Below are positions 1 through 60,104 of a DNA stretch of 60,104 nt, one piece after another. A model generated the notes under the pieces. It ran no database searches and had not been told where the DNA came from. It saw only the letters and a list, made by a program, of their open reading frames with translations. Source of the DNA: a virus. Lineage: Duplodnaviria > Caudoviricetes. The position numbers and the translations under genes are program-made. The DNA is taken from the IMG/VR virus record IMGVR_UViG_3300030012_001141, positions 1 to 60,104 of that record. One strand, written 5' to 3'. Each line of letters opens with the position of its first letter. The stretch's first letter is position 1.

Positions 1-101
1 AAAAGAGTTGCTCCTCATTCTGACTTCGGAGTGGGAGGTGTCGATAGCTATGATCTTGACGCTACAGTAGATGGTAGAGGATCTAAAGGAGCTTTGCACT
101 T
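1..101 (+). repeat. Terminal direct repeat, left copy (assembly circularisation overlap)
   Basis: Identical to 60004-60104 except position 99 (C) versus 60102 (T). Confidence 0.95.
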
Positions 102-633
102 ATACAACAAGTTTCATATGGAGCACCCATCAAATATGTTTGTTGTAGAGTATGCAGCTAGACCTCCTCTTGCTAAAATATTCTATGAAGATGTTTTAAT
201 GGCTGCTGTGTTTTATGGATATCCTATCTTAATTGAAAACAATAAGTACGGTATAGCAAGATACTTTGAATCAAGAGGTTATGATGGATATCTAATGGAT
301 AGACCACAGCATTTAATTAGCGCTAGTGGTATGAAATCTAAAACAAAAGGAATACCATCAAATTCTCAAGATGTAATACAAGCTCACGCTCATGCTATTG
401 AGGCTTATATACATGATCATGTAGGTGTAAACAGAGAGAGTGGCGAAATGGGGAAGATGTATTTTAATAAAACTTTAGAAGATTGGATAGGTTATAAAAT
501 AGACAATAGAACAAAGTTTGACCTTACAATTAGTTCTGGTTTAGCTCTTCTTGCATCGCAAAAAAGTAAAGTTAAAAAGAAAAGTAACTTCAATGATAAA
601 CAGTTTTTTAGGAGATATCAAGTAATCGGATGA
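1..633 (+). CDS. terL: Terminase large subunit, C-terminal nuclease part (continues from 58522 across the join)
   Basis: Frame open from base 1 (KRVAPHSDFGVGGVDSYD); acidic RNase H-like motifs GVDSYD, ILIENNK, FDLTISSGLA; directly upstream of portal. Confidence 0.9.
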   Translation, partial: KRVAPHSDFGVGGVDSYDLDATVDGRGSKGALHLYNKFHMEHPSNMFVVEYAARPPLAKIFYEDVLMAAVFYGYPILIENNKYGIARYFESRGYDGYLMDRPQHLISASGMKSKTKGIPSNSQDVIQAHAHAIEAYIHDHVGVNRESGEMGKMYFNKTLEDWIGYKIDNRTKFDLTISSGLALLASQKSKVKKKSNFNDKQFFRRYQVIG

Positions 634-638
634 TTTAC

Positions 639-646
639 TATATTTG
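639..646 (+). promoter_or_regulatory. Bacteroidota-type -7 promoter element upstream of portal
   Basis: TATATTTG matches TAnnTTTG in the intergenic gap. Confidence 0.65.
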
Positions 647-672
647 CTAAATAGAAATGCCGTATCTTAAGG

Positions 673-3111
673 ATGTACAATAATAATCAAAAAAGTAAGC
701 ATGGATTCCCTGATCCACTACAACCCACAGAGGTTAAGGAGAGCAAGCAGTATGGCATCCAATATGCAAAAGCAATTGAAGCCCAATGGGGTAAAACTAC
801 AGATGACTCATCTTTAGTTGGTAAAAGAAATAGAATCTTTGAAAAAGATAGAGATTATGCTACTGGTGTTCAAGACACTAGTATTTACAAACAGCTGTTA
901 AATTCTCTTCAACCTAATAAAGGTGATGGTAGTCTTTTAAACATAGACTACACTCCAGTTCCTATTTTACCTAAATTTGTTAGAATAGCTGTAAACAAGA
1001 TTTTATCTATTAATCCTTATCCTAATTTAGAGGCTATAGATCCTCTATCTTCTTCTGAAAAAAATCAACAGAAGAAAAAGATATTAAAGCAAGTAGCGGC
1101 AAAACCAAAACTAAAAGAACTGAAGGATAAGACAGGTATTGTTTTAGATCAAGATCCAGATCAGTTGCCAGATACTCCAGAAGAAGCTGAGATTCTTTTT
1201 GATACAAACATTAAGACTGATGGTGAAATATCAGCTCAGCTAGGCACAGAGCTTACTTTAAAATGGAATAACTTTGTAGACAATACATTTCGTAGATGTG
1301 TTAATGATTTAGCAACTATAGGTATGTCTGTAGTTAAGAGATCTAATGATCCTAATGAAGGCATTAAAGTATCATACATTGATCCATGTACATTTATACA
1401 TAGCAAGACAGAAGACCCTAATTTTGAGGATTTAATATATGCTGGACACATAAAAAAAATATCTATTCAAGAATTAAAAAGACTAGCATCAGACGAGTTA
1501 ACAGAAGAGGATTTTCAAGAGATAGCAAAAAAATCTAGAGGGAAAAATGGAAACGACTCTAACAAGTATGATAAAAGATATTATAACGATAGGTTAGGTA
1601 GAACATCATATGGCTATGATGATTATATGGTTCATGTTTTAGACTTTGAGTTTATGTCTGTAGACTGCATGAATTTTGAAGAAAAAGAAAATCAGTTTGG
1701 TAATACAGGTTTTTATTATAAAGGATTTAATTACAAACAACCAAAAAATAGTGTGTTTGAACGTAAACCACATAAAATGGAAATATCTACTGTATATGGT
1801 GGTAGCTATGTTTTAGGATGTGAATACCTTTATAATTATGGTAGATCTAAAAACATACCTAAAAATATACATGATATAAGTAAGGCTAGGCTTTCATACT
1901 CTGTTACGGCAACGAATATTAGAAATATGATGCCTAAATCTATGGTTGATAGCTGTATTGGTTTTGCAGATATGCTTCAGTTAACTCATTTGAAGATACA
2001 GCAAGCTATTGCTAAGGCTAAGCCAGATGGGTTGATCATTGATATTGAGGGGCTTGAGAATGTACAGCTAGGTAAGGGTGGTGAATTACAACCATTAGAT
2101 CTTCACGATATTTACGAACAGACGGGTGTGTTTTATTACAGAAGTAAAAATGCAGAAGGTGGTTTTCAAAATCCTCCAGTTCGTGAGATTGGTAATAGCA
2201 TAAGAAATATTAACGAGCTTATTGGTTTATATAACCACTACTTAAGGCTTATTAGAGATACTACAGGTATTAATGAAGCAATGGATGCCTCTTCACCAAA
2301 AGGTGATGCTTTAGTTGGTGTTCAACAACAAGCTATTGCAGCTGGTAATAATGCAATTTACGATATCACAAATGCTTCTATGATATTATTTAAGCAGGTT
2401 TGTGAGGATGTCGTTAAATGCCTTCAGATTATACCTTCTGAATCAGTATTATATAAAGTGTACGAAAACGCTATTGGTGAAACTAATATGGATGCTTTAA
2501 CATCTTTTAGCGATTTACCAATGTATAATTTTGGTGTTGTTGTAATTAAGGACATGGATGATAAAGATAAAATATATCTTGAACAAAATATCCAAATGGC
2601 TTTACAACAACAGGAGATAGATCTTGAAGATGCTATAGCTATAAGACAGTTAAAGGATGTTAGTCAAGCTGAGCGTTTATTAATAGTTAGAAGGAAAAAA
2701 AGAATGGCTGCTAGACAGCAAATGGCTATGCAGAACTCAGAGCAACAAGCTCAAATGCAAGCTCAAGTAGCTCAACAATCTCAACAAGCTAAAATGGCAG
2801 AGATGCAGGCTTTAGCTCAGATAGATGCTCAAAAGATGCAAATGCAGGCTGAAATTGATATGAAGATGGAGCAGATGAGACATCAGTTTAAGAGAGAGAT
2901 AGAGATGATTAAAGCTCAAGCTACTCTTGGGTTTAAAACTGATGATCAAGAATTTAAGGAGAAAATTGAAATCCTTAAAGAAAATAGAAAAGATGATAGA
3001 TTAGAGCAACAGACTGCTGATCAAAGTAAACTTATATCTCAACGTCAAGGCAAGAGAAATGAGTTGCCAGATAGCTCAAATAAAATGCTCAATACAATAC
3101 TTAACGAATAA
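673..3111 (+). CDS. Portal protein
   Basis: 812 aa after TerL; PVPILPKFV and RDTTGINEAMD motifs of crAss-like/Flavobacteria phage portals; Q/M-rich C-terminal coiled coil. Confidence 0.85.
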   Translation: MYNNNQKSKHGFPDPLQPTEVKESKQYGIQYAKAIEAQWGKTTDDSSLVGKRNRIFEKDRDYATGVQDTSIYKQLLNSLQPNKGDGSLLNIDYTPVPILPKFVRIAVNKILSINPYPNLEAIDPLSSSEKNQQKKKILKQVAAKPKLKELKDKTGIVLDQDPDQLPDTPEEAEILFDTNIKTDGEISAQLGTELTLKWNNFVDNTFRRCVNDLATIGMSVVKRSNDPNEGIKVSYIDPCTFIHSKTEDPNFEDLIYAGHIKKISIQELKRLASDELTEEDFQEIAKKSRGKNGNDSNKYDKRYYNDRLGRTSYGYDDYMVHVLDFEFMSVDCMNFEEKENQFGNTGFYYKGFNYKQPKNSVFERKPHKMEISTVYGGSYVLGCEYLYNYGRSKNIPKNIHDISKARLSYSVTATNIRNMMPKSMVDSCIGFADMLQLTHLKIQQAIAKAKPDGLIIDIEGLENVQLGKGGELQPLDLHDIYEQTGVFYYRSKNAEGGFQNPPVREIGNSIRNINELIGLYNHYLRLIRDTTGINEAMDASSPKGDALVGVQQQAIAAGNNAIYDITNASMILFKQVCEDVVKCLQIIPSESVLYKVYENAIGETNMDALTSFSDLPMYNFGVVVIKDMDDKDKIYLEQNIQMALQQQEIDLEDAIAIRQLKDVSQAERLLIVRRKKRMAARQQMAMQNSEQQAQMQAQVAQQSQQAKMAEMQALAQIDAQKMQMQAEIDMKMEQMRHQFKREIEMIKAQATLGFKTDDQEFKEKIEILKENRKDDRLEQQTADQSKLISQRQGKRNELPDSSNKMLNTILNE

Positions 3112-3584
3112 TGGCTAGTTCAGTAAATTTAGATACTTCAGAGACTTTAAATATCACTTGTAGAAAAGGTGATACATTTTCACTTACCCTAACTTTAAAA
3201 AATTCTTCAGGCACTGCTTTAACTTTATCTACTAGCAACTATGAATTTTTAATGCAGGTTAAATCAGAAAAATTTGATAGAAGAACAAAGACTACATCTT
3301 CAGATTTAGTTATAGGAACTGCTAGTGTAGCTAAGAAAAATCAAGGAAGAGCTAAGGAGCAATCTAATATCAATTCAGGTGTTAATTTTGAAATACCAAC
3401 TGTTGACGATAGTGGTAATGTTACGATTGAAGCCTCTGCTGCAACAATGTCTCAAGTTCCTTCTGGATCTTACAGATATGATTTACAGTACATTTTGCCT
3501 AATGCAACTGGATTGGATACTCATAGAACAATATTAAAAGGCAAGTTTGTTGTAAATGCAGATGTTGCAGAAGCTTTTGAATAA
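3111..3584 (+). CDS. Virion structural protein, BppU-N-like Ig fold
   Basis: LNITCRKGDTFSLTLTL...YRYDLQ...ILKGKFVV pattern; TAATG coupling to portal. Confidence 0.55.
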   Translation: MASSVNLDTSETLNITCRKGDTFSLTLTLKNSSGTALTLSTSNYEFLMQVKSEKFDRRTKTTSSDLVIGTASVAKKNQGRAKEQSNINSGVNFEIPTVDDSGNVTIEASAATMSQVPSGSYRYDLQYILPNATGLDTHRTILKGKFVVNADVAEAFE

Positions 3585-3586
3585 AA

Positions 3587-3724
3587 ATGAGCATTGTAGT
3601 AAATAAAGTGTCAGATACAGTCTCTTTTAATGCTCCAAGCAAAGAGACGATAACTTTTGTTAATCCTGATAAAATTCAAATAACTAATTCTACACCTTCA
3701 ATTATAACTATTACTGTAATATGA
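3587..3724 (+). CDS. Small hypothetical protein (45 aa, not in ORF track)
   Basis: MSIVVNKVSDTVSF...ITVI fills the gap exactly; ATGA overlap with next gene. Confidence 0.55.
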   Translation: MSIVVNKVSDTVSFNAPSKETITFVNPDKIQITNSTPSIITITVI

Positions 3725-6198
3725 AAAATTTATTGCTACTATTGTTTTTATTTCCGACGTATTTATTTGCTCAACCAGGTAACGACAGTATACCGCCTCT
3801 TTGTTCTGGTGTTGAAAATCTACAAGGTCAGATTGATTGCTTCCCTTTTGCACCAAATCAAGGTCAATTACAGGTTATGTGGACTGTGCCTGAGCCTGGA
3901 TGTAATCCAGTTGGATTCTATAGGGGTGACGACTTAGATAATCTACAGTTTGTACCATACGGTCAGTGGTTTGACGGTAGTTTTTATGGTGGTGTCCCGT
4001 CCTCACCTGTGTCAAATGATGAATACTATTTTATAGTAGAGTCTCCTGGTGAAGTTATGGATACACTAATTGTTGAAAACCCTAACTGCGGTATTGGGTG
4101 TTTAGATTCTTTAGCAACAAACTATAATCCTTTTGCTGGTATAGAGAGTGAATTTGGAGAGTCTTGTCAGTATGGTGAGGTATCAGAATGCGGTAATATA
4201 TTTACCCAAAAAGTCTATGTAAGTATTACTGCAGATACATATTCTCAATGGGAAACAAGTTGGGAGATAGTTACAACAGACAGCATACCAGTAGTTCTTG
4301 CTAGCGAAGATATAGGTTTTTATCAGACAGAAGGACTTACTGTAACAACAGAATACTGCATACCGCTTGGTGTAGAGTTTACATTTAATATATACGATAC
4401 GTTTGGAGATGGACTTGCAGGTTCTACAACAGGTGGATTTACAGATGGAGATGTACTTGTATATACGGAATGTGGTAACACAATATATAGCATACTACCA
4501 TTTGAAGGGCAAAATCCTGACTACGGATATGAAGCTATTAGTGCACCTAACTTGCTAAATCCATGCCCCCCAGAAAACCCACCGTTTGGATGCTTAGATC
4601 CAAACTACTTAGAGTTCAACTCTCTTGCTACAAACAACGATTCTAATCTATGCGTAACTCCTGTCATTCCAGGATGTCTTAATGAAAACGCATTTAATTA
4701 CGATCCAGAAGCAAATATCATGGATTACATCCCTGAGTGTGAGTACACCCTTATGTTATTTGATGGAGGCGGAGACGGCTGGGATGGATCTTATCTAGGA
4801 GTTGTTCAGGATGGAGAACCTATTGGTGCATTCACCTGTACAGAAGAACAAGCCTTCTATGATATAACAGTAAATTCTCAAACACACGTTGAGTTTAAGT
4901 TTTACGAAGTTGAGTTTGGTAGCTTCTTTGGTGAGGGTGGTACAAGCACTGATGTATCGCAATGTGGATTTAAACTAATAAGCCCTAATGGTAACATAGT
5001 ATTTGAAAAGGGAACTAATCCTTGGTTAGATCCTATAGATCCTGACGAAGTATATACACCTTACTTAAGATGCGGTAACTACTGCGAGCCTTACACATAC
5101 GGATGTACAGACGAAGCTGCACAGAACTATGACTCTGCTGTTAATACAGAGGATGGTAGTTGTTACTACCAAGCTGGCTGTGCACAAGCTGGTTACTTAG
5201 AGTATTACACTCAGGGTTATGAAGCTGACTATGATGACGGTAGCTGTGAAACAATAGCTGTTTTTGGCTGTATGGATGAGGATGCCTTTAACTACAACGA
5301 AGAAGCAAATGTTGACAACGAGGGTTGTGTGCCTGTGGTGCTAGGGTGTATGAATCCTTTAGCATATAATTACTTACCATCTGCAAACGTCGATGACGAT
5401 AGCTGCATACCTTACATATATGGTTGCATGGATCCATTAGCTTATAATTATGATCCTAATGCAAATATAGATGACGGAGAATGTGAGCCATTTATATATG
5501 GGTGCACTGACAATACTATGTTTAATTATAACCCTGCAGCAAATGCCGAATACGACCCTACTAATTGTGAGCCTTATATCTATGGTTGCACCGATCCTAG
5601 TATGCTTAACTATAACTCATCCGCTAACACAGAAGATTTTAGCTGTATTCCTTACATTTATGGTTGTACTGATCCTACTGCCCTTAATTATGATGAACTG
5701 GCTAATACAGACAACGGCTCGTGTATTGAAGTTTTAGTTGATTGTATGGATCCTGATGCATTTAATTATAATGAGTTAGCTAATACCTCTGATGAAGAAG
5801 CTTGCTTGTATGATGCAGAATGTATAGGGGGTCCTGGAGAACCTTACTGGCTAAACGATGGGTGCTATGCATGGATTATAGACATTGACCCATACTGCTG
5901 TGAGGTTGCATGGGATGAAACGTGCGTAGATCTTTACTCGTACTGCGAGCAAGGGTGGCCGCAAGGGGTGATAGAAACAACAAGAGATATAAATGTATAT
6001 CCTAACCCAACAAACGATTTACTAAACATACAGGCTCCATCTGAGGCGATTACAAGCGTATACAACGCATTTGGACAGATTGTAATAGAGGGGGTTATGG
6101 ATAAAGTTATAGACCTCTCAGAGCTCTCTAATGGCGTATATCAGGTTGTTATTCAATATAACGGAAGAAATATAATTAAAAAAATAATTAAATCATGA
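3721..6198 (+). CDS. Secreted Cys/Asp-rich repeat protein with T9SS type A C-terminal sorting domain
   Basis: Signal peptide ending LFA-Q; about 12 GCxDxxAxNY...C repeats; C-terminus INVYPNPTNDLLNI...IDLSELSNGVYQV...KKIIKS. Confidence 0.85.
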   Translation: MKNLLLLLFLFPTYLFAQPGNDSIPPLCSGVENLQGQIDCFPFAPNQGQLQVMWTVPEPGCNPVGFYRGDDLDNLQFVPYGQWFDGSFYGGVPSSPVSNDEYYFIVESPGEVMDTLIVENPNCGIGCLDSLATNYNPFAGIESEFGESCQYGEVSECGNIFTQKVYVSITADTYSQWETSWEIVTTDSIPVVLASEDIGFYQTEGLTVTTEYCIPLGVEFTFNIYDTFGDGLAGSTTGGFTDGDVLVYTECGNTIYSILPFEGQNPDYGYEAISAPNLLNPCPPENPPFGCLDPNYLEFNSLATNNDSNLCVTPVIPGCLNENAFNYDPEANIMDYIPECEYTLMLFDGGGDGWDGSYLGVVQDGEPIGAFTCTEEQAFYDITVNSQTHVEFKFYEVEFGSFFGEGGTSTDVSQCGFKLISPNGNIVFEKGTNPWLDPIDPDEVYTPYLRCGNYCEPYTYGCTDEAAQNYDSAVNTEDGSCYYQAGCAQAGYLEYYTQGYEADYDDGSCETIAVFGCMDEDAFNYNEEANVDNEGCVPVVLGCMNPLAYNYLPSANVDDDSCIPYIYGCMDPLAYNYDPNANIDDGECEPFIYGCTDNTMFNYNPAANAEYDPTNCEPYIYGCTDPSMLNYNSSANTEDFSCIPYIYGCTDPTALNYDELANTDNGSCIEVLVDCMDPDAFNYNELANTSDEEACLYDAECIGGPGEPYWLNDGCYAWIIDIDPYCCEVAWDETCVDLYSYCEQGWPQGVIETTRDINVYPNPTNDLLNIQAPSEAITSVYNAFGQIVIEGVMDKVIDLSELSNGVYQVVIQYNGRNIIKKIIKS

Positions 6199-6395
6199 GT
6201 TACAAAACAAACAAAACAACAAAAAAGCGTATTGATAAGCTTTTAACAAAGAATGCAGAATACCAAGCTGCTAATGTCTGTATAACAAACAGTAAAACTA
6301 AGAGGCAAGAAATCAATAGGTATTGTCGTGTTAACTTTATCAATCCCATTAAGGATATAGATTTAGAATTTTATAATCGTATAATTTTAGCGTAA
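6195..6395 (+). CDS. Hypothetical protein
   Basis: 66 aa, overlap-coupled on both sides. Confidence 0.6.
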   Translation: MSYKTNKTTKKRIDKLLTKNAEYQAANVCITNSKTKRQEINRYCRVNFINPIKDIDLEFYNRIILA

Positions 6396-6577
6396 TGAAA
6401 GTAAATTGGGTAAACAGCTGGAATGCTGGGAATAAAAAAGAAAAGTATGAGATTAATTTAAGAATAGGCACAGTTACCGTTCTTGAGATTTCATTCTGTC
6501 CATGTCCTACTTGCAAGACAAAAGGACACTGTAGTAAATTTAGATTTATGATATTAAATTTTGGTTTTGAATTGTAA
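6395..6577 (+). CDS. Small protein with Cys cluster (CPCPTC...HC)
   Basis: 60 aa, TAATG coupling on both sides. Confidence 0.6.
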   Translation: MKVNWVNSWNAGNKKEKYEINLRIGTVTVLEISFCPCPTCKTKGHCSKFRFMILNFGFEL

Positions 6578-7674
6578 TGGATCCAGAAGCAAACGATATT
6601 AGAAATAAAGTAAGGCGATTTGAGTTTATTCTGTATTGCTTTATAATGCTTGTAGTATTTATACTTGGCTCGACTTTAGATGCAAAAGGTCAAACATTAA
6701 AGAAAACATTTAAGTACGCTACATTCTATACTGCATTTAGCGGTGGTAATTCTGTAGCTGACGATAACATCTATTCTGTTACAAACGGATTACAGACCGA
6801 TGTTGTTGAAACGCCATTCGACTATTCTATAACTGCTGGTGTTCGTAAGATTGCTAGGTTTGGATATGAGAACAGGGCTAATGTTTTTTACGACGGTACA
6901 GAAAAGTCGTATAGTGATGCTGCAAATATTGGTAAAGTAAAAGGATTTGAGTTCTTGTTTGAAGCTGACTGGCGTAGACAGCAGGGTAGAAACTTTCTTG
7001 ATCAAGACTACTTTTTACGCTATGTCGCTAAAAACTGGATAGCAAAAGCAGAGTATCTACAAGATGGCTTTGCTGATGTAGAGTATTTTGAAGGGTCAGA
7101 AAGATTTAGACTTAACGTAAATGATCGCCTTAGTTTTAATATTGGTATGGTTCAACGTATATCAGAACCTTATGGATACAATCCTCTAGAAGAGTGGTTG
7201 CTTTCAAATAATAATATACACTACACAAGTCTTGCTTTACAAGAAGGTTATACTGTCGATGTACAGGGTGGTGAATATTTCTCTCCTGACGGAACTCTTG
7301 TAGCAAACAGTGTTGACGTGTGGGAGCAAGTTATTATACCTCAAGTCATTGAAGATTATGTAGCTAAAAAAAGAAGTGAATTACCAAGCGTGTGGAATTA
7401 TTCTTTAGTAGTTGGATATGATTACTACAAGTATTCTAAAGAGTTTTGGTTGCATAGCTGGGCTAGTGTGATGCCTTATCACCTTAAAACTAACGATGAG
7501 TTTTCATACTTTGAAACTACCGAAGGGGGGCAGTGGATAGATTACGGTGCAGGCCTTATCTTTGGGTGGAGATTAAATAAGAGTCTTGGTGTATTCTTAG
7601 AAGGTAAATACAATAAGTATTGGAATCGAGAATGGCACGATTTCTCTGTTGGATTGAATTATGTAATACTATAA
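6577..7674 (+). CDS. Exported protein, probable outer-membrane beta-barrel
   Basis: Hydrophobic signal ending AKG-Q; alternating aromatic beta strands; C-terminal FSVGLNYVIL. Confidence 0.6.
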   Translation: MDPEANDIRNKVRRFEFILYCFIMLVVFILGSTLDAKGQTLKKTFKYATFYTAFSGGNSVADDNIYSVTNGLQTDVVETPFDYSITAGVRKIARFGYENRANVFYDGTEKSYSDAANIGKVKGFEFLFEADWRRQQGRNFLDQDYFLRYVAKNWIAKAEYLQDGFADVEYFEGSERFRLNVNDRLSFNIGMVQRISEPYGYNPLEEWLLSNNNIHYTSLALQEGYTVDVQGGEYFSPDGTLVANSVDVWEQVIIPQVIEDYVAKKRSELPSVWNYSLVVGYDYYKYSKEFWLHSWASVMPYHLKTNDEFSYFETTEGGQWIDYGAGLIFGWRLNKSLGVFLEGKYNKYWNREWHDFSVGLNYVIL

Positions 7675-7676
7675 AA

Positions 7677-7940
7677 GTGGCTAAAGTTTTAAAAAAAAGA
7701 AAAAGAAAAAATAAGAAGGATGATTCGACTCCTGTAGACTTTAACGTACCAACATTTTCTGAATCTTCATTTGATAGGGAAAGAGCAAAGAAAAAGGTAA
7801 GATCGCAGCTTGAAGCATTAATGGCTGGGCCTGATGGTATCTCTTTATCCGATGTTAATGCAGCGTATGATAGAGGTAAACTAACTATGAACCCAAACAC
7901 AGGACAATATACATTTTCAACTAATGTTTATTCAGAATAA
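7677..7940 (+). CDS. Hypothetical protein with basic N-terminus
   Basis: Part of track ORF 7620-7940; GTG at 7677 avoids overlap with upstream gene. Confidence 0.5.
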   Translation: MAKVLKKRKRKNKKDDSTPVDFNVPTFSESSFDRERAKKKVRSQLEALMAGPDGISLSDVNAAYDRGKLTMNPNTGQYTFSTNVYSE

Positions 7941-7952
7941 AAAAAAATAACA

Positions 7953-8237
7953 ATGGCTAAACAAATTGGAGAAGATACTAAAGTAACACTAGACCTAAAA
8001 ACAATAGGTATGGGTGCAGCAGGGTTAGCAGCTCTTATTGGGATGTGGTTTGCTCTTCAAGCAGACATAGCTTTAGCTAAAGAACTTCCTGAGCCATTAC
8101 CTGCAGAAGTTACTCGTATGGAGTTTGATATGAAAGATCAACTGATCCGTCAAACGATTATGACAACTCAAGAAGATGTATCAGAGCTGAAAGAAGACTT
8201 AGATCGCATTGAAGAAAAAATAGATAAACTACAATGA
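7953..8237 (+). CDS. Single-pass membrane protein with C-terminal coiled coil
   Basis: IGMGAAGLAALIGMWFAL hydrophobic segment; heptad tail VSELKEDLDRIEEKIDKL. Confidence 0.7.
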   Translation: MAKQIGEDTKVTLDLKTIGMGAAGLAALIGMWFALQADIALAKELPEPLPAEVTRMEFDMKDQLIRQTIMTTQEDVSELKEDLDRIEEKIDKLQ

Positions 8238-8572
8238 AGAATTTAATCTACATATGTTTGTTTGCAATGACATCTCTTGGTATGACTATACCAGATTCAG
8301 GGGTGTGTGTTGTTGAGTTTAACGCAAGTTTTAACGCAGCGAACAGTGTAGATTGGATTGATAACTTAAGCGATTGTAAAGGCAAGAGGGTGGACATTGT
8401 TGCTAGCCCTGATTTACAGAAAGAACACAAGATTGTGGTAGTGCCTACTGTTATCATATTTAACGACGGAGAGGAAGTAGAAAGATTTCAAGCGAACATT
8501 ATGATGCAACTTGAAGCTACACAAGATGATGTACAGGAAGCTATTGATGAAATTATAATGAGCGACTTTTAA
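8234..8572 (+). CDS. Exported thioredoxin-fold protein lacking CxxC
   Basis: Signal-like N-terminus; VVEFNASFN in place of the WCxxC loop; HKIVVVPTVIIFNDGEEVERF cis-Pro motif. Confidence 0.7.
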   Translation: MKNLIYICLFAMTSLGMTIPDSGVCVVEFNASFNAANSVDWIDNLSDCKGKRVDIVASPDLQKEHKIVVVPTVIIFNDGEEVERFQANIMMQLEATQDDVQEAIDEIIMSDF

Positions 8573-8925
8573 TGAAAGCCTGTAAGTGTCCACATAGCGA
8601 AGACAAGCCTAAATACAAGAAGGGCGGTAAGACTAGAAAGGCTAGAATGCCTAAAAAGTTCTCTGTAAAGAGTGGAGATAAGTCCGCTTCAGGAGGTTTA
8701 ACCGCTAAAGGTGTTAGACGTTATCGTGCTGCCAATCCAGGTAGCAAACTAAAGACCGCTGTAACAACAAAACCTTCTAAACTAAAAAAGGGTAGTAAGG
8801 CTGCAAAACGTAGAAAGTCTTTCTGTGCAAGAATGAAAGGCATGAAAAAAAGATTAACCAGCGCTAAAACAGCTAGAGATCCAAACTCTAGAATCAATAA
8901 GGCGTTAAGAAAATGGAACTGTTGA
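8572..8925 (+). CDS. Small highly basic conserved phage protein
   Basis: GGLTAKG...RRKSFCARMKG...DPNSRINKALRKWNC, a pattern I recall from marine phages. Confidence 0.75.
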   Translation: MKACKCPHSEDKPKYKKGGKTRKARMPKKFSVKSGDKSASGGLTAKGVRRYRAANPGSKLKTAVTTKPSKLKKGSKAAKRRKSFCARMKGMKKRLTSAKTARDPNSRINKALRKWNC

Positions 8926-8926
8926 T

Positions 8927-9118
8927 ATGAAAGTAAACAAGTATAAAAAAGGTGGTAAGTTTTCTATATTAAACAAAAGTATGTCTATTGATCCACCAAA
9001 AGGTTATCACTGGATGGAGGAGTCTGGTAGATATTACTTAATGAAAGGAGATTATAAACCACATCCTGGTGCTGTAGCTAAAGCTAAGTTTAAGATGGCA
9101 GATCACCCTAAGAAATAA
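8927..9118 (+). CDS. Small basic protein
   Basis: 63 aa; KYKKGGK; PPKGYHWM. Confidence 0.7.
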   Translation: MKVNKYKKGGKFSILNKSMSIDPPKGYHWMEESGRYYLMKGDYKPHPGAVAKAKFKMADHPKK

Positions 9119-9393
9119 TGGCAAAATCAGCAGCACAACAAGCAGCAATAGCTATTTCTATGAAGAAGGCTGGTAAAAAGCCTAAAGAGATGAAAAAGGG
9201 TGGTAAAATGAATTTTAACCCAAAGTATACTCGTGGAAGTTCTAATGTAGAAAAACGTAAAAAGCTAATGACTCAGATTAGCAACATATACAAAAAGTAT
9301 AGAGGGACTAAAGCAAAACGTAAAAAGAAGGGGTTTCCCCCTGCTGTAGCAGCAAGATTAAAAAAATTAATGGCACAAAGAGATAAGATATGA
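9118..9393 (+). CDS. Small highly basic protein
   Basis: 91 aa; AQQAAIAISMKK, MKKGGK. Confidence 0.7.
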   Translation: MAKSAAQQAAIAISMKKAGKKPKEMKKGGKMNFNPKYTRGSSNVEKRKKLMTQISNIYKKYRGTKAKRKKKGFPPAVAARLKKLMAQRDKI

Positions 9394-9617
9394 AGATATT
9401 TAAAAAAGGAGGCAAGTCTAAAGGTGGTGGTTACTCTAGCTTAGACGCTGCACAAAAGCAAGTTTATAAAAGAGGTTTAGCTGCATACATGAGTTCAGGT
9501 AATAGACCTAAAGTGTCTCAACATGCTTGGGCTATGGCTCGTGTAAAAAGTGCCTTTGGTAGAAAAGAAGCAGCTAAAATTAGAGCTGGGAAAGGTAAAA
9601 AGAAGACAAAGAAATAA
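9390..9617 (+). CDS. Small highly basic protein
   Basis: 75 aa; YKRGLAAY...RP...QHAWAMARV. Confidence 0.7.
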   Translation: MKIFKKGGKSKGGGYSSLDAAQKQVYKRGLAAYMSSGNRPKVSQHAWAMARVKSAFGRKEAAKIRAGKGKKKTKK

Positions 9618-9621
9618 TCGC

Positions 9622-9629
9622 TATATTTG
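9622..9629 (+). promoter_or_regulatory. Bacteroidota-type -7 promoter element for the head operon
   Basis: TATATTTG, 19 nt upstream of ATG 9649. Confidence 0.65.
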
Positions 9630-9648
9630 CATATAAATAACTATTAAA

Positions 9649-10068
9649 ATGGCAACAACTACTGCAACATTAACACTTTCGAGCGCTGACTTAACTGGTG
9701 ACGCTCTATCGTTGTCTACAACGGCAACACTAACGAAAGCTGGTACACTCACTGGTTTAGATCAAACTACTGGTGTAGCAAGAAGAACTTATTCATCTAC
9801 TTCTTTAGTAAATTTATTAGAAGGTAATGAATACACTGCTGCTAAAGCACATAAGGTTTACTTAAGAAATACAAGCACAGTAGCTACTGAGTACTTTACT
9901 ATTTCTATTGGAGACTCTGGAGGTACACCTGAAGAAATTGGTAGACTATATGCTGGAGACTGGGCTCTTATTCCTTGGTCTGCGCATGACGCTGCTAATG
10001 ACATTTGCATTACACCTAGCGTATCTACAGATATTACTCTTGAGTATATGGTAATTTTTGAAGCGTAA
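9649..10068 (+). CDS. Probable virion structural protein (beta-rich)
   Basis: T/A/S-rich; similar to 10068-10475 and 52942-53406. Confidence 0.6.
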   Translation: MATTTATLTLSSADLTGDALSLSTTATLTKAGTLTGLDQTTGVARRTYSSTSLVNLLEGNEYTAAKAHKVYLRNTSTVATEYFTISIGDSGGTPEEIGRLYAGDWALIPWSAHDAANDICITPSVSTDITLEYMVIFEA

Positions 10069-10475
10069 TGGCTAATTTAAGGGTAGGCTTAACTGTAAAT
10101 AGTACTGACGTTCTTTCGTCTCCTTTGGCTCTTGCTGAAACATTTTCCGCTGCAGTAGATTCTGGAAGTTTAATTAGAGCAAAAGTAAAAGGTACAGCAG
10201 CAGATACAGACGATCTTCTAGTGTATAAGGCAAATGAAAAAAATGAAAGAGCTTACCTTTATATTAAAAACTTAGCTACAGAGCTTGAGCAATACATTTA
10301 CTTAAGAAATGAAAGTGAAGGTGACAACCCTTCTGGTAAAATTGGTGGTGGTGAGTTTGCTTTTATTCCTCTGGCTCCAGATAAAGATTATGAGGTTATT
10401 GCCACTAAGGTAGACACTCTTATAGAATATGGTGTATTTGGTAACGATAACTCTTCAGTATCAGGTAAAGGATAA
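10068..10475 (+). CDS. Probable virion structural protein, paralog of upstream gene
   Basis: YLYIKNL...GKIGGGEFAFIP versus VYLRNT...GRLYAGDWALIP. Confidence 0.6.
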   Translation: MANLRVGLTVNSTDVLSSPLALAETFSAAVDSGSLIRAKVKGTAADTDDLLVYKANEKNERAYLYIKNLATELEQYIYLRNESEGDNPSGKIGGGEFAFIPLAPDKDYEVIATKVDTLIEYGVFGNDNSSVSGKG

Positions 10476-10491
10476 TAAATAAGATAAAAAG

Positions 10492-10848
10492 ATGGCAACA
10501 TTAGCAAATCAAGGTATGGCCAACCAAATGGCTTTCGGTCAGCATGGTAGCACTCATATTGATGGCACTGGAGCTCACGTTCCGCCAACAGGTATGGTTT
10601 ACGTAGCTATTACTTGTTTAGAGGATACTACATTTACGAAACTTGAAGCTGAAGATCCGCTAAAACAATTTGGTACTGATACGGCTAGTCCTGACCCAGA
10701 TACAGATGGAGTTGGAGATACTGTCACTACATCAACTACGTTCCCAAAAGGAATTACTATTTATGGTAGATTTGACGCTATAACTTTAAATGGAGGTAAA
10801 GTATTAGCTTACCATGGTCCATCTAATTCTCCAATCCAGACAGCTTAA
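10492..10848 (+). CDS. Probable virion structural protein
   Basis: FPKGITIYGRFDAITLNGGKVLAY tail; head operon context. Confidence 0.55.
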   Translation: MATLANQGMANQMAFGQHGSTHIDGTGAHVPPTGMVYVAITCLEDTTFTKLEAEDPLKQFGTDTASPDPDTDGVGDTVTTSTTFPKGITIYGRFDAITLNGGKVLAYHGPSNSPIQTA

Positions 10849-10870
10849 TAGAAATTAACAATTTAATATA

Positions 10871-12019
10871 ATGGAAAACGATAACTTCGAGAAAGTGGAG
10901 ATCTTTGATACTCCCGAACAACTTGCTGCCTCTATGCAGGCAGACGCACAACAATCTACAGAAGAGGCTCCACAACAGGAGTCTCAACCTGTTTCTGAGC
11001 AGCCTGTTCAAGAACAGCCAGAGCAAGTAGAACAAGTAGATAATGTGCAGCCTGAACCACAAGAAGAGGTACAGGAAGAAAGACAATATCAAGCGACTAC
11101 TGATGATTTTGTAGATAATCAAGAGTCGACTGAAAACAATATTCAACAGTATTCTGATCAGGAAATTGAAAACGCAGTATTTAACTACGTAAGCGAAAGG
11201 CTAGGACGTGAGGTTAGATCATTTGACGATTTTTCTCAACCTGAAAGTACACTGGATGAAAGAGTGCAAAAGATCGCAGAGTTTGTAAAAAACACGGGCC
11301 GCGATCCTCAAGATTGGTTTAGGTATCAATCGCTAAATCCTTCCGAAATGGATGACATTACAGCGATAAGAGTTCAATACTCTCAAAACTACCCAGACCT
11401 TAACTTTAATGAGATTAACACTCTTATATCTTCTAAGTACAAGCTTAATGCTGATGAACACTCTGATGAAGAAGTAAAAATTTCAACTTTGCAGTTAAAA
11501 ATTGATGCTGCAGATGCGCGTAATAAAATCACGGAAATTCGAGATACTTACGCTGCTCCAGTTCAATCTACTCCTTCTACAGAAACAGAAGAAAGTTACT
11601 TTGATGAATCATGGATGCAAGAAATGATCCGTGAGACATCAGACTTCGAAGGTCTAGAATTTGATCTTGGTAATGGTAAAACTTTCAACTTTGGTGTTGG
11701 AGATAACTATAAAAATAATCTCGTAAATAGACATCAAAAAATAGAGGATTACTTTGACAGGTATGTAGATAGCGATGGAAATTGGGATCATGATACCTTT
11801 AATTCTCATCAAACGCTTATTGACAACATTGACAATATAGTCGCTTCGGCTTATCGTCAAGGTCTTGGAGATGGGCAAAGAGGACTTGTGGATAGAGCTG
11901 CAAATGTATCTACTGCAACTCCTACTGCTACACCAGCTTCGAATGATGTTAATTCGTTAGCTGAGCAGGTAAAGAACATTATGGGGGCAACCTCAAATAA
12001 AATGACTTTTAAAATTTAA
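10871..12019 (+). CDS. Probable capsid scaffolding/assembly protein
   Basis: Acidic, Q/E-rich disordered N-terminus; immediately upstream of the major capsid gene. Confidence 0.6.
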   Translation: MENDNFEKVEIFDTPEQLAASMQADAQQSTEEAPQQESQPVSEQPVQEQPEQVEQVDNVQPEPQEEVQEERQYQATTDDFVDNQESTENNIQQYSDQEIENAVFNYVSERLGREVRSFDDFSQPESTLDERVQKIAEFVKNTGRDPQDWFRYQSLNPSEMDDITAIRVQYSQNYPDLNFNEINTLISSKYKLNADEHSDEEVKISTLQLKIDAADARNKITEIRDTYAAPVQSTPSTETEESYFDESWMQEMIRETSDFEGLEFDLGNGKTFNFGVGDNYKNNLVNRHQKIEDYFDRYVDSDGNWDHDTFNSHQTLIDNIDNIVASAYRQGLGDGQRGLVDRAANVSTATPTATPASNDVNSLAEQVKNIMGATSNKMTFKI

Positions 12020-12032
12020 AAACTAAGAAACA

Positions 12033-13466
12033 ATGGCAACTATTGGAACAGATAGAACTGCAAGTACAGGTAATTTACCTCCGATTGATGGAACAGCTGC
12101 TGGTAACAATCCAGCAGCATTTCGTATTAGTCCAGAGACTTACACTACTGTAGATTCTTTAATCAAAACAACTAAGGACTTTGTTATGCCTAATCTCGTT
12201 GAAACATACGGTGATCAAGGTATTACAGGATTCTTAAAACTAACTGGCGCAATCAACGCTGGTGGACAATCTGACCAGATCGACTGGTGGGAAATGGGTC
12301 GTCGTCACAAGACGTTGGCTTACACAGCTGGAAACACTACTATTGGTGCTTCTGGTGTTAACGTAACTATTACAGATTCAGCTGTTACTGAAGCTGTTCA
12401 AGCACAAGACGTTCTTATGGACGTAGGTACTGGTGCTCGTTTCATCGTTAAGTCTGGTGGATTCGGAACAGGTTCAGCTGCTGACGTTGTGCTTATTAAG
12501 CTTGACGGAACTGCTGCTGTAGAAGATACAGATATCGATGCTTCAGCTGGTGGTACACTTATCAAGATTGGTAACATGTACGCACAAGGAACAAACCAGC
12601 CTACTGCATTTGACGAGCCAGGTGTTCGCAGATACTCTAACCCATTCATGATCGTTAAAGATCGTTATGAGGTTAATGGATCTCAAGCGACTAACATCGG
12701 CTGGGTTAACATCGGTGGCGGTGAGTACCGTTGGTTCATGAAGGGTGAGCAAGAAGCTCGCGCTCGTTTTGAGGACCGTCGTGAACTTATGATGCTATTC
12801 GGTGAGAAGAATGATGGATCAGGTGCTCAAGCTCTTGATGATAATCTTGCTGGATCTGAAGGTTACTTCTCAGCTATCCAAGATCGTGGTATCCAAGTAT
12901 CTAACGCTAACGCAAACCCACTTGATTCATTCTCTGAGTTTGATGATATTATCATGGAGCTTGATAAGCAAGGTGCGCCTTCTGAGTACGCTATGTACGT
13001 AAACAGAAAGCAAGACCTAGCTATCGACGACATGCTTGCTACAGGTTTAGCTACTTCAGTTACTGCTGGTCTTCCAGGACAGTTCGGAGCATTCAATAAC
13101 GACGCTGATATGGCTGTAAAGCTAGGATTTAAGTCGTTTACTCGTGGTGGATACACTTTCCACAAGCACGATTGGAAGCTTCTTAACGATCCTACTCTTC
13201 TAGGTGCATCTAACTTTATTCAAGGGGCTATGATCCCAATGACTCAAGTTGCTGACGCACGTAGCGGAATGAAGGCTCCAGCTCTAGCGATGTACTACAA
13301 GGAAGCTAATGGCTACTCTCGTGAGATGGAGCACTGGGTAACTGGTAGTATTTTAGGTCACACTAACAACGGTGATGTTGGATCAGATAACGCTGTATTC
13401 CACTACCGTTCAGAAATCGCTCTTTGCGTACGTGGTGCGAATCAGCACGTAATGATTAAGGGTTAA
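12033..13466 (+). CDS. Major capsid protein
   Basis: 477 aa; strongly biased codons; ETYGDQGITGFL, GSEGYFSAI, LGFKSFTRGGYTF, GANQHV motifs of crAss-like/Flavobacteria phage capsids. Confidence 0.85.
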   Translation: MATIGTDRTASTGNLPPIDGTAAGNNPAAFRISPETYTTVDSLIKTTKDFVMPNLVETYGDQGITGFLKLTGAINAGGQSDQIDWWEMGRRHKTLAYTAGNTTIGASGVNVTITDSAVTEAVQAQDVLMDVGTGARFIVKSGGFGTGSAADVVLIKLDGTAAVEDTDIDASAGGTLIKIGNMYAQGTNQPTAFDEPGVRRYSNPFMIVKDRYEVNGSQATNIGWVNIGGGEYRWFMKGEQEARARFEDRRELMMLFGEKNDGSGAQALDDNLAGSEGYFSAIQDRGIQVSNANANPLDSFSEFDDIIMELDKQGAPSEYAMYVNRKQDLAIDDMLATGLATSVTAGLPGQFGAFNNDADMAVKLGFKSFTRGGYTFHKHDWKLLNDPTLLGASNFIQGAMIPMTQVADARSGMKAPALAMYYKEANGYSREMEHWVTGSILGHTNNGDVGSDNAVFHYRSEIALCVRGANQHVMIKG

Positions 13467-13493
13467 TTGTTTAACTATTAAAACTTAATTATT

Positions 13494-13946
13494 ATGGCTA
13501 CATTTAATTACGGATCAGGAGCTGTTATTGCTGCAAAAGTAGTAACAGTAAAAGACGCAGTTGTAAACGGAGTTGACACTTCTTTTGAAGTTGATCAGCC
13601 AGCTAAATCATTTCTATCAGGTGTATTTATTAAAGTTAACAGTGCTGTTGCTATGGACAGCGGTAGCGTTGGTTTTAATATTGGTGATGCTTCAGGAGAG
13701 ACTGATATCTTTAATGATACAGACTTCTTCTTATCTTCAGGTACTGCTATCCCAAAAGATACAATATACCACATCACATCATCTGATCTTGGTAGACAAG
13801 CTGCTGGTAATGGATCTCCAGCTTTAGCAAAAGGGTACACGGATACTGATAGAAAGATCTTTGCTTTTATTGACAACCCTTCGGTTTCAATAACTTCAGC
13901 GGGAACTTTTGAAGTTCACTTTCAGTTTACTCACTTCGCAAATTAA
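13494..13946 (+). CDS. Probable auxiliary capsid/decoration protein
   Basis: Beta-rich, directly after capsid gene and before the terminator. Confidence 0.55.
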   Translation: MATFNYGSGAVIAAKVVTVKDAVVNGVDTSFEVDQPAKSFLSGVFIKVNSAVAMDSGSVGFNIGDASGETDIFNDTDFFLSSGTAIPKDTIYHITSSDLGRQAAGNGSPALAKGYTDTDRKIFAFIDNPSVSITSAGTFEVHFQFTHFAN

Positions 13947-13970
13947 TAACTAAAAAAACAAAAAGAAATA

Positions 13971-14477
13971 ATGAACGAACTAATTCTTAATAAGCTAGAA
14001 GTTGCTAGCGGTAAGGGTTCTATAACAAGCATGAAGGCTGTTCAGGGTACAGATATCGCTGATAGCACTGCTGCTTTGGCAATGGACGCTTCTTACCTCA
14101 ATAAAGTAACATTCTCTTTGCTTGATGGTGCTGCAAAGACGGTAACATTACCTACGTTCTCTAATGTTGGAGATAAGGTAATCATCGTTTTAGCTGCTGA
14201 TCTAGTAGCGAGTGGTGTACTTACTATTGATTGCGCTGGCTCTCAAAGCTTTGATACTGGAAGCTACTACTCTTACGAGGGTGCTTCAAATGTTAGCAAA
14301 ATTGACAGAGCTACAGCTGGTGAAACTACATTAGTAGCTACTGGCGCTGGTACAAACTCTGGAGCTGCAAAAGGCTCTGTTGTTGAGTTTTTATATGTTG
14401 GAGATGACAAGATCTTGGTATCTGGGCGTGGTAGAGCGCTTGGAACTGGATCTGACGCTTGGGCGTTTGGTGCATAA
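13971..14477 (+). CDS. Probable virion decoration or fibre protein
   Basis: A/G/S/T-rich; TVTLPT...GDKVII pattern. Confidence 0.55.
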   Translation: MNELILNKLEVASGKGSITSMKAVQGTDIADSTAALAMDASYLNKVTFSLLDGAAKTVTLPTFSNVGDKVIIVLAADLVASGVLTIDCAGSQSFDTGSYYSYEGASNVSKIDRATAGETTLVATGAGTNSGAAKGSVVEFLYVGDDKILVSGRGRALGTGSDAWAFGA

Positions 14478-14495
14478 TAACATATATTGTGTTAC

Positions 14496-14527
14496 GAGAA
14501 AGGGGCTTCGGCCCCTTTTTCTTTTTT
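14496..14527 (+). terminator. Intrinsic terminator after the capsid operon
   Basis: AAAGGGGC-TTCG-GCCCCTTT hairpin followed by T tract. Confidence 0.85.
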
Positions 14528-14528
14528 G

Positions 14529-14536
14529 TATATTTG
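14529..14536 (+). promoter_or_regulatory. -7 promoter element, near-leaderless
   Basis: TATATTTG then 4 nt then ATG 14541. Confidence 0.65.
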
Positions 14537-14540
14537 TATT

Positions 14541-14834
14541 ATGAAAGTAAAGAAGAGAGATCCAAAGGTTGGTACAGGTAAAAAGCCTAAAGGTTCTGGT
14601 AGAAGGCTTTACACAGATGAGAACCCAAAAGACACAGTGCGTATTAAGTTTGCCACACCTGCAGACGCTAGAGCTACTGTGGCTAAAGTTAAAAGAAGCG
14701 GTAAGCCTTTTGCTAGAAAAATACAGATACTAACTGTAGGTGAGCAAAGAGCTAAAGTTATGAAGAAAAACGAAGTGGCTGCTATATTTAAGAGGGGTAA
14801 AGAATCTATTAGAAGGGCAAGAAAAAATGATTAA
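14541..14834 (+). CDS. Small basic conserved phage protein
   Basis: GTGKKPKGSGRRLYTDENPKDTV; start moved from 14487 because that extension runs through the terminator. Confidence 0.7.
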   Translation: MKVKKRDPKVGTGKKPKGSGRRLYTDENPKDTVRIKFATPADARATVAKVKRSGKPFARKIQILTVGEQRAKVMKKNEVAAIFKRGKESIRRARKND

Positions 14835-15147
14835 GTATTTATTTTTTCAAAACGGGACTGATGATTCTGCTCTAATGCCAGCTGCAGATCTTGTTGACAT
14901 GGAGATAAATTCTGACGGAACTGATTTAACTATATCATTTAGCAGTTTATTACAGACTGAGGGTGTAAATTACTCCATAGTACTTTCTATAACAGAAGAT
15001 ACAGGTAGGCAAGTTATGTCTGAAATTGTTGATGAGATAGCATTTGGCGACAACCCATTTATAACGATAGCCGACGAGGCAAACAGCGAGTTTATACACC
15101 CTGACATAACAGCTGTAGAAACAACATTAGACGGAAGTTTTCAATAA
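14827..15147 (+). CDS. Probable structural protein
   Basis: Acidic; N-terminal domain resembles those of 15147 and 16369. Confidence 0.55.
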   Translation: MIKYLFFQNGTDDSALMPAADLVDMEINSDGTDLTISFSSLLQTEGVNYSIVLSITEDTGRQVMSEIVDEIAFGDNPFITIADEANSEFIHPDITAVETTLDGSFQ

Positions 15148-15938
15148 TGGCCATTGATCCAAATAAAAAATTCCTATATTTTAATAAAGACTCTACATCT
15201 GGTGAGATGGATGAAGCTCTATGCTTCCCCGTTTCTAGTTTTATAGGTGCTGAAACTCAAACCACGTCGAGCATTGATTTATATTTTAAAGGCTCTAAAG
15301 GTGTTGATGCAACACAAGTGAATGTTGTTTTAGAGAGTGCTTTTATTGACGTTAAATCTTTTTACAAAAAATTAGTTGATCAGATTAACTTCGGAGAGAT
15401 AGCCTTTATAAAGGTAAATGACTATGCAGAGAGATCTACTCATCAATCTGACATTACATTTGGAATGACTGGTGATATAGCCCCCGTGTTCACACTACAG
15501 GACTCTGATGTGTCGGGCGGTGTAACAGCAGATCCTTTTAGTACAACTGTTATAAAGGTGCTACCAAGTCAATTTATATGTAATGATGACGTAGGTAGAC
15601 CTGCGATGATAGAAGACGATACGTCAAATACTTTGGGTGTTAGAGCCGCTCACACCTCGATGGAGATGTATGCGTTTCAAAAACTACCTAGTGGATACAA
15701 AGCAACTCACGTACAGGTTCACGCTAGCGCTAGCACCAGTAGCGCAGTTACAGCTAGATCATTTAACTATCAAACTGGAGCAGACAATAACGTGAGTGAA
15801 ACATCAGGAGATTTTAATTCTAATATCGATATAACAGACATACCATCTAGTGCAACTCAAGATTTAGTAATAAAGGTAGCACCAGCATCTACATCAACAA
15901 TAATATATGGAGCAACAGTAACAATAGCAACAATATAA
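15147..15938 (+). CDS. Probable fibre or appendage protein
   Basis: Shared N-terminal domain plus S/T-rich beta C-terminal domain. Confidence 0.55.
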   Translation: MAIDPNKKFLYFNKDSTSGEMDEALCFPVSSFIGAETQTTSSIDLYFKGSKGVDATQVNVVLESAFIDVKSFYKKLVDQINFGEIAFIKVNDYAERSTHQSDITFGMTGDIAPVFTLQDSDVSGGVTADPFSTTVIKVLPSQFICNDDVGRPAMIEDDTSNTLGVRAAHTSMEMYAFQKLPSGYKATHVQVHASASTSSAVTARSFNYQTGADNNVSETSGDFNSNIDITDIPSSATQDLVIKVAPASTSTIIYGATVTIATI

Positions 15939-15939
15939 C

Positions 15940-16350
15940 ATGGCATTATCTACAGCAAAATACGAGGCAATACACAATAAAACAGGTAGTGATTTAGCGT
16001 CTATTAAATCAAACTTTGATAACGGACAGCATTTATCTGTTATTGACTTTCCAGCTGAATCTGCTATTTTGTACCAGATACAAAAAATGCAAGACGAGCT
16101 TGATTATCTTAGAGGTATAATAGATGCTAACAACGATAAGGTTAGTATGACTCTTGGTACTACAGGTAGCACTGCTTTAGCAGGTGACACAAACATAGTC
16201 ACTATAGGTAGCAGTACGACAATAGCTTTTGGTGATATGATTACCACAACTACTACAGATAAAAAAGGTAATACTGTTACAAGCTACAGCATAGTAATGA
16301 CTGTAACAAACGGTGGGGTAAGTAAAACCATAACGCACACACTAACTTAA
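15940..16350 (+). CDS. Probable fibre-associated protein
   Basis: Short coiled coil then LGTTGSTALAGD fibre-like motif. Confidence 0.5.
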   Translation: MALSTAKYEAIHNKTGSDLASIKSNFDNGQHLSVIDFPAESAILYQIQKMQDELDYLRGIIDANNDKVSMTLGTTGSTALAGDTNIVTIGSSTTIAFGDMITTTTTDKKGNTVTSYSIVMTVTNGGVSKTITHTLT

Positions 16351-16356
16351 TAGCTT

Positions 16357-16364
16357 TATATTTG
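16357..16364 (+). promoter_or_regulatory. -7 promoter element, near-leaderless
   Basis: TATATTTG then 4 nt then ATG 16369. Confidence 0.6.
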
Positions 16365-16368
16365 TAAT

Positions 16369-17769
16369 ATGAAAAAGTTTTTCTTATTTCGTAGATCTGA
16401 TCCAGTAGGTCCTGTAAAAAGGGTTTCTGATAATGGTAAAGATATATCTGTTATAGCAATACCAGCTGATAAAATTGCTTTCATTACTGCTGGTAAAGGA
16501 GAGGTAAATATTACGTTTAATAGCGCTGGGATTTACGAAGATAGCGAACTTTTTACTGGTGATTCTATAGAAAAAACAAATGTATCTATATCGTGTGAAG
16601 AAGGATCTGAAGTTAAACTAATAGAAAAGATTGTTATTTTCTCAACAAGAGAGGGGGGTAAAAACATAATGAAGTTTGATGCTGTAGATAAAACAGCTAC
16701 ATTTGATGATGTGTTAGTAGACAATGTGTCTAATATTAAAGCTAAAATAAAGTCTCAACCTACAGAAAGGATTACTCAAAAAATTAGCACTGGTAATGCA
16801 GCTACTAGATTCTTAAATGTTATAGGTGAAATAAATTTTGGTAGTAGGGAGAACAGACCTTTTGTAGACTATAATCACGAAAGTATGTATCCTGTTGACA
16901 ACACAGATATTGTCGCTGTCGCTGCAGCTGAGTGGAAGAATGCAGGTACGGGAGGAGCTGCATATGACATAACAGGAGGAACTGGCTCTGTAACGACACA
17001 AACTGAATCTACAGCAGCAGCTGTTGGTCTTGGACAGATATGTGCTCAATTTGCATCTAACTCATTTTTAGACGTACCAGACATCACAATAAAAGATGAT
17101 TATACTATGTATTTTGTCATAGGAGATGCGGGTTCAGGCTCTGGAAGTGATGGATTTGGCGTATTGTTTGGTGACGATAATGGCGAAACCACAGGTTTTT
17201 CTTCCGCATCATTTCCTGATGAATTTACAATGAGACATGATGGACTAAATGGAAAACCATTTAAAGTTAGAACATTAGATAAAAGTGCAGGCACTGAAGC
17301 ATATCAATTCCCAGACAGATCTTCTGTATCAAATATAGGTGAAAGACAGTTTTGTTACGTATTTGTTATAAGAAGAGATAAGGAGTTTAATATGTATCTT
17401 TACAACTTTGAAGGAGAACTAGTTGCGTTTGTCCCAGCATTTACTGTGAGATCCACATCTAGAAAAACTACAAAAGAAACAAGAATTAATTTGAATAGAA
17501 TAAATGTAAATACAGTAAGATCATCTTATGATCCTTCTTCACTTAGCAGAGATCGAGATAGTAAAAAAATTATAAAAGTAACTGAAGGGACACCAGGGAG
17601 AACTGATGGTAATCTTTTGATACAGCAGTTAGGAAGTGCTGGTGGTAATGTTACGAATAGTTTTTCTAATACTTTAGCTAGGTTTGGGATTATAAATAGA
17701 GATACAGGAGATGCTTTTTGTTCTCAATTAGCTCAAGATCTTTATGATTTATATAAACCGACAGTATAA
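16369..17769 (+). CDS. Probable tail/appendage protein with lectin-like (LamG-like) C-terminal domain
   Basis: VAAAEWKNAGTG...DYTMYFV...FVIRR...LAQDLYDLY pattern. Confidence 0.5.
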   Translation: MKKFFLFRRSDPVGPVKRVSDNGKDISVIAIPADKIAFITAGKGEVNITFNSAGIYEDSELFTGDSIEKTNVSISCEEGSEVKLIEKIVIFSTREGGKNIMKFDAVDKTATFDDVLVDNVSNIKAKIKSQPTERITQKISTGNAATRFLNVIGEINFGSRENRPFVDYNHESMYPVDNTDIVAVAAAEWKNAGTGGAAYDITGGTGSVTTQTESTAAAVGLGQICAQFASNSFLDVPDITIKDDYTMYFVIGDAGSGSGSDGFGVLFGDDNGETTGFSSASFPDEFTMRHDGLNGKPFKVRTLDKSAGTEAYQFPDRSSVSNIGERQFCYVFVIRRDKEFNMYLYNFEGELVAFVPAFTVRSTSRKTTKETRINLNRINVNTVRSSYDPSSLSRDRDSKKIIKVTEGTPGRTDGNLLIQQLGSAGGNVTNSFSNTLARFGIINRDTGDAFCSQLAQDLYDLYKPTV

Positions 17770-17786
17770 TTTTAATTTAATATATT

Positions 17787-18620
17787 ATGACAACTAAAAC
17801 AAAAACAGCCCCAAAGGCTCAAGAGACTGTAGCGCCAGTTGCAGAACAGATGAAACCAAAAACGGTTTCTAAACCAAAACGTACTATTAAGCGTAAAGAA
17901 GCAATACTTCAACACGCAGAGTATGAAATACCAAAGAATGCAGGTATTGTATATATGCTCCCACAAAAAGGCATTACCGTATATGATAGTGAAAAAGATA
18001 CAGTTCGTGAAATGCGCTACTGCCCTAATGAGCCATCTATATGGGCTGACGAGCAAGGTGATAATGCACGTAAAGAAACTGTAGCATTTAGAGAAGGTAA
18101 GTTATTTGTGCCAAAAGACAAGCCAAATCTACGTTTATTTATGGATAATCACCCTATGAACATGGCTAACGGTGGTAAAATTTTTAGACAAGTAGATAAG
18201 AAGAAAGATGCAGAAGTTGAACTTGCGAAAGAATTTAAGCTTACTGAGGCTATTGCTATGGTAAGAGATAAAGATATTAATGAGTTATTACCAATAGCTT
18301 TATACTTTGGTGTAAACATTAACACTCCTGTTACTGAAATTAGATACAATCTTCTTAATATTGCAAAGAAGAAAACACAAGATTTTATCGAAGCGTTTGA
18401 TTCTCCGCAGGTGCAGACTAGATCTACTATTCAACAAGCAAAAGATTATCAGATTATTAACGTAAAATCTGACGGTACTTACTGGTTTGATTCAAACAGA
18501 TTAATTGTTTCTACACCTGTAGGTCAAGAGTCTATGGATGTTATGGTTAGGTTCTGCCTCACTGAAAAAGGAGCATCTGTGTTATCGACTTTAGAGGATA
18601 GGTTAGATAGATTAGGATAG
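17787..18620 (+). CDS. Conserved crAss-like/Flavobacteria phage structural-module protein
   Basis: REMRYCPNEPSIWADEQ...FREGKLFVPK motif; precedes tail ring genes; ends in TAG. Confidence 0.65.
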   Translation: MTTKTKTAPKAQETVAPVAEQMKPKTVSKPKRTIKRKEAILQHAEYEIPKNAGIVYMLPQKGITVYDSEKDTVREMRYCPNEPSIWADEQGDNARKETVAFREGKLFVPKDKPNLRLFMDNHPMNMANGGKIFRQVDKKKDAEVELAKEFKLTEAIAMVRDKDINELLPIALYFGVNINTPVTEIRYNLLNIAKKKTQDFIEAFDSPQVQTRSTIQQAKDYQIINVKSDGTYWFDSNRLIVSTPVGQESMDVMVRFCLTEKGASVLSTLEDRLDRLG

Positions 18621-18640
18621 ACATATTCTAGCCACTATGG

Positions 18641-18674
18641 GAGAGCCGCCTTTATTGGGCGGCTTTTCTTTTTT
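18641..18674 (+). terminator. Intrinsic terminator
   Basis: AGCCGCC...GGCGGCT stem followed by TTTCTTTTT. Confidence 0.8.
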
Positions 18675-18675
18675 G

Positions 18676-18683
18676 TATATTTG
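18676..18683 (+). promoter_or_regulatory. -7 promoter element, near-leaderless
   Basis: TATATTTG then 4 nt then ATG 18688. Confidence 0.65.
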
Positions 18684-18687
18684 TGAT

Positions 18688-19443
18688 ATGGTTAGCGTAC
18701 AGGCAGTATATAGAACATTACAAGATTTGGCTAATAAAGACCAAAAAGGCTTTATTACACCAGCTGTATTTAATCGTTTTGCGTCACTTGCTCAGATAAA
18801 CATATATAATGAGTTATTTCAAGAGCTAGTAAAAGCGAAGCAGATAAGTCGTCAGAACTTTGATCCAGGCAGAGATAAGTCAGTAAGAAAGCAGACACTT
18901 GAGGATTTAAGCGTTTTTATAGTTAGTGACAGATTGGTACAACCCGTTCAAGACAATATATTCTTAAAACCAGATAATTTATCTAAAATTATTTCAATGT
19001 CAACTGGAGGCAATACTAGAGCAGACATAGATTTTACTGTAGATACTCAGTATAGTAGGAAGGAAATAGAGATAATTTATGATACAGAAAAAATAGACAG
19101 AATCCTTACTAGCAACCTATCATCGCCAACACAAGATTATCCAGTAGCTTTAATATCAGAGGATATTGAAGTATTTCCATCTGGTATACAGAGCATTAGA
19201 CTAACGTATTATAGAAGGCCAGGATCGATTGATGTTGATGGAAATATTGTAGATGCTTCTCCAACTTATGTTGAGTCATCTTTAAATGGTATAAGTGTTT
19301 TCAATCCAGATGTTAGTTTAAACTTTATGTTGCCTTCTCACTATGATAATGAACTTGTTATGGAAATTGGTAAGTTAATTGGCGTAAGGCTTAGAGATCC
19401 TAACTTGACGGGATATACAATTAAAGAAGAAGCGACTGAATAA
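18688..19443 (+). CDS. Tail ring/adaptor (tubular) protein
   Basis: VYRTLQDLANKDQKGFITPAVFNRFA...AQ motif; start reassigned from 18637. Confidence 0.65.
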   Translation: MVSVQAVYRTLQDLANKDQKGFITPAVFNRFASLAQINIYNELFQELVKAKQISRQNFDPGRDKSVRKQTLEDLSVFIVSDRLVQPVQDNIFLKPDNLSKIISMSTGGNTRADIDFTVDTQYSRKEIEIIYDTEKIDRILTSNLSSPTQDYPVALISEDIEVFPSGIQSIRLTYYRRPGSIDVDGNIVDASPTYVESSLNGISVFNPDVSLNFMLPSHYDNELVMEIGKLIGVRLRDPNLTGYTIKEEATE

Positions 19444-20309
19444 TGAGTATGAATAAAGTAAAACTAAGTCAGATTATAAACGATTTTATAATTACATCTG
19501 ATAGCGATGATTACGTTAACAACGTATCAGACTCAGCTATTAGAAACTTTGCGCTACGAGGTATAAGAGAAATAGGATTTGATTTAGGTAAAAAAATAAA
19601 ATCTATAAAAAGAACTATAGACACTACAAATGATACAGTTGCTTTGCCTGATGATTTTGTAGACCTTCTAAAGGTTGGTATTGTAGGGGATGATGGTATG
19701 GTGCATGTTCTTAATAACAACAAACATATTAACTACTCTAGCAGAATAACTCAAGTTGATTCTGATGATGACGGAATTGTAGATAGCGACACTACTTTTA
19801 CTAGCGCCAGTAATACAGGTCCTTTAAATATAGATGCTAACTTAATATTAAATAGAGAGCCATCTAAAAGTTCAACCACAGGGGCTACAGAGAACTCTGA
19901 TGACTACGATTTCTATTTATTTGAAAATTACCTTCATCAAGGAGGTTTAGGTCGTTTATACGGCGTTGGAGGAGGTTATGCTGTAGGCGAATATAGACTA
20001 AATCTTGATGATAATAGGATTGAGATAAAGATGGAAAGTTCAGGGTCAGAAGTAGTATTAGAATATATAGCCGATGAAGCTAGATCTACAGATCCAGAAG
20101 TACACGTTTATGCTGAAGAAGCACTACGTTGCTACATCTACTACAAATCTATTGAAAGAAAATCTAGTGTACCAGCTAATGAAAAAGCTAGAGCTAGGTC
20201 TGAATTCTATAACGAAAGACGAAAAGCAAATGCTAGACTTAGTAACTTTACAAAGCAAGAAGCATTAGCTACTATTCGTAGAAACTTTAAGCAAGCGCCT
20301 AAATACTAA
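19443..20309 (+). CDS. Tail ring/tubular protein
   Basis: ALRGIREIGFD, LPDDFVD, VVLEYIAD, AEEALRCYI motifs; precedes stabilisation protein. Confidence 0.65.
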   Translation: MSMNKVKLSQIINDFIITSDSDDYVNNVSDSAIRNFALRGIREIGFDLGKKIKSIKRTIDTTNDTVALPDDFVDLLKVGIVGDDGMVHVLNNNKHINYSSRITQVDSDDDGIVDSDTTFTSASNTGPLNIDANLILNREPSKSSTTGATENSDDYDFYLFENYLHQGGLGRLYGVGGGYAVGEYRLNLDDNRIEIKMESSGSEVVLEYIADEARSTDPEVHVYAEEALRCYIYYKSIERKSSVPANEKARARSEFYNERRKANARLSNFTKQEALATIRRNFKQAPKY

Positions 20310-23300
20310 TGGCTATTAATAAAATCATACCTGTCAGACTAGATAAATCGTCTGACTTTAAGCGCATCCCTTCGACGAGCATGATCGATGCTCTCAATAT
20401 GATTATTACAGAAGACGATTCTTTAGGTGCTAATGATAACGTAGGTGATCTTGGTGTTATTAAAAATGTAAAAGGTAATACTGCAATTACAATAAGAAAC
20501 CCAGAAGATGAACCAGCTCCAGGCGAAGTTAAAATTATTGGTAGTGTAACTGATACGAAGTTAAAAATTATATACTTCTTCCTTTGGCACGAACAACCAA
20601 GCGAGCATGGAGTGTGGGCATACGATCCTTACGGTAAATTACCGCTTGCTGCTCAACCAAATACGATTAGATTAATACATAAGTCTAGTTTATATAATTT
20701 TCCAGAAGACGGATTTGTTAAAGGAGATATTATATACACGGCTCAAACTGTGTTAAACGATTCTCAAAAAAATACTGATGAGTTTGAAAAAGACACTATA
20801 CTGTATTTTACAGACAACAAGAACGAGCCTAAAAAGATAAACATATCTTCAGCTTTACTGAGTACGGATGCTATCTACAATGAAGAAGATCGGATAGACT
20901 TTATTACTGCATGCCCTAGAACCCCACTACATCCAATAACTTTTGAGTTTATTAGCGATCCGTCTAGAGGTGTAAGCAACTTTAAAAGCGGTCCAGGGTT
21001 TCAGTTTGCATATCAATTTATATATAGAGATGGCGTAGAAACAGCTATATCTCCTTACTCTGATATTGCATTTTCTCCTGGAATAATAAATCAAGGGACC
21101 TTAACAAACGTAAATCATAACGCACACAATACTTGTGAACTAACTATCCCCGAAGCTGGTGAAGAAATAGTTAGTGTTAAGATACTTGCTAGAGAATTTA
21201 ACAATCCTTTCATGGTTGTTTTAGACGAAGTAGATTGGGACACACCTGACGAATATTGGAATCCAACATCTAGAAAGTATAGATTTTATAACGACAGAAT
21301 AGTTAAAGGTGTAAGCACAAACGAGTTTAACAAGCAGTACGATAATTTACCTAAAGTAGCTCAAGCGCAAGCTGTTGTAGATAATAGGCTTATGTATGGC
21401 AACTTCCTTGAAGGATTTGATAATGTAAAAACTGAATGTCAAGCAAGAGTAAAGTTTCAAGACAGACCGTCTGAAGGATTTAATTTTCAGTTAAATCTTA
21501 TTCCAGCTATATCTCAAGTTAGGCATCCAGAAATTGCAAATTTAGAGAGTTTTGAAGATAGAAGAAGTGCATTTATTGGTTCAGATATATATGGAATAAA
21601 CAAGTGTGCTGGATTTATACTAGATACAGCTGACGTACCTAACTTTATACCAGCCTATACAACAATTAGTATTACTATAGTTTTTTCTCCAGATAAAAAC
21701 TTTCACTTATACGATGTTACAAACTCATATCATCAATCAAAGCATAGAGGAGGATTTTCTCAATACAACGAAAACGAAATAATTTATCCTCCAAACTACT
21801 CGAATTCACCTTTATACAATGATAACCCCTTTGAAGGTGGAGATTATTCCCACCAAGGAGATCATCATTCTGGAGAGCAATGGATAAAAGAAACTGTTTT
21901 TAATAACGACAACTTTGTAAATGTCCAAGTTCCAACGGGTGATAACAATATTGAATACCTTTGGGGTGTACCATACTCTGGAGACAATAATGGTTTATCC
22001 GCTAATGCTGATGGAGGAGTTAATCTTGGGTTAAGATGGAAGACTAAGTTTGGACCTAACGCTGGAGCTGAATTTCCTGTATCAATAGGGACTAGTGCTG
22101 GTAATCCTTTAATCCTCTCAGGGCCTCAGGATGGCTCTATTACTTTTTCTTGTTCATTTATGATGGGTGCTAACGGGGTAGATACAGATGGAGCTGGTAA
22201 GGCAGCTGTGAGCACGATTGTAGCTAACCTATTAAGCGGAGGTCCCGAAGCAATTACTTGGAGTGGAGGTTTAGAAAGTGGTTTTATTGATAATGTAGTT
22301 CTTGAAAACGATGGGAAGTTTGTTCATGAATTTGATTTAGGCCTTCAAAACGGAGATAAAGTAACAAGATTTGATGATTACAACGACTTGGTATGCGGAG
22401 CAGTAAACGCTAACAGTGATGAAATATTCAGACCTCCTGTAGCTCATTTTATTGTCAACAAAGCTAAGGTAGTATTTTCTTTTGAGAAAGATGTGTATTA
22501 CTCTGAACTAAACGACGATAGAGAGATGATAAGGCTTGTAGTTGACGAGATATCTGATATAGAAGCAGTCACAGTTGTTAAGAAGTGGTTTAGAAATACA
22601 GCCTGGACGGTGCTTACAAAAGAATTCCTAACTAGTGATTTTACTGATCAACAGTTCTTTGATCTTACATCTGTGGGTGGAACTACTTTTGCAGGACTTT
22701 CAGAACAAAACGATATAACTGATTTTGACTGGAACTATTTAAATACTAATACGATGTACTTTCCAGGTATTGTAGGGTATTACATTTATCCTGTTATGCA
22801 GCAAAATATTGATATTTTGAGTGGGATGGTATTTTTGGGGTATCTGGACTTTACTCAAGATGGAATTCAGAACGATTTCTTTAATTACAATAAATCTATA
22901 GCTGCAGCAGAAAATCCAGGAGAAATAGAATTATTTCCTTTCTCTTTATTAGATGGAGAAGGTGGTCCTGGCTCGGATTTACCTTTTATGGGACAGGGTA
23001 ACTACGAAAATTTTGTTAATCACGGAGGGTCTGATTTTCGAATTGTAGGACAGTCGGGTAATGTTTCTCATAGAAATGTTGCGGTTGCGGGGCCAATATT
23101 TACAGGAACAATTAACACTAGACCTATAAGACATGCTGGAGATACAAATCTTCTCGATGAAGGTATTACTATATCAGCCTATCTGCTTGACAGTGCTACT
23201 GATACTCCAGAAGTGAGAAATAGAAGTTATTTACCTTTATTACAAGGGTCAGCAGAGTCAGGTCTTGATTTTATGGCTGATGATTTTAACTTTTATTCAA

Positions 23301-26275
23301 CAAGGTTTTACTCTAATGCTCCTGGTCTTTACACAATAAATGATGATTTAACATTTATATTGAATTTTGGTAAAAAACATTCTCATATGGAGGTGTATGA
23401 AACCATAACAACAGTTGGCAGTATAGACAGTGATTATGATAGAACATTTAAAAGTAGCGCAAATCACGACTTTGGCATTATATACTACGATCAAAGAGGC
23501 AGACATGGTTTCGTTAATTTCTTAAAAACTGTTTATGTTCCTGGATACTCTTCTTCAGAGAGGGGAACTCAGTTGCATGGTAGAAGTTTTATAGAATTAG
23601 ATATATATCACGATCCACCAGAGTGGGCTACTCATTTTAAGATAGCGTATACTAAGAACACGACTGTACAGAACTTTTTTCAATACTCATCTGGAGGTGC
23701 GTTTGTTAAGCCAGAATCAGATAATTTAATTGTACCAGACAAAACAATATACATATCTTTAAATTACCTTCAGCAGAATCCTATATCATACGTAGGTCAT
23801 TGGGGTGCTAGAGATCCAGAGGGAGGGTTAAGTATGTTTAAGTTTATTGAAGGTGCAAATCAAAGACTTAGAGTTATTTCTGCATATATAGATAGTCAGA
23901 ATAGAATATACCCTACCAATTTTGAATTTGATATAACAGATATTATTTTATTAGAAGATAATCAAGATAATCCTTTATTATTGGATGGTGAAGATATTAC
24001 TACAAATCCTGAAAAAATAGGTGAGTTTGTTGTTTTAAAAGACAACTCTAACGCTGATGGATTTGATTTTCAGTCTATAGTTCAAAATCAACATTACTGG
24101 AATAACAACTGTATATTTGAACTATACACGCAGAAGAGAACAACGGAAGCTGACGAGAGGTTCTATTATGAGATAGATGATACTCACAAAATATTTACAT
24201 CGCCTGAAGGTGATAGGTATCATTTAGAATCTCAGTATGAAGGTGATTTAAGTTACTCTAGAATAACTCTACACAAAGGAGACGTATGGTGGAGAAGAGT
24301 ACCTACTAACTTTAATCATTATGTTGGTAATCAAGAATTTGTTGATTTAATACAAGCTGAGGACTCTGGACCTAACTTTGTACCGTATTATCTAGAGACA
24401 GAGACAGCATCTGATTTATTTAAAGCTGACGCATCAACAATAGGAAGGCCTAATATTATCTTAGAAGATGCTGTTGAAACTAGAAGGGAGGCCACTATTA
24501 CTTTCTCAGGTCAGAGCAATCCTAATTCTAGAAGAATAAACTACTCTTCGTTTAATCTTACGTTAAGCAATTTCAAAGATCTTCAGCAAGAGTTTGGGGA
24601 TATAAACTTTATTTGCAATATGTCTGGTGACGTATTTGTAGTTCAATCTGACAGGTGTACGTTAGTCCCAGCAAGTAAAACTTTATTCTCTGACGTTCAG
24701 GGTATAGACACTGTAGCTGCGTCAAAGAGTCCTTTAGGCCAAGAGAGGGTGTTTACAGGTAGAGCTGGTTGTGATAATAATCCAGAATCTGTAGTTCAAG
24801 TTGGTCCTTATGTTTACTTCGCTCACAAAACTTTAGGTAAAGTCTTTAGATTCGACCCACAGAATGGTGTAAAAGAGATATCTGATCAAGGTATGGCATC
24901 ATTCTTTAGAGATTTATTTAAAAGAGCATTACAAAGTTCTCAGGATATAAAAGGTGACGACATCAGAGTTGTTGGTGGTTATGATCCAGTTCAGGATGAA
25001 TACTTACTTACAGTTCTTTTTGAACAGGGGTTAGCTGTTGATGAAGATGTAATTATAGAAGAAGAAGATGAAAACGATTATGAAGGAGATACTAGTGATA
25101 TTATCCCAATTACAGATATAATTCACTTTGGAGAATTTAATGGTGGTATAGCTGCTGCTTTAACTCAATCTGTAGATTTTGGTGATGTAGAGAGGCTAGA
25201 TGTAAACAATAAATCTCAGACATTTGTCATTACAAATGCTGGAGATCAAGATGTTATTATAAATTTAAGACCTAGATATGCTCAAAGGTTTTACAGCAAT
25301 TCAAAATCTATAGATGTTCCGTATAATCTTGGTAGATACTGGAACCCTGCTTTTGTCAACATAGTTAACGAAGCAGGAGAGGTACAGATATCTTCAAGCA
25401 GTACAGGTGGGGGAACTGTAATACCAGCTAATTCATCTCATACATTTACGATAAACATAAATGTAAACAACGCAAATCATAATGGATTAACTGCCAACTG
25501 GTGGGGAACTGGTGCAGGGATGCTACCTTTTGAGCTGCAGGGTGGTATGACTACAAATGAAGAATACCTTCTTGAAAGATATGGTACGACAAAACGTAAT
25601 TTAACGGGTGAACAAAGATTGAGTTTAGCTAACTTAGAAGTTAACCCTACTGAAATAAGCGCTGAATATAATGTAGAATTTTATTTTAACGCTTACGATA
25701 TGAATGGTAATATATTAAATCCTCAGTTCGGTAGTCCAAACGAAGGTGCTGTTTTATGGCCGTACTGGGTTAATAGAATGATTTACAAGGTAACGGAACC
25801 TATCTCTCTGGAAGGTTTCGCAAACCCTGCAGCAGACATAAATAACGATGGTACTGTAGGTTCTTCAGATTTACTGGAGGTGTTGTCTCAATTTGGGGAC
25901 ATTGGTGATGATCTATCAGCAGACATTAATGGAGATGGAGCTGTTACGGTTTCAGACCTTCTTGAGTTTTTACAAAACTACGGTCAAATTGCTGACGAGG
26001 TTGGATACCTTCAAAGTATAGCTCCTCCGCTTGACTTACAAAGTTTCGCTGCATATTTAAACGAAGTATTGACGTTTAGTATTGGTGATGACACCAGCTC
26101 TGCAGTAACTTATACAGACTTATTAAATATAAATCAACTGGCATCATACCAGATATTATCCATAGATTATCCAGAGGTTTTGGCCTTTGTGATCGAATCT
26201 GATATTCCCTCAACTCTTGAAAACATGTCTCTGATATACTTTACTGATCAAGACGGAGAACCAATTAACTTATAA
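20309..26275 (+). CDS. Tail stabilisation/muzzle protein (P22 gp10-like), N-terminal part, with C-terminal Ig-like and dockerin-like domains
   Basis: LYFTDNKNEPKKIN, FQFAYQFIY, NRLMYGNF, FGIIYYDQRGR, VVGGYDP motifs; C-terminal DINNDG and DINGDG pair. Confidence 0.75.
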   Translation: MAINKIIPVRLDKSSDFKRIPSTSMIDALNMIITEDDSLGANDNVGDLGVIKNVKGNTAITIRNPEDEPAPGEVKIIGSVTDTKLKIIYFFLWHEQPSEHGVWAYDPYGKLPLAAQPNTIRLIHKSSLYNFPEDGFVKGDIIYTAQTVLNDSQKNTDEFEKDTILYFTDNKNEPKKINISSALLSTDAIYNEEDRIDFITACPRTPLHPITFEFISDPSRGVSNFKSGPGFQFAYQFIYRDGVETAISPYSDIAFSPGIINQGTLTNVNHNAHNTCELTIPEAGEEIVSVKILAREFNNPFMVVLDEVDWDTPDEYWNPTSRKYRFYNDRIVKGVSTNEFNKQYDNLPKVAQAQAVVDNRLMYGNFLEGFDNVKTECQARVKFQDRPSEGFNFQLNLIPAISQVRHPEIANLESFEDRRSAFIGSDIYGINKCAGFILDTADVPNFIPAYTTISITIVFSPDKNFHLYDVTNSYHQSKHRGGFSQYNENEIIYPPNYSNSPLYNDNPFEGGDYSHQGDHHSGEQWIKETVFNNDNFVNVQVPTGDNNIEYLWGVPYSGDNNGLSANADGGVNLGLRWKTKFGPNAGAEFPVSIGTSAGNPLILSGPQDGSITFSCSFMMGANGVDTDGAGKAAVSTIVANLLSGGPEAITWSGGLESGFIDNVVLENDGKFVHEFDLGLQNGDKVTRFDDYNDLVCGAVNANSDEIFRPPVAHFIVNKAKVVFSFEKDVYYSELNDDREMIRLVVDEISDIEAVTVVKKWFRNTAWTVLTKEFLTSDFTDQQFFDLTSVGGTTFAGLSEQNDITDFDWNYLNTNTMYFPGIVGYYIYPVMQQNIDILSGMVFLGYLDFTQDGIQNDFFNYNKSIAAAENPGEIELFPFSLLDGEGGPGSDLPFMGQGNYENFVNHGGSDFRIVGQSGNVSHRNVAVAGPIFTGTINTRPIRHAGDTNLLDEGITISAYLLDSATDTPEVRNRSYLPLLQGSAESGLDFMADDFNFYSTRFYSNAPGLYTINDDLTFILNFGKKHSHMEVYETITTVGSIDSDYDRTFKSSANHDFGIIYYDQRGRHGFVNFLKTVYVPGYSSSERGTQLHGRSFIELDIYHDPPEWATHFKIAYTKNTTVQNFFQYSSGGAFVKPESDNLIVPDKTIYISLNYLQQNPISYVGHWGARDPEGGLSMFKFIEGANQRLRVISAYIDSQNRIYPTNFEFDITDIILLEDNQDNPLLLDGEDITTNPEKIGEFVVLKDNSNADGFDFQSIVQNQHYWNNNCIFELYTQKRTTEADERFYYEIDDTHKIFTSPEGDRYHLESQYEGDLSYSRITLHKGDVWWRRVPTNFNHYVGNQEFVDLIQAEDSGPNFVPYYLETETASDLFKADASTIGRPNIILEDAVETRREATITFSGQSNPNSRRINYSSFNLTLSNFKDLQQEFGDINFICNMSGDVFVVQSDRCTLVPASKTLFSDVQGIDTVAASKSPLGQERVFTGRAGCDNNPESVVQVGPYVYFAHKTLGKVFRFDPQNGVKEISDQGMASFFRDLFKRALQSSQDIKGDDIRVVGGYDPVQDEYLLTVLFEQGLAVDEDVIIEEEDENDYEGDTSDIIPITDIIHFGEFNGGIAAALTQSVDFGDVERLDVNNKSQTFVITNAGDQDVIINLRPRYAQRFYSNSKSIDVPYNLGRYWNPAFVNIVNEAGEVQISSSSTGGGTVIPANSSHTFTININVNNANHNGLTANWWGTGAGMLPFELQGGMTTNEEYLLERYGTTKRNLTGEQRLSLANLEVNPTEISAEYNVEFYFNAYDMNGNILNPQFGSPNEGAVLWPYWVNRMIYKVTEPISLEGFANPAADINNDGTVGSSDLLEVLSQFGDIGDDLSADINGDGAVTVSDLLEFLQNYGQIADEVGYLQSIAPPLDLQSFAAYLNEVLTFSIGDDTSSAVTYTDLLNINQLASYQILSIDYPEVLAFVIESDIPSTLENMSLIYFTDQDGEPINL

Positions 26276-26277
26276 CG

Positions 26278-27288
26278 ATGGCTTATTTTGAAGGACAAAC
26301 ATTAGCATTTTCACATAAAGGTGGGTTTTGGAAAACTAGATACAGTTTTACGCCTACGTGTTATGCTTCTGTAGATAATAAATTTATTTCTACTAACGGT
26401 AAACATCCTGACGCTGATGAAGAGACAGATGATGTTAACTTCTGGATGCATGAGTCTAATACGAGACACAACAATTTTTATGGAAAGGACTTCCCATCTA
26501 GGGTTATTGTGGTTGCAAACAATACTCCGAGCTCTGTAAAGCTATTTAAAGCGCTCTCTATTGAAAGCAATTCTAATGAATGGACGGGGATGTGCAGCAC
26601 TAACATAAACCCGTTAGGAAGCCCTCAAAATGATCTTCAAATGGGTGATATAAAGGAATTTACAACTAAAGAAGGTACTCAATATGCAGAATTGCCAAGA
26701 GATTTATCCAACTCAGACAGCAATGTTGATTATTGCTGCAGGATTGATGTTATTATAGATGATAATACGTCTTTTGATGCTAACATCCCTGAGGGTTTGG
26801 TGCAACCAGTTTCTGCTACATTCAGAGCTAATCTTTTAGGTTCACCGCCTGCAGTTTCTGTTAACGGAGGTGAAGGTGTAGCTTTATTCTTTGACGGTGA
26901 AACTTTTAGATACTTCAATATGAATGGAGAAGTATTTACATACACCACTTATAATGAAGCTGTAAGCAACAATGCAGTATATGTTGAGTTTTACGATGGA
27001 GTAGATCGAGATGTTGTATTTACGGGTAGATTGTCGCAACCTAACTTTGATGCAAATCAACTGTCTGAAGCTGTAGCTAATATAGGGACTTCAGTATATG
27101 TAGTATCTAATCCAGATGTTAATGGTGATCCAATGAGAGGTCATTATATATATTTAGATCTTACAAACAACTCTAGGTATTCAGTAGAAACATATGCCAT
27201 TAATGTAGATTTTGAACCCACTAAGCTTGATGCTTCGATTGTTAGAGGGGCAAAAGCAACTAAAACTACTAGAGCCAGTAAGAAGTAA
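26278..27288 (+). CDS. Tail stabilisation protein C-terminal-like portion encoded as a separate gene
   Basis: TLAFSHKGGFWKTRYSFTP...HNNFYG...KLFKALSIE...KEG motifs. Confidence 0.6.
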   Translation: MAYFEGQTLAFSHKGGFWKTRYSFTPTCYASVDNKFISTNGKHPDADEETDDVNFWMHESNTRHNNFYGKDFPSRVIVVANNTPSSVKLFKALSIESNSNEWTGMCSTNINPLGSPQNDLQMGDIKEFTTKEGTQYAELPRDLSNSDSNVDYCCRIDVIIDDNTSFDANIPEGLVQPVSATFRANLLGSPPAVSVNGGEGVALFFDGETFRYFNMNGEVFTYTTYNEAVSNNAVYVEFYDGVDRDVVFTGRLSQPNFDANQLSEAVANIGTSVYVVSNPDVNGDPMRGHYIYLDLTNNSRYSVETYAINVDFEPTKLDASIVRGAKATKTTRASKK

Positions 27289-27300
27289 CGATTTTTTTAG

Positions 27301-27308
27301 TATTTTTG
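27301..27308 (+). promoter_or_regulatory. -7 promoter element for the ejection-protein operon
   Basis: TATTTTTG upstream of ATG 27336. Confidence 0.5.
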
Positions 27309-27335
27309 TACAAACTGTAATATTATAAAGAAAAC

Positions 27336-28352
27336 ATGGGTTTTGATCCTTCATCATCTGATTTTGCAGCTATAGCTAGTGGACTTGGAGTTACAGCTGG
27401 TGGTTTTGCAGATTTATTTCCTGCAAAAAGAATAGCAGCTCAGCAAGCGCTTCAGGATGCCGCTAAGGAGGATATTGATGCATTTTTTGAAAAGCTAGAG
27501 AGTGGTGAATTTGATCAACAGATAGATCCAGCTTTACTACAGGCTTTTAGTATGACAAGGAGAAAGACGGATGTCACTCCACAGCTGTCTGCTTTGGCTA
27601 CTAGCTTAGATGCTGCTTCTACAGATCCTAGGCTTCTTGCTAGCTCGATTCCTGGTATTACTGGTCAGTACTCTCAAGTAATGGATGATATTTCAAGAAA
27701 GGATTTTGAAAGAGAGTTTGCGGGAAAACAATTTGAAGGAACAACTAGACAAAATATTGCAGCGGATAATTTACAATTAAGAAGAGATATATTCCAAGAT
27801 AAATTGGCTAGTGATCAATTAGCTTATTCTACGGCTCAAGACAATATAACAGCTCTTAATGAAGCTAAAGCTCAAGCAATACCTAACATTCTTTCTGGAT
27901 TAGGACAAACTACTTTGGGTGTGATTAGTGCTTTTGGTAAAGATGGAACTAAAATACCTGAGTACGAAATGGGCGGTGATGTTATGAGTCAAATTATGGG
28001 GGCTCAACAAGAAGGTGAAATTCCTGCAAGACAGGACTTACCAGGACCTGAAGATCACGATAAAAATCCTATCGATATGATAGCTCCTAACGGAGAAAAG
28101 GTAGGGGAAGCTACTGGTGGAGAAATAATCCTTAATAGTGAACAGACTGATAAGATAGAAGATGCTGTTGAGGTTATAGACGAGACTGTAAAGTCTGGTG
28201 AAAAACCTACAATGGATCAGCTTATGGCGCTATATGAGGCTGTAAGTAAAACTTTATCTCAACCTCAATTCCAAGACAGTGAAGAATCTTCTGAAAAGGA
28301 CATGATGAGACAAAGAATGGAGATGATGATGTCTGGAAAACAAATGGCATAA
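27336..28352 (+). CDS. Probable internal virion (ejection/cargo) protein
   Basis: A/Q-rich helices, Gly-rich hydrophobic segments, PGPEDHDKNPI...EATGGE motif; position after tail genes. Confidence 0.55.
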   Translation: MGFDPSSSDFAAIASGLGVTAGGFADLFPAKRIAAQQALQDAAKEDIDAFFEKLESGEFDQQIDPALLQAFSMTRRKTDVTPQLSALATSLDAASTDPRLLASSIPGITGQYSQVMDDISRKDFEREFAGKQFEGTTRQNIAADNLQLRRDIFQDKLASDQLAYSTAQDNITALNEAKAQAIPNILSGLGQTTLGVISAFGKDGTKIPEYEMGGDVMSQIMGAQQEGEIPARQDLPGPEDHDKNPIDMIAPNGEKVGEATGGEIILNSEQTDKIEDAVEVIDETVKSGEKPTMDQLMALYEAVSKTLSQPQFQDSEESSEKDMMRQRMEMMMSGKQMA

Positions 28353-30007
28353 TGGCTAATTATAATTACGTATCACCAGCAAAGTTTGTAAGCTATGCGG
28401 ATCTTGCTAAGCAAGAGTCTGCTAGGCTAATGGAAATAGCAAAGCTAGGTCAGGCTAATCAAAATCAATCAATAAACAAAAGAAGAGAGAAGACTATATC
28501 TCAAATTGAAGGTTTACAGATGGATGGATGGGCTACAGCTCATAAAATTCAAGGTAGAAAATTAAAGGCACAAGCTCTTAATGAAATAAACTCCAATCCT
28601 GATGCTGATTTTAATATAATAGCTACTTCTTTACTTGAGATATGGGATAAAGGAAATAGTCACGCTGAAGTAGGTAAAAAAGATGGTGAGTATCAATCGT
28701 ATATAGAAAATCCAGACCTGTATGATGGTGGTAGTTCACCTTACGGTATGGAAGCTGTATTTAATGTGGATGGGTTAAATAAAAGACGAAACAGATTTAA
28801 TAACGTAGGTCTTGTTAATTATGATGAGGATCTAGATATTGGTCAGTTCCGTAATCCAGAATACGATCCTAACGATCCAGATAGCCCTGAGACTTTAAAG
28901 CAATTAGCTATCAATCAAGGAAAAACAGTCTTGTCTGAAGCATCTGGTGTGCACGCTGGTAAAGAATACTATGTAACAGATTCTGGTGAAAAGCAGTACG
29001 TTAGTGGTGGTGCTTTTGATTCATCTGATTTAGGCAACCTAGGTATCTTTAATCCTGATTTTGCTGCTGCCGCTGATATACTCCCAAGCGATGCTCACCT
29101 TAGTTTTAAGACCAAAAGAGGTGCAGGTCACTTCACTAAGCTAGCTACAAATCTTAATAGACAGGTAGATTCTGGTGAGAAAAGCTTTGATCAAGCACGA
29201 AAGGCTTATGTAGATGACGCTCTAGAGTACATCAAGCCAGATGGTCTTTATAGTGTTTCAGCTTTTGAAAGTTCTGCTTTAGCTTTATGGGAAAGGGACA
29301 CTGAAACTGATTATACAACTGATGAAAATATAAGTCCCGCTATTAGAGAACAGTATGGTACTCCATGGGAGTACTACGCTAATAAGATGGCTGATGGCGC
29401 TGATTTATTTGATCCAGAGAAAGGTACTGGAAGTGATATAAAACTTACATCAACAGAAAGGAGACAACTTAGACAGTTAAAAAGTAAAAAAACTACTGAA
29501 CCTTCGAGAGAGTTTGTGAGAGAAATACAAGACCCTCAATACGATTGGGAGAGCGCTCTTATAAATGCTGAAACAGAGTCTGAAAGAAAAGCTATACAGG
29601 ATATTGTTGTAAAGGATCCTGTTACAAACAAGTTTGAATTAAAACCTGATTTTGAATTTGGTAGCGGTGTAGAAGTGAGGACTGGTAACAAAGACGTAAC
29701 TTATAAAGGAGTATACACAAATCAAGTGGAAATTTTTGAAGACGCTGGAGATAACGGATTAGTAGTTATATATACTGCTGGTAAAGTTATGGAAGGTGAA
29801 GATAAATACAACGCTGGGTTTGACACTCCTTTTGCTGAGATGGCATCTAACGTACCATTTGTAGTGATAAATATGTTTAAGCCAGATGACGGCACTGATC
29901 CAAACGCAGATCCTGAGTTTACAGAAGAATATGAGGAGTTAATAAACTCATTCGATGCATTGCCTATAAGAAATGCTCTTCAAACAAAAATAGCAAGCGC
30001 ACAATAA
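28352..30007 (+). CDS. Probable internal virion (ejection/cargo) protein
   Basis: 551 aa, middle gene of a small-medium-large triad typical of podoviruses. Confidence 0.5.
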   Translation: MANYNYVSPAKFVSYADLAKQESARLMEIAKLGQANQNQSINKRREKTISQIEGLQMDGWATAHKIQGRKLKAQALNEINSNPDADFNIIATSLLEIWDKGNSHAEVGKKDGEYQSYIENPDLYDGGSSPYGMEAVFNVDGLNKRRNRFNNVGLVNYDEDLDIGQFRNPEYDPNDPDSPETLKQLAINQGKTVLSEASGVHAGKEYYVTDSGEKQYVSGGAFDSSDLGNLGIFNPDFAAAADILPSDAHLSFKTKRGAGHFTKLATNLNRQVDSGEKSFDQARKAYVDDALEYIKPDGLYSVSAFESSALALWERDTETDYTTDENISPAIREQYGTPWEYYANKMADGADLFDPEKGTGSDIKLTSTERRQLRQLKSKKTTEPSREFVREIQDPQYDWESALINAETESERKAIQDIVVKDPVTNKFELKPDFEFGSGVEVRTGNKDVTYKGVYTNQVEIFEDAGDNGLVVIYTAGKVMEGEDKYNAGFDTPFAEMASNVPFVVINMFKPDDGTDPNADPEFTEEYEELINSFDALPIRNALQTKIASAQ

Positions 30008-30008
30008 T

Positions 30009-33000
30009 ATGATTGATCAAGAAATACTTCAACCAAATCCACAGAATGCACAGCAAGATACAGACTGGGCAAAAGTATACACTGAATATTATAACAAGGG
30101 TTTTAGTTTAATTAAGGCAAAGAGAAAGTTAAAGACTCAATATCCAGATGTTTGGAGAGATCATCAAGATGGTTTGATTTCGTTTTACGAAAGTAAAAAA
30201 AAAATTCAAGAAGATCAGCCTCAGTTGGACTCCAGTTCGGAAGAGGTTTCTACGGAATCTACCTCAGATACGGATCAACAGAGTCAGCAAGAGAGTGGAG
30301 ATTTGGTTTCCACTACACAAGAGACTAAGTTAGATACTATTGTTGGTAAAAAACCAACTGCTATCCCTACATATCAATTAGCTTCAGCTGAAATTATATT
30401 TGATCAAGATGAAGACTACATATCTAAGTTTGGTGAAGGTCCTGTATTCAAGTTAAATCCTAACAGATTACTTACTGAGGAAAAGGACTCTAAAATATTT
30501 ACAGACCTCCAGCTTTTAGAAGAGAGTTCTTTTGATCGCTGGTATAATAAAACGGTATCTAAAGATCCTAGACTCGCTTCTAATATTGAGGCGTTTTTAT
30601 CATCACCAGAAAACGCAATGCTTAAAGGTCATATAGATCTGGGGCTTCCGTTACATTATGTAAAAGATGGTATTCTAGACATGCTTGCTGTACTAGACGC
30701 AAAGCCTGATGAGTTTGATGTAAGTCAAGATGAGGTTGATAGCTCTACATATTCTGGTAGACTTTTAAAATCTTCTAATATAGAGGATATGACTCCAGGA
30801 GAAAAGTACACAGGCAGAAGAATACAGAGAAAAACAATGAAAAGACTAGAGAAGTCATATAACGATTTTTTTAGAGATATGGTTTTTCAATCCTTACCGC
30901 AAGAGGTTAGGTTAAATGAAAATAAACTCAAAGACTTAGAGTATTACTTTAAGTTGGGTTCTGACAATCTATTTGATTTTACTGGAGACAAGGAGATAGG
31001 CAACAAAACTTGGTGGCAGGATGGTCTTACTTCAGCTGAGCTAGGTAGTATGACGTTCACTAATAAGATGGGTTATTTGGGGAGTAGGCTTATGGGGCTT
31101 ATTTTTGACACTACTTTTGGTGAAGGCGAAGACGATTCTTTTAGAGAGGGTTTTGATAAAGGTGTAGCCATACGTGAAAAAGAGATGGAGGATATGAGGA
31201 GTAAAATGAACAGCTACGAAGAAAGTATTTCTAAAAGTTTATCTAACTTTTTTGAAACTGGCGACTTTACATCTTTAAATAATTATTTCGAACAGTCTTT
31301 TTTGATGACTGCAGAGGCTTCTCCTCAGATAGCTATGGCTATTGGAGGTGGCGCTATGGGTTTGGGACCAACAGGTATCGCCTTAATGCTAACTGCAGAC
31401 GGCATTGCTACAGAGGCATATACTATAAGCAATGACATTACTTTTGATGATTTTATAGACAAAGAATCTGGAGAAAAATTAACTTATTATGAAGCTTTAA
31501 AAAACATACCTGTAAGCGAAACCGACACGCTAGAAAGTCTTGAACAAAAGCTTAGGGTTATGTACGATATAGAAACCAATAATGCCAGAAGGGGTATGTA
31601 TCTAGGTAGTATAGCTGTAACAGACTTTGCTGCTGATAGAATAACTTTTGGTATTGCAGCTAGGGCTTTAAGAAATACTAAATTTAGTGCTACTCCAAAC
31701 AATAAGGAACTTGTAAGAAATCTTCTCGCTGGTAGCGGTATTGCCATTCCAGAAAGTGCTATACCTACTTTCCTTAGCGCATGGAACAGAGAGTATCAAA
31801 AGGCCAGTCAAACTGGGGACCCAAACTGGGATGCATATGAGGCTTACGAAAGGGCTCTTGATATAACTCTAGGTGTTTTACCTTTAGGACCTGTCATGCA
31901 TGTAGGAGGCACATCTTTAGCTTATACGAAACACTTAGCTAATAGCAGGATAGGTAAAGACGGAATGAACGCTCAACAGAGAAAGCTTTTAGAAACTCTG
32001 CAAGAAACTGCTGATAATCCTCACGTATCTAGCGAAGAGAGAATGCAGGCTTTACAGTTCATTAATCAGATTAAAAAAGAGGGTAGAGCTGAAGTTAGGA
32101 AAGCAGAAGCCTTTTACGAATACGTAGGTCAGAGAAGTCAAACTGATTTAGATCAAATAACAAATATAGATTTACGTTTACAGAGGTTTGTTCGTCAATA
32201 TGACGCTACAAAAAATCCTGAATTAAAGATTCTTATTAGAGATAAGATGGCTGATCTTATAAAAATGAGAGATTCTGTTGAGTCAAAATACAATGAAGGC
32301 TTTGAAAGCTCTTATGATGTTACGTTTAGAGAGCCAGTAAGTGGTAGAGAGTATACCGTTAGATTTGATGAAGAAGGTGGTATAGTCCCACCTAAAGATG
32401 ATGCTGATGTTAAGCCTAAAGATGAGGCTGATGTTACACCTGAAGGTGAAGCTCCTCCAGTAATAACTCCAGATGACGCTAACAGAAAGACTCCTGATGA
32501 AATCGAAGGACCGCTTGAGGGAGAACCTAGAAATAATGATACAAACACAAAAGTTGAAGAAGAGGAAGCTGAAGTAGCGAGATTCAAAGGCGGTTGGTTA
32601 AGAAAACTTTTTAGAGAAACTTTTAGAACTGATGCGGGCGTTGGTGGTACACGTCCTGGTAGAGGTTTAGCGTTCTGGAAAAAGAGAAAGTATGCAGACG
32701 TTGCTGATATCATTCTAGAACAACAAAGAGTATCTGCATCCCTTAGAACTCAAGTTGGCATGGATTTAGGTATGCTAGATATTTTATTTCAGGATTTAAG
32801 ATTTGACGTTAACGGTAAAAAAATTAGTTCAGAAGAATACTCTAGAAGAGCTGCAGAGCTTAATAAGTATATGAAGGGTGATCCTAATGCTAAAGTTGCT
32901 TTCTTAGACGAAGCTCAAAAATCTAAAGTGGATTATTTAAGAGGTAGAATAGATGCAGCTACTGATGATATTATAAGATTGTTAGAAGAGAATCCTACAG

Positions 33001-35456
33001 AAAAAAATAAAGCGTTAGTAGAATTATTGAAGTCTAACAAAGGTCATTACTTAAAGAGAAGTTACGAAGCTTTTACAGATAACGGAACTTGGTTAAGGGA
33101 GCTAAGTATGAGATTTGATGAAATGCCAGCAGATAAAAAAGCTTTATTTGATGATGCTGTAGATTTTATAATAAATCAAGAAGGCTTCAAAGGTAGTAGA
33201 TTGGAAGCTAGAAAAATTGTTACGTCATATATACAAGATATAAATAAAAAGATAAGATCTGGAGACTTTGCTTACGGATCTGGTACAATAGGCGCTTTAG
33301 ATACTAAAATGTTTGCTGGTAGAAAAGATATACCAGAACCTTTTAGAAAGCTTTTAGGCGAGATTGATGATGTAAACTTTAACTATGTAAATACAATGCA
33401 TAGATTGACTGGATACGTTTCTGATCTTCAATATCAAAAGAGCTTAAAACAGTCTATGTTAGATTTAAGGTTAGCTTCAGAAACTTCTCAGCAAGGATTA
33501 GTGCCTCTAGAGACAGGTAAGGCTTATAGTGGTTTAGACGGGCTGTATGTAGATCCTGTATTTAAAGAAATGTATGACGGCATGATGCCTATTCCCGTTT
33601 CTCCTAGTAAGTTCTGGAGAACAATTCATGGGTTTCAGGGTTTAGTAAAGATTGGTAAAACTCAGTACTCACCAACAACTACAGCTAGAAACCTTATTAG
33701 TGGTAACTTCTTAGGGTTAAACTCTGGACACTTTTTCCTTACCAACCCTAACGCAATAGCTATGGCTAAAGATTTAGCTTGGGGTGATCCTAATGTAGTA
33801 AATCAAAACAAAAGGTTAAAAGAAGCTACTTTAGATCTTATAAAAAAGGGAGTGCTTGGTGATGGTGCGAGAGCATCAGAGGCGTTAAAAATGCTTAGGG
33901 ATTGGAGCGAATTAACTGAAGCTAACAGAATAGCTCAGCAACAAGGAGGTAGTAAAGCTAGAAAAGCAGCTAGAAAGTTAAGACAATTTACAGAAAGAAC
34001 TTACGCTTTTGGTGATGATTTCTTTAAAGTTACAGGGTATTACATAGAAATGAACAAACTTCTTAGAGATAGCCCTAACATGACTAAGGCTGAAGCTGCA
34101 GACATAGCAGCAAATCGTATTCGTAATGGATACCCTACGTATTCTATGATACCTAGGAATATAAAGAAGCTTAGAAGATTCCCACTTTCTGGTATGTTCG
34201 TTTCATTCCCATACGAAGTTTATAGGACAACTGCAAATAACTTAAGATTTATTGCTGAAGACTTAGCTGCAGGTAGAATGCGAATGGCTTCTGAGAGACT
34301 TCTAGGTATGACTGTTGCTAACGGATTAGGATTTAGTTTATTTAACTACAGTAAAGATATTCTTGGATATGACGATGAGGATGTAGATGCAATTAGAGCT
34401 TTAGGAAGTAGTTTTTCTGCTAACTCTAGACCTATGTTATTACCTATGAGTGAAGAGGGAGATATTAATTACCTTGACATGAGATCTTTCCTACCTCAAG
34501 AACAGATATGGGGGCCTGTAATGACTATACTAGGTCAAGGAGATCCTACGGATGAAAACTTTATGGAGAGAGTAAATACAGCTATAGGTGAAGCGTTGTC
34601 TCCTTTTACAGCTGCTGATGCTACATCTAAATTTGCCTTTGAAATATTTAATAATAGAAGAGTAGATACTGGCGCACCAATATATTACTACGATCAAGAT
34701 AAAAATGTATTAGAAAATATATTAGATAACGATGAGGAAATAACTAAATATTTAATGAGGGGTGTTGGTCCTGGAGTTTACAATAACTTAGTTGATTTCC
34801 TTAGGGCTAACGAAGTTATGCCAGAAGTATTCGGGACAAAAGAGACTCCTTACAAAGAGTTCAGTAATTCTGATGCTATATTAGCTCTCTTAGGTTTCCG
34901 TGTACAGACCCTCAATCTAAAGACTGGAACGATTCAGGCTATCCACGAAGAAAATATGGATTTAAATGGTTACATAAACTTCCATTTAACCAAGTCTGAT
35001 ATAAACCTTTGGACTAGACAAGATCCAGAATACCTTTCTAAGATAGGTTTTGAATATGCAGACAAACAAGCTGCTGTATCAAAGAGACTTATGAAGATGG
35101 TTAACTTTGCAGTTAAATCTAAAATGACTCAAGAGGAGTTTATAGAAACATTAGTGCAAAGCGGAATATCTAAGGCTGATGCAGGTTTAGTTTATTCAAA
35201 CGTAACTAAAGGTACAGATATGCCTTTAAGCCCTAAAATTATAACGGATCAAAAATTTGAAAGTCTTTACAATTATATAAAGGATTCACACAGAGGAACT
35301 GATGAGGAACTTAAAGAAAAAGTTAGATCTGCAATGGACGCTGTGATTACATTCAATCTTAATGTTATTGAGAAATGGAAGACTTACTTCCCTAACTATG
35401 AATTAAAAGACGATAAAGAGAATTTTGAATTCTATAAAAAAGTTAATAAAAGATAA
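30009..35456 (+). CDS. Large internal virion (ejection) protein
   Basis: 1815 aa helical; C-terminal YPTYSMIP...LRRFP...FVSFPYEVYRT region as in large phage internal proteins; no RNAP catalytic motif seen. Confidence 0.6.
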   Translation: MIDQEILQPNPQNAQQDTDWAKVYTEYYNKGFSLIKAKRKLKTQYPDVWRDHQDGLISFYESKKKIQEDQPQLDSSSEEVSTESTSDTDQQSQQESGDLVSTTQETKLDTIVGKKPTAIPTYQLASAEIIFDQDEDYISKFGEGPVFKLNPNRLLTEEKDSKIFTDLQLLEESSFDRWYNKTVSKDPRLASNIEAFLSSPENAMLKGHIDLGLPLHYVKDGILDMLAVLDAKPDEFDVSQDEVDSSTYSGRLLKSSNIEDMTPGEKYTGRRIQRKTMKRLEKSYNDFFRDMVFQSLPQEVRLNENKLKDLEYYFKLGSDNLFDFTGDKEIGNKTWWQDGLTSAELGSMTFTNKMGYLGSRLMGLIFDTTFGEGEDDSFREGFDKGVAIREKEMEDMRSKMNSYEESISKSLSNFFETGDFTSLNNYFEQSFLMTAEASPQIAMAIGGGAMGLGPTGIALMLTADGIATEAYTISNDITFDDFIDKESGEKLTYYEALKNIPVSETDTLESLEQKLRVMYDIETNNARRGMYLGSIAVTDFAADRITFGIAARALRNTKFSATPNNKELVRNLLAGSGIAIPESAIPTFLSAWNREYQKASQTGDPNWDAYEAYERALDITLGVLPLGPVMHVGGTSLAYTKHLANSRIGKDGMNAQQRKLLETLQETADNPHVSSEERMQALQFINQIKKEGRAEVRKAEAFYEYVGQRSQTDLDQITNIDLRLQRFVRQYDATKNPELKILIRDKMADLIKMRDSVESKYNEGFESSYDVTFREPVSGREYTVRFDEEGGIVPPKDDADVKPKDEADVTPEGEAPPVITPDDANRKTPDEIEGPLEGEPRNNDTNTKVEEEEAEVARFKGGWLRKLFRETFRTDAGVGGTRPGRGLAFWKKRKYADVADIILEQQRVSASLRTQVGMDLGMLDILFQDLRFDVNGKKISSEEYSRRAAELNKYMKGDPNAKVAFLDEAQKSKVDYLRGRIDAATDDIIRLLEENPTEKNKALVELLKSNKGHYLKRSYEAFTDNGTWLRELSMRFDEMPADKKALFDDAVDFIINQEGFKGSRLEARKIVTSYIQDINKKIRSGDFAYGSGTIGALDTKMFAGRKDIPEPFRKLLGEIDDVNFNYVNTMHRLTGYVSDLQYQKSLKQSMLDLRLASETSQQGLVPLETGKAYSGLDGLYVDPVFKEMYDGMMPIPVSPSKFWRTIHGFQGLVKIGKTQYSPTTTARNLISGNFLGLNSGHFFLTNPNAIAMAKDLAWGDPNVVNQNKRLKEATLDLIKKGVLGDGARASEALKMLRDWSELTEANRIAQQQGGSKARKAARKLRQFTERTYAFGDDFFKVTGYYIEMNKLLRDSPNMTKAEAADIAANRIRNGYPTYSMIPRNIKKLRRFPLSGMFVSFPYEVYRTTANNLRFIAEDLAAGRMRMASERLLGMTVANGLGFSLFNYSKDILGYDDEDVDAIRALGSSFSANSRPMLLPMSEEGDINYLDMRSFLPQEQIWGPVMTILGQGDPTDENFMERVNTAIGEALSPFTAADATSKFAFEIFNNRRVDTGAPIYYYDQDKNVLENILDNDEEITKYLMRGVGPGVYNNLVDFLRANEVMPEVFGTKETPYKEFSNSDAILALLGFRVQTLNLKTGTIQAIHEENMDLNGYINFHLTKSDINLWTRQDPEYLSKIGFEYADKQAAVSKRLMKMVNFAVKSKMTQEEFIETLVQSGISKADAGLVYSNVTKGTDMPLSPKIITDQKFESLYNYIKDSHRGTDEELKEKVRSAMDAVITFNLNVIEKWKTYFPNYELKDDKENFEFYKKVNKR

Positions 35457-35461
35457 AAAAT

Positions 35462-35896
35462 ATGAGTAAAAAAATTAAAGATACAAAGCTAGGATCTTGG
35501 TTAGCAGAAAAAGCACCTCAAGTGCTAGGCGTAGTAGGGGATCTTCTACCAGATAGCGGAGCTATGGGTGTAGTTAAAAACCTTATTGACAAAGATGATA
35601 GTGTTGACTCCGAAGAAGCTCAACGTCAGATCGATGCAGAGGTAAGATTCCAAGAGAACGTAACAGAGCGCTGGAAAGCTGATATGGGTAGTGATGTAAA
35701 GTTAGCTAAACTCATACGCCCTGTTACGCTTATATGTCTCATGGGGATGTTTATGGTAACAATGATGATTGACAGTATGGACAATGTAGCATTTAATGTA
35801 AAGGACTCTTACGTATCTCTACTTGAGCTACTTATGCTTACAGCGTTTGGTGCATACTTTGCTGGTAGAACTATCGAGAAGAAGGCTAAGAATTAA
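35462..35896 (+). CDS. Putative holin (3TM-holin-like)
   Basis: RWKADMGSD...IRPVTL, two hydrophobic segments, FGAYFAGRTIEK end. Confidence 0.65.
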   Translation: MSKKIKDTKLGSWLAEKAPQVLGVVGDLLPDSGAMGVVKNLIDKDDSVDSEEAQRQIDAEVRFQENVTERWKADMGSDVKLAKLIRPVTLICLMGMFMVTMMIDSMDNVAFNVKDSYVSLLELLMLTAFGAYFAGRTIEKKAKN

Positions 35897-36525
35897 TCTT
35901 CTTCTACGTAACCTTCGTACACACCGTTATACAAAGTATTTAACTTTCTAGCTGTGTGTGTAACAGTTTTAGGTTTTGTTCTGTCTGTAATGATTTTGTA
36001 TAGTGTTTTTAGCTCAGGCTTGTAAAACCCTACCTCATCATTATACCAGTCAAGCTTATTGCTTAATGCTTCTTTCCTTAACTCTAGATACTTTATTTTT
36101 TCTTCTAGAGCTTGGATCATAGTATTCTTTTCTGAGATTACTGTAATTAATTGTTTATTTGATTTATCTTCTCTTATGTGATTAGCATTACCAATAGCTT
36201 CCAGGTATTTACTTTTGCAGAACAAATACTTTTCTTTTAACTCAGCATCACATTCTATTAAAGTTGGTGCATCTTTACAGTGATGAAGAATAGTAGCATG
36301 ATTCTTGAGCATGAACCTAGCTATGTTAGTGTATGTATATCCACACTCACGAAGGATATAGCTGTAAACTTTTCTTGCGTCAACTACATTTCTATACCTT
36401 CTACCATGTAGGATGTCGTCTTCGAATACTTTTGTTACAATGCCGTATAGTATATTCGCATCTCTATTCATATGATCGTGGTACATATCATACCCGTCAA
36501 GTTTTCTTTTTGCTATTAATTCCAT
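35893..36525 (-). CDS. DnaA domain IV-like HTH DNA-binding protein with C-terminal coiled coil
   Basis: RRYRNVVDARKVYSYILRECGYTYTNIARFMLKNHATILH parallels the DnaA C-terminal signature. Confidence 0.65.
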   Translation of the reverse strand: MELIAKRKLDGYDMYHDHMNRDANILYGIVTKVFEDDILHGRRYRNVVDARKVYSYILRECGYTYTNIARFMLKNHATILHHCKDAPTLIECDAELKEKYLFCKSKYLEAIGNANHIREDKSNKQLITVISEKNTMIQALEEKIKYLELRKEALSNKLDWYNDEVGFYKPELKTLYKIITDRTKPKTVTHTARKLNTLYNGVYEGYVEED

Positions 36526-37049
36526 TATACTTTATTTAATTCACCTTCTGGAGTTACGTACTCCATGCAGTAAGGTATTATACTGTAGCTCTTTAGTTCT
36601 CTAAGATCGCTAAGCATTAGTCTAGTTATTTTGTCTTGCCTACCGTTTCGCTGGTATATCTTCTTGTAAGCCTTTAGTTTACTGCGCACAATCTCTGGTG
36701 ATACATTCTCGTAACACCACATAAGTAACTCTTCTCTTTCTACTCGGATAAAGCCACCAACTTCAGACATATCAAAGGCTATCCACTTAGCAGCACCTTT
36801 CGTCCAGCCTGGCTTACCGTTGACGTTAGCAAACTCCACCCAGATCTCATCGGGTAGGTTGTTACCTTTTACATCAACTCCTTTATCTCCATGCCAAAAG
36901 TCTACATGAAGGTTTATGTCTTCGTACTCGTTTGATTTTCTTGCGTCGGGACAAGCTCTCTTGTACCTAGTAGCAGCTATGTTGCCGTCCCTCCAAGATT
37001 GTTTATGTCTCTTGCGACTGACAACACTAGAATGGTGTGTCGTTTTCAT
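36525..37049 (-). CDS. Putative PD-(D/E)XK nuclease-fold protein
   Basis: HVDF...GVDVKG...IWVEF...GKPGW motif. Confidence 0.5.
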   Translation of the reverse strand: MKTTHHSSVVSRKRHKQSWRDGNIAATRYKRACPDARKSNEYEDINLHVDFWHGDKGVDVKGNNLPDEIWVEFANVNGKPGWTKGAAKWIAFDMSEVGGFIRVEREELLMWCYENVSPEIVRSKLKAYKKIYQRNGRQDKITRLMLSDLRELKSYSIIPYCMEYVTPEGELNKV

Positions 37050-37248
37050 ATTCTTTACATGCTTCTCTGACTAGATCTATTTCTATGTTCACCCAGTCTC
37101 GAAAGTCTTTTATTTTATTTAATACTTCATTAAATTCTGTTACGGCGTTACCCTCATCATCATGTAAAGACTCATACAGCATATCTGCTGCATCATGAAT
37201 CCTTTCACATGCTATAAAGTAGGTTTCGCTTACTTTACTATTATTCAT
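37027..37248 (-). CDS. Hypothetical acidic protein
   Basis: 73 aa in the replication operon. Confidence 0.6.
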   Translation of the reverse strand: MNNSKVSETYFIACERIHDAADMLYESLHDDEGNAVTEFNEVLNKIKDFRDWVNIEIDLVREACKEYENDTPF

Positions 37249-37684
37249 TACTCATGGATTTTTTAATCTCTAGGATGGCCTGATCGACTTGTTTTTTATT
37301 CTTAGCCAAATATACATCATAACCTAGGTTATTATCCATAATATGCTTTAAAAAAAGCTTCCATCTCATAGGAAAATCATGATGAGATGGTAAATATCCC
37401 TTTGTCTCTATTATCCACTTAGAACCCTTACCTACAAAATCTGGTGTGTACCTTATGGGATGTTGCACTGAATTTGTTCTATCACTCATCAGTTGTTTCT
37501 TGGCAGTCATTTTGAAATACTTATTAGTAAACCTAAAGGACTCTTTAAGAACAAACTCCTTTTCTTCATAAGAGAAAGCTATCCCAGATTCACGTAACGA
37601 GTCTGAACAATACTTCTCTATAGAAGATTTAAACTTCCCTAATGATTTTTTTTTAGATTTAGTTTTGCGTTTACCTCTTTTCAT
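37241..37684 (-). CDS. Endonuclease I-like Holliday junction resolvase
   Basis: FKSSIE...YE...YTPDF...IIETKG motif of the T7 endonuclease I family. Confidence 0.75.
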   Translation of the reverse strand: MKRGKRKTKSKKKSLGKFKSSIEKYCSDSLRESGIAFSYEEKEFVLKESFRFTNKYFKMTAKKQLMSDRTNSVQHPIRYTPDFVGKGSKWIIETKGYLPSHHDFPMRWKLFLKHIMDNNLGYDVYLAKNKKQVDQAILEIKKSMSNE

Positions 37685-37722
37685 AAAGCGAAGTTACACC
37701 TCATGCTGTATTGCCTCCAAAT

Positions 37723-39525
37723 TTATTTTGATAAAATATTAGAGAAATTTATAGATGATTGCGTATCTCCTTGAAAGTCAATGTTTTCGAATAAAGGTTT
37801 TTTACCTAACCAAGATAGAAATCCTGTGTGAGAGGTATTCATTACCATTCTGTATGGATCTTCTAACGGTGTTGGGTAGCCTCCAGTCTCTACTTCACGA
37901 ACTTTACGTACGTGTAACTCACTCATTTTCCGTATAGTATGGTCTGGTGATTGAACCTTTCGATGAAGTGTAAGGAAACAATCCGATCTGTTAACAAATT
38001 TACCGCCTCCCTCTGTATCCTCAGCATACGGGGCAACTGGGAGCCCATCGTCACCTTTACGTCTTTGAGCCTCTGTGAACGCATGCATGTTCAACCACAC
38101 AGCAACTTCATTTGCTTTTGAGAACGTAAGGAACTGACTAGCAGCCTCATAGTGGTAGTCATGTACACCAATACTTGAACCAGACATATCTAAACGTAGT
38201 GAGTTATAAGGATCTACAAACACAGCGTCCAATACTTGCTGACGCATTACCTTCTCCATAAACAATATTATATCTGAGTAGCTGTATATACCGTTGTTGT
38301 TAATCAAGGTGAAGTGTTCTTGCACCCACTTGTAAGCCTGCTTACGTTGAGCGTACGTCATGTTCTCAACCTTACGATCAGCAGCAAACTGCATCAGATG
38401 CATCTTAACTGACGCTGTCCTATTCTCTGATGAGTATATCAACCACTTCCACCCATGACGTATAGTAGCATTTGCTATAAGGTATAAAGCCATCGTAGTC
38501 TTACCTACATTACTGTGGCCGTTGATGATAACAAACTCCTTCTTGTATCTAAAGTATTCATCTAGGGTAGGGTCTCCTGTATCCAACCCAATCTCTATGT
38601 TACCTTGTGAATAGTCGTCAATCCACCTGAAGTCCTCATCATCTGAAGATATAAAGGACATATCACCGTCATTGATTAGTAACTCCCTTTGCGCTGACTT
38701 CTCGCTATCTATGATGTCTTTAATTGGTAGCGATTTACCTTTTTCAATACCACTTATAATCGTCTGCTTAGCGTGATCTTCAGAATCTATATCCCTTTTC
38801 TCTATCTCTCTGAAAAGGACTCTTAACACTTCCTCTTCTTCCATGCGACCTGCAGAGATATAACCACCACACAGGATAGCTGCTTTGTTAAGTGTAGCCC
38901 ACTTCTCCCCGTCCTTAGCATTACGTATCATACGTGCAGCTAAGTTCAGCTTCATGTAATCCGTATAGGAGTATGCATCATTAGTGGGGACCTGAGCTTC
39001 AGCATGCTCAGTAGTAAAATGACCAAATCTTTTATAGTCATCTTTAATAATTATGTCAGGATCGTAAGACTCAAAACAGGCCCTAGATTCGTTTATTCCA
39101 GTCTCATCGACTTCTAAACCATGTTGACGGCTTAAATACGCTGTAAGCGCCCTAAAATGGTCTCTATGGCGCTCTGGATTGGTGATACGAACAAGCGCTT
39201 TAATGCCATCGCCACTCGGCGACACCCAACAAGCATAAATATAGTCATCTGTAGCCAGCGCCGTCTTCGTTGCCTCAACATCAACGTGATCAAAATCCAG
39301 AACAATGTATCCCGAATGTTCGAATAACGCCTCATCAGCTCTAGACGAAAACTCCCCGCTGAAACATACAACAGGGAGCTCAAGCTTCTTCTCTTTATTT
39401 CCTTCTCTGATCTCATGTATCAGATCCTTGCTCTTCCCCCGTTGGATACGAGAGAGCGCTGTTGCCAGCTGTATGTGATGTGGTGCTTTGGTTGACTTTA
39501 CGTCCTTGAATATAGTTACTTTCAT
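37723..39525 (-). CDS. Primase-helicase (VirE-N/BT4734-like N-terminus plus DnaB-like helicase)
   Basis: LPVVCFSG, HSGYIVLDFD, SPSGDGIKAL, SRACFESYD; Walker A GHSNVGKT, VFVDPYN, HVRKVR; start at MKVTIF. Confidence 0.8.
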   Translation of the reverse strand: MKVTIFKDVKSTKAPHHIQLATALSRIQRGKSKDLIHEIREGNKEKKLELPVVCFSGEFSSRADEALFEHSGYIVLDFDHVDVEATKTALATDDYIYACWVSPSGDGIKALVRITNPERHRDHFRALTAYLSRQHGLEVDETGINESRACFESYDPDIIIKDDYKRFGHFTTEHAEAQVPTNDAYSYTDYMKLNLAARMIRNAKDGEKWATLNKAAILCGGYISAGRMEEEEVLRVLFREIEKRDIDSEDHAKQTIISGIEKGKSLPIKDIIDSEKSAQRELLINDGDMSFISSDDEDFRWIDDYSQGNIEIGLDTGDPTLDEYFRYKKEFVIINGHSNVGKTTMALYLIANATIRHGWKWLIYSSENRTASVKMHLMQFAADRKVENMTYAQRKQAYKWVQEHFTLINNNGIYSYSDIILFMEKVMRQQVLDAVFVDPYNSLRLDMSGSSIGVHDYHYEAASQFLTFSKANEVAVWLNMHAFTEAQRRKGDDGLPVAPYAEDTEGGGKFVNRSDCFLTLHRKVQSPDHTIRKMSELHVRKVREVETGGYPTPLEDPYRMVMNTSHTGFLSWLGKKPLFENIDFQGDTQSSINFSNILSK

Positions 39526-39778
39526 TATCTTTTGCAATCATTAAAAGGATTAGATACCCAGCTAAATCCATAACCGTATCCTCTGTTTCATCATATATAC
39601 CTTTATTCTCAATCCTCTTAAGTTTATCATCTATCCTGATCTTGATAGCTTCAACAGAAGAGAGACGCGAAAATACATTCGCAGGAATAAGAGCTGAATC
39701 GCCGTAAGAATTATTCTTTTCTAGTAATAGCGTTTCAATCTGCTTACACTTTTGTTTTATTTTGTCTTTGGTGCTCAT
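39413..39778 (-). CDS. Nucleotide-modification-associated domain protein (DUF1599/Nmad1-like)
   Basis: LLEKNNSYGDSA...IRIDDKLKRI...EDTVMDLAGYLIL. Confidence 0.75.
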   Translation of the reverse strand: MSTKDKIKQKCKQIETLLLEKNNSYGDSALIPANVFSRLSSVEAIKIRIDDKLKRIENKGIYDETEDTVMDLAGYLILLMIAKDNESNYIQGRKVNQSTTSHTAGNSALSYPTGEEQGSDT

Positions 39779-40040
39779 CTAAAGTTAGGTTTGAGTAGTT
39801 TAGAAAAATAACATCACTCACCTCTCTTATAATAACCTGTTTGTTTTTAGTCTTACTATTCTTACCGTAAGCCTCATTTGTCAAGCGATACATGGTCCTT
39901 TTATCATGCTCCATTATCTCTGCAGGATTATTATATATAGAGACTATCCACGATGAACGCTCAGAAATACTTTTGTTTTTCTTAAAAGCAAACCGAGCGT
40001 TCATATAGTAGATACGGGCCTTGTTAGAACGGCATGTCAT
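39744..40040 (-). CDS. Hypothetical protein
   Basis: Fills operon gap; start uncertain. Confidence 0.55.
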   Translation of the reverse strand: MTCRSNKARIYYMNARFAFKKNKSISERSSWIVSIYNNPAEIMEHDKRTMYRLTNEAYGKNSKTKNKQVIIREVSDVIFLNYSNLTLDEHQRQNKTKV

Positions 40041-40329
40041 CCGTTACAACCTCAGTAGCTGCAGCCTTTGCAGCACGTTTTTCCCTAGCAGCTTCGCTGT
40101 TTGGATCAAACACTGAACAGCATGGCTTTCCAGTCTTAGACATGAACAACTTAAGGTATACGTTACCGCCTTGACCTTCTGCATTACGCTTAGTAGCGTA
40201 CTTGTCGATCATCTCTTTTAGCTCTGTGTCCTTAAGACGAACACTCCAGCTAGACAACTCTCCCTCGTACATACGAGGCTCATCCGTGTACCCTACGAGT
40301 ACAGAATCATACTTTTTATCATCAGTCAT
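40024..40329 (-). CDS. Probable ssDNA-binding protein
   Basis: 101 aa with acidic-aromatic C-terminal tail DDMPF; beside recombination genes. Confidence 0.6.
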   Translation of the reverse strand: MTDDKKYDSVLVGYTDEPRMYEGELSSWSVRLKDTELKEMIDKYATKRNAEGQGGNVYLKLFMSKTGKPCCSVFDPNSEAAREKRAAKAAATEVVTDDMPF

Positions 40330-40435
40330 GATATAAAAATTTAAAGGTTAAATAAAAAACATATAATATACAGAGTGATATAAAGTCCATAGACCTGCGT
40401 AATAAAAAACCACGTTACCTATAAACTCTATCAAC

Positions 40436-41203
40436 TTAGACAATAAATGAAGCATAGCAATTAAGTTCTGGCGCTTCTTTATCTAAGTGTTTATGTATAT
40501 TCTCCAGGGCTTGATGAAATTTCATCTCCCCCTTGAACAGGGTTTCCTCCGAGCATTTTACTTCTGCTGGGTAGTATGGGTATGCTTTCTCTTGGACTAC
40601 CCAATAGTAGTCTTTGATTCCGAATACCTTTGTGTAGATATATGCTTGGATGTCATAACAGAAACTGTTTACATCGTATCTGAACTTCTCTACACTTCTT
40701 GAACTTTTGCTATCAGTGATGTAACCATCACCCAAACAATCTAAAAATCCTTTAAGGGGTACACCGTCAATATCTTCATTGAATTCAACCTGATACCTAC
40801 CTTTTAATCTTTTCTGCAGTAAACCGCAGTTAGCCAGCCTGTCGATCATGTCATTCGCCTTCCTCCAGTCCTCCGAGCTAACGAGCGTCTTATCCGCGTT
40901 CTCCGTAGCCTGAGCAGCCTCCGCTTTCCACTCCTTGTATTTTTTAGTATTCCTAGGGTACTTCCCACCGATCTTAGCCACGATCTCATCATCGTTAAGC
41001 ACGTAGTAACTTTCATAAGCTTTATCTCTTTCAAACAATAACATATCGTATAGAGTGCCAAACCTTAAGGCTTCGCTATCTTTCTTCAGTTCACCCTTCA
41101 TGTACATCTCCCAGAGACGCATGTCTCCGAGAGCGTACTTAATTGAAGAGTATGAAAGATGTGGTTTACCAGTGGCTTTCTCTAGTCTTTCTCTTAATGT
41201 CAT
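40436..41203 (-). CDS. PD-(D/E)XK exonuclease (RecE/exonuclease VIII-like)
   Basis: LSYSSIK, LRFGTLYD, LKGFLD, ITDSKS, YDIQAYIY motifs. Confidence 0.75.
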   Translation of the reverse strand: MTLRERLEKATGKPHLSYSSIKYALGDMRLWEMYMKGELKKDSEALRFGTLYDMLLFERDKAYESYYVLNDDEIVAKIGGKYPRNTKKYKEWKAEAAQATENADKTLVSSEDWRKANDMIDRLANCGLLQKRLKGRYQVEFNEDIDGVPLKGFLDCLGDGYITDSKSSRSVEKFRYDVNSFCYDIQAYIYTKVFGIKDYYWVVQEKAYPYYPAEVKCSEETLFKGEMKFHQALENIHKHLDKEAPELNCYASFIV

Positions 41204-41718
41204 CGCACGAACTTCTTAAGACCTGTCACTTGCTTTTCAGTAAGCTGATCTTTGTACTTAGTCATTAGTTGATCGAAAGCCTTACGCTTATCAGTAGCAG
41301 ATTTGAGGTAAGCTACAGACTTTTCCATGATGTTTTCTACTTTGTCAGGTGCTTCTGCAGACTGTTTAGCTATAGCATCCTGAACCTCGTTAGCTGAAGC
41401 TATAGATGTATCGATACCAATACCCATCATAGCGAGAGCTCTACCAATAGCTGATGTTTCACAGTTTTCTACATAGCTAGTTTTGTTGATGTGACTACCT
41501 GAACGCTCTTCATGTGCATGACCAGTTGCTACTACACGCTGATTCGTGTCAGCTATAATAGCCTTACAGACACACATTTCTGAATCTAACGCTGTAAATT
41601 CTGTTGAAATCGTCCAGTTTTTGTACTCATCTTCTTGGCGGAAAAATTTAATACGCTCGTTTACTTCGACGTATTGTTTGCCACGTATGTTCGTGGTCTT
41701 GAATTTGTAATTAGACAT
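41200..41718 (-). CDS. ssDNA-annealing protein (Sak/Rad52-like)
   Basis: IRGKQYVEVNERI...ATGHAHE...ENCETSAIGRALA; adjacent to exonuclease. Confidence 0.65.
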   Translation of the reverse strand: MSNYKFKTTNIRGKQYVEVNERIKFFRQEDEYKNWTISTEFTALDSEMCVCKAIIADTNQRVVATGHAHEERSGSHINKTSYVENCETSAIGRALAMMGIGIDTSIASANEVQDAIAKQSAEAPDKVENIMEKSVAYLKSATDKRKAFDQLMTKYKDQLTEKQVTGLKKFVR

Positions 41719-41741
41719 ATATTAAATTAAATTAGGATTGA

Positions 41742-41773
41742 CAAATATAAGCAAGTGTTTGTTAAAAACCAAA
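41742..41773 (-). promoter_or_regulatory. Full Bacteroidota promoter for the recombination/replication operon
   Basis: Minus strand TTTG (41773-41770), 20-nt spacer, TATATTTG (41749-41742). Confidence 0.75.
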
Positions 41774-41941
41774 CTTTCTTGCATCTTCATATAATTTATG
41801 CATAGCATTTTCAAACTGCAATGGTGACTGATGTACGTCCCTGCAGATCAGCATAAACCTATCCATCAAGTGGATAGCATCTAAGTGATGAGGTTTTAGT
41901 TCAAGGGTTTCCCCTAGCATGTGTTCTTTTGTTTTACTCAT
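41762..41941 (-). CDS. Small early protein (59 aa, not in track)
   Basis: MSKTKEHMLGE...ARKFGF, translated by hand. Confidence 0.55.
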   Translation of the reverse strand: MSKTKEHMLGETLELKPHHLDAIHLMDRFMLICRDVHQSPLQFENAMHKLYEDARKFGF

Positions 41942-41958
41942 AATGTATTGATTGTTAA

Positions 41959-42114
41959 TTAGTTATTTAATATTATATTAAGTTTTAGTTTACGTACCCA
42001 AACCTCTGTGATCCAGTCCATAGCTTCATGATCTTGATCATGATAGAACAGCATGTATGCTTCAGCCAGTTCTTCTAGACTGCAATCTCTGAAAGGGTTC
42101 TGTTTATACGTCAT
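41959..42114 (-). CDS. Small early protein (51 aa, not in track)
   Basis: MTYKQNPFRDCSLEELAEAYM..., translated by hand. Confidence 0.5.
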   Translation of the reverse strand: MTYKQNPFRDCSLEELAEAYMLFYHDQDHEAMDWITEVWVRKLKLNIILNN

Positions 42115-42187
42115 CTTTGTTGCATTGATAGGTTAAATAGATAGCACCCACTACATAGAACAGTGCTACTGGTATTAGTATATTCAT
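42104..42187 (-). CDS. Small membrane peptide (27 aa, not in track)
   Basis: MNILIPVALFYVVGAIYLTYQCNKDDV. Confidence 0.45.
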   Translation of the reverse strand: MNILIPVALFYVVGAIYLTYQCNKDDV

Positions 42188-42189
42188 TT

Positions 42190-42417
42190 TTATTCATCAT
42201 AAAAGGGTTCTTCAAAATCTTCATTGGCTAACTCTTGCATACAGCTATAAAAGTTTTTGTCCTCCAGTAAGAAAGACATATCGTGCTTGTTACTACCACA
42301 CCCATAGTATATATGGTCTATGTCTAAGCTAAGTCCCTCAGGGTACTCGACAGCATAGTACACTAGCGTAGCTTCTACACCGAAGTCTAGTTCAAATCCT
42401 ACTTCTCGTTTACTCAT
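42190..42417 (-). CDS. Small acidic early protein
   Basis: 75 aa, tiles with neighbours. Confidence 0.6.
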   Translation of the reverse strand: MSKREVGFELDFGVEATLVYYAVEYPEGLSLDIDHIYYGCGSNKHDMSFLLEDKNFYSCMQELANEDFEEPFYDE

Positions 42418-42583
42418 CTTTACTTTCTTTTAGTTTATCTAATTGTTCTTTGTATTGCTGGGCTATAAGCTCCCAAGCCATAGCCTTCTTAAGTAGCTCT
42501 GTTTTAGTGTGTGCTTTAAGCACGATCTTTCTATCTTCTTTTGACATAAGATCTAGTGGGTTGAATTCTTTTTCGTTACTCAT
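42410..42583 (-). CDS. Small early protein (57 aa, not in track)
   Basis: MSNEKEFNPLDLMSKEDRK..., overlaps both neighbours by 8 nt. Confidence 0.55.
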   Translation of the reverse strand: MSNEKEFNPLDLMSKEDRKIVLKAHTKTELLKKAMAWELIAQQYKEQLDKLKESKDE

Positions 42584-42764
42584 ATTCACCTGCTTTCATA
42601 CCCCATAACATATCACGTGGCATCTCATCGAATACCACCATGCTATCTTTTTCATTGGGTGCATTTTGTACTAGCGTCTGTGCTTCTTCTCTTGTTAGTG
42701 AGTGGAATAGGATATCCTTCTTGAAGTTATCTCTATACACTCGGTATACTGCGTAATTTTTCAT
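42576..42764 (-). CDS. Small early protein
   Basis: 62 aa, LTREEAQ motif. Confidence 0.6.
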   Translation of the reverse strand: MKNYAVYRVYRDNFKKDILFHSLTREEAQTLVQNAPNEKDSMVVFDEMPRDMLWGMKAGEYE

Positions 42765-42925
42765 TTTGTGTGTGATTTAATTGCGTCAATAAGCATTTCT
42801 CTTGCGTGTGTCGGATCGGATAGCACCGCATGTACTAACCATGCGAACTCATTGTCTAGCGTTTCCTTATCACCTATCATGTACTCAATGTACTCGTCTG
42901 CTTTTGTTTGTGTTTCGTAACTCAT
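42761..42925 (-). CDS. Small early protein
   Basis: Start reassigned to MSYETQ. Confidence 0.55.
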   Translation of the reverse strand: MSYETQTKADEYIEYMIGDKETLDNEFAWLVHAVLSDPTHAREMLIDAIKSHTK

Positions 42926-42932
42926 TTTGTTT

Positions 42933-43082
42933 TTATTTAATTGGTTCATCCATATCCATTCTTTCTTTATCATCTTTGTCTGACTTAGTGTCCACTAGGT
43001 GGACATTAGTAATTAGTTCAGCTAGTTCGTGCATACTGAATGATGCGAAGCCTGTCTGTGTTTTTGGTTTACGCTTGCTCAT
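42933..43082 (-). CDS. Small early protein (49 aa, not in track) containing palindrome copy 1
   Basis: MSKRKPKTQTGFASFSMHELAELITNVHLVDTK... Confidence 0.5.
   Translation of the reverse strand: MSKRKPKTQTGFASFSMHELAELITNVHLVDTKSDKDDKERMDMDEPIK
42989..43005. repeat. 17-bp palindrome, copy 1
   Basis: TGTCCAC-TAG-GTGGACA. Confidence 0.95.
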
Positions 43083-43233
43083 GTCTTTTGTGGTTTAATG
43101 TTCTACCTCTATCGAGAATGTTTTCTCCTTCAGCCATACCTAGTTGGTAGTACTGCCTCCATGCATCGCATGAAAGGAAGTTGTTGAACCAATCAAGGTA
43201 CATAGCTTCGGCTTGTTCGTCAGTGTAATTCAT
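43069..43233 (-). CDS. Small early protein (54 aa, not in track)
   Basis: MNYTDEQAEAMYLDWFNNFLS... Confidence 0.6.
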   Translation of the reverse strand: MNYTDEQAEAMYLDWFNNFLSCDAWRQYYQLGMAEGENILDRGRTLNHKRHEQA

Positions 43234-43234
43234 A

Positions 43235-43438
43235 TCATTGTACTATGTCTTGGTAGAAGATGTGCTTACCATCTTCACTGATGTAACCTGCATCGATCAG
43301 GGCTGATGCAGTTCGCCCGTAGCTACCTTGTAGCGTCCATGCCATGCCATTCTTGATTAGCTCAGAGAATAGTTCTAGCACTCCTGTGTCGTCTAAAAGA
43401 CCACACTCGAAGTCAATTATTTTGTCTGTTAAATTCAT
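43235..43438 (-). CDS. Small conserved phage early protein
   Basis: AWTLQGSYGRTASALI motif. Confidence 0.65.
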   Translation of the reverse strand: MNLTDKIIDFECGLLDDTGVLELFSELIKNGMAWTLQGSYGRTASALIDAGYISEDGKHIFYQDIVQ

Positions 43439-43440
43439 GA

Positions 43441-43539
43441 TTAAAATAGTTCTTTTATTAGTTGTACTTTTTCTGCGTCTGTTAATTCATCGCTATCGAG
43501 TATGTTGATTAGATAGCACTCAAATTCTTCTGTATTCAT
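43441..43539 (-). CDS. Small acidic peptide (32 aa, not in track)
   Basis: MNTEEFECYLINILDSDELTDAEKVQLIKELF; ATGA overlap. Confidence 0.45.
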   Translation of the reverse strand: MNTEEFECYLINILDSDELTDAEKVQLIKELF

Positions 43540-43751
43540 GCGTATACTATTTCTGTTTCGTTAACTCTTTCTATTGCTTTGGCTAGATTCTCTAGTGCCT
43601 CTACTCTTTCTCGCAGTATATCCTCATCGTCTATACCGCAGTCGTAGTACCCATTGATATCCCAATGGCAGTCATCGTGGTTGTATGCATCTTCAGATGT
43701 TAGTTCGTCTAACTTATCGTTTACTCTTGTGTATCTTTTTAGTAAATCCAT
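43536..43751 (-). CDS. Small acidic early protein
   Basis: 71 aa, D/E-rich. Confidence 0.6.
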   Translation of the reverse strand: MDLLKRYTRVNDKLDELTSEDAYNHDDCHWDINGYYDCGIDDEDILRERVEALENLAKAIERVNETEIVYA

Positions 43752-43761
43752 GATGTATGTT

Positions 43762-44043
43762 TTATTGGTTTATTTCAATTAGTTTTCCATTTAATTCTTC
43801 GTATTGGAAGTCTGTAGGGCATTCCCACTCAGTCCAATAATATTCCCCTAGATTATAGCTTTCAGCTAGTATGTAATCGTCAGATAACTCGTTGTCCTTG
43901 TCTACATTCCATGAGCGGAGAAGAGCGATAAGGTCTTTCTCGTACTTGATGTGCATAAATCCATCGCCTACTACATAGCCATCATTCATGCCTTCACCTG
44001 TTATATCACATTTTCTTGCGTACTGTTCTCGTGTATTACTCAT
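43762..44043 (-). CDS. Small early protein
   Basis: ARKCDITGEGMNDGY...YYWTEWE. Confidence 0.65.
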   Translation of the reverse strand: MSNTREQYARKCDITGEGMNDGYVVGDGFMHIKYEKDLIALLRSWNVDKDNELSDDYILAESYNLGEYYWTEWECPTDFQYEELNGKLIEINQ

Positions 44044-44242
44044 CTTTTTTTATTGGTTTGTTGTGAACTTAAAATAAAACGGATTAAGATTATGTTCCTT
44101 TCTTAATTTCATTTTAGCTTCTTCTAAATTTTTTGCCATTATTTTTAACTCAAATTCTCTTTCCTTTTGATAGAGCTTGTAACTTGATGGCTTAAATATT
44201 TGGTGGTCGTGCTTTACGATATACTCTCGTGTATTACTCATC
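44027..44242. repeat. 18-bp direct repeat pair at 44027-44044 and 44225-44242
   Basis: TCTCGTGTATTACTCATC twice; encodes the identical start MSNTRE of two adjacent genes. Confidence 0.9.
44050..44241 (-). CDS. Small early protein
   Basis: Start reassigned to MSNTREY; AT-rich. Confidence 0.55.
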   Translation of the reverse strand: MSNTREYIVKHDHQIFKPSSYKLYQKEREFELKIMAKNLEEAKMKLRKEHNLNPFYFKFTTNQ

Positions 44243-44512
44243 GTCTTGTCCATAAGGTGCGTCATTAAATGATTTAAACTCTTTGTGGTATAGTTCCTTT
44301 GCTTTTACGGATAGCATTTCTGTGTCGCATTGCTCAAGCTCTGCTTCGCCTAGCGTATCCCATATCTCGTGGTACAAGTCATTTTCAAACGGAAATGGTT
44401 CTGTATCACCTAGCGTTATTCTTTCAACGCTTGATGTTGTTAGTTCGTCAGGTAAAGCTACCTCGATTGTTGTGGTGTATGTACGCACCACTTCTATTTC
44501 AAATAGTTTCAT
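44234..44512 (-). CDS. Small acidic early protein
   Basis: 92 aa, E-rich. Confidence 0.6.
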   Translation of the reverse strand: MKLFEIEVVRTYTTTIEVALPDELTTSSVERITLGDTEPFPFENDLYHEIWDTLGEAELEQCDTEMLSVKAKELYHKEFKSFNDAPYGQDDE

Positions 44513-44781
44513 GATTCTAAGTATTCTTCTTTTAACCTTTTTAGATTATGGTAGTATTCGGTCTGTGCCTCGTCGTATCTCTCTCGCAATTCTGCTCGGT
44601 GTTCTGAATCCATACCTTCGTAGCTATTAGAATGCATTTCACACTCTGCTTGTAACCAGTCGTAGTTCGATGCCAGGTCGCTGAATCGGTAGCGTAGGTT
44701 AAGTAGCTGCTCTGCGTAGACTTCTGGCTTTGATACAATTGCTTGCGCAAGTTTTTCGATAAGTTCTTTTTTAATAGTCAT
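44509..44781 (-). CDS. Small early protein
   Basis: 90 aa, ATGA overlap. Confidence 0.6.
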   Translation of the reverse strand: MTIKKELIEKLAQAIVSKPEVYAEQLLNLRYRFSDLASNYDWLQAECEMHSNSYEGMDSEHRAELRERYDEAQTEYYHNLKRLKEEYLES

Positions 44782-44782
44782 G

Positions 44783-45271
44783 TTAATCTTGATTTAATTT
44801 ATATAAATAACTCGTTGTATGTCTTTGATATTCTTTGCCCGTTTCTATATTCATAAAAACTTGTATCACACTTGTATATTTTCTAGTATTTGAAGTTATC
44901 CTGTCTATCATGTGTGTAGGTAAACCTGCTTTCTTTAAAGCCGACTTAGTTATCCTACCATGTATTTTAGTGTTATGTTTTATGCGTTTCTTTTTCTTAG
45001 TTAAGCTATATAATTCAAATTCTCTAAACCTATCCATTTCAAATGGTCTCCCATTTGCCTCGTCTAGACGCATCCAACTTCTTTTTAATTTTCTACATTC
45101 TTTACTAAATTCATCAGGTGTGAATTCTCTGTAAGTATCATGAAATATCCTATGATATTTGAATACATATAAGTTCTTTCCGTTCATCGTACCCATTCTA
45201 GCTATATCAAAAGGCCTCAAGTCGAAAGGGTGTGTTGAAATAAAATTTTCTGTATCTGCCTGTAAATTCAT
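44783..45271 (-). CDS. Basic early protein
   Basis: 162 aa, K/R-rich, AT-rich gene. Confidence 0.6.
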   Translation of the reverse strand: MNLQADTENFISTHPFDLRPFDIARMGTMNGKNLYVFKYHRIFHDTYREFTPDEFSKECRKLKRSWMRLDEANGRPFEMDRFREFELYSLTKKKKRIKHNTKIHGRITKSALKKAGLPTHMIDRITSNTRKYTSVIQVFMNIETGKEYQRHTTSYLYKLNQD

Positions 45272-45286
45272 CTCCGATCTGATTTG

Positions 45287-45303
45287 TGTCCACTAGGTGG
45301 ACA
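45287..45303. repeat. 17-bp palindrome, copy 2
   Basis: TGTCCAC-TAG-GTGGACA, intergenic. Confidence 0.95.
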
Positions 45304-45305
45304 GT

Positions 45306-45500
45306 TTACATTTCTGTTAGTATTTCCATTGCCTTGTCCATCGCATAGGCACGTTGTTGCGTCATAGTACCTGACGTTTGTGGTGTAGGTAGCATGATGT
45401 GTGTTGGGTAAGGTTTGGTGTCCAACCTATAAAACTCGTCTTTCCTTTGGATAGCGTTAGCCATTTGGCGTTGGTGGTGTAGTTTCTCCTGTAAAGTCAT
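45306..45500 (-). CDS. Small early protein
   Basis: Start reassigned to MTLQEKL. Confidence 0.55.
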   Translation of the reverse strand: MTLQEKLHHQRQMANAIQRKDEFYRLDTKPYPTHIMLPTPQTSGTMTQQRAYAMDKAMEILTEM

Positions 45501-45502
45501 GA

Positions 45503-45724
45503 TTAGTATGATTTGATTATAGTGCTGATGCCGAATTGTTGAGCAACATATCTGATGTGCTTCTGTGTAGTGCGTGTTGCTTCTGTAACGTGCGACCAAT
45601 TATGTTGCTTCATAATCCCACCACGTTTGAACGTAGCAACGTGCGTGCCGTAGCTATACACTTTGAACTCTCCATTGTCCACTGGGTGGACAGAAAGGTT
45701 TTTCTTGTATTTATCTAACTTCAT
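45503..45724 (-). CDS. Small early protein containing palindrome copy 3
   Basis: VYSYGTHVA...TTQKHIRYVA motif. Confidence 0.65.
   Translation of the reverse strand: MKLDKYKKNLSVHPVDNGEFKVYSYGTHVATFKRGGIMKQHNWSHVTEATRTTQKHIRYVAQQFGISTIIKSY
45676..45692. repeat. 17-bp palindrome, copy 3 (spacer variant)
   Basis: TGTCCAC-TGG-GTGGACA. Confidence 0.9.
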
Positions 45725-45727
45725 GTT

Positions 45728-45895
45728 TTATTGGTTTAAATCGTCATACTGTTCAGCGAGGCACTCTACCTCTTCATCGTGTATGGCTACATTCAGGTAC
45801 TCCGATACGTCGATGTAAAGTTTACCGTCTAGCTCTTCGCTAGGCGTTTCGTAGCGTACTTCAAGTACGAATGATGCTTTTTCTAATTGTGTCAT
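45728..45895 (-). CDS. Small acidic early protein (55 aa, not in track)
   Basis: MTQLEKASFVLEVRYE...YDDLNQ; ATGA overlap. Confidence 0.55.
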   Translation of the reverse strand: MTQLEKASFVLEVRYETPSEELDGKLYIDVSEYLNVAIHDEEVECLAEQYDDLNQ

Positions 45896-46290
45896 AGTAA
45901 TATATCTTTTTGGTTTTTACAGTCGTAGATTGCGATTTCGCCACGTTTTTTCGCTATGTCCGTAGCTACGTCAAGGTTATACAGATGTTGCACAAGGTCG
46001 AAGTATATCTGCCCTTCGTGTATCCATGTACCCACTCCCATACCTGCCTTGTACAAGTTGCTCGTGTATTCGGGTAGTAGCATTTCGTACTTATCCCATA
46101 GCTTTTTGAATGCTTTGAAGTGCGCTCTTGTATCAGGGTATGCACTGCCGTCAACCTCTGCATACATAGTGGTTGGCTCAACTACACCGCCTACGATGTA
46201 ACCTTCGGTTGGGTTGATTGTGCCATCTGCAAGGCGTGTATATCCGCCATCAAGTAGCGTGTCGATGTACGCTTTTTTCTCTTGTGTCAT
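45892..46290 (-). CDS. Early protein of unknown function
   Basis: VGTWIHEGQIYFDL...AKKRGEIAIYD motif. Confidence 0.65.
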   Translation of the reverse strand: MTQEKKAYIDTLLDGGYTRLADGTINPTEGYIVGGVVEPTTMYAEVDGSAYPDTRAHFKAFKKLWDKYEMLLPEYTSNLYKAGMGVGTWIHEGQIYFDLVQHLYNLDVATDIAKKRGEIAIYDCKNQKDILL

Positions 46291-46295
46291 CTTAA

Positions 46296-46385
46296 TTATA
46301 TTATGTCCACTAGGTGGACAATGTTAAACTCTGATTGCATATCTGCTAATGCTTCGTGCATAGCTTGTAATTCTTGCTCGTTCAT
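46296..46385 (-). CDS. Small peptide (29 aa, not in track) containing palindrome copy 4
   Basis: MNEQELQAMHEALADMQSEFNIVHLVDII; TAATG coupling to upstream gene. Confidence 0.45.
   Translation of the reverse strand: MNEQELQAMHEALADMQSEFNIVHLVDII
46304..46320. repeat. 17-bp palindrome, copy 4
   Basis: TGTCCAC-TAG-GTGGACA. Confidence 0.95.
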
Positions 46386-46687
46386 TACATTATGTATTTA
46401 ATAGTTGTTAAAATCATAGCACTTATTCCAATGCAAGTAGACACAACTCCTATAATTGCAAATGCTTTTATTAGTCGGTCTGAATATGCCTTGTTTCGTT
46501 TAATACTCTTAGCTTTTAGTTTAGCTTTAAGTTGCTTAATTGCACGTTCACGCTCCTCACGTTCACGCTCTACTTTTCTACCTTGTAATATCAATGCCCT
46601 TACTTCCTCATAGGTAGTCTTATATTTTGGAGGTTCGTAACCACCTGCGTAGTAACCGCTTACTTTCTTTTCTTCTTTTTCATACAT
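46385..46687 (-). CDS. Early protein with C-terminal membrane anchor
   Basis: Charged helix then AFAIIGVVSTCIGISAMIL. Confidence 0.6.
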   Translation of the reverse strand: MYEKEEKKVSGYYAGGYEPPKYKTTYEEVRALILQGRKVEREREERERAIKQLKAKLKAKSIKRNKAYSDRLIKAFAIIGVVSTCIGISAMILTTIKYIM

Positions 46688-46717
46688 GATTTCTAGTTAT
46701 TAGATAGCGCAAAGTAA

Positions 46718-46734
46718 TGTCCACTAGGTGGACA
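46718..46734. repeat. 17-bp palindrome, copy 5
   Basis: TGTCCAC-TAG-GTGGACA, intergenic. Confidence 0.95.
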
Positions 46735-46761
46735 ATACCAAGTCTATTTTGTTAATCAATG

Positions 46762-47286
46762 TTAAAAAGCTACTTCTTCAACTTCAGTTAGTTCAATGAT
46801 AGCCATTTCGGTACGCTCAAGCTCATTGAGTAAAGTCTTAAGATTCTCTATTATCTCCGCCTTATCGCCGTTCATTGATACGTTTAGATTCTCGTCTAGT
46901 CGTACACTACCTCCGCCAATTTCTTTAGAGGTTGTGAACGTGTACCACGTTTTGGGTTTGTCCTCAGCGTCTGGCTTCATGAAAGCTAATAACCCTTTAA
47001 TTGAGTACGTTGCCGTTTCCACACTGTCAATGTATCGTTGAACGTCCTCAGCTTTTACTTCTGCTGACTGTCTGAGATATCCGAAAAAGGTCTTTTTATA
47101 TCCGTATGCTTCGACTAATTGGTCTCGCTTCATGCGCTTATCTTTTGGTGTGCATTTCCAAATTTCGTAACCTTCGGCGCATAGCTTACCGATTTCCAGT
47201 TGTACTTTGAAGGCCTGTAGACTTCCTTTCATTGCCTTAGCATTTAGCTTTAGGACTTTGTTGATATTGGCTTTTAAGTTATCCAT
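46762..47286 (-). CDS. Early protein, possibly DNA-binding
   Basis: 174 aa helical N-terminus (QLEIGKL...YGYKKTFFGYLRQ); function is a guess. Confidence 0.6.
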   Translation of the reverse strand: MDNLKANINKVLKLNAKAMKGSLQAFKVQLEIGKLCAEGYEIWKCTPKDKRMKRDQLVEAYGYKKTFFGYLRQSAEVKAEDVQRYIDSVETATYSIKGLLAFMKPDAEDKPKTWYTFTTSKEIGGGSVRLDENLNVSMNGDKAEIIENLKTLLNELERTEMAIIELTEVEEVAF

Positions 47287-47387
47287 AACTGTTTTATTTT
47301 AATATTGTGCGCATTGTTGCGCTTGTTTACTTGAGTTAACGTCCTAGTTTTTTAACGTCAGCTATGACCTGCTGACCCGATATGTAT

Positions 47388-47404
47388 CGTCCACTAGGTG
47401 GACG
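47388..47404. repeat. 17-bp palindrome, copy 6 (symmetric outer-pair change)
   Basis: CGTCCAC-TAG-GTGGACG. Confidence 0.9.
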
Positions 47405-47650
47405 TTAGGCGTGCATCATTCGCGCCTCTTTTCGTGCTCTTCGTGCCTCTCGTCGTGCCTCACGTTGGCATGTTGCTTTTGCCTCGTACCTGTCGCGCAG
47501 TGTCGACTCAGCGATACGGTGCGAGTACCAATTTATCAGTGCATCAACTTTGTGCTGACTGTCTGACGCTTTGCGCTTTGCATTGCGCCTTACCTTCATG
47601 GGTTGCGCTCTGTGTCGCCTGTCGTGTAGTATCGTGTTCATAATTTTCAT
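47405..47650 (-). CDS. First early gene, Arg-rich protein
   Basis: 81 aa directly after a promoter-like motif. Confidence 0.5.
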   Translation of the reverse strand: MKIMNTILHDRRHRAQPMKVRRNAKRKASDSQHKVDALINWYSHRIAESTLRDRYEAKATCQREARREARRARKEARMMHA

Positions 47651-47654
47651 ACCC

Positions 47655-47687
47655 CAAAGATGCGGGTATTGATTTCACAAAACCAAA
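47655..47687 (-). promoter_or_regulatory. Probable early promoter
   Basis: Minus strand TTTG (47687-47684), 21-nt spacer, CATCTTTG (one mismatch to TAnnTTTG), 4 nt before ATG 47650. Confidence 0.55.
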
Positions 47688-47783
47688 TTAAAAATGTTAA
47701 CAAGTGTTAAAATTTAAATCCCATTTTTCCGTAGATAGGAACGCACACGCGAGATGTAAAGTAAAGGTTTAAGTAAATGAACA

Positions 47784-48397
47784 TAACTTATTGAATACCA
47801 ACCACTTAGCATAAATTTAACATTCGTTAACAGTGTAACTTATTGATTATCAGTTAGTTAGCACTTCTCCAAAAAGTAATACCTAACTACCAGCGAAGCC
47901 ATTGAAGCTCTTAAAACGGCTTAAAATGGCTCGGTGTTAAAATATGTTAAATGTTTTGTATTTTGCCTTTTGTTATGTATAGCGAATTGTTAGACATGAC
48001 TAATAAAATAGTTTAGGTAAGACTAAATAATACCCACTCGTTTTTGAATGATAATATATATTATGTTAAGTGAGTAGTTGGTTTGTCCCTTTCTCCTTTG
48101 TTACTCATTATCAAAGCAAAGCAATGCTTTATTTATTTAATTGCTTTAGTATACATACCTTAAGTAATTGAATACTAGTAACTTACAGTAAAAAGCTAGA
48201 TTTATACAGCAAAAAAACAAAAAAAACAAGGGGACGGCGTTAAAAAAAGTTAATTTTATTTTACAAAAAAATCTGTTTTTATAATATATAATCCCCACAC
48301 TCCTTATTTCTGACGTTTTTTCGTGGGTTCCCCGACTACTACGATCAAATCGGCTCCCCGACTACTACATCTTAACTCCTTGATTACTAAACAGTTA
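47784..48397. repeat. Four 25-bp quasi-palindromes TAAST-NN-TTGAWTAYYAR-NN-ASTTA
   Basis: Copies at 47784-47808, 47836-47860, 48161-48185, 48373-48397. Confidence 0.8.
48329..48368 (+). repeat. 14-bp direct repeat pair
   Basis: TCCCCGACTACTAC at 48329-48342 and 48355-48368. Confidence 0.85.
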
Positions 48398-48620
48398 CGC
48401 AAAAGTCTTAAAGTAAAGCTTTAGCACTTGACTTTTAAAAAAAAAAGTGGTAACTTAGCCAGCGAATGTAGCGGATTACGCGATTAACTTCCGAAATGAG
48501 GGTATTTGTAAGCGTAAACAGTCTATCTGATACAAGACTAGCTATATTTAGTGGAATACGCCCTAACTATACCCATGTATGTTTACTGTTTGGGGTGATC
48601 TATTAAAAGATTCCTTTTAT

Positions 48621-48628
48621 TACCTTTG
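48621..48628 (+). promoter_or_regulatory. -7 promoter element, near-leaderless
   Basis: TACCTTTG then 5 nt then ATG 48634. Confidence 0.65.
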
Positions 48629-48633
48629 CACCA

Positions 48634-51600
48634 ATGCGCTTAAGAAGAAGAAGATACCACACTGGGGGTGGAATACCACCACATTCACACCCACATGAAG
48701 TTCTTGATAGTTTAGTGGACGATTCTTCAAAAGCATTTGTATCTGAAGCCACGCAGCCTGCAGGTAATATACCACCAAGAGATCCCTTTAGCAAACCTAT
48801 AAATATAATACCCCGTCCAGATACATTATCTGAAGCATCAGACGATGCCTTTGAACCAATAAGTTGGTTAGAGCTTTTTTCAGACCCTGTACGAGCATTC
48901 AGATTTTACAATCAGAATCCACAATTTAGTGCTGCAGCTAATATTCCTGGCTATGAAGGTCGTTTTGAACCATTCAGAAGACCTACGAAAGCAGAATTTG
49001 ATGCAACAGAGAGTAGAGCTATAGATTTTGCAGGTCAGGTTTTTAATCCAGCAACTTATGCTCAGACAGCAGTAGAATTAGATAAGGATTTAACTGAACT
49101 AGATAGAGAAATCATTGCAGCTTTTGAAGATGGTCGTCTTAGCGGATCTGATTTAGATCGTGTGGGAGGTCAGTTAACAGAAGCAGGACTTAAAACTTTA
49201 TTTTTAGTTGGTGGTGCTTCAATGCTTAGAGGTTCAGGTGTTGGTTCTTTTAAAGTTCCAGCATCAGGAACACAGCAACAAACAGGAGCTTTACAGCAAT
49301 TAGCAGGAGAAAGTCAATTATTATTACCATCTGCAAAGTCTGCAGCACCCACTGCAGTGACGGAAACAACCCCAACACTACAGCAGTTAGCAAAGAAGTA
49401 CCAAGCAGAACGTGGTATAAGGACTAAGAAAGGTGCGTATGTATCTGAAGAAGCACCATACTTAGAGAGTAATATAGCTAAAGGTGGTCAATCAATAGAT
49501 ACTGGAGGTTTTGATCCAGTTCCTGGAGTAGTACAAAATGTAGAAAACTTAGGTGTGTATCAATTCCCTGGTTTGATAAAAGGTAGCAAATTAGAGAAGT
49601 CTGTTAAAGCAAAAGATGGGACTATATCAAAATCTGTAGTAGAAGATTATGCTAACGATCTACCAAAGAATTCGACTAGAGAGAAGAATGCTATACTTAA
49701 TGCGCTAGTAGAGTTAGATCAAGAATTCCCAGGTAAGACAATAGACTATGAAGCTTTAAGATCTTACGTGTCTTTAAATATAGAACCAGCAACAGTAATA
49801 AAAACCAAAGATCAAGCTAATTATGGGTTAGCAAAACTTGATTATGACATCAATGTTGATTTACGAAATACACCAAAGACTCTTATATATCAAGATGAAT
49901 CTCTTGGTATTGCGCCACCTCATCCAGGTATGAAAGATGGAGCAAGTTACTGGATAAGAAGCTTTGTTAATCCAGATGAATCTGAAATATACTATGTAAC
50001 AGAGTGGCAAACTGATTTACAAAAATTAAAAACTCCAGATGATCTTATTAAAGCTCCTGTTAATGTACCAACAACTTTTTCAAATAGAAGTTTTAATTTT
50101 TTAATAGATGATTGGGAATCAGTTGCATCCAATGGAATAGAAGGATTTATGTATCAAATGGATGCACAAAAGTATGCAGCAGAACGTGGTGTTTTAAAAA
50201 ATACTTTTGCAAATATGGGTATAAGTCGTGTCCCTGGTTTAAAACAAATTGAAGAGATAACACTTGACCTCCCACTTATTGTTTTTGATGACCAGCCTTT
50301 AATATCTCAGTTACATGACATAGGCACTCAAATTGAAAGTCTTGATCAAAAGATATATAATGCTGAATTTAATTTAGGTGCAAAGGATCCATCTATAGTA
50401 GAACTTCGAGAACAAAGAGATACTTACGAGCTTGCTTTTGACGAGGGTATGTTTGAACTTAAAAAAGTTAAAGATGAATTTGATAAGAATTTACCTAACA
50501 GGGATGCTCTTATAAAAGAAGAAGTAAATCTCAGAAAATCTCAAATTGAATCATTAAAACTTAAATGGATTAATGAGTCTATGTTAGATGCAGCTAGAAA
50601 CGGTCAAACAATATTAAGAATACCAACTCCTGAAACATCTAGAAGAATACAAGGGCATGGCAATCCTAATAGGTTTAAAGCTGTACATAGAAAATACAAA
50701 GACTTCCCAAAGTATTACAAAAAAGAGTTTGGTGTTGAAGTTAGAGAAGTCACTGACGATAGAGATAACACATGGTGGGAGGTAGATATCCCAGAAAAAT
50801 ACTTTAATCAAAATATGATGTACATGGAGGGGGAAGTAAAAACCCCATCAGAGTTTAAGACATACAAAAAAGGTGGTATCTTGCAGGCTATGGCTAAAAA
50901 GAATAGATCAGATAAAAATAAGTTTGTAAGCAAGAAAGTAAAAGTTCTACGCAAAGAGGGTAAAAGTCTTAAACAGGCAGTTGCTATAGCTCTTAGTATG
51001 TGGGAAAGAAAAAACAAAAAGAAGTTTGGTGCTGGTGGCGCTATATCTGACTTCGGTGTACAGACAACATTCTCAACTGACTTTGTAGAAGACTCTACTG
51101 ATGTTGCTGAACTAGAAGATCCAAGTGAGGAAGTACTAGCTACATCTGATCCAGAATTAGAAAACCCAGAGCTCACTGAACAGGAGATAAAGGATTTAAA
51201 GAAAAAGAAAGCTTTACAATCTGCTGGTAAAGGAGCTGCAGTTGGTGCTAGTATAGGTAGTGCTATTCCAGTTGTTGGTACTGCAGTTGGGGCCGTAGTT
51301 GGTGGTTTAATTGGTGGGTTGGGTAGCTTATTAAGCAATAAAGGAGTAGAAGATCCAGAACTTATCATGGCTAAAAACGGAGTGAAGGTGCATAAGAAAA
51401 AAAGAACATTTGATAAAGGAGGACTTCTAGAAGCGTTAAAACAAAGAAAAGAAAAAATAGACGCGGCTAAAGAGTACTATAAAGAAGAGAGTGAAAACCC
51501 GACAATGTATTTAGATGAAGAGGGTAAAATAATGATGCCAGATGTTAGTTATGAAACTGGAGAACCAGTATATCGTGAAGTAGAGTTAACTCCACAACAA

Positions 51601-52377
51601 TACAAAAGATTTAACATGGCGAAGTTTAGAGAATTTAAAAGAAATTTAAGAAAGAGAGATAGAGATGATAGACGGCAAGAAAGACGAGACGAAAGAATAT
51701 TTGATGATGGTGGGTTATTTGAAGCTTTAAGAGAAAAAAGAGCTCAAAGAAGATTAGGTAGAACTACAATACAACCATACGATACTGCAGAACTTGGAGG
51801 TTCTGCTGGGATATTTAATCAGTACTTACAAGAAGTTCAGGGTATTCCTAGAAGATCAATTGCTTTAGATCCAGAAACTAGTGATGATTCTGTTTTAACT
51901 CACGAACTTATACACACCACACAGTTTGGTCCTTTACAGCAAATAGCTGCTGAGCTAGATTTTAAAGATGCTGGCAGAATACAAGACAAAGATACCAGAA
52001 AGGCATTTAGAAAACTATATAAATCTATTGACCCTAAAACTCAATCTTTAAATAGATTAGGTAAGTTTATGGTCGGAGGGAAAGAAAGAGATATAGAGTT
52101 TGATGCAGTTATTAAATCTGCTATCTCATCTGCGAAAAAAAGAGGCTATGACCTATCTGGAAAAACTTATGATGAAATTTTAAACACTTTAAGTAAAGCT
52201 AGAGATGAAGATAATATATCTTTAAACATGCGTCATTTAGGAAACTTTATGAATAGCGATAAAGAAACAGGTAATACTTGGACTGACGAGCAAAAAGGAT
52301 ATATTATGGATGCAATTAAATCTAACTTAGATTTTGAAGGCTATACTGCTGAAGATGCAAAACAAGACTTAAGATAG
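48634..52377 (+). CDS. Large modular protein with glycine-zipper segment and C-terminal zincin-like (HExxH) domain
   Basis: 1247 aa; YYVTEWQTD; GAAVGASIGSAIPVVGTAVGAVVGGLIGGLG; VLTHELIHTTQ. Confidence 0.65.
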   Translation: MRLRRRRYHTGGGIPPHSHPHEVLDSLVDDSSKAFVSEATQPAGNIPPRDPFSKPINIIPRPDTLSEASDDAFEPISWLELFSDPVRAFRFYNQNPQFSAAANIPGYEGRFEPFRRPTKAEFDATESRAIDFAGQVFNPATYAQTAVELDKDLTELDREIIAAFEDGRLSGSDLDRVGGQLTEAGLKTLFLVGGASMLRGSGVGSFKVPASGTQQQTGALQQLAGESQLLLPSAKSAAPTAVTETTPTLQQLAKKYQAERGIRTKKGAYVSEEAPYLESNIAKGGQSIDTGGFDPVPGVVQNVENLGVYQFPGLIKGSKLEKSVKAKDGTISKSVVEDYANDLPKNSTREKNAILNALVELDQEFPGKTIDYEALRSYVSLNIEPATVIKTKDQANYGLAKLDYDINVDLRNTPKTLIYQDESLGIAPPHPGMKDGASYWIRSFVNPDESEIYYVTEWQTDLQKLKTPDDLIKAPVNVPTTFSNRSFNFLIDDWESVASNGIEGFMYQMDAQKYAAERGVLKNTFANMGISRVPGLKQIEEITLDLPLIVFDDQPLISQLHDIGTQIESLDQKIYNAEFNLGAKDPSIVELREQRDTYELAFDEGMFELKKVKDEFDKNLPNRDALIKEEVNLRKSQIESLKLKWINESMLDAARNGQTILRIPTPETSRRIQGHGNPNRFKAVHRKYKDFPKYYKKEFGVEVREVTDDRDNTWWEVDIPEKYFNQNMMYMEGEVKTPSEFKTYKKGGILQAMAKKNRSDKNKFVSKKVKVLRKEGKSLKQAVAIALSMWERKNKKKFGAGGAISDFGVQTTFSTDFVEDSTDVAELEDPSEEVLATSDPELENPELTEQEIKDLKKKKALQSAGKGAAVGASIGSAIPVVGTAVGAVVGGLIGGLGSLLSNKGVEDPELIMAKNGVKVHKKKRTFDKGGLLEALKQRKEKIDAAKEYYKEESENPTMYLDEEGKIMMPDVSYETGEPVYREVELTPQQYKRFNMAKFREFKRNLRKRDRDDRRQERRDERIFDDGGLFEALREKRAQRRLGRTTIQPYDTAELGGSAGIFNQYLQEVQGIPRRSIALDPETSDDSVLTHELIHTTQFGPLQQIAAELDFKDAGRIQDKDTRKAFRKLYKSIDPKTQSLNRLGKFMVGGKERDIEFDAVIKSAISSAKKRGYDLSGKTYDEILNTLSKARDEDNISLNMRHLGNFMNSDKETGNTWTDEQKGYIMDAIKSNLDFEGYTAEDAKQDLR

Positions 52378-52395
52378 TTGTAGTGGATAATATAT

Positions 52396-52403
52396 TATAT
52401 TTG
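52396..52403 (+). promoter_or_regulatory. -7 promoter element
   Basis: TATATTTG, 16 nt upstream of ATG 52420. Confidence 0.6.
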
Positions 52404-52419
52404 TAAAAAATAAGTAGCT

Positions 52420-52938
52420 ATGAAACACATGAAAATGAATAAAGGGGGTAAAAGCCCATTTGGTATGCTAAGCGTAAAGGCTGGCATAGATAACAACCCA
52501 AACCCAACTCAAGCAGATAGAATTGCAGGAGCAACAAATAAAGCTGATTACGGAATGAGGATTAAGAATATGATGATGGAAGAAGGAGGTAAAATGGAAT
52601 TTGGTATGGGTGGTAGAAATGAATATGGACATGGAGGTAAGAATGAATATGGGCACGGAGGTAAGAATGAATATGGACATGGAGGTAAGAATGAATATGG
52701 ACATGGAGGAAAAGCTCAAGGGTCAGGTGGAGATGTAGACGCTCTTTTACAAATGCTAGCAAACTTCGATCAAGAGAGAAGTGTTGGTGATTTTTTACAG
52801 ATGCTTATGAATCAGTCTGGAGCTGGTGACATGCCTTCAGGAAGATCTATGGGTGAGATGAATCAGCCACCAATGAGAAATATGCCTCCAAGAGATGCAG
52901 AATCTCTTCTAAGACAATTAGGCCAGCAAGAAAGATAA
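52420..52938 (+). CDS. Low-complexity M/G-rich protein with tandem repeats
   Basis: GMLSVKAGIDNNPNPTQADRIAGA; NEYGHGGK x4. Confidence 0.7.
   Translation: MKHMKMNKGGKSPFGMLSVKAGIDNNPNPTQADRIAGATNKADYGMRIKNMMMEEGGKMEFGMGGRNEYGHGGKNEYGHGGKNEYGHGGKNEYGHGGKAQGSGGDVDALLQMLANFDQERSVGDFLQMLMNQSGAGDMPSGRSMGEMNQPPMRNMPPRDAESLLRQLGQQER
52609..52710 (+). repeat. 24-bp coding tandem repeat, about 4 copies
   Basis: GGAGGTAAGAATGAATATGGACAT unit with mostly synonymous variants. Confidence 0.9.
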
Positions 52939-52941
52939 TAA

Positions 52942-53406
52942 ATGGCTACTTTAAACGTAACAATAACAGAAGAGTTAACACTTAATGGAGCTGATAGAGG
53001 TTCTATTAATACGTTATCTGTAGCGTCTGTTACTCAGGTATATCATAGAATTGTTACTTGTCCAGCTAGTTCTGATACAACTATAGCTACTTTTCAGACA
53101 GCTACAAGTACAAGTGATAATGCTGTCGACCTTGAAGACGCTAAATACGTGAGAGTTACTAATCTTGATGATACTAATTCAGTAAACCTTTCTTTACAAG
53201 TTTCTACTGATGAAGACGGGGCTGCTGATTCTTCTGCATCAATATTATTAGCTGCAGGTAGATCTTATATGATGGGGGCTACTCACGACGGTATAGCTGT
53301 TAGCGATGCAAACGCTAATATTGTTACTGCGTTAACAGACTTAGAGAGTATATTAATTGATCCAGGATCTAATGCAGTATCCATAGAAGTCTTTATAGCG
53401 AGTTAA
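52942..53406 (+). CDS. Probable virion structural protein
   Basis: MATLNVTITEELTLNG...KYVRVTNLDDTN...EVFIAS; resembles the 9649 family. Confidence 0.6.
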   Translation: MATLNVTITEELTLNGADRGSINTLSVASVTQVYHRIVTCPASSDTTIATFQTATSTSDNAVDLEDAKYVRVTNLDDTNSVNLSLQVSTDEDGAADSSASILLAAGRSYMMGATHDGIAVSDANANIVTALTDLESILIDPGSNAVSIEVFIAS

Positions 53407-53984
53407 TGAATAGTATTAAGAAATATAGCCCAGGTGGTAGGAATCCCAGAAGCAAAGGAAAAAGATCTGTTGATAAAAGCAAACTTTCTAGCATTTCTCA
53501 AAGACAAGTTGCTCCTATAGAATCTTTATTGAGAAATATTGCTCAAAGAAAAGAGTTAAAGAAGGGTGAAAGCAAAGGTGATTCTATAAGTTTAGGTGAC
53601 GTAAACTTCGGTGATGGTACAGAGGGTGAGTCTTGTAAGATAGTCGACGGTAAGATTCAGTGTGCATCTTACGGTACGTCATCAGAGGACCTTGGGGAAA
53701 TGGCAACAGAGGATGAGAAAGGAGATAAAAAACCTTTTTCTTTGGTTTTAGCAGATATAATTAAAGGTGGAAGAGATTTAAGACAAGATTTTCTTAAGTC
53801 TCAGAAAAAATATTTTGGTAAAAGAAGAGAAGTTGATATAGACCCTGATAGAGGCAGTGCTACTTTAGTTAGGAATCCTTTTGCTAGAGCATTATATAAA
53901 AGGGCTGAAAGAAAACTTGCTAAATCAGAAGGTAGAGAATCTGCTGGTCAGGGTAAGCAGTTTGTAGGTTCTTTTGAATTTTGA
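53406..53984 (+). CDS. Hypothetical protein
   Basis: 192 aa; begins KKYSPGG. Confidence 0.6.
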   Translation: MNSIKKYSPGGRNPRSKGKRSVDKSKLSSISQRQVAPIESLLRNIAQRKELKKGESKGDSISLGDVNFGDGTEGESCKIVDGKIQCASYGTSSEDLGEMATEDEKGDKKPFSLVLADIIKGGRDLRQDFLKSQKKYFGKRREVDIDPDRGSATLVRNPFARALYKRAERKLAKSEGRESAGQGKQFVGSFEF

Positions 53985-54065
53985 ACAAATACTATTTCAA
54001 CACCAAGAAGAAAAGAAAAGATCACTCCAAAGAGGCAGAAATAACTAGATTAAATAAAATAAAAA

Positions 54066-54584
54066 ATGAAACTCGAAGTAATAAGAATCAACAAAGGCAA
54101 GGATTCAACTAACGGTATTTTATTTGATGTAACAAATGAAAGAAAATTTTTATGCTACACCTTGGAAGACGAAAGTCGCAAGGAAAAAGTTTACGGAGAA
54201 ACTTGCATACCTGAAGGAGAGTATAATATCGGCTTTCGAACTGTGGGTGGATATCACACCAAATACAGTAATAGATTTGCTGATATACATAAAGGCATGC
54301 TTCATGTCTTGGATGTTCCAGGCTTTGAATATATTCTTCTTCACTGCGGTAATACTGATGAGGACACTGCGGGATGTTTACTACTGGGTGACACGCAAGA
54401 AAACAACAACACCAACAAAAACGGTTTTATAGGTAAGAGCACTAACGCGTACAAACGTGTATATCCGCCTATAGCTAAAGCATTAGAAGCTGGAGAAGAA
54501 GTAACTATAGTATATAGAGATTTTGCAAAAAGTCTTATATTAGATCCAGTGGAGTTAGTAAACCTTCTTAATAAAGAAGCATAA
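54066..54584 (+). CDS. DUF5675-like protein, candidate endolysin (L,D-transpeptidase-like His/Cys motif)
   Basis: CYTLED...KVYGETCIPEGEY...VPGFEYILLHCGNTDEDTAGCLLLG. Confidence 0.7.
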   Translation: MKLEVIRINKGKDSTNGILFDVTNERKFLCYTLEDESRKEKVYGETCIPEGEYNIGFRTVGGYHTKYSNRFADIHKGMLHVLDVPGFEYILLHCGNTDEDTAGCLLLGDTQENNNTNKNGFIGKSTNAYKRVYPPIAKALEAGEEVTIVYRDFAKSLILDPVELVNLLNKEA

Positions 54585-55345
54585 TGTTAGGATTAGGAAC
54601 AAGTATATTATCACCTTATATAGAGAGCGCAGCGTCTTACTCAAACACTAAATCCCTGTCTTTTGCTGGTGGCTCAGGTGATAATCTTCATTACGTAGAT
54701 ACCAACTATACATCCAATGCTCTTTTTCAAGATAGCTTTAGTATTAGCATGTGGGTAAAACCTGATGATGGCCAGCATTTACAAACATTATTTGGAGTTG
54801 AGTTAGGAGCTAGTGATGTAGCTTTTTTTAACATCTCTTCGCTAGGTCAGTTAGGTTTTAATCATTTCTCTGATGGAGCATTTGCTTCGGTTACTACGGA
54901 TGCGGCTAGATTTACGAATGGTGCTCAAAGTGCTTTTACACATGTTGTATTAACTGTAACAAAAAATACTGGTGGCAATACATCATATGCTATCTACGAT
55001 GACGGTACTTCAGTTCCAATATCTTTTTTTGGAGGATTTAGAGTATCAGAAGCTAAGCATGCTGCTTTTGATCATGGAGGTTTAGAACCAAGTATTGGTG
55101 CTTCAAATGATGATGGAACGCATGATACTCCTTTTGGAGGTTTAATAGACGAAGTTGCGATCTTTACTAAAGCGCTTTCTTCTAGTGAAGTTACGGCTAT
55201 ATATAATAGCGGCGTACCAAAAGATGAAAGTGCGCACGATGGTCTTTTATTATACTACAGATTTGAAGATGATGTAACTGACACGGCTGGAACAAGTAAC
55301 GCAACGAATAACGGAGCTACATTTAGCTCTACAGTACCTTCTTAA
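54584..55345 (+). CDS. LamG/concanavalin A-like domain protein
   Basis: MLGLG start; FSISMWVK...HVVLT...GLIDEVAIFTKALSSSEVTAIYN. Confidence 0.75.
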   Translation: MLGLGTSILSPYIESAASYSNTKSLSFAGGSGDNLHYVDTNYTSNALFQDSFSISMWVKPDDGQHLQTLFGVELGASDVAFFNISSLGQLGFNHFSDGAFASVTTDAARFTNGAQSAFTHVVLTVTKNTGGNTSYAIYDDGTSVPISFFGGFRVSEAKHAAFDHGGLEPSIGASNDDGTHDTPFGGLIDEVAIFTKALSSSEVTAIYNSGVPKDESAHDGLLLYYRFEDDVTDTAGTSNATNNGATFSSTVPS

Positions 55346-55347
55346 TA

Positions 55348-55563
55348 ATGGATAAATTTATAATATTAACAGGTGATGAAGCACAAGATTGGGGTATTGA
55401 AAATATTCTTACTAATCTATACAAAATAGGTACAGATGGAAGAGGTATTTTTGGATTTACTACAGTGCCAAACGATTTGAGCTCAAAGACTGTATATACC
55501 AAATCTCAAATAAACGCTATGTTAAGAGATAACAGTAGTCCGTTTTATACTGAAGGATATTAA
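55348..55563 (+). CDS. Small hypothetical protein
   Basis: 71 aa following the LamG gene. Confidence 0.55.
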   Translation: MDKFIILTGDEAQDWGIENILTNLYKIGTDGRGIFGFTTVPNDLSSKTVYTKSQINAMLRDNSSPFYTEGY

Positions 55564-55982
55564 CTATCTAACTCCCTATAAATTCTTTGCACAAGCAGCC
55601 TAGCTTTTTGAGTTAAGGCATACCTAACTCTATAGTTCATTTTAGTTTCTTCTCTGAATAGATGATCCTCAAAGGTCTGTGACGGCGTTAGCTTGTCAAA
55701 ATGTTTGTATAAATAACCTTTATTTACTAAGGGATATATAAATCTGTTTTGAGTATTGTTTTTATTCATAGCTAAATCTTCTGCTGCATATTTAATTGTA
55801 AAAAACTGAAGATCGTATGCCCACAATAGAAACTCTATCATGGAAAAAGATATATCATACTCTTTGTTAACAAGATGTTTTACTTTCTTTAAATTCTTTA
55901 AATAATTTCTACGAAGATATTTCTTATCTTGCATAGAGAATTCTCTAAATAACTTTTTCTTAGAAACTTTGCTTTTAGGCAT
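55560..55982 (-). CDS. Winged-helix (MarR-like) DNA-binding protein
   Basis: IEFLLWAY...IYPLVNKGYL...YALTQKARLLV; only minus-strand gene in the late arm. Confidence 0.55.
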   Translation of the reverse strand: MPKSKVSKKKLFREFSMQDKKYLRRNYLKNLKKVKHLVNKEYDISFSMIEFLLWAYDLQFFTIKYAAEDLAMNKNNTQNRFIYPLVNKGYLYKHFDKLTPSQTFEDHLFREETKMNYRVRYALTQKARLLVQRIYRELDS

Positions 55983-55998
55983 AAAATAAATTTATCAC

Positions 55999-56304
55999 AT
56001 GAAAGATATGGCGTTTTTAATGGAAATTCAAAAGTTAGCCATAGAAATGGACCGTCTTGTTGATAAATACGAAATGAGAGATAGGTTTGTTTCTATACTT
56101 GTTTCTGGGTTTTTTGATGAAGATGAGTTTGGAGAGTTAAAAATGAACGCTATATACAGTTATCATCTTGATAGTTTTTTTGAGCTGGAAGAAATGGTTA
56201 ACTTTGTAAGCAATACATATAACTATGATGCTCCCTACACTTTAGAAGATTTTGAAAAAGATATTGATGAAATGTTGAGGGACCTAGATATAGATACTGA
56301 ATAA
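55999..56304 (+). CDS. Acidic hypothetical protein
   Basis: 101 aa, D/E-rich. Confidence 0.6.
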   Translation: MKDMAFLMEIQKLAIEMDRLVDKYEMRDRFVSILVSGFFDEDEFGELKMNAIYSYHLDSFFELEEMVNFVSNTYNYDAPYTLEDFEKDIDEMLRDLDIDTE

Positions 56305-56310
56305 AATATA

Positions 56311-56550
56311 ATGGAAGGACTTATTAGAAAAATTGTGGTTGGGAAAAACCCTAAAGATGGCATGGCTTATTATATAGGTATGCGCGCTGGAACTGGAACA
56401 GTTAGCACAATAATACAAGACGAAAGACATTTACATAAATATGGTAAAACAAGATATTTTGTGTATATTAAGGACGAAGATAATATTCAAACTTTATGGA
56501 AAGCTATTGATGATATGCCCTGTATGTTAGAATTTGATTGTAATTTTTAA
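56311..56550 (+). CDS. Conserved hypothetical phage protein
   Basis: LIRKIVVGKNPKDGMAYYIG...LWK...MLEFD. Confidence 0.65.
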   Translation: MEGLIRKIVVGKNPKDGMAYYIGMRAGTGTVSTIIQDERHLHKYGKTRYFVYIKDEDNIQTLWKAIDDMPCMLEFDCNF

Positions 56551-56551
56551 A

Positions 56552-56842
56552 ATGGTTAGAACAGAATTATATACTGAAGGAGGAGAGTTTAATCTCCCAG
56601 ACGGAACAAATTATATTGGTGCATATCATGTTCATATAACTCAAGGAGCCATGGTTGGTGGCTTTCATAAGGTTGCTCAGCATGATAAACTAACCCCAGC
56701 TAACAGAACAGCAGAACTGAAAATTCAAAGTATTATATTAGATCTAGTTAGATCTAGACAAGGTCGAAGATCAAACATGAATACTTCACCTTCTAGAGGT
56801 TCATCTGGAGGTTCTTCTGGAGGTTCTTCTGGAGGATATTAA
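56552..56842 (+). CDS. Hypothetical protein
   Basis: LYTEGGEF...YIGAYHVH...MVG...H; SSGG-repeat tail; start reassigned. Confidence 0.6.
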   Translation: MVRTELYTEGGEFNLPDGTNYIGAYHVHITQGAMVGGFHKVAQHDKLTPANRTAELKIQSIILDLVRSRQGRRSNMNTSPSRGSSGGSSGGSSGGY

Positions 56843-56852
56843 TTTAATATAA

Positions 56853-57440
56853 ATGAAAACATTTAATTTATTTGTCGTTAAGTTAGATAAAACACTTCAC
56901 GACACTATAACCACAGATAGTGGTTTGGAACTTTACATTGATAATAGGTTCAATGAATTTGAAAACAGAGTAACGGAGGGCCCAGTTGTAGCAATACCTT
57001 TTAAATATCAGACAGGTGTTAAAGAAGGTGATACTTTATACTTTCATCATCTTGTTGTTATGAATGATGGTCAAGTTTTAACTGGTGAGGATAATACATA
57101 TATAGTCCGCTACGATCCAGATTTTGCTGTAAATAATCAAGCTATAGCATATAAGTGTCAAAACGACGGTAAGATAAGATGTCTTGCTGGTTGGTGTTTA
57201 TTAAAACCTGTAGAACAAAAGGAGTTAACACTTCAGTCTGATATTATAGAAGTGGTAGATAATAGCGAAAAACTACCAACAAAAGGGGAGGTAGCTTATT
57301 TGTGTGAAGAAGGTAAGGAAATGGGTTTAGAGCCTGGGGATATTGTTGGCTTTAAAGAAAATAGAGATTATCGTATAACTATAGACGGGCAAGAATACTA
57401 TCGGACTCGTGCAGAAGACTTATATGGAGTTTATGTCTAA
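56853..57440 (+). CDS. GroES-like co-chaperonin, apparently two tandem domains
   Basis: TTDSGLELY...GPVVAIP...VKEGDTLYFHH and KGEVAY...LEPGDIVGF...IDGQEYYR. Confidence 0.65.
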   Translation: MKTFNLFVVKLDKTLHDTITTDSGLELYIDNRFNEFENRVTEGPVVAIPFKYQTGVKEGDTLYFHHLVVMNDGQVLTGEDNTYIVRYDPDFAVNNQAIAYKCQNDGKIRCLAGWCLLKPVEQKELTLQSDIIEVVDNSEKLPTKGEVAYLCEEGKEMGLEPGDIVGFKENRDYRITIDGQEYYRTRAEDLYGVYV

Positions 57441-57717
57441 ATTTACTACAATCAATGCATCTCAAAGGCTTATGAAAAGCATGGAGATTGCAATAAACAA
57501 CATGATTGATGAGGTTAAAAAACCCGTTGATCCAGAAATAAATGGGAGCGCACGAAAGGCCGAGCTTCAGTCAATAAAACAAACGGCAACAGATTGTAAG
57601 GAGCTTATCGTTGAGAGGCAACGCCTAGAGCAAATGATAAAAGATCTTAAAGATAATGGCGAGATAGATGAGGCAAAAGATTATACAGGAGGGTTTGCTG
57701 AAAGATTTTCTAAGTAA
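57433..57717 (+). CDS. Putative terminase small subunit
   Basis: Helical, ends GGFAERFSK, upstream of TerL; start reassigned. Confidence 0.5.
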   Translation: MSKFTTINASQRLMKSMEIAINNMIDEVKKPVDPEINGSARKAELQSIKQTATDCKELIVERQRLEQMIKDLKDNGEIDEAKDYTGGFAERFSK

Positions 57718-58082
57718 TGGCTTACAAAAACCCCGAAGATCAAGCTGCAGCAGCTAAACGTCACTATGAAGCTAATAAAGAAAAAATAAAAGCTCGTAGT
57801 AAAAAAAGAAACAGGGAGTCTAGAAAAAGAAATAAAGAATACATTCGTTTTGTAAAAAGCTTACATGAATGTATTGACTGTGGAGAAGATAATCCAGTTC
57901 TTTTGGAATTTGACCATGTTAGAGGGGAGAAACGAGGTAATATATCAGATATGGCTAATCAAGCCTATTGTATAGATACAATACAGAAAGAAATAGAAAA
58001 ATGTGAAGTAAGGTGTTCCAACTGTCATAGACAAGTAACTTATGAAAGAAGACAAAAAAAACGTAACTTGCAAGAGTTATGA
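57717..58082 (+). CDS. HNH endonuclease
   Basis: CIDCGE...LEFDHVRG...KCEVRCSNCH. Confidence 0.8.
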   Translation: MAYKNPEDQAAAAKRHYEANKEKIKARSKKRNRESRKRNKEYIRFVKSLHECIDCGEDNPVLLEFDHVRGEKRGNISDMANQAYCIDTIQKEIEKCEVRCSNCHRQVTYERRQKKRNLQEL

Positions 58083-58318
58083 GAGTTAAAAAAAGAAACT
58101 ACAAGAAAGAGTACAAAAAGTTTCAATCTTCTGCTGAAGAAAAGAAGAATCGTGCGGCTAGAAACAAAAGAAGAAGAAAAGCAGAAAAAAAAGGAATAGT
58201 TAAAAAGGGTGACGGTAAAGATATACATCATAAAGGATCAAAAATTAAAATAGAACCTAAATCTGTAAATAGAGGTAGAAAAGAAAAGTCTAGACTAAAA
58301 GGGTCTAAACGTAAATAA
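58079..58318 (+). CDS. Small basic HNH-like protein
   Basis: RNYKKEY...RAARN...GDGKDIHH...NRG. Confidence 0.6.
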   Translation: MRVKKRNYKKEYKKFQSSAEEKKNRAARNKRRRKAEKKGIVKKGDGKDIHHKGSKIKIEPKSVNRGRKEKSRLKGSKRK

Positions 58319-58330
58319 AATTTATATATA

Positions 58331-58522
58331 ATGAAATACTTATTAATTTTTATCTCAGCTGTTATGCTGAGCTCATGTTCTTCGTACAAACAACACTACA
58401 GATCTCAAAAAAAAGACTACAATCAGTGTTGGTGTATTGACCCTTGGGATGGAGGTGCAGAATGGTGTTGTAATGGTAAAGCACCAAATTACATGGCTCC
58501 ATATCATCACAATAGAAACTAA
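58331..58522 (+). CDS. Small Cys-rich lipoprotein
   Basis: MKYLLIFISAVMLSS-C lipobox. Confidence 0.6.
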   Translation: MKYLLIFISAVMLSSCSSYKQHYRSQKKDYNQCWCIDPWDGGAEWCCNGKAPNYMAPYHHNRN

Positions 58523-60104
58523 TGGTGCTATTGGACGTAGAAGGATATGAAGACCCTGCTGTTAAAATTTGTCCCAATGGTACGGAAGGTGAGCTTATCG
58601 AACTCGGTGGGTTACTCATTTGTCTTCCCAAAGCACCCCCCAAGAAACAAATTTTCGGATATAAAAAATCAAAGTCTTTGCAAATGTGGCAAAGGACACC
58701 TATGCCTAAAGAGCTGTCTCGTGTTCGTTCTATGGATGAGTGGGCAGAAATGCCAAAGCAATTTAGAGAAAAGTTTCGTCCGTATATCGAGGAAGAGTTT
58801 AGACGTAGGCGTGAGGGTTTTTGGTTTTATAACAACGGTACACCTACATATATTACGGGGCGGCATTACATGATGCTTCAGTGGACAAAGCTAGATGTAG
58901 GATACCCATACTTTTTAAATTTTCAACGTGAAATATATTTACACATGGCTGCGTGCGAGTCTGATTCTCGTTGTATCGGTCAGCTATATACTAAGTGTCG
59001 TCGTTCTGGCTATACTAATATCTGTTCTTCTGTTCTTGTGGACGAAGCTACACAGGTTAAAGACAAGCTTATGGGGATCCAGTCGAAAACAGGTAAAGAT
59101 GCTCAAGAAAACATCTTCATGAAGAAGGTGGTTTACATGTTTAGACACTACCCTTTCTTTTTTAAACCAATACAAGATGGTACTACGAATCCGCGTATGG
59201 AGTTAGCTTTTCGTGAACCATCAAAACGTATAACTAAAAACAACAAAACTTCACAAAAAGGTGAGGCTTTGAATACTGTTATAAACTGGAAAAATACAAC
59301 TAACAATGCATACGATGGTGAAAAGCTACACATATTGTATTTAGATGAGGCAGGAAAATGGGAAAAACCAACAGACATAAGAGACGCATGGAGGATTCAG
59401 AGGACTTGTTTGATCGTAGGGCGAAAAATCGTAGGAAAGGCCCTAGTAGGAAGCACCGTAAATCCAATGGACAAAGGTGGAAGTCAATACAAGGATCTAT
59501 GGGAGGATTCAAATCCGACGGAGAGGAATGCGAATGGGAGGACTAGAACTGGACTATATAGATTGTTTATACCAGCTTACGAGTCATTAGAAGGATTTTT
59601 TGATAAATATGGTTATCCTGTTGTGGATGACCCAGAAAGTACTTTAGAAGGCATAGATAATGAATACATATACACTGGAGCCAAAACATTTTTAAAAAAT
59701 GAAAGAGAGTCATTAAAAAACGATGCATCTGAACTTAATGAAGTTATACGTCAGTTCCCTTTTACAGAGGATGAGGCCTTTAGAGATAGTATAGAGGGTA
59801 GTATATTTAATGTAGGTCAGATATACGAGCAAGTAGAGCATAATGACGAGCTTTTTCCCAATCCAGTTGTAACTGGTAATTTTATGTGGAAAGATGGTAA
59901 AAAAGACTCTGAAGTAGTATTTAGCCCTAACCCGCAGGGTAGATTTAAAGTTGCATGGATGCCTCCTTTAGAGTTTAGAAATCAAAAGAAAAATATTCAT
60001 GGCAAAAGAGTTGCTCCTCATTCTGACTTCGGAGTGGGAGGTGTCGATAGCTATGATCTTGACGCTACAGTAGATGGTAGAGGATCTAAAGGAGCTTTGC
60101 ATTT
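58522..60104 (+). CDS. terL: Terminase large subunit, N-terminal ATPase part (missing from ORF track; full protein about 704 aa)
   Basis: ATG in TAATG overlap; YITGRHY, KCRRSGYT (Walker A-like), LYLDEAGKW (Walker B); in frame with 1-633. Confidence 0.9.
   Translation, partial: MVLLDVEGYEDPAVKICPNGTEGELIELGGLLICLPKAPPKKQIFGYKKSKSLQMWQRTPMPKELSRVRSMDEWAEMPKQFREKFRPYIEEEFRRRREGFWFYNNGTPTYITGRHYMMLQWTKLDVGYPYFLNFQREIYLHMAACESDSRCIGQLYTKCRRSGYTNICSSVLVDEATQVKDKLMGIQSKTGKDAQENIFMKKVVYMFRHYPFFFKPIQDGTTNPRMELAFREPSKRITKNNKTSQKGEALNTVINWKNTTNNAYDGEKLHILYLDEAGKWEKPTDIRDAWRIQRTCLIVGRKIVGKALVGSTVNPMDKGGSQYKDLWEDSNPTERNANGRTRTGLYRLFIPAYESLEGFFDKYGYPVVDDPESTLEGIDNEYIYTGAKTFLKNERESLKNDASELNEVIRQFPFTEDEAFRDSIEGSIFNVGQIYEQVEHNDELFPNPVVTGNFMWKDGKKDSEVVFSPNPQGRFKVAWMPPLEFRNQKKNIHGKRVAPHSDFGVGGVDSYDLDATVDGRGSKGALH
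60004..60104 (+). repeat. Terminal direct repeat, right copy
   Basis: Matches 1-101 with one mismatch. Confidence 0.95.

Follow-up and report, generated by a model that had tools for sequence, protein, structure and literature searches.

Six copies of one palindrome between early genes

What are six copies of a single palindrome doing between a marine phage's first genes? The window, i.e., the whole stretch of DNA analysed, is an entire virus record of 60,104 bases (estimated completeness, 98%). A scan of the entire record for GTCCAC-NNN-GTGGAC gave six sites and no seventh, against 0.01 expected by chance, and none of 100 shuffles of the window reached six. Five sites (42990, 45288, 46305, 46719, and 47389) have TAG on the plus strand as the spacer and the other (45677) has TGG; a 17-mer search of the window allowing up to three mismatches returned the same six places and nothing more. 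All six 17-bp palindromes reported in an initial annotation of this DNA were thereby confirmed, together with its spacer variant at 45676 and its outer-pair variant at 47388, and its by-eye statement that there are none elsewhere held in the genome-wide scan. The outer pair is C..G at 47388-47404 and T..A at the other five sites. Of all perfect hairpins in the window (stem, 7 bp or more; loop, 3 to 5 nt), which number 28, six are the palindrome sites. The genes around the sites (35893-47650) are on the minus strand, and the element in the transcribed sense reads TGTCCAC-CTA-GTGGACA. Minimum-energy folding predicted this hairpin in all six contexts, with -9.2 to -13.3 kcal/mol as RNA, and the hairpin was also the predicted fold as DNA (-5.9 to -7.2 kcal/mol).

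The six palindromes are copies of one conserved stem-loop, and all are described here on the minus strand in gene order. Hairpin 1 (CGTCCAC-CTA-GTGGACG; 47388..47404) abuts the stop codon of ORF1 (47405..47650), the first gene of the leftward early operon, and the ATG of ORF2 (46762..47286) lies 101 nt further on; in locus L206, the counterpart of this hairpin has T..A as its outer pair and TGA as its loop. Hairpin 2 (TGTCCAC-CTA-GTGGACA; 46718..46734) follows the ORF2 stop by 27 nt and precedes an ATG at 46687 by 30 nt, and its position after ORF2 is kept in relatives. Hairpin 3 (46304..46320) is at the 3' end of the 29-aa ORF3 (…LADMQSEFN…; 46296..46385), which ends at or in the hairpin, and the ATG at 46290 comes 13 nt after it. 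Hairpin 4 (45676..45692; loop CCA) is intragenic and covers codons 11 to 16 of ORF 45503-45724 (phrog_4264). Hairpin 5 (45287..45303) lies 2 nt past the stop of ORF 45306-45500, with the ATG at 45271 15 nt after it, and hairpin 6 (42989..43005) also has an ATG, at 42973, 15 nt after it. Three copies had initially been placed 13 to 30 nt upstream of start codons; the range stands, but the number is four (15, 15, 13, and 30 nt).

Conservation of the stem-loop

We collected 96 distinct contexts of the element from the window and from 30 loci picked only via ORF2, all 30 of which carry it. Among these contexts, stem pair 3 is C-G in 44 rows and A-U in 25, and stem pair 5 is A-U in 41, G-C in 18, and G-U in 5. 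Stem cells are paired in 91.2% of cases versus 82.5% in shuffles, and the covariation score is 0.239 versus 0.097 in shuffled contexts, with 0 of 500 shuffles reaching 0.239; sliding the partner along destroyed the stem pairing. Stem variants are mixed within one genome (e.g., L219-L224, with GTACGC at site 1 and GTACAC later), and loops of 3, 4, and 5 nt occur together in single contigs (L216, L222, L223, and L225). Stem positions 1, 2, 4, and 6, the +1 base, and the loop are conserved even though the neighbouring proteins are only 37 to 50% identical. Structure is conserved, not sequence alone.

The element is also strand-specific and keeps to positional rules. Its loop sequence is conserved in a single orientation (TTGA in 29/96 and CTA in 26/96), in agreement with the asymmetric, constantly oriented spacer of the initial annotation, and every copy in the 30 ORF2 loci is co-oriented with the genes. 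The flanks are asymmetric, with TAAY before the hairpin and AAAA after it (+1 to +4): position -3 is A in 86, position -1 is C or T in 94, and position +1 is A in 95 of the 96 contexts. The nearest stop triplet ends 1 to 5 nt upstream of the hairpin in 81/96, and the first ATG is 13 to 18 nt downstream in 50/96, so that a typical junction may be written as stop codon, 1 to 5 nt, hairpin, AAAA, about 10 nt, and ATG. Because the stems are compensatory, the loops variable, and the flanks asymmetric, a folded single strand is favoured over a duplex operator for a dimer, and the element fits action in that form, with a 6- to 7-bp stem and a 3- to 5-nt loop. The initial suggestion of stem-triloop hairpins in single-stranded DNA or mRNA fares better than the initial operator reading, agreeing with the compensatory stems, the variable loop length, and the strand-specific flanks.

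The seventh pair (-1/+1) is pairable on the sense strand in 53/96 contexts and on the antisense (template) strand in 94/96 (53 Watson-Crick and 41 G.T), an excess that hints at a template-strand DNA hairpin. Stem intermediates with one mismatch comprise about 7 sense-wobble and 9 antisense-wobble cases, and sense-strand G.U is not preferred.

Distribution of the element and its module

No element site was found in 40 related loci without ORF1 and ORF2 (553,526 bases) or in the relative genomes G002, G003, and G005, which also have neither gene. Conversely, a pattern-first scan of IMG/VR for the GTACAC form returned two contigs, both encoding ORF2. The element is strictly absent from close relatives sharing the window's downstream genes, which argues for a specific reader travelling with the element. 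On these sequence comparisons, the element moves between phages with ORF1 and ORF2, and not with the DnaA-like protein. The hairpins lie side by side with ORF1 and ORF2 on the DNA, so the co-occurrence of all three may be simple linkage; furthermore, an unrelated contig, G001, carries the same core 13 times and has no ORF2 homologue in its 36 kb (estimated at 38% of the genome).

ORF1, the first hairpin, ORF2, and more hairpins at later gene junctions make up what we regard as a portable early-operon module, and the phages carrying it are podovirus-like phages of marine Bacteroidota. The module runs from a conserved noncoding leader through ORF1, hairpin 1, a structured leader, and ORF2 to hairpin 2, with later hairpins in the gaps between the next small genes. 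In most module loci, the coding sequence of ORF3 is found again shortly before a hairpin (conserved flanks '…gatatgcaa…gagtttaac' and '…gatatgcaagatgaatttt'). Hairpin 1 is the first element copy in all 12 loci that extend at least 3.1 kb further upstream; neither these loci nor the window have a copy ahead of ORF1, and this includes the 983-bp noncoding region (47651..48633) that separates the leftward early operon from the rightward gene 48634-52377. ORF1 must therefore have another route to expression before the hairpins can take effect.

ORF1 encodes 81 aa (K+R, 23; D+E, 9; net charge, about +14) with an Arg-rich C terminus. Wherever the sequence of a module locus extends far enough, an ORF1 homologue immediately precedes hairpin 1, and across the module loci the protein has 78 to 81 aa and is very basic. 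It had no match in any of the 40 hairpin-less primase loci and no Pfam or PHROG family, and its two sequence types do not sort with stem type. ORF2, the 174-aa signature protein of the module, was matched at E≤0.001 by just 35 representatives in a set of 1.84 billion proteins. In its structural model (pLDDT 82), six helices form the N-terminal domain and a small alpha/beta domain makes up the C terminus; no convincing fold or family match was obtained for the protein, and Foldseek and Pfam gave nothing. Structurally, the N-terminal domain aligns best with the DNA-binding region of Spo0J (Z 6.5, rmsd 3.1, 82 residues), which is at noise level by the tool's guide, and the nearest named Atlas cluster, DUF3102 (0.91), is a lead only.

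A candidate early-gene switch

Our best guess, to which we give a probability of about 0.4, is that the element acts as an RNA hairpin read by a module-encoded protein, and it looks like a candidate portable switch for early gene expression. We infer that transcription of the operon by the host RNA polymerase begins ahead of ORF1, that the early transcript folds into the hairpins, and that these are read by a protein of the module, the arginine-rich ORF1 product being the first candidate and the ORF2 product the second. The small, basic ORF1 protein with its Arg-rich C terminus presumably resembles, in composition only, the arginine-rich motifs that bind RNA hairpins. For each downstream cistron, the reader would adjust expression in one of three ways: by sustaining transcription, in the manner of lambda N at boxB, by controlling translation, or by defining where the mRNA ends. 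The repeated identical sequences of 15 to 25 nt would, incidentally, also act as junctions for the gain and loss of gene cassettes.

This reading is supported by the intragenic hairpin 4, which is maintained by compensatory changes despite the altered peptide: it is retained in L210-L213 and L215 with a stem change that alters the peptide (VHPVD, VRQAD, and VHLVD), and the hairpin-less homologue of this gene in L157 reads NLVHDGK. Besides, no RNA polymerase was recognised in the genome, which we count in favour of the same reading. On the other side, the weak fold and feature leads for ORF2 (Spo0J and DUF3102) point to DNA-binding helical domains, the seventh pair favours the template strand, and the G001 copies occur without an ORF2 homologue. 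No minus-strand intrinsic terminators were found in the early region for antitermination to overcome, and among the listed sequencing runs none contained this region as RNA.

Alternative explanations

The template-strand bias would be accommodated if a DNA hairpin were the signal for an RNA polymerase or a polymerase-recruiting factor, with transcription starting a few nucleotides downstream; the hairpin would be extruded from supercoiled or unwound DNA, and each early gene would receive its own short-leader transcript. We consider this possible but unlikely. The early promoters of N4 are described as having inverted repeats that flank a heptamer centred at -11, and positions -17 to +1 are conserved (PMC4496689). 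For LUZ7, nine early promoters are described in which the stem has 4 bp or more, the loop has 3 nt, and the start site is 13 to 14 nt from the hairpin centre; in its middle promoters the stem has 6 bp or more and the loop 3 to 4 nt (PMC9163698). The anatomy of these promoters matches that of the element, which is followed by four conserved nucleotides and then variable sequence, is confined in transcription-oriented copies to the first 2 to 4.5 kb of the early operon, and is predicted to fold as DNA. Furthermore, the virion polymerase of the crAss-like phage phi14:2 is reported to prefer single-stranded templates, with no early promoter motif found (10.1101/2020.03.07.982082); in the window phage, a crAss muzzle domain adjoins large virion proteins. 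However, Pfam and PHROG gave no polymerase match, the D[FY]DxD motif is missing from the five largest ORFs, and the 1,815-, 1,988-, and 1,247-aa proteins had no sequence match to solved structures. Relatives with a 64 to 83% identical primase/helicase have no hairpin; the reader would therefore be module-encoded, and module proteins have at most 174 aa. It also fits poorly that the first gene, ORF1, has no hairpin before it, that in several relatives two copies are only 112 nt apart around a tiny ORF, and that one conserved copy lies 33 nt inside a gene.

In the early region of T7, RNase III sites define message processing. By analogy, the element could be a passive intercistronic RNA hairpin that is handled by host enzymes only, as 3'-end protection or as a processing site, and needs no dedicated phage protein. 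The hairpins are stable as RNA and stand directly after stop codons before an unstructured A-rich leader, and the lack of a U-tract sets them apart from ordinary terminators. Elements kept for their structure alone should drift in sequence, whereas stem positions, the +1 base, and the loop are conserved here, and strict absence from close relatives with the same downstream genes is hard to reconcile with a host-only function; we regard this explanation as rather doubtful.

Duplex operators for a module DNA-binding dimer appear improbable. ORF2, whose helical N-terminal domain may be a ParB/KorB-like helix-turn-helix, would coat or silence the early region, and the 6- to 7-bp arms do change together between lineages, as expected of operator/repressor coevolution. 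The Spo0J alignment and the DUF3102 lead point the same way, and the 7+3+7 design is that of the 17-bp repeat described for Cluster O mycobacteriophages (PMC4351075). Yet the arm spacing is 3, 4, or 5 bp within single contigs, the loops and flanks are asymmetric and constantly oriented, the arms co-change at individual sites inside one genome, and the Spo0J match is no better than noise, with nothing from Foldseek and Pfam.

Very improbable, in our view, is that the hairpins are mainly recombination junctions, i.e., short repeats or targets of structure-specific enzymes for shuffling early gene cassettes, as PeSL elements of T4-type phages or integron attC sites might suggest. PeSLs are described as stem-loop-containing repeats that go with indels in hyperplastic regions (PMC4122927). 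In the window, a 60-nt indel segment (42946..43005, minus strand; hairpin 6 plus 43 nt) has the hairpin as its exact 5' edge and is absent from L158 and from a variant contig of marine metagenome run X5 (joint 42945->43006; one contig, depth 96.9). L158 and population variants depart from the window exactly at the ATG (46290) of gene 45892-46290, and hairpin 3 is missing there. Gene content between hairpins varies among module loci, and the small-gene region is a mosaic in which each gene is found in 0 to 10 of 40 relatives. The recombination points proposed initially are thus matched at one indel edge and by the varying gene content, but other indel joints in the same region are away from hairpins. 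Moreover, shuffling does not require a conserved loop, flanks, orientation, and start-codon distance, no recombinase or nuclease was recognised in the module, and any dispersed repeat yields shuffling as a by-product.

Finally, we see hardly any prospect for the reading in which the sites are operators or DnaA-box pairs and either host DnaA or the phage protein with DnaA domain IV (35893-36525) binds them, the initial annotation having proposed a dimer of the phage protein, which it described as DnaA-IV plus coiled coil: the protein has a Bac_DnaA_C helix-turn-helix (Pfam E 3.5e-9), the arm TGTCCAC resembles DnaA-box consensus sequences at 7/9 positions, and G001 has TGTCCACA arms, but homologues with 72 and 47% identity occur in the near-complete G002 and G003 (estimated at 97 and 96%), which have no GTCCAC palindrome, palindromic repeat family, DnaA-box cluster, or wider-element site. 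The recognition stretch KNHATILHH is conserved across the protein family, these homologues included. Instead, the element tracks ORF1 and ORF2 (with one of the 30 module loci checked for the DnaA-IV protein), the GTACAC and GTCCGC stems stray further from a DnaA box, and the ninth box position is C or T in the element, not A.

Leader sequences of the module

Two noncoding features on the minus strand accompany the module. Upstream of ORF1, a 44-nt block (47910..47953) is identical to L221:2697-2740, despite the L221 module proteins being only about 34 to 51% identical to those of the window; its first 30 nt recur exactly in 8 module loci, and none of the 40 hairpin-less loci has them. The ORF2 leader contains a second, different stem-loop, GTCAGC-aggtcata-GCTGAC (47357..47376), and a stem-loop with a GGTCA-containing loop after hairpin 1 is also present in several relatives (flanks of L215, L216, L222, and L225).

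Six oriented hairpins in the early region

A pattern scan of the whole window located GTCCAC-NNN-GTGGAC at 42990, 45288, 45677, 46305, 46719, and 47389, against an expected count of 0.01, and six copies were reached in none of 100 shuffles. No further copy was found in the 60,104-base record, and allowing three mismatches to the 17-mer added no other place; the initial annotation, which had listed six palindromes and none elsewhere, was therefore correct on this point. Read in the direction of transcription, the element is TGTCCAC-CTA-GTGGACA, and we number the copies from hairpin 1 (47388) to hairpin 6 (42989) in that order. Five of them are intergenic or at the extreme end of a tiny open reading frame (ORF), and the copy at 45676 occupies codons 11 to 16 of the ORF at 45503-45724. 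This intragenic copy is conserved in five relatives. At the same place, a compensatory stem change in locus L212 converts the peptide VHPVD to VRQAD, and a homologue without the hairpin (L157) has the shorter peptide NLVHDGK. The hairpin was the predicted fold in all six window contexts, with energies between -9.2 and -13.3 kcal/mol for RNA and between -5.9 and -7.2 kcal/mol for the template-strand DNA. There was no Rfam match at E≤1 in window 41500-49000. A peptide reading, V-H-L/P-V-D in the frame of the upstream ORF at four of the six hairpins, did not exceed chance and was dropped.

The record that forms the entire window (60,104 bases) has an estimated completeness of 98% and a G+C content of 36.8%. 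The terminase large-subunit gene is split between its two ends (1-633 and 58522-60102), and therefore the window represents a complete or near-complete genome opened within a gene. Its portal shares about 30% identity with portals from phages of Flavobacterium, Cellulophaga, Tenacibaculum, and Maribacter (87 records, every one below 60% identity); the genome encodes a BT4734-type primase fused to a DnaB-like helicase, as well as a type-IX-secretion sorting domain and a crAss muzzle C-terminal domain, and no deposited phage with nucleotide similarity to window 42700-48700 was found. Thus, the portal affinities, the domain content, and the lack of a nucleotide match indicate a marine Bacteroidota phage without a close deposited relative. 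Between 35893 and 47650, every gene is encoded by the minus strand, and a noncoding region of 983 bp (47651-48633) lies between these leftward genes and a rightward cluster. Besides, virion-region proteins at 3721-6198, 20309-26275, and 26278-27288 contain a type-IX secretion C-terminal sorting domain, a dockerin-like repeat, and the crAss muzzle C-terminal domain, a set of predicted domains that hints at a distant crAss-like tail organization in a 60-kb phage. A GroES-like co-chaperonin, with the Cpn10 domain in its C-terminal half (phrog_13932), is encoded at 56853-57440. The tRNA scan found no tRNA.

Genes and leader sequences that travel with the hairpins

The primase/helicase is 64 to 83% identical in 40 IMG/VR loci, in which the replication block (35.9 to 41.7 kb) is conserved; the small-gene region (41.7 to 47.65 kb) is a mosaic, each gene occurring in 0 to 10 of the 40. 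These loci contain no hairpin site in 553,526 bases, and two genes of the window, ORF1 (47405-47650, minus strand) and ORF2 (46762-47286, minus strand), are absent from all of them. A search with the 174-aa ORF2 product retrieved two IMG/VR loci and 28 metagenome loci. The element adjoins the ORF2 gene in all 30 loci, with at least one copy in each; L218 and L234 are counted on a one-mismatch variant only, the L234 copy having been found via the other strand. In the reverse direction, scanning IMG/VR for the GTACAC form of the hairpin returned two contigs, both of which encode ORF2. In four partial records (18 to 28 kb), the hairpins are confined to about 2 kb around the ORF2 gene. ORF2 was not found in the four relative genomes G002 to G005.

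ORF1 is directly 5' of the first hairpin and is present in the module loci reaching that far (by module we mean the hairpins together with ORF1 and ORF2). It encodes a small basic protein of 78 to 81 aa with 23 to 25 Lys plus Arg, 9 to 10 Asp plus Glu, and an Arg-rich C terminus. In all 12 loci whose sequence extends 3.1 kb or more upstream, no copy of the element precedes ORF1. The tiny ORF3 (46296-46385, minus strand; ...LADMQSEF...) recurs immediately 5' of a later hairpin. As for ORF2, there was no Pfam match at E≤0.01 (scattered chance matches only at E≤10), no PHROGs match, and no Foldseek match of its structure model in PDB at E≤0.001; the best VIA-align Z score of 6.5 is inside the noise range of the tool, and the nearest named Atlas cluster, DUF3102, is a lead only.

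A 44-nt noncoding block (47910-47953, minus strand) is identical to 2697-2740 of L221, a module locus where the module proteins are only about 34 to 51% identical. Its first 30 nt occur exactly in eight module loci and are absent from all 40 loci without the hairpin, and the block may be the promoter or control site of the operon. The divergent region 47651-48633 further contains direct repeats GTAGTAGTCGGGGA near 48330-48370 and long runs of T and of A; inverted repeats of the TAACT..AGTTAC type recur there and also occur in L221, and the near-palindrome TTAACAcTTGTTAACA is immediately upstream of ORF1. The leader of ORF2, 100 to 150 nt from hairpin 1 to the gene, has further conserved stem-loops (window 47357-47376; L216, L222, L225, and L233), one of them with a GGTCA-containing loop, and some relatives have a family-type stem with a 5-nt loop, GTACAC-AATAC-GTGTAC, 17 to 20 nt 5' of the ORF2 ATG. 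This leader may be autoregulatory.

Anatomy and covariation of the element

We compared 96 distinct contexts, in which the sites are related by descent. The stem was GTCCAC/GTGGAC in 36, GTACAC/GTGTAC in 28, GTCCGC/GCGGAC in 12, and GTACGC/GCGTAC in 6, and 14 were one-mismatch forms. Loops follow Y-N-(N)-A, with TTGA (29), CTA (26), TAA (7), TTAA (6), and rarer forms, and loops of 3, 4, and 5 nt occur together within single contigs (L216, L222, L223, and L225). Both GTCCAC-TAA and GTACAC-TTGA hairpins are present in L223 (1456-1840); either the reader of the hairpins accepts stems of both types or this phage has recombined recently.

Two of the seven pairs covary. In alignment A6, pair 3 was CG in 44 and AU in 25 sites, and pair 5 was AU in 41, GC in 18, GU in 5, and other in 6. 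Paired cells made up 91.2%, compared with 82.5% in shuffles, and the covariation score of 0.239 (0.097 shuffled) was matched in 0 of 500 shuffles; as a control, pairing fell to 14 to 54% when the 3' partner was shifted by 1 to 3 columns. Independent double changes are few, since the sites share descent, and they include a change at a single site within one genome (GTACGC at site 1 and GTACAC at later sites in L219 to L224). The compensatory changes preserve pairing as in a structured nucleic acid, which fits the stem-loop in single-stranded DNA or mRNA that the initial annotation had listed as an alternative.

The flanks are conserved yet noncomplementary, with A at -3 in 86 of 96 contexts, a pyrimidine at -1 in 94, A at +1 in 95, and mostly A from +1 to +4. 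The closest stop triplet ends 1 to 5 nt 5' of the stem in 81 of 96 contexts, and the first ATG is 13 to 18 nt 3' of it in 50 (mode, 16). This near-constant distance may reflect genome economy only, that is, a hairpin followed by a minimal unstructured A-rich leader.

Proposed reading of a folded strand by a module-encoded protein

On the basis of the compensatory changes, the variation of loop length within genomes, the oriented loops, and the asymmetric flanks, we argue that the element acts as a folded single strand recognized by sequence plus structure, and not as a duplex site of a symmetric dimer. The explanation that we favor, with a probability of roughly 0.4, is that a module-encoded protein reads the hairpins in the early transcript. 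We prefer it because the hairpins fit closely between stop and start codons, ORF1 is preceded by no copy, a small arginine-rich protein is linked to the element, and no polymerase was recognizable. Among the sequencing runs listed for window 42500-48700, none was an RNA run, and two metatranscriptome runs of a shared sample contained almost none of its sequence words. Slightly more tentative is the fuller proposal of an undescribed, horizontally portable early-expression system of marine Bacteroidota phages, in which the Arg-rich 80-aa protein, the 174-aa protein, or both would read a dedicated hairpin of 15 to 17 nt installed at each early cistron boundary, even inside the 5' end of a gene. 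Each cistron could then be controlled individually, at the level of transcription read-through, translation, or message ends, in hosts without Shine-Dalgarno-based initiation.

The arginine-rich motif of lambda N binds boxB. The layout found here is similar: the early operon opens with the gene for a small, very basic protein, and elements of the size of RNA hairpins follow in the same transcript. ORF1 is directly followed by hairpin 1 in all loci reaching it, and the likeness concerns the layout only. The nut regions (boxA, boxB, and boxC) nucleate a complex including N (PMC2724277). Unlike the two nut copies of lambda, at least six copies are present here, at nearly every early junction and in a phage of a Bacteroidota host, and no boxA-like partner was seen among the conserved flanks, which are TAAY and AAAA only. 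Furthermore, lambda antitermination overcomes terminators, whereas our intrinsic-terminator scan found none to overcome; the sole minus-strand terminator-like match upstream of 41.9 kb in the early region was hairpin 2 itself.

There is essentially no prior knowledge of early gene control in marine Bacteroidota phages. Our literature search found the hairpin sequence in print in none of six forms, and no account of such early-gene stem-loops in Flavobacteria-type phages; for phi14:2, a crAss-like model phage, the available part of the report states that no early promoter motif was found (10.1101/2020.03.07.982082). The element is now defined compactly: its stem has an invariant skeleton and covarying pairs, its loop is oriented, its flanks are fixed, and two signature genes accompany it. 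With these rules and with natural genomes that have or lack the element and share downstream genes, a direct test is possible. Should the hairpin be read by a module protein, the two would form a new protein-hairpin pair that could serve as an orthogonal regulatory part, and this would explain how early gene cassettes plug into these phages.

Alternative explanations

A bolder variant is that the hairpins form on the template strand as start signals for a polymerase activity so far unrecognized in these phages, which would extend N4-type hairpin promoters past Schitoviridae. The hairpin promoters of N4 (P1 to P3) and the early/middle ones of LUZ7 have short GC-rich stems (5 to 7 bp) and loops of 3 to 4 nt, and, as here, they occur in several early-region copies, oriented with transcription, with a few conserved bases past the stem, as far as the available text of these reports goes (PMC4496689, PMC9163698). 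Transcripts of N4-type hairpin promoters start about 11 to 14 nt 3' of the hairpin center. The window copies likewise combine a stem of this size with a 3-nt loop, 5' of and co-oriented with early genes. Besides, the seventh pair is pairable in 94 of 96 contexts on the template strand and in 53 of 96 on the sense strand. This bias and the N4/LUZ7-like anatomy weigh against our favored reading, and because of them we retain the promoter model, although we consider it unlikely: no copy precedes the first gene, the element is missing from close relatives, and a Y-N-(N)-A loop stands in place of the purine loop of N4. Pfam, PHROGs, a motif search, and a PDB sequence search revealed no virion or other phage RNA polymerase, although one may be among the large virion proteins, which have no assigned fold. 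The D[FY]DxD motif is absent from the five ORFs searched; a 1247-aa ORF was rejected as a polymerase (Atlas scores of at most 0.82, PDB sequence matches at chance level), and examination of the 1815-aa and 1988-aa proteins gave nothing useful. The one-mismatch stem intermediates (about seven sense-wobble and nine antisense-wobble) were uninformative for strand assignment.

It is somewhat less likely again that the hairpins are passive RNA stabilizers. In T7, RNase III sites between the early genes are stem-loops of one long transcript and define message ends. Those sites are imperfect duplexes of about 20 bp and of varied sequence, whereas the stems described here have 6 to 7 bp of nearly fixed sequence. 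An intrinsic (Rho-independent) terminator was rejected, as the flank 3' of the hairpin is AAAA and the single copy that the minus-strand scan flagged, at 46718, had a weak tail.

A duplex operator bound by the ORF2 product is improbable. The palindromes had been read in the initial annotation as operators of a dimer, for which fixed spacing and indifference to orientation would be expected; instead, spacings of 3, 4, and 5 nt occur inside single contigs, neither the loop nor the flanks are symmetric, and all sites keep one orientation. Similar 7+3+7 sites with many copies at gene junctions or near gene 5' ends are known from Cluster O mycobacteriophages, whose 17-bp repeat TGTTCGGNNNCCGAACA has invariant arms, a variable center, and, in the accessible part of that report, no known function (PMC4351075). 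The Cluster O sites are genome-wide, and their orientation was without meaning to the authors in the same text (PMC4351075). By contrast, the present element is confined to the early operon and strictly oriented; its flanks are asymmetric, its loop varies in length, and its stem changes are compensatory.

That recombination junctions are the primary role, as had also been proposed, is still more improbable, and the proposal holds only in part. The flanks of hairpin 6 are nearly identical in a hairpin-less relative (L158), and the window has 60 extra nt that begin exactly with the hairpin; a variant contig from one marine metagenome run skips exactly 42946-43005 (such variant contigs were used for joints and loose ends only). 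Gene content between hairpins also differs among module loci. In addition, 5' of the gene at 45892-46290, L158 and other variants switch sequence at the ATG and have no hairpin. Other joints in the region are not at hairpins. A similar link to indels and to genes replaced among close relatives is found in the PeSL cassettes of T4-type phages, repeated stem-loop elements among small early genes in hypervariable regions (PMC4122927, PMC2839356). A PeSL is a composite of a sigma-70-type promoter and a terminator-like stem-loop (PMC4122927). Membership in this class was rejected, since no conserved hexamers adjoin the hairpins in the flank table and there is no U-tract; promoter-like matches in the early region were fewer than in shuffles (30 versus 38.5). 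Compared with PeSLs, the stem sequence is far more conserved here, and two signature genes are associated with the element.

In L158, the place of hairpin 3 (2385-2430) is taken by a 3' half resembling that of a tRNA, with T-arm GGGGTTCGAATCCCC and acceptor, and by an inverted repeat with 18-bp arms. The hairpin-less early junctions at 43770, 44060, and 45730 share AAACCAATAAAACATG, consisting of a stop, 4 nt, and a start, which is repeated five times in L158 (3103-5933); these may be a second kind of recombination-prone junction.

Finally, that the palindromes are sites of the DnaA-domain-IV protein (ORF 35893-36525) or DnaA boxes is very improbable. The protein has a DnaA C-terminal helix-turn-helix (E = 3.5e-9), and its family members are 45 to 89% identical with a conserved recognition stretch; peptide patterns gave no close relatives, which were reached through an alignment. 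Near-complete IMG/VR genomes G002 and G003 encode it at 72% and 47% identity, respectively, and both lack the palindrome (matches with up to two mismatches were no commoner than those of a reversed control pattern), any palindromic repeat family, DnaA-box-like clustering, and any wider-element site. The motif therefore does not follow the protein, and its proposed role as an operator of that protein is not supported. The DnaA-box consensus is of the TTWTNCACA type. Only three matches to it occur in the window, all away from the six sites, where the arms are TGTCCAC followed by C or T; the related stems GTACAC and GTCCGC are further from the box. A tempting DnaA link to the element is thereby removed.

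A parallel in an unrelated phage

An unrelated IMG/VR phage contig, G001 (L149/L150), contains 13 copies of a perfect 15-nt palindrome, GTCCACA-C-TGTGGAC, between 28740 and 35213. Each copy is 5' of a small gene in a 6.5-kb run of rightward genes that starts after a divergent noncoding region, and an ATG lies 15 to 17 nt 3' of the core in 7 of the 13. This phage differs from the window phage in its portal, capsid, and terminase families; its G+C content is 47%, and it has Shine-Dalgarno sequences. No protein common to both was found by tblastn, the ORF2 profile, or the genome search within 36 kb (about 38% of the G001 genome), and no small basic ORF precedes its first hairpins. The stem sequence may be a coincidence, because the contig was picked by searching 2.9 million contigs for that stem. 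Between its first two palindrome copies, the contig carries direct repeats GTGCAAACGTGTGAAT.
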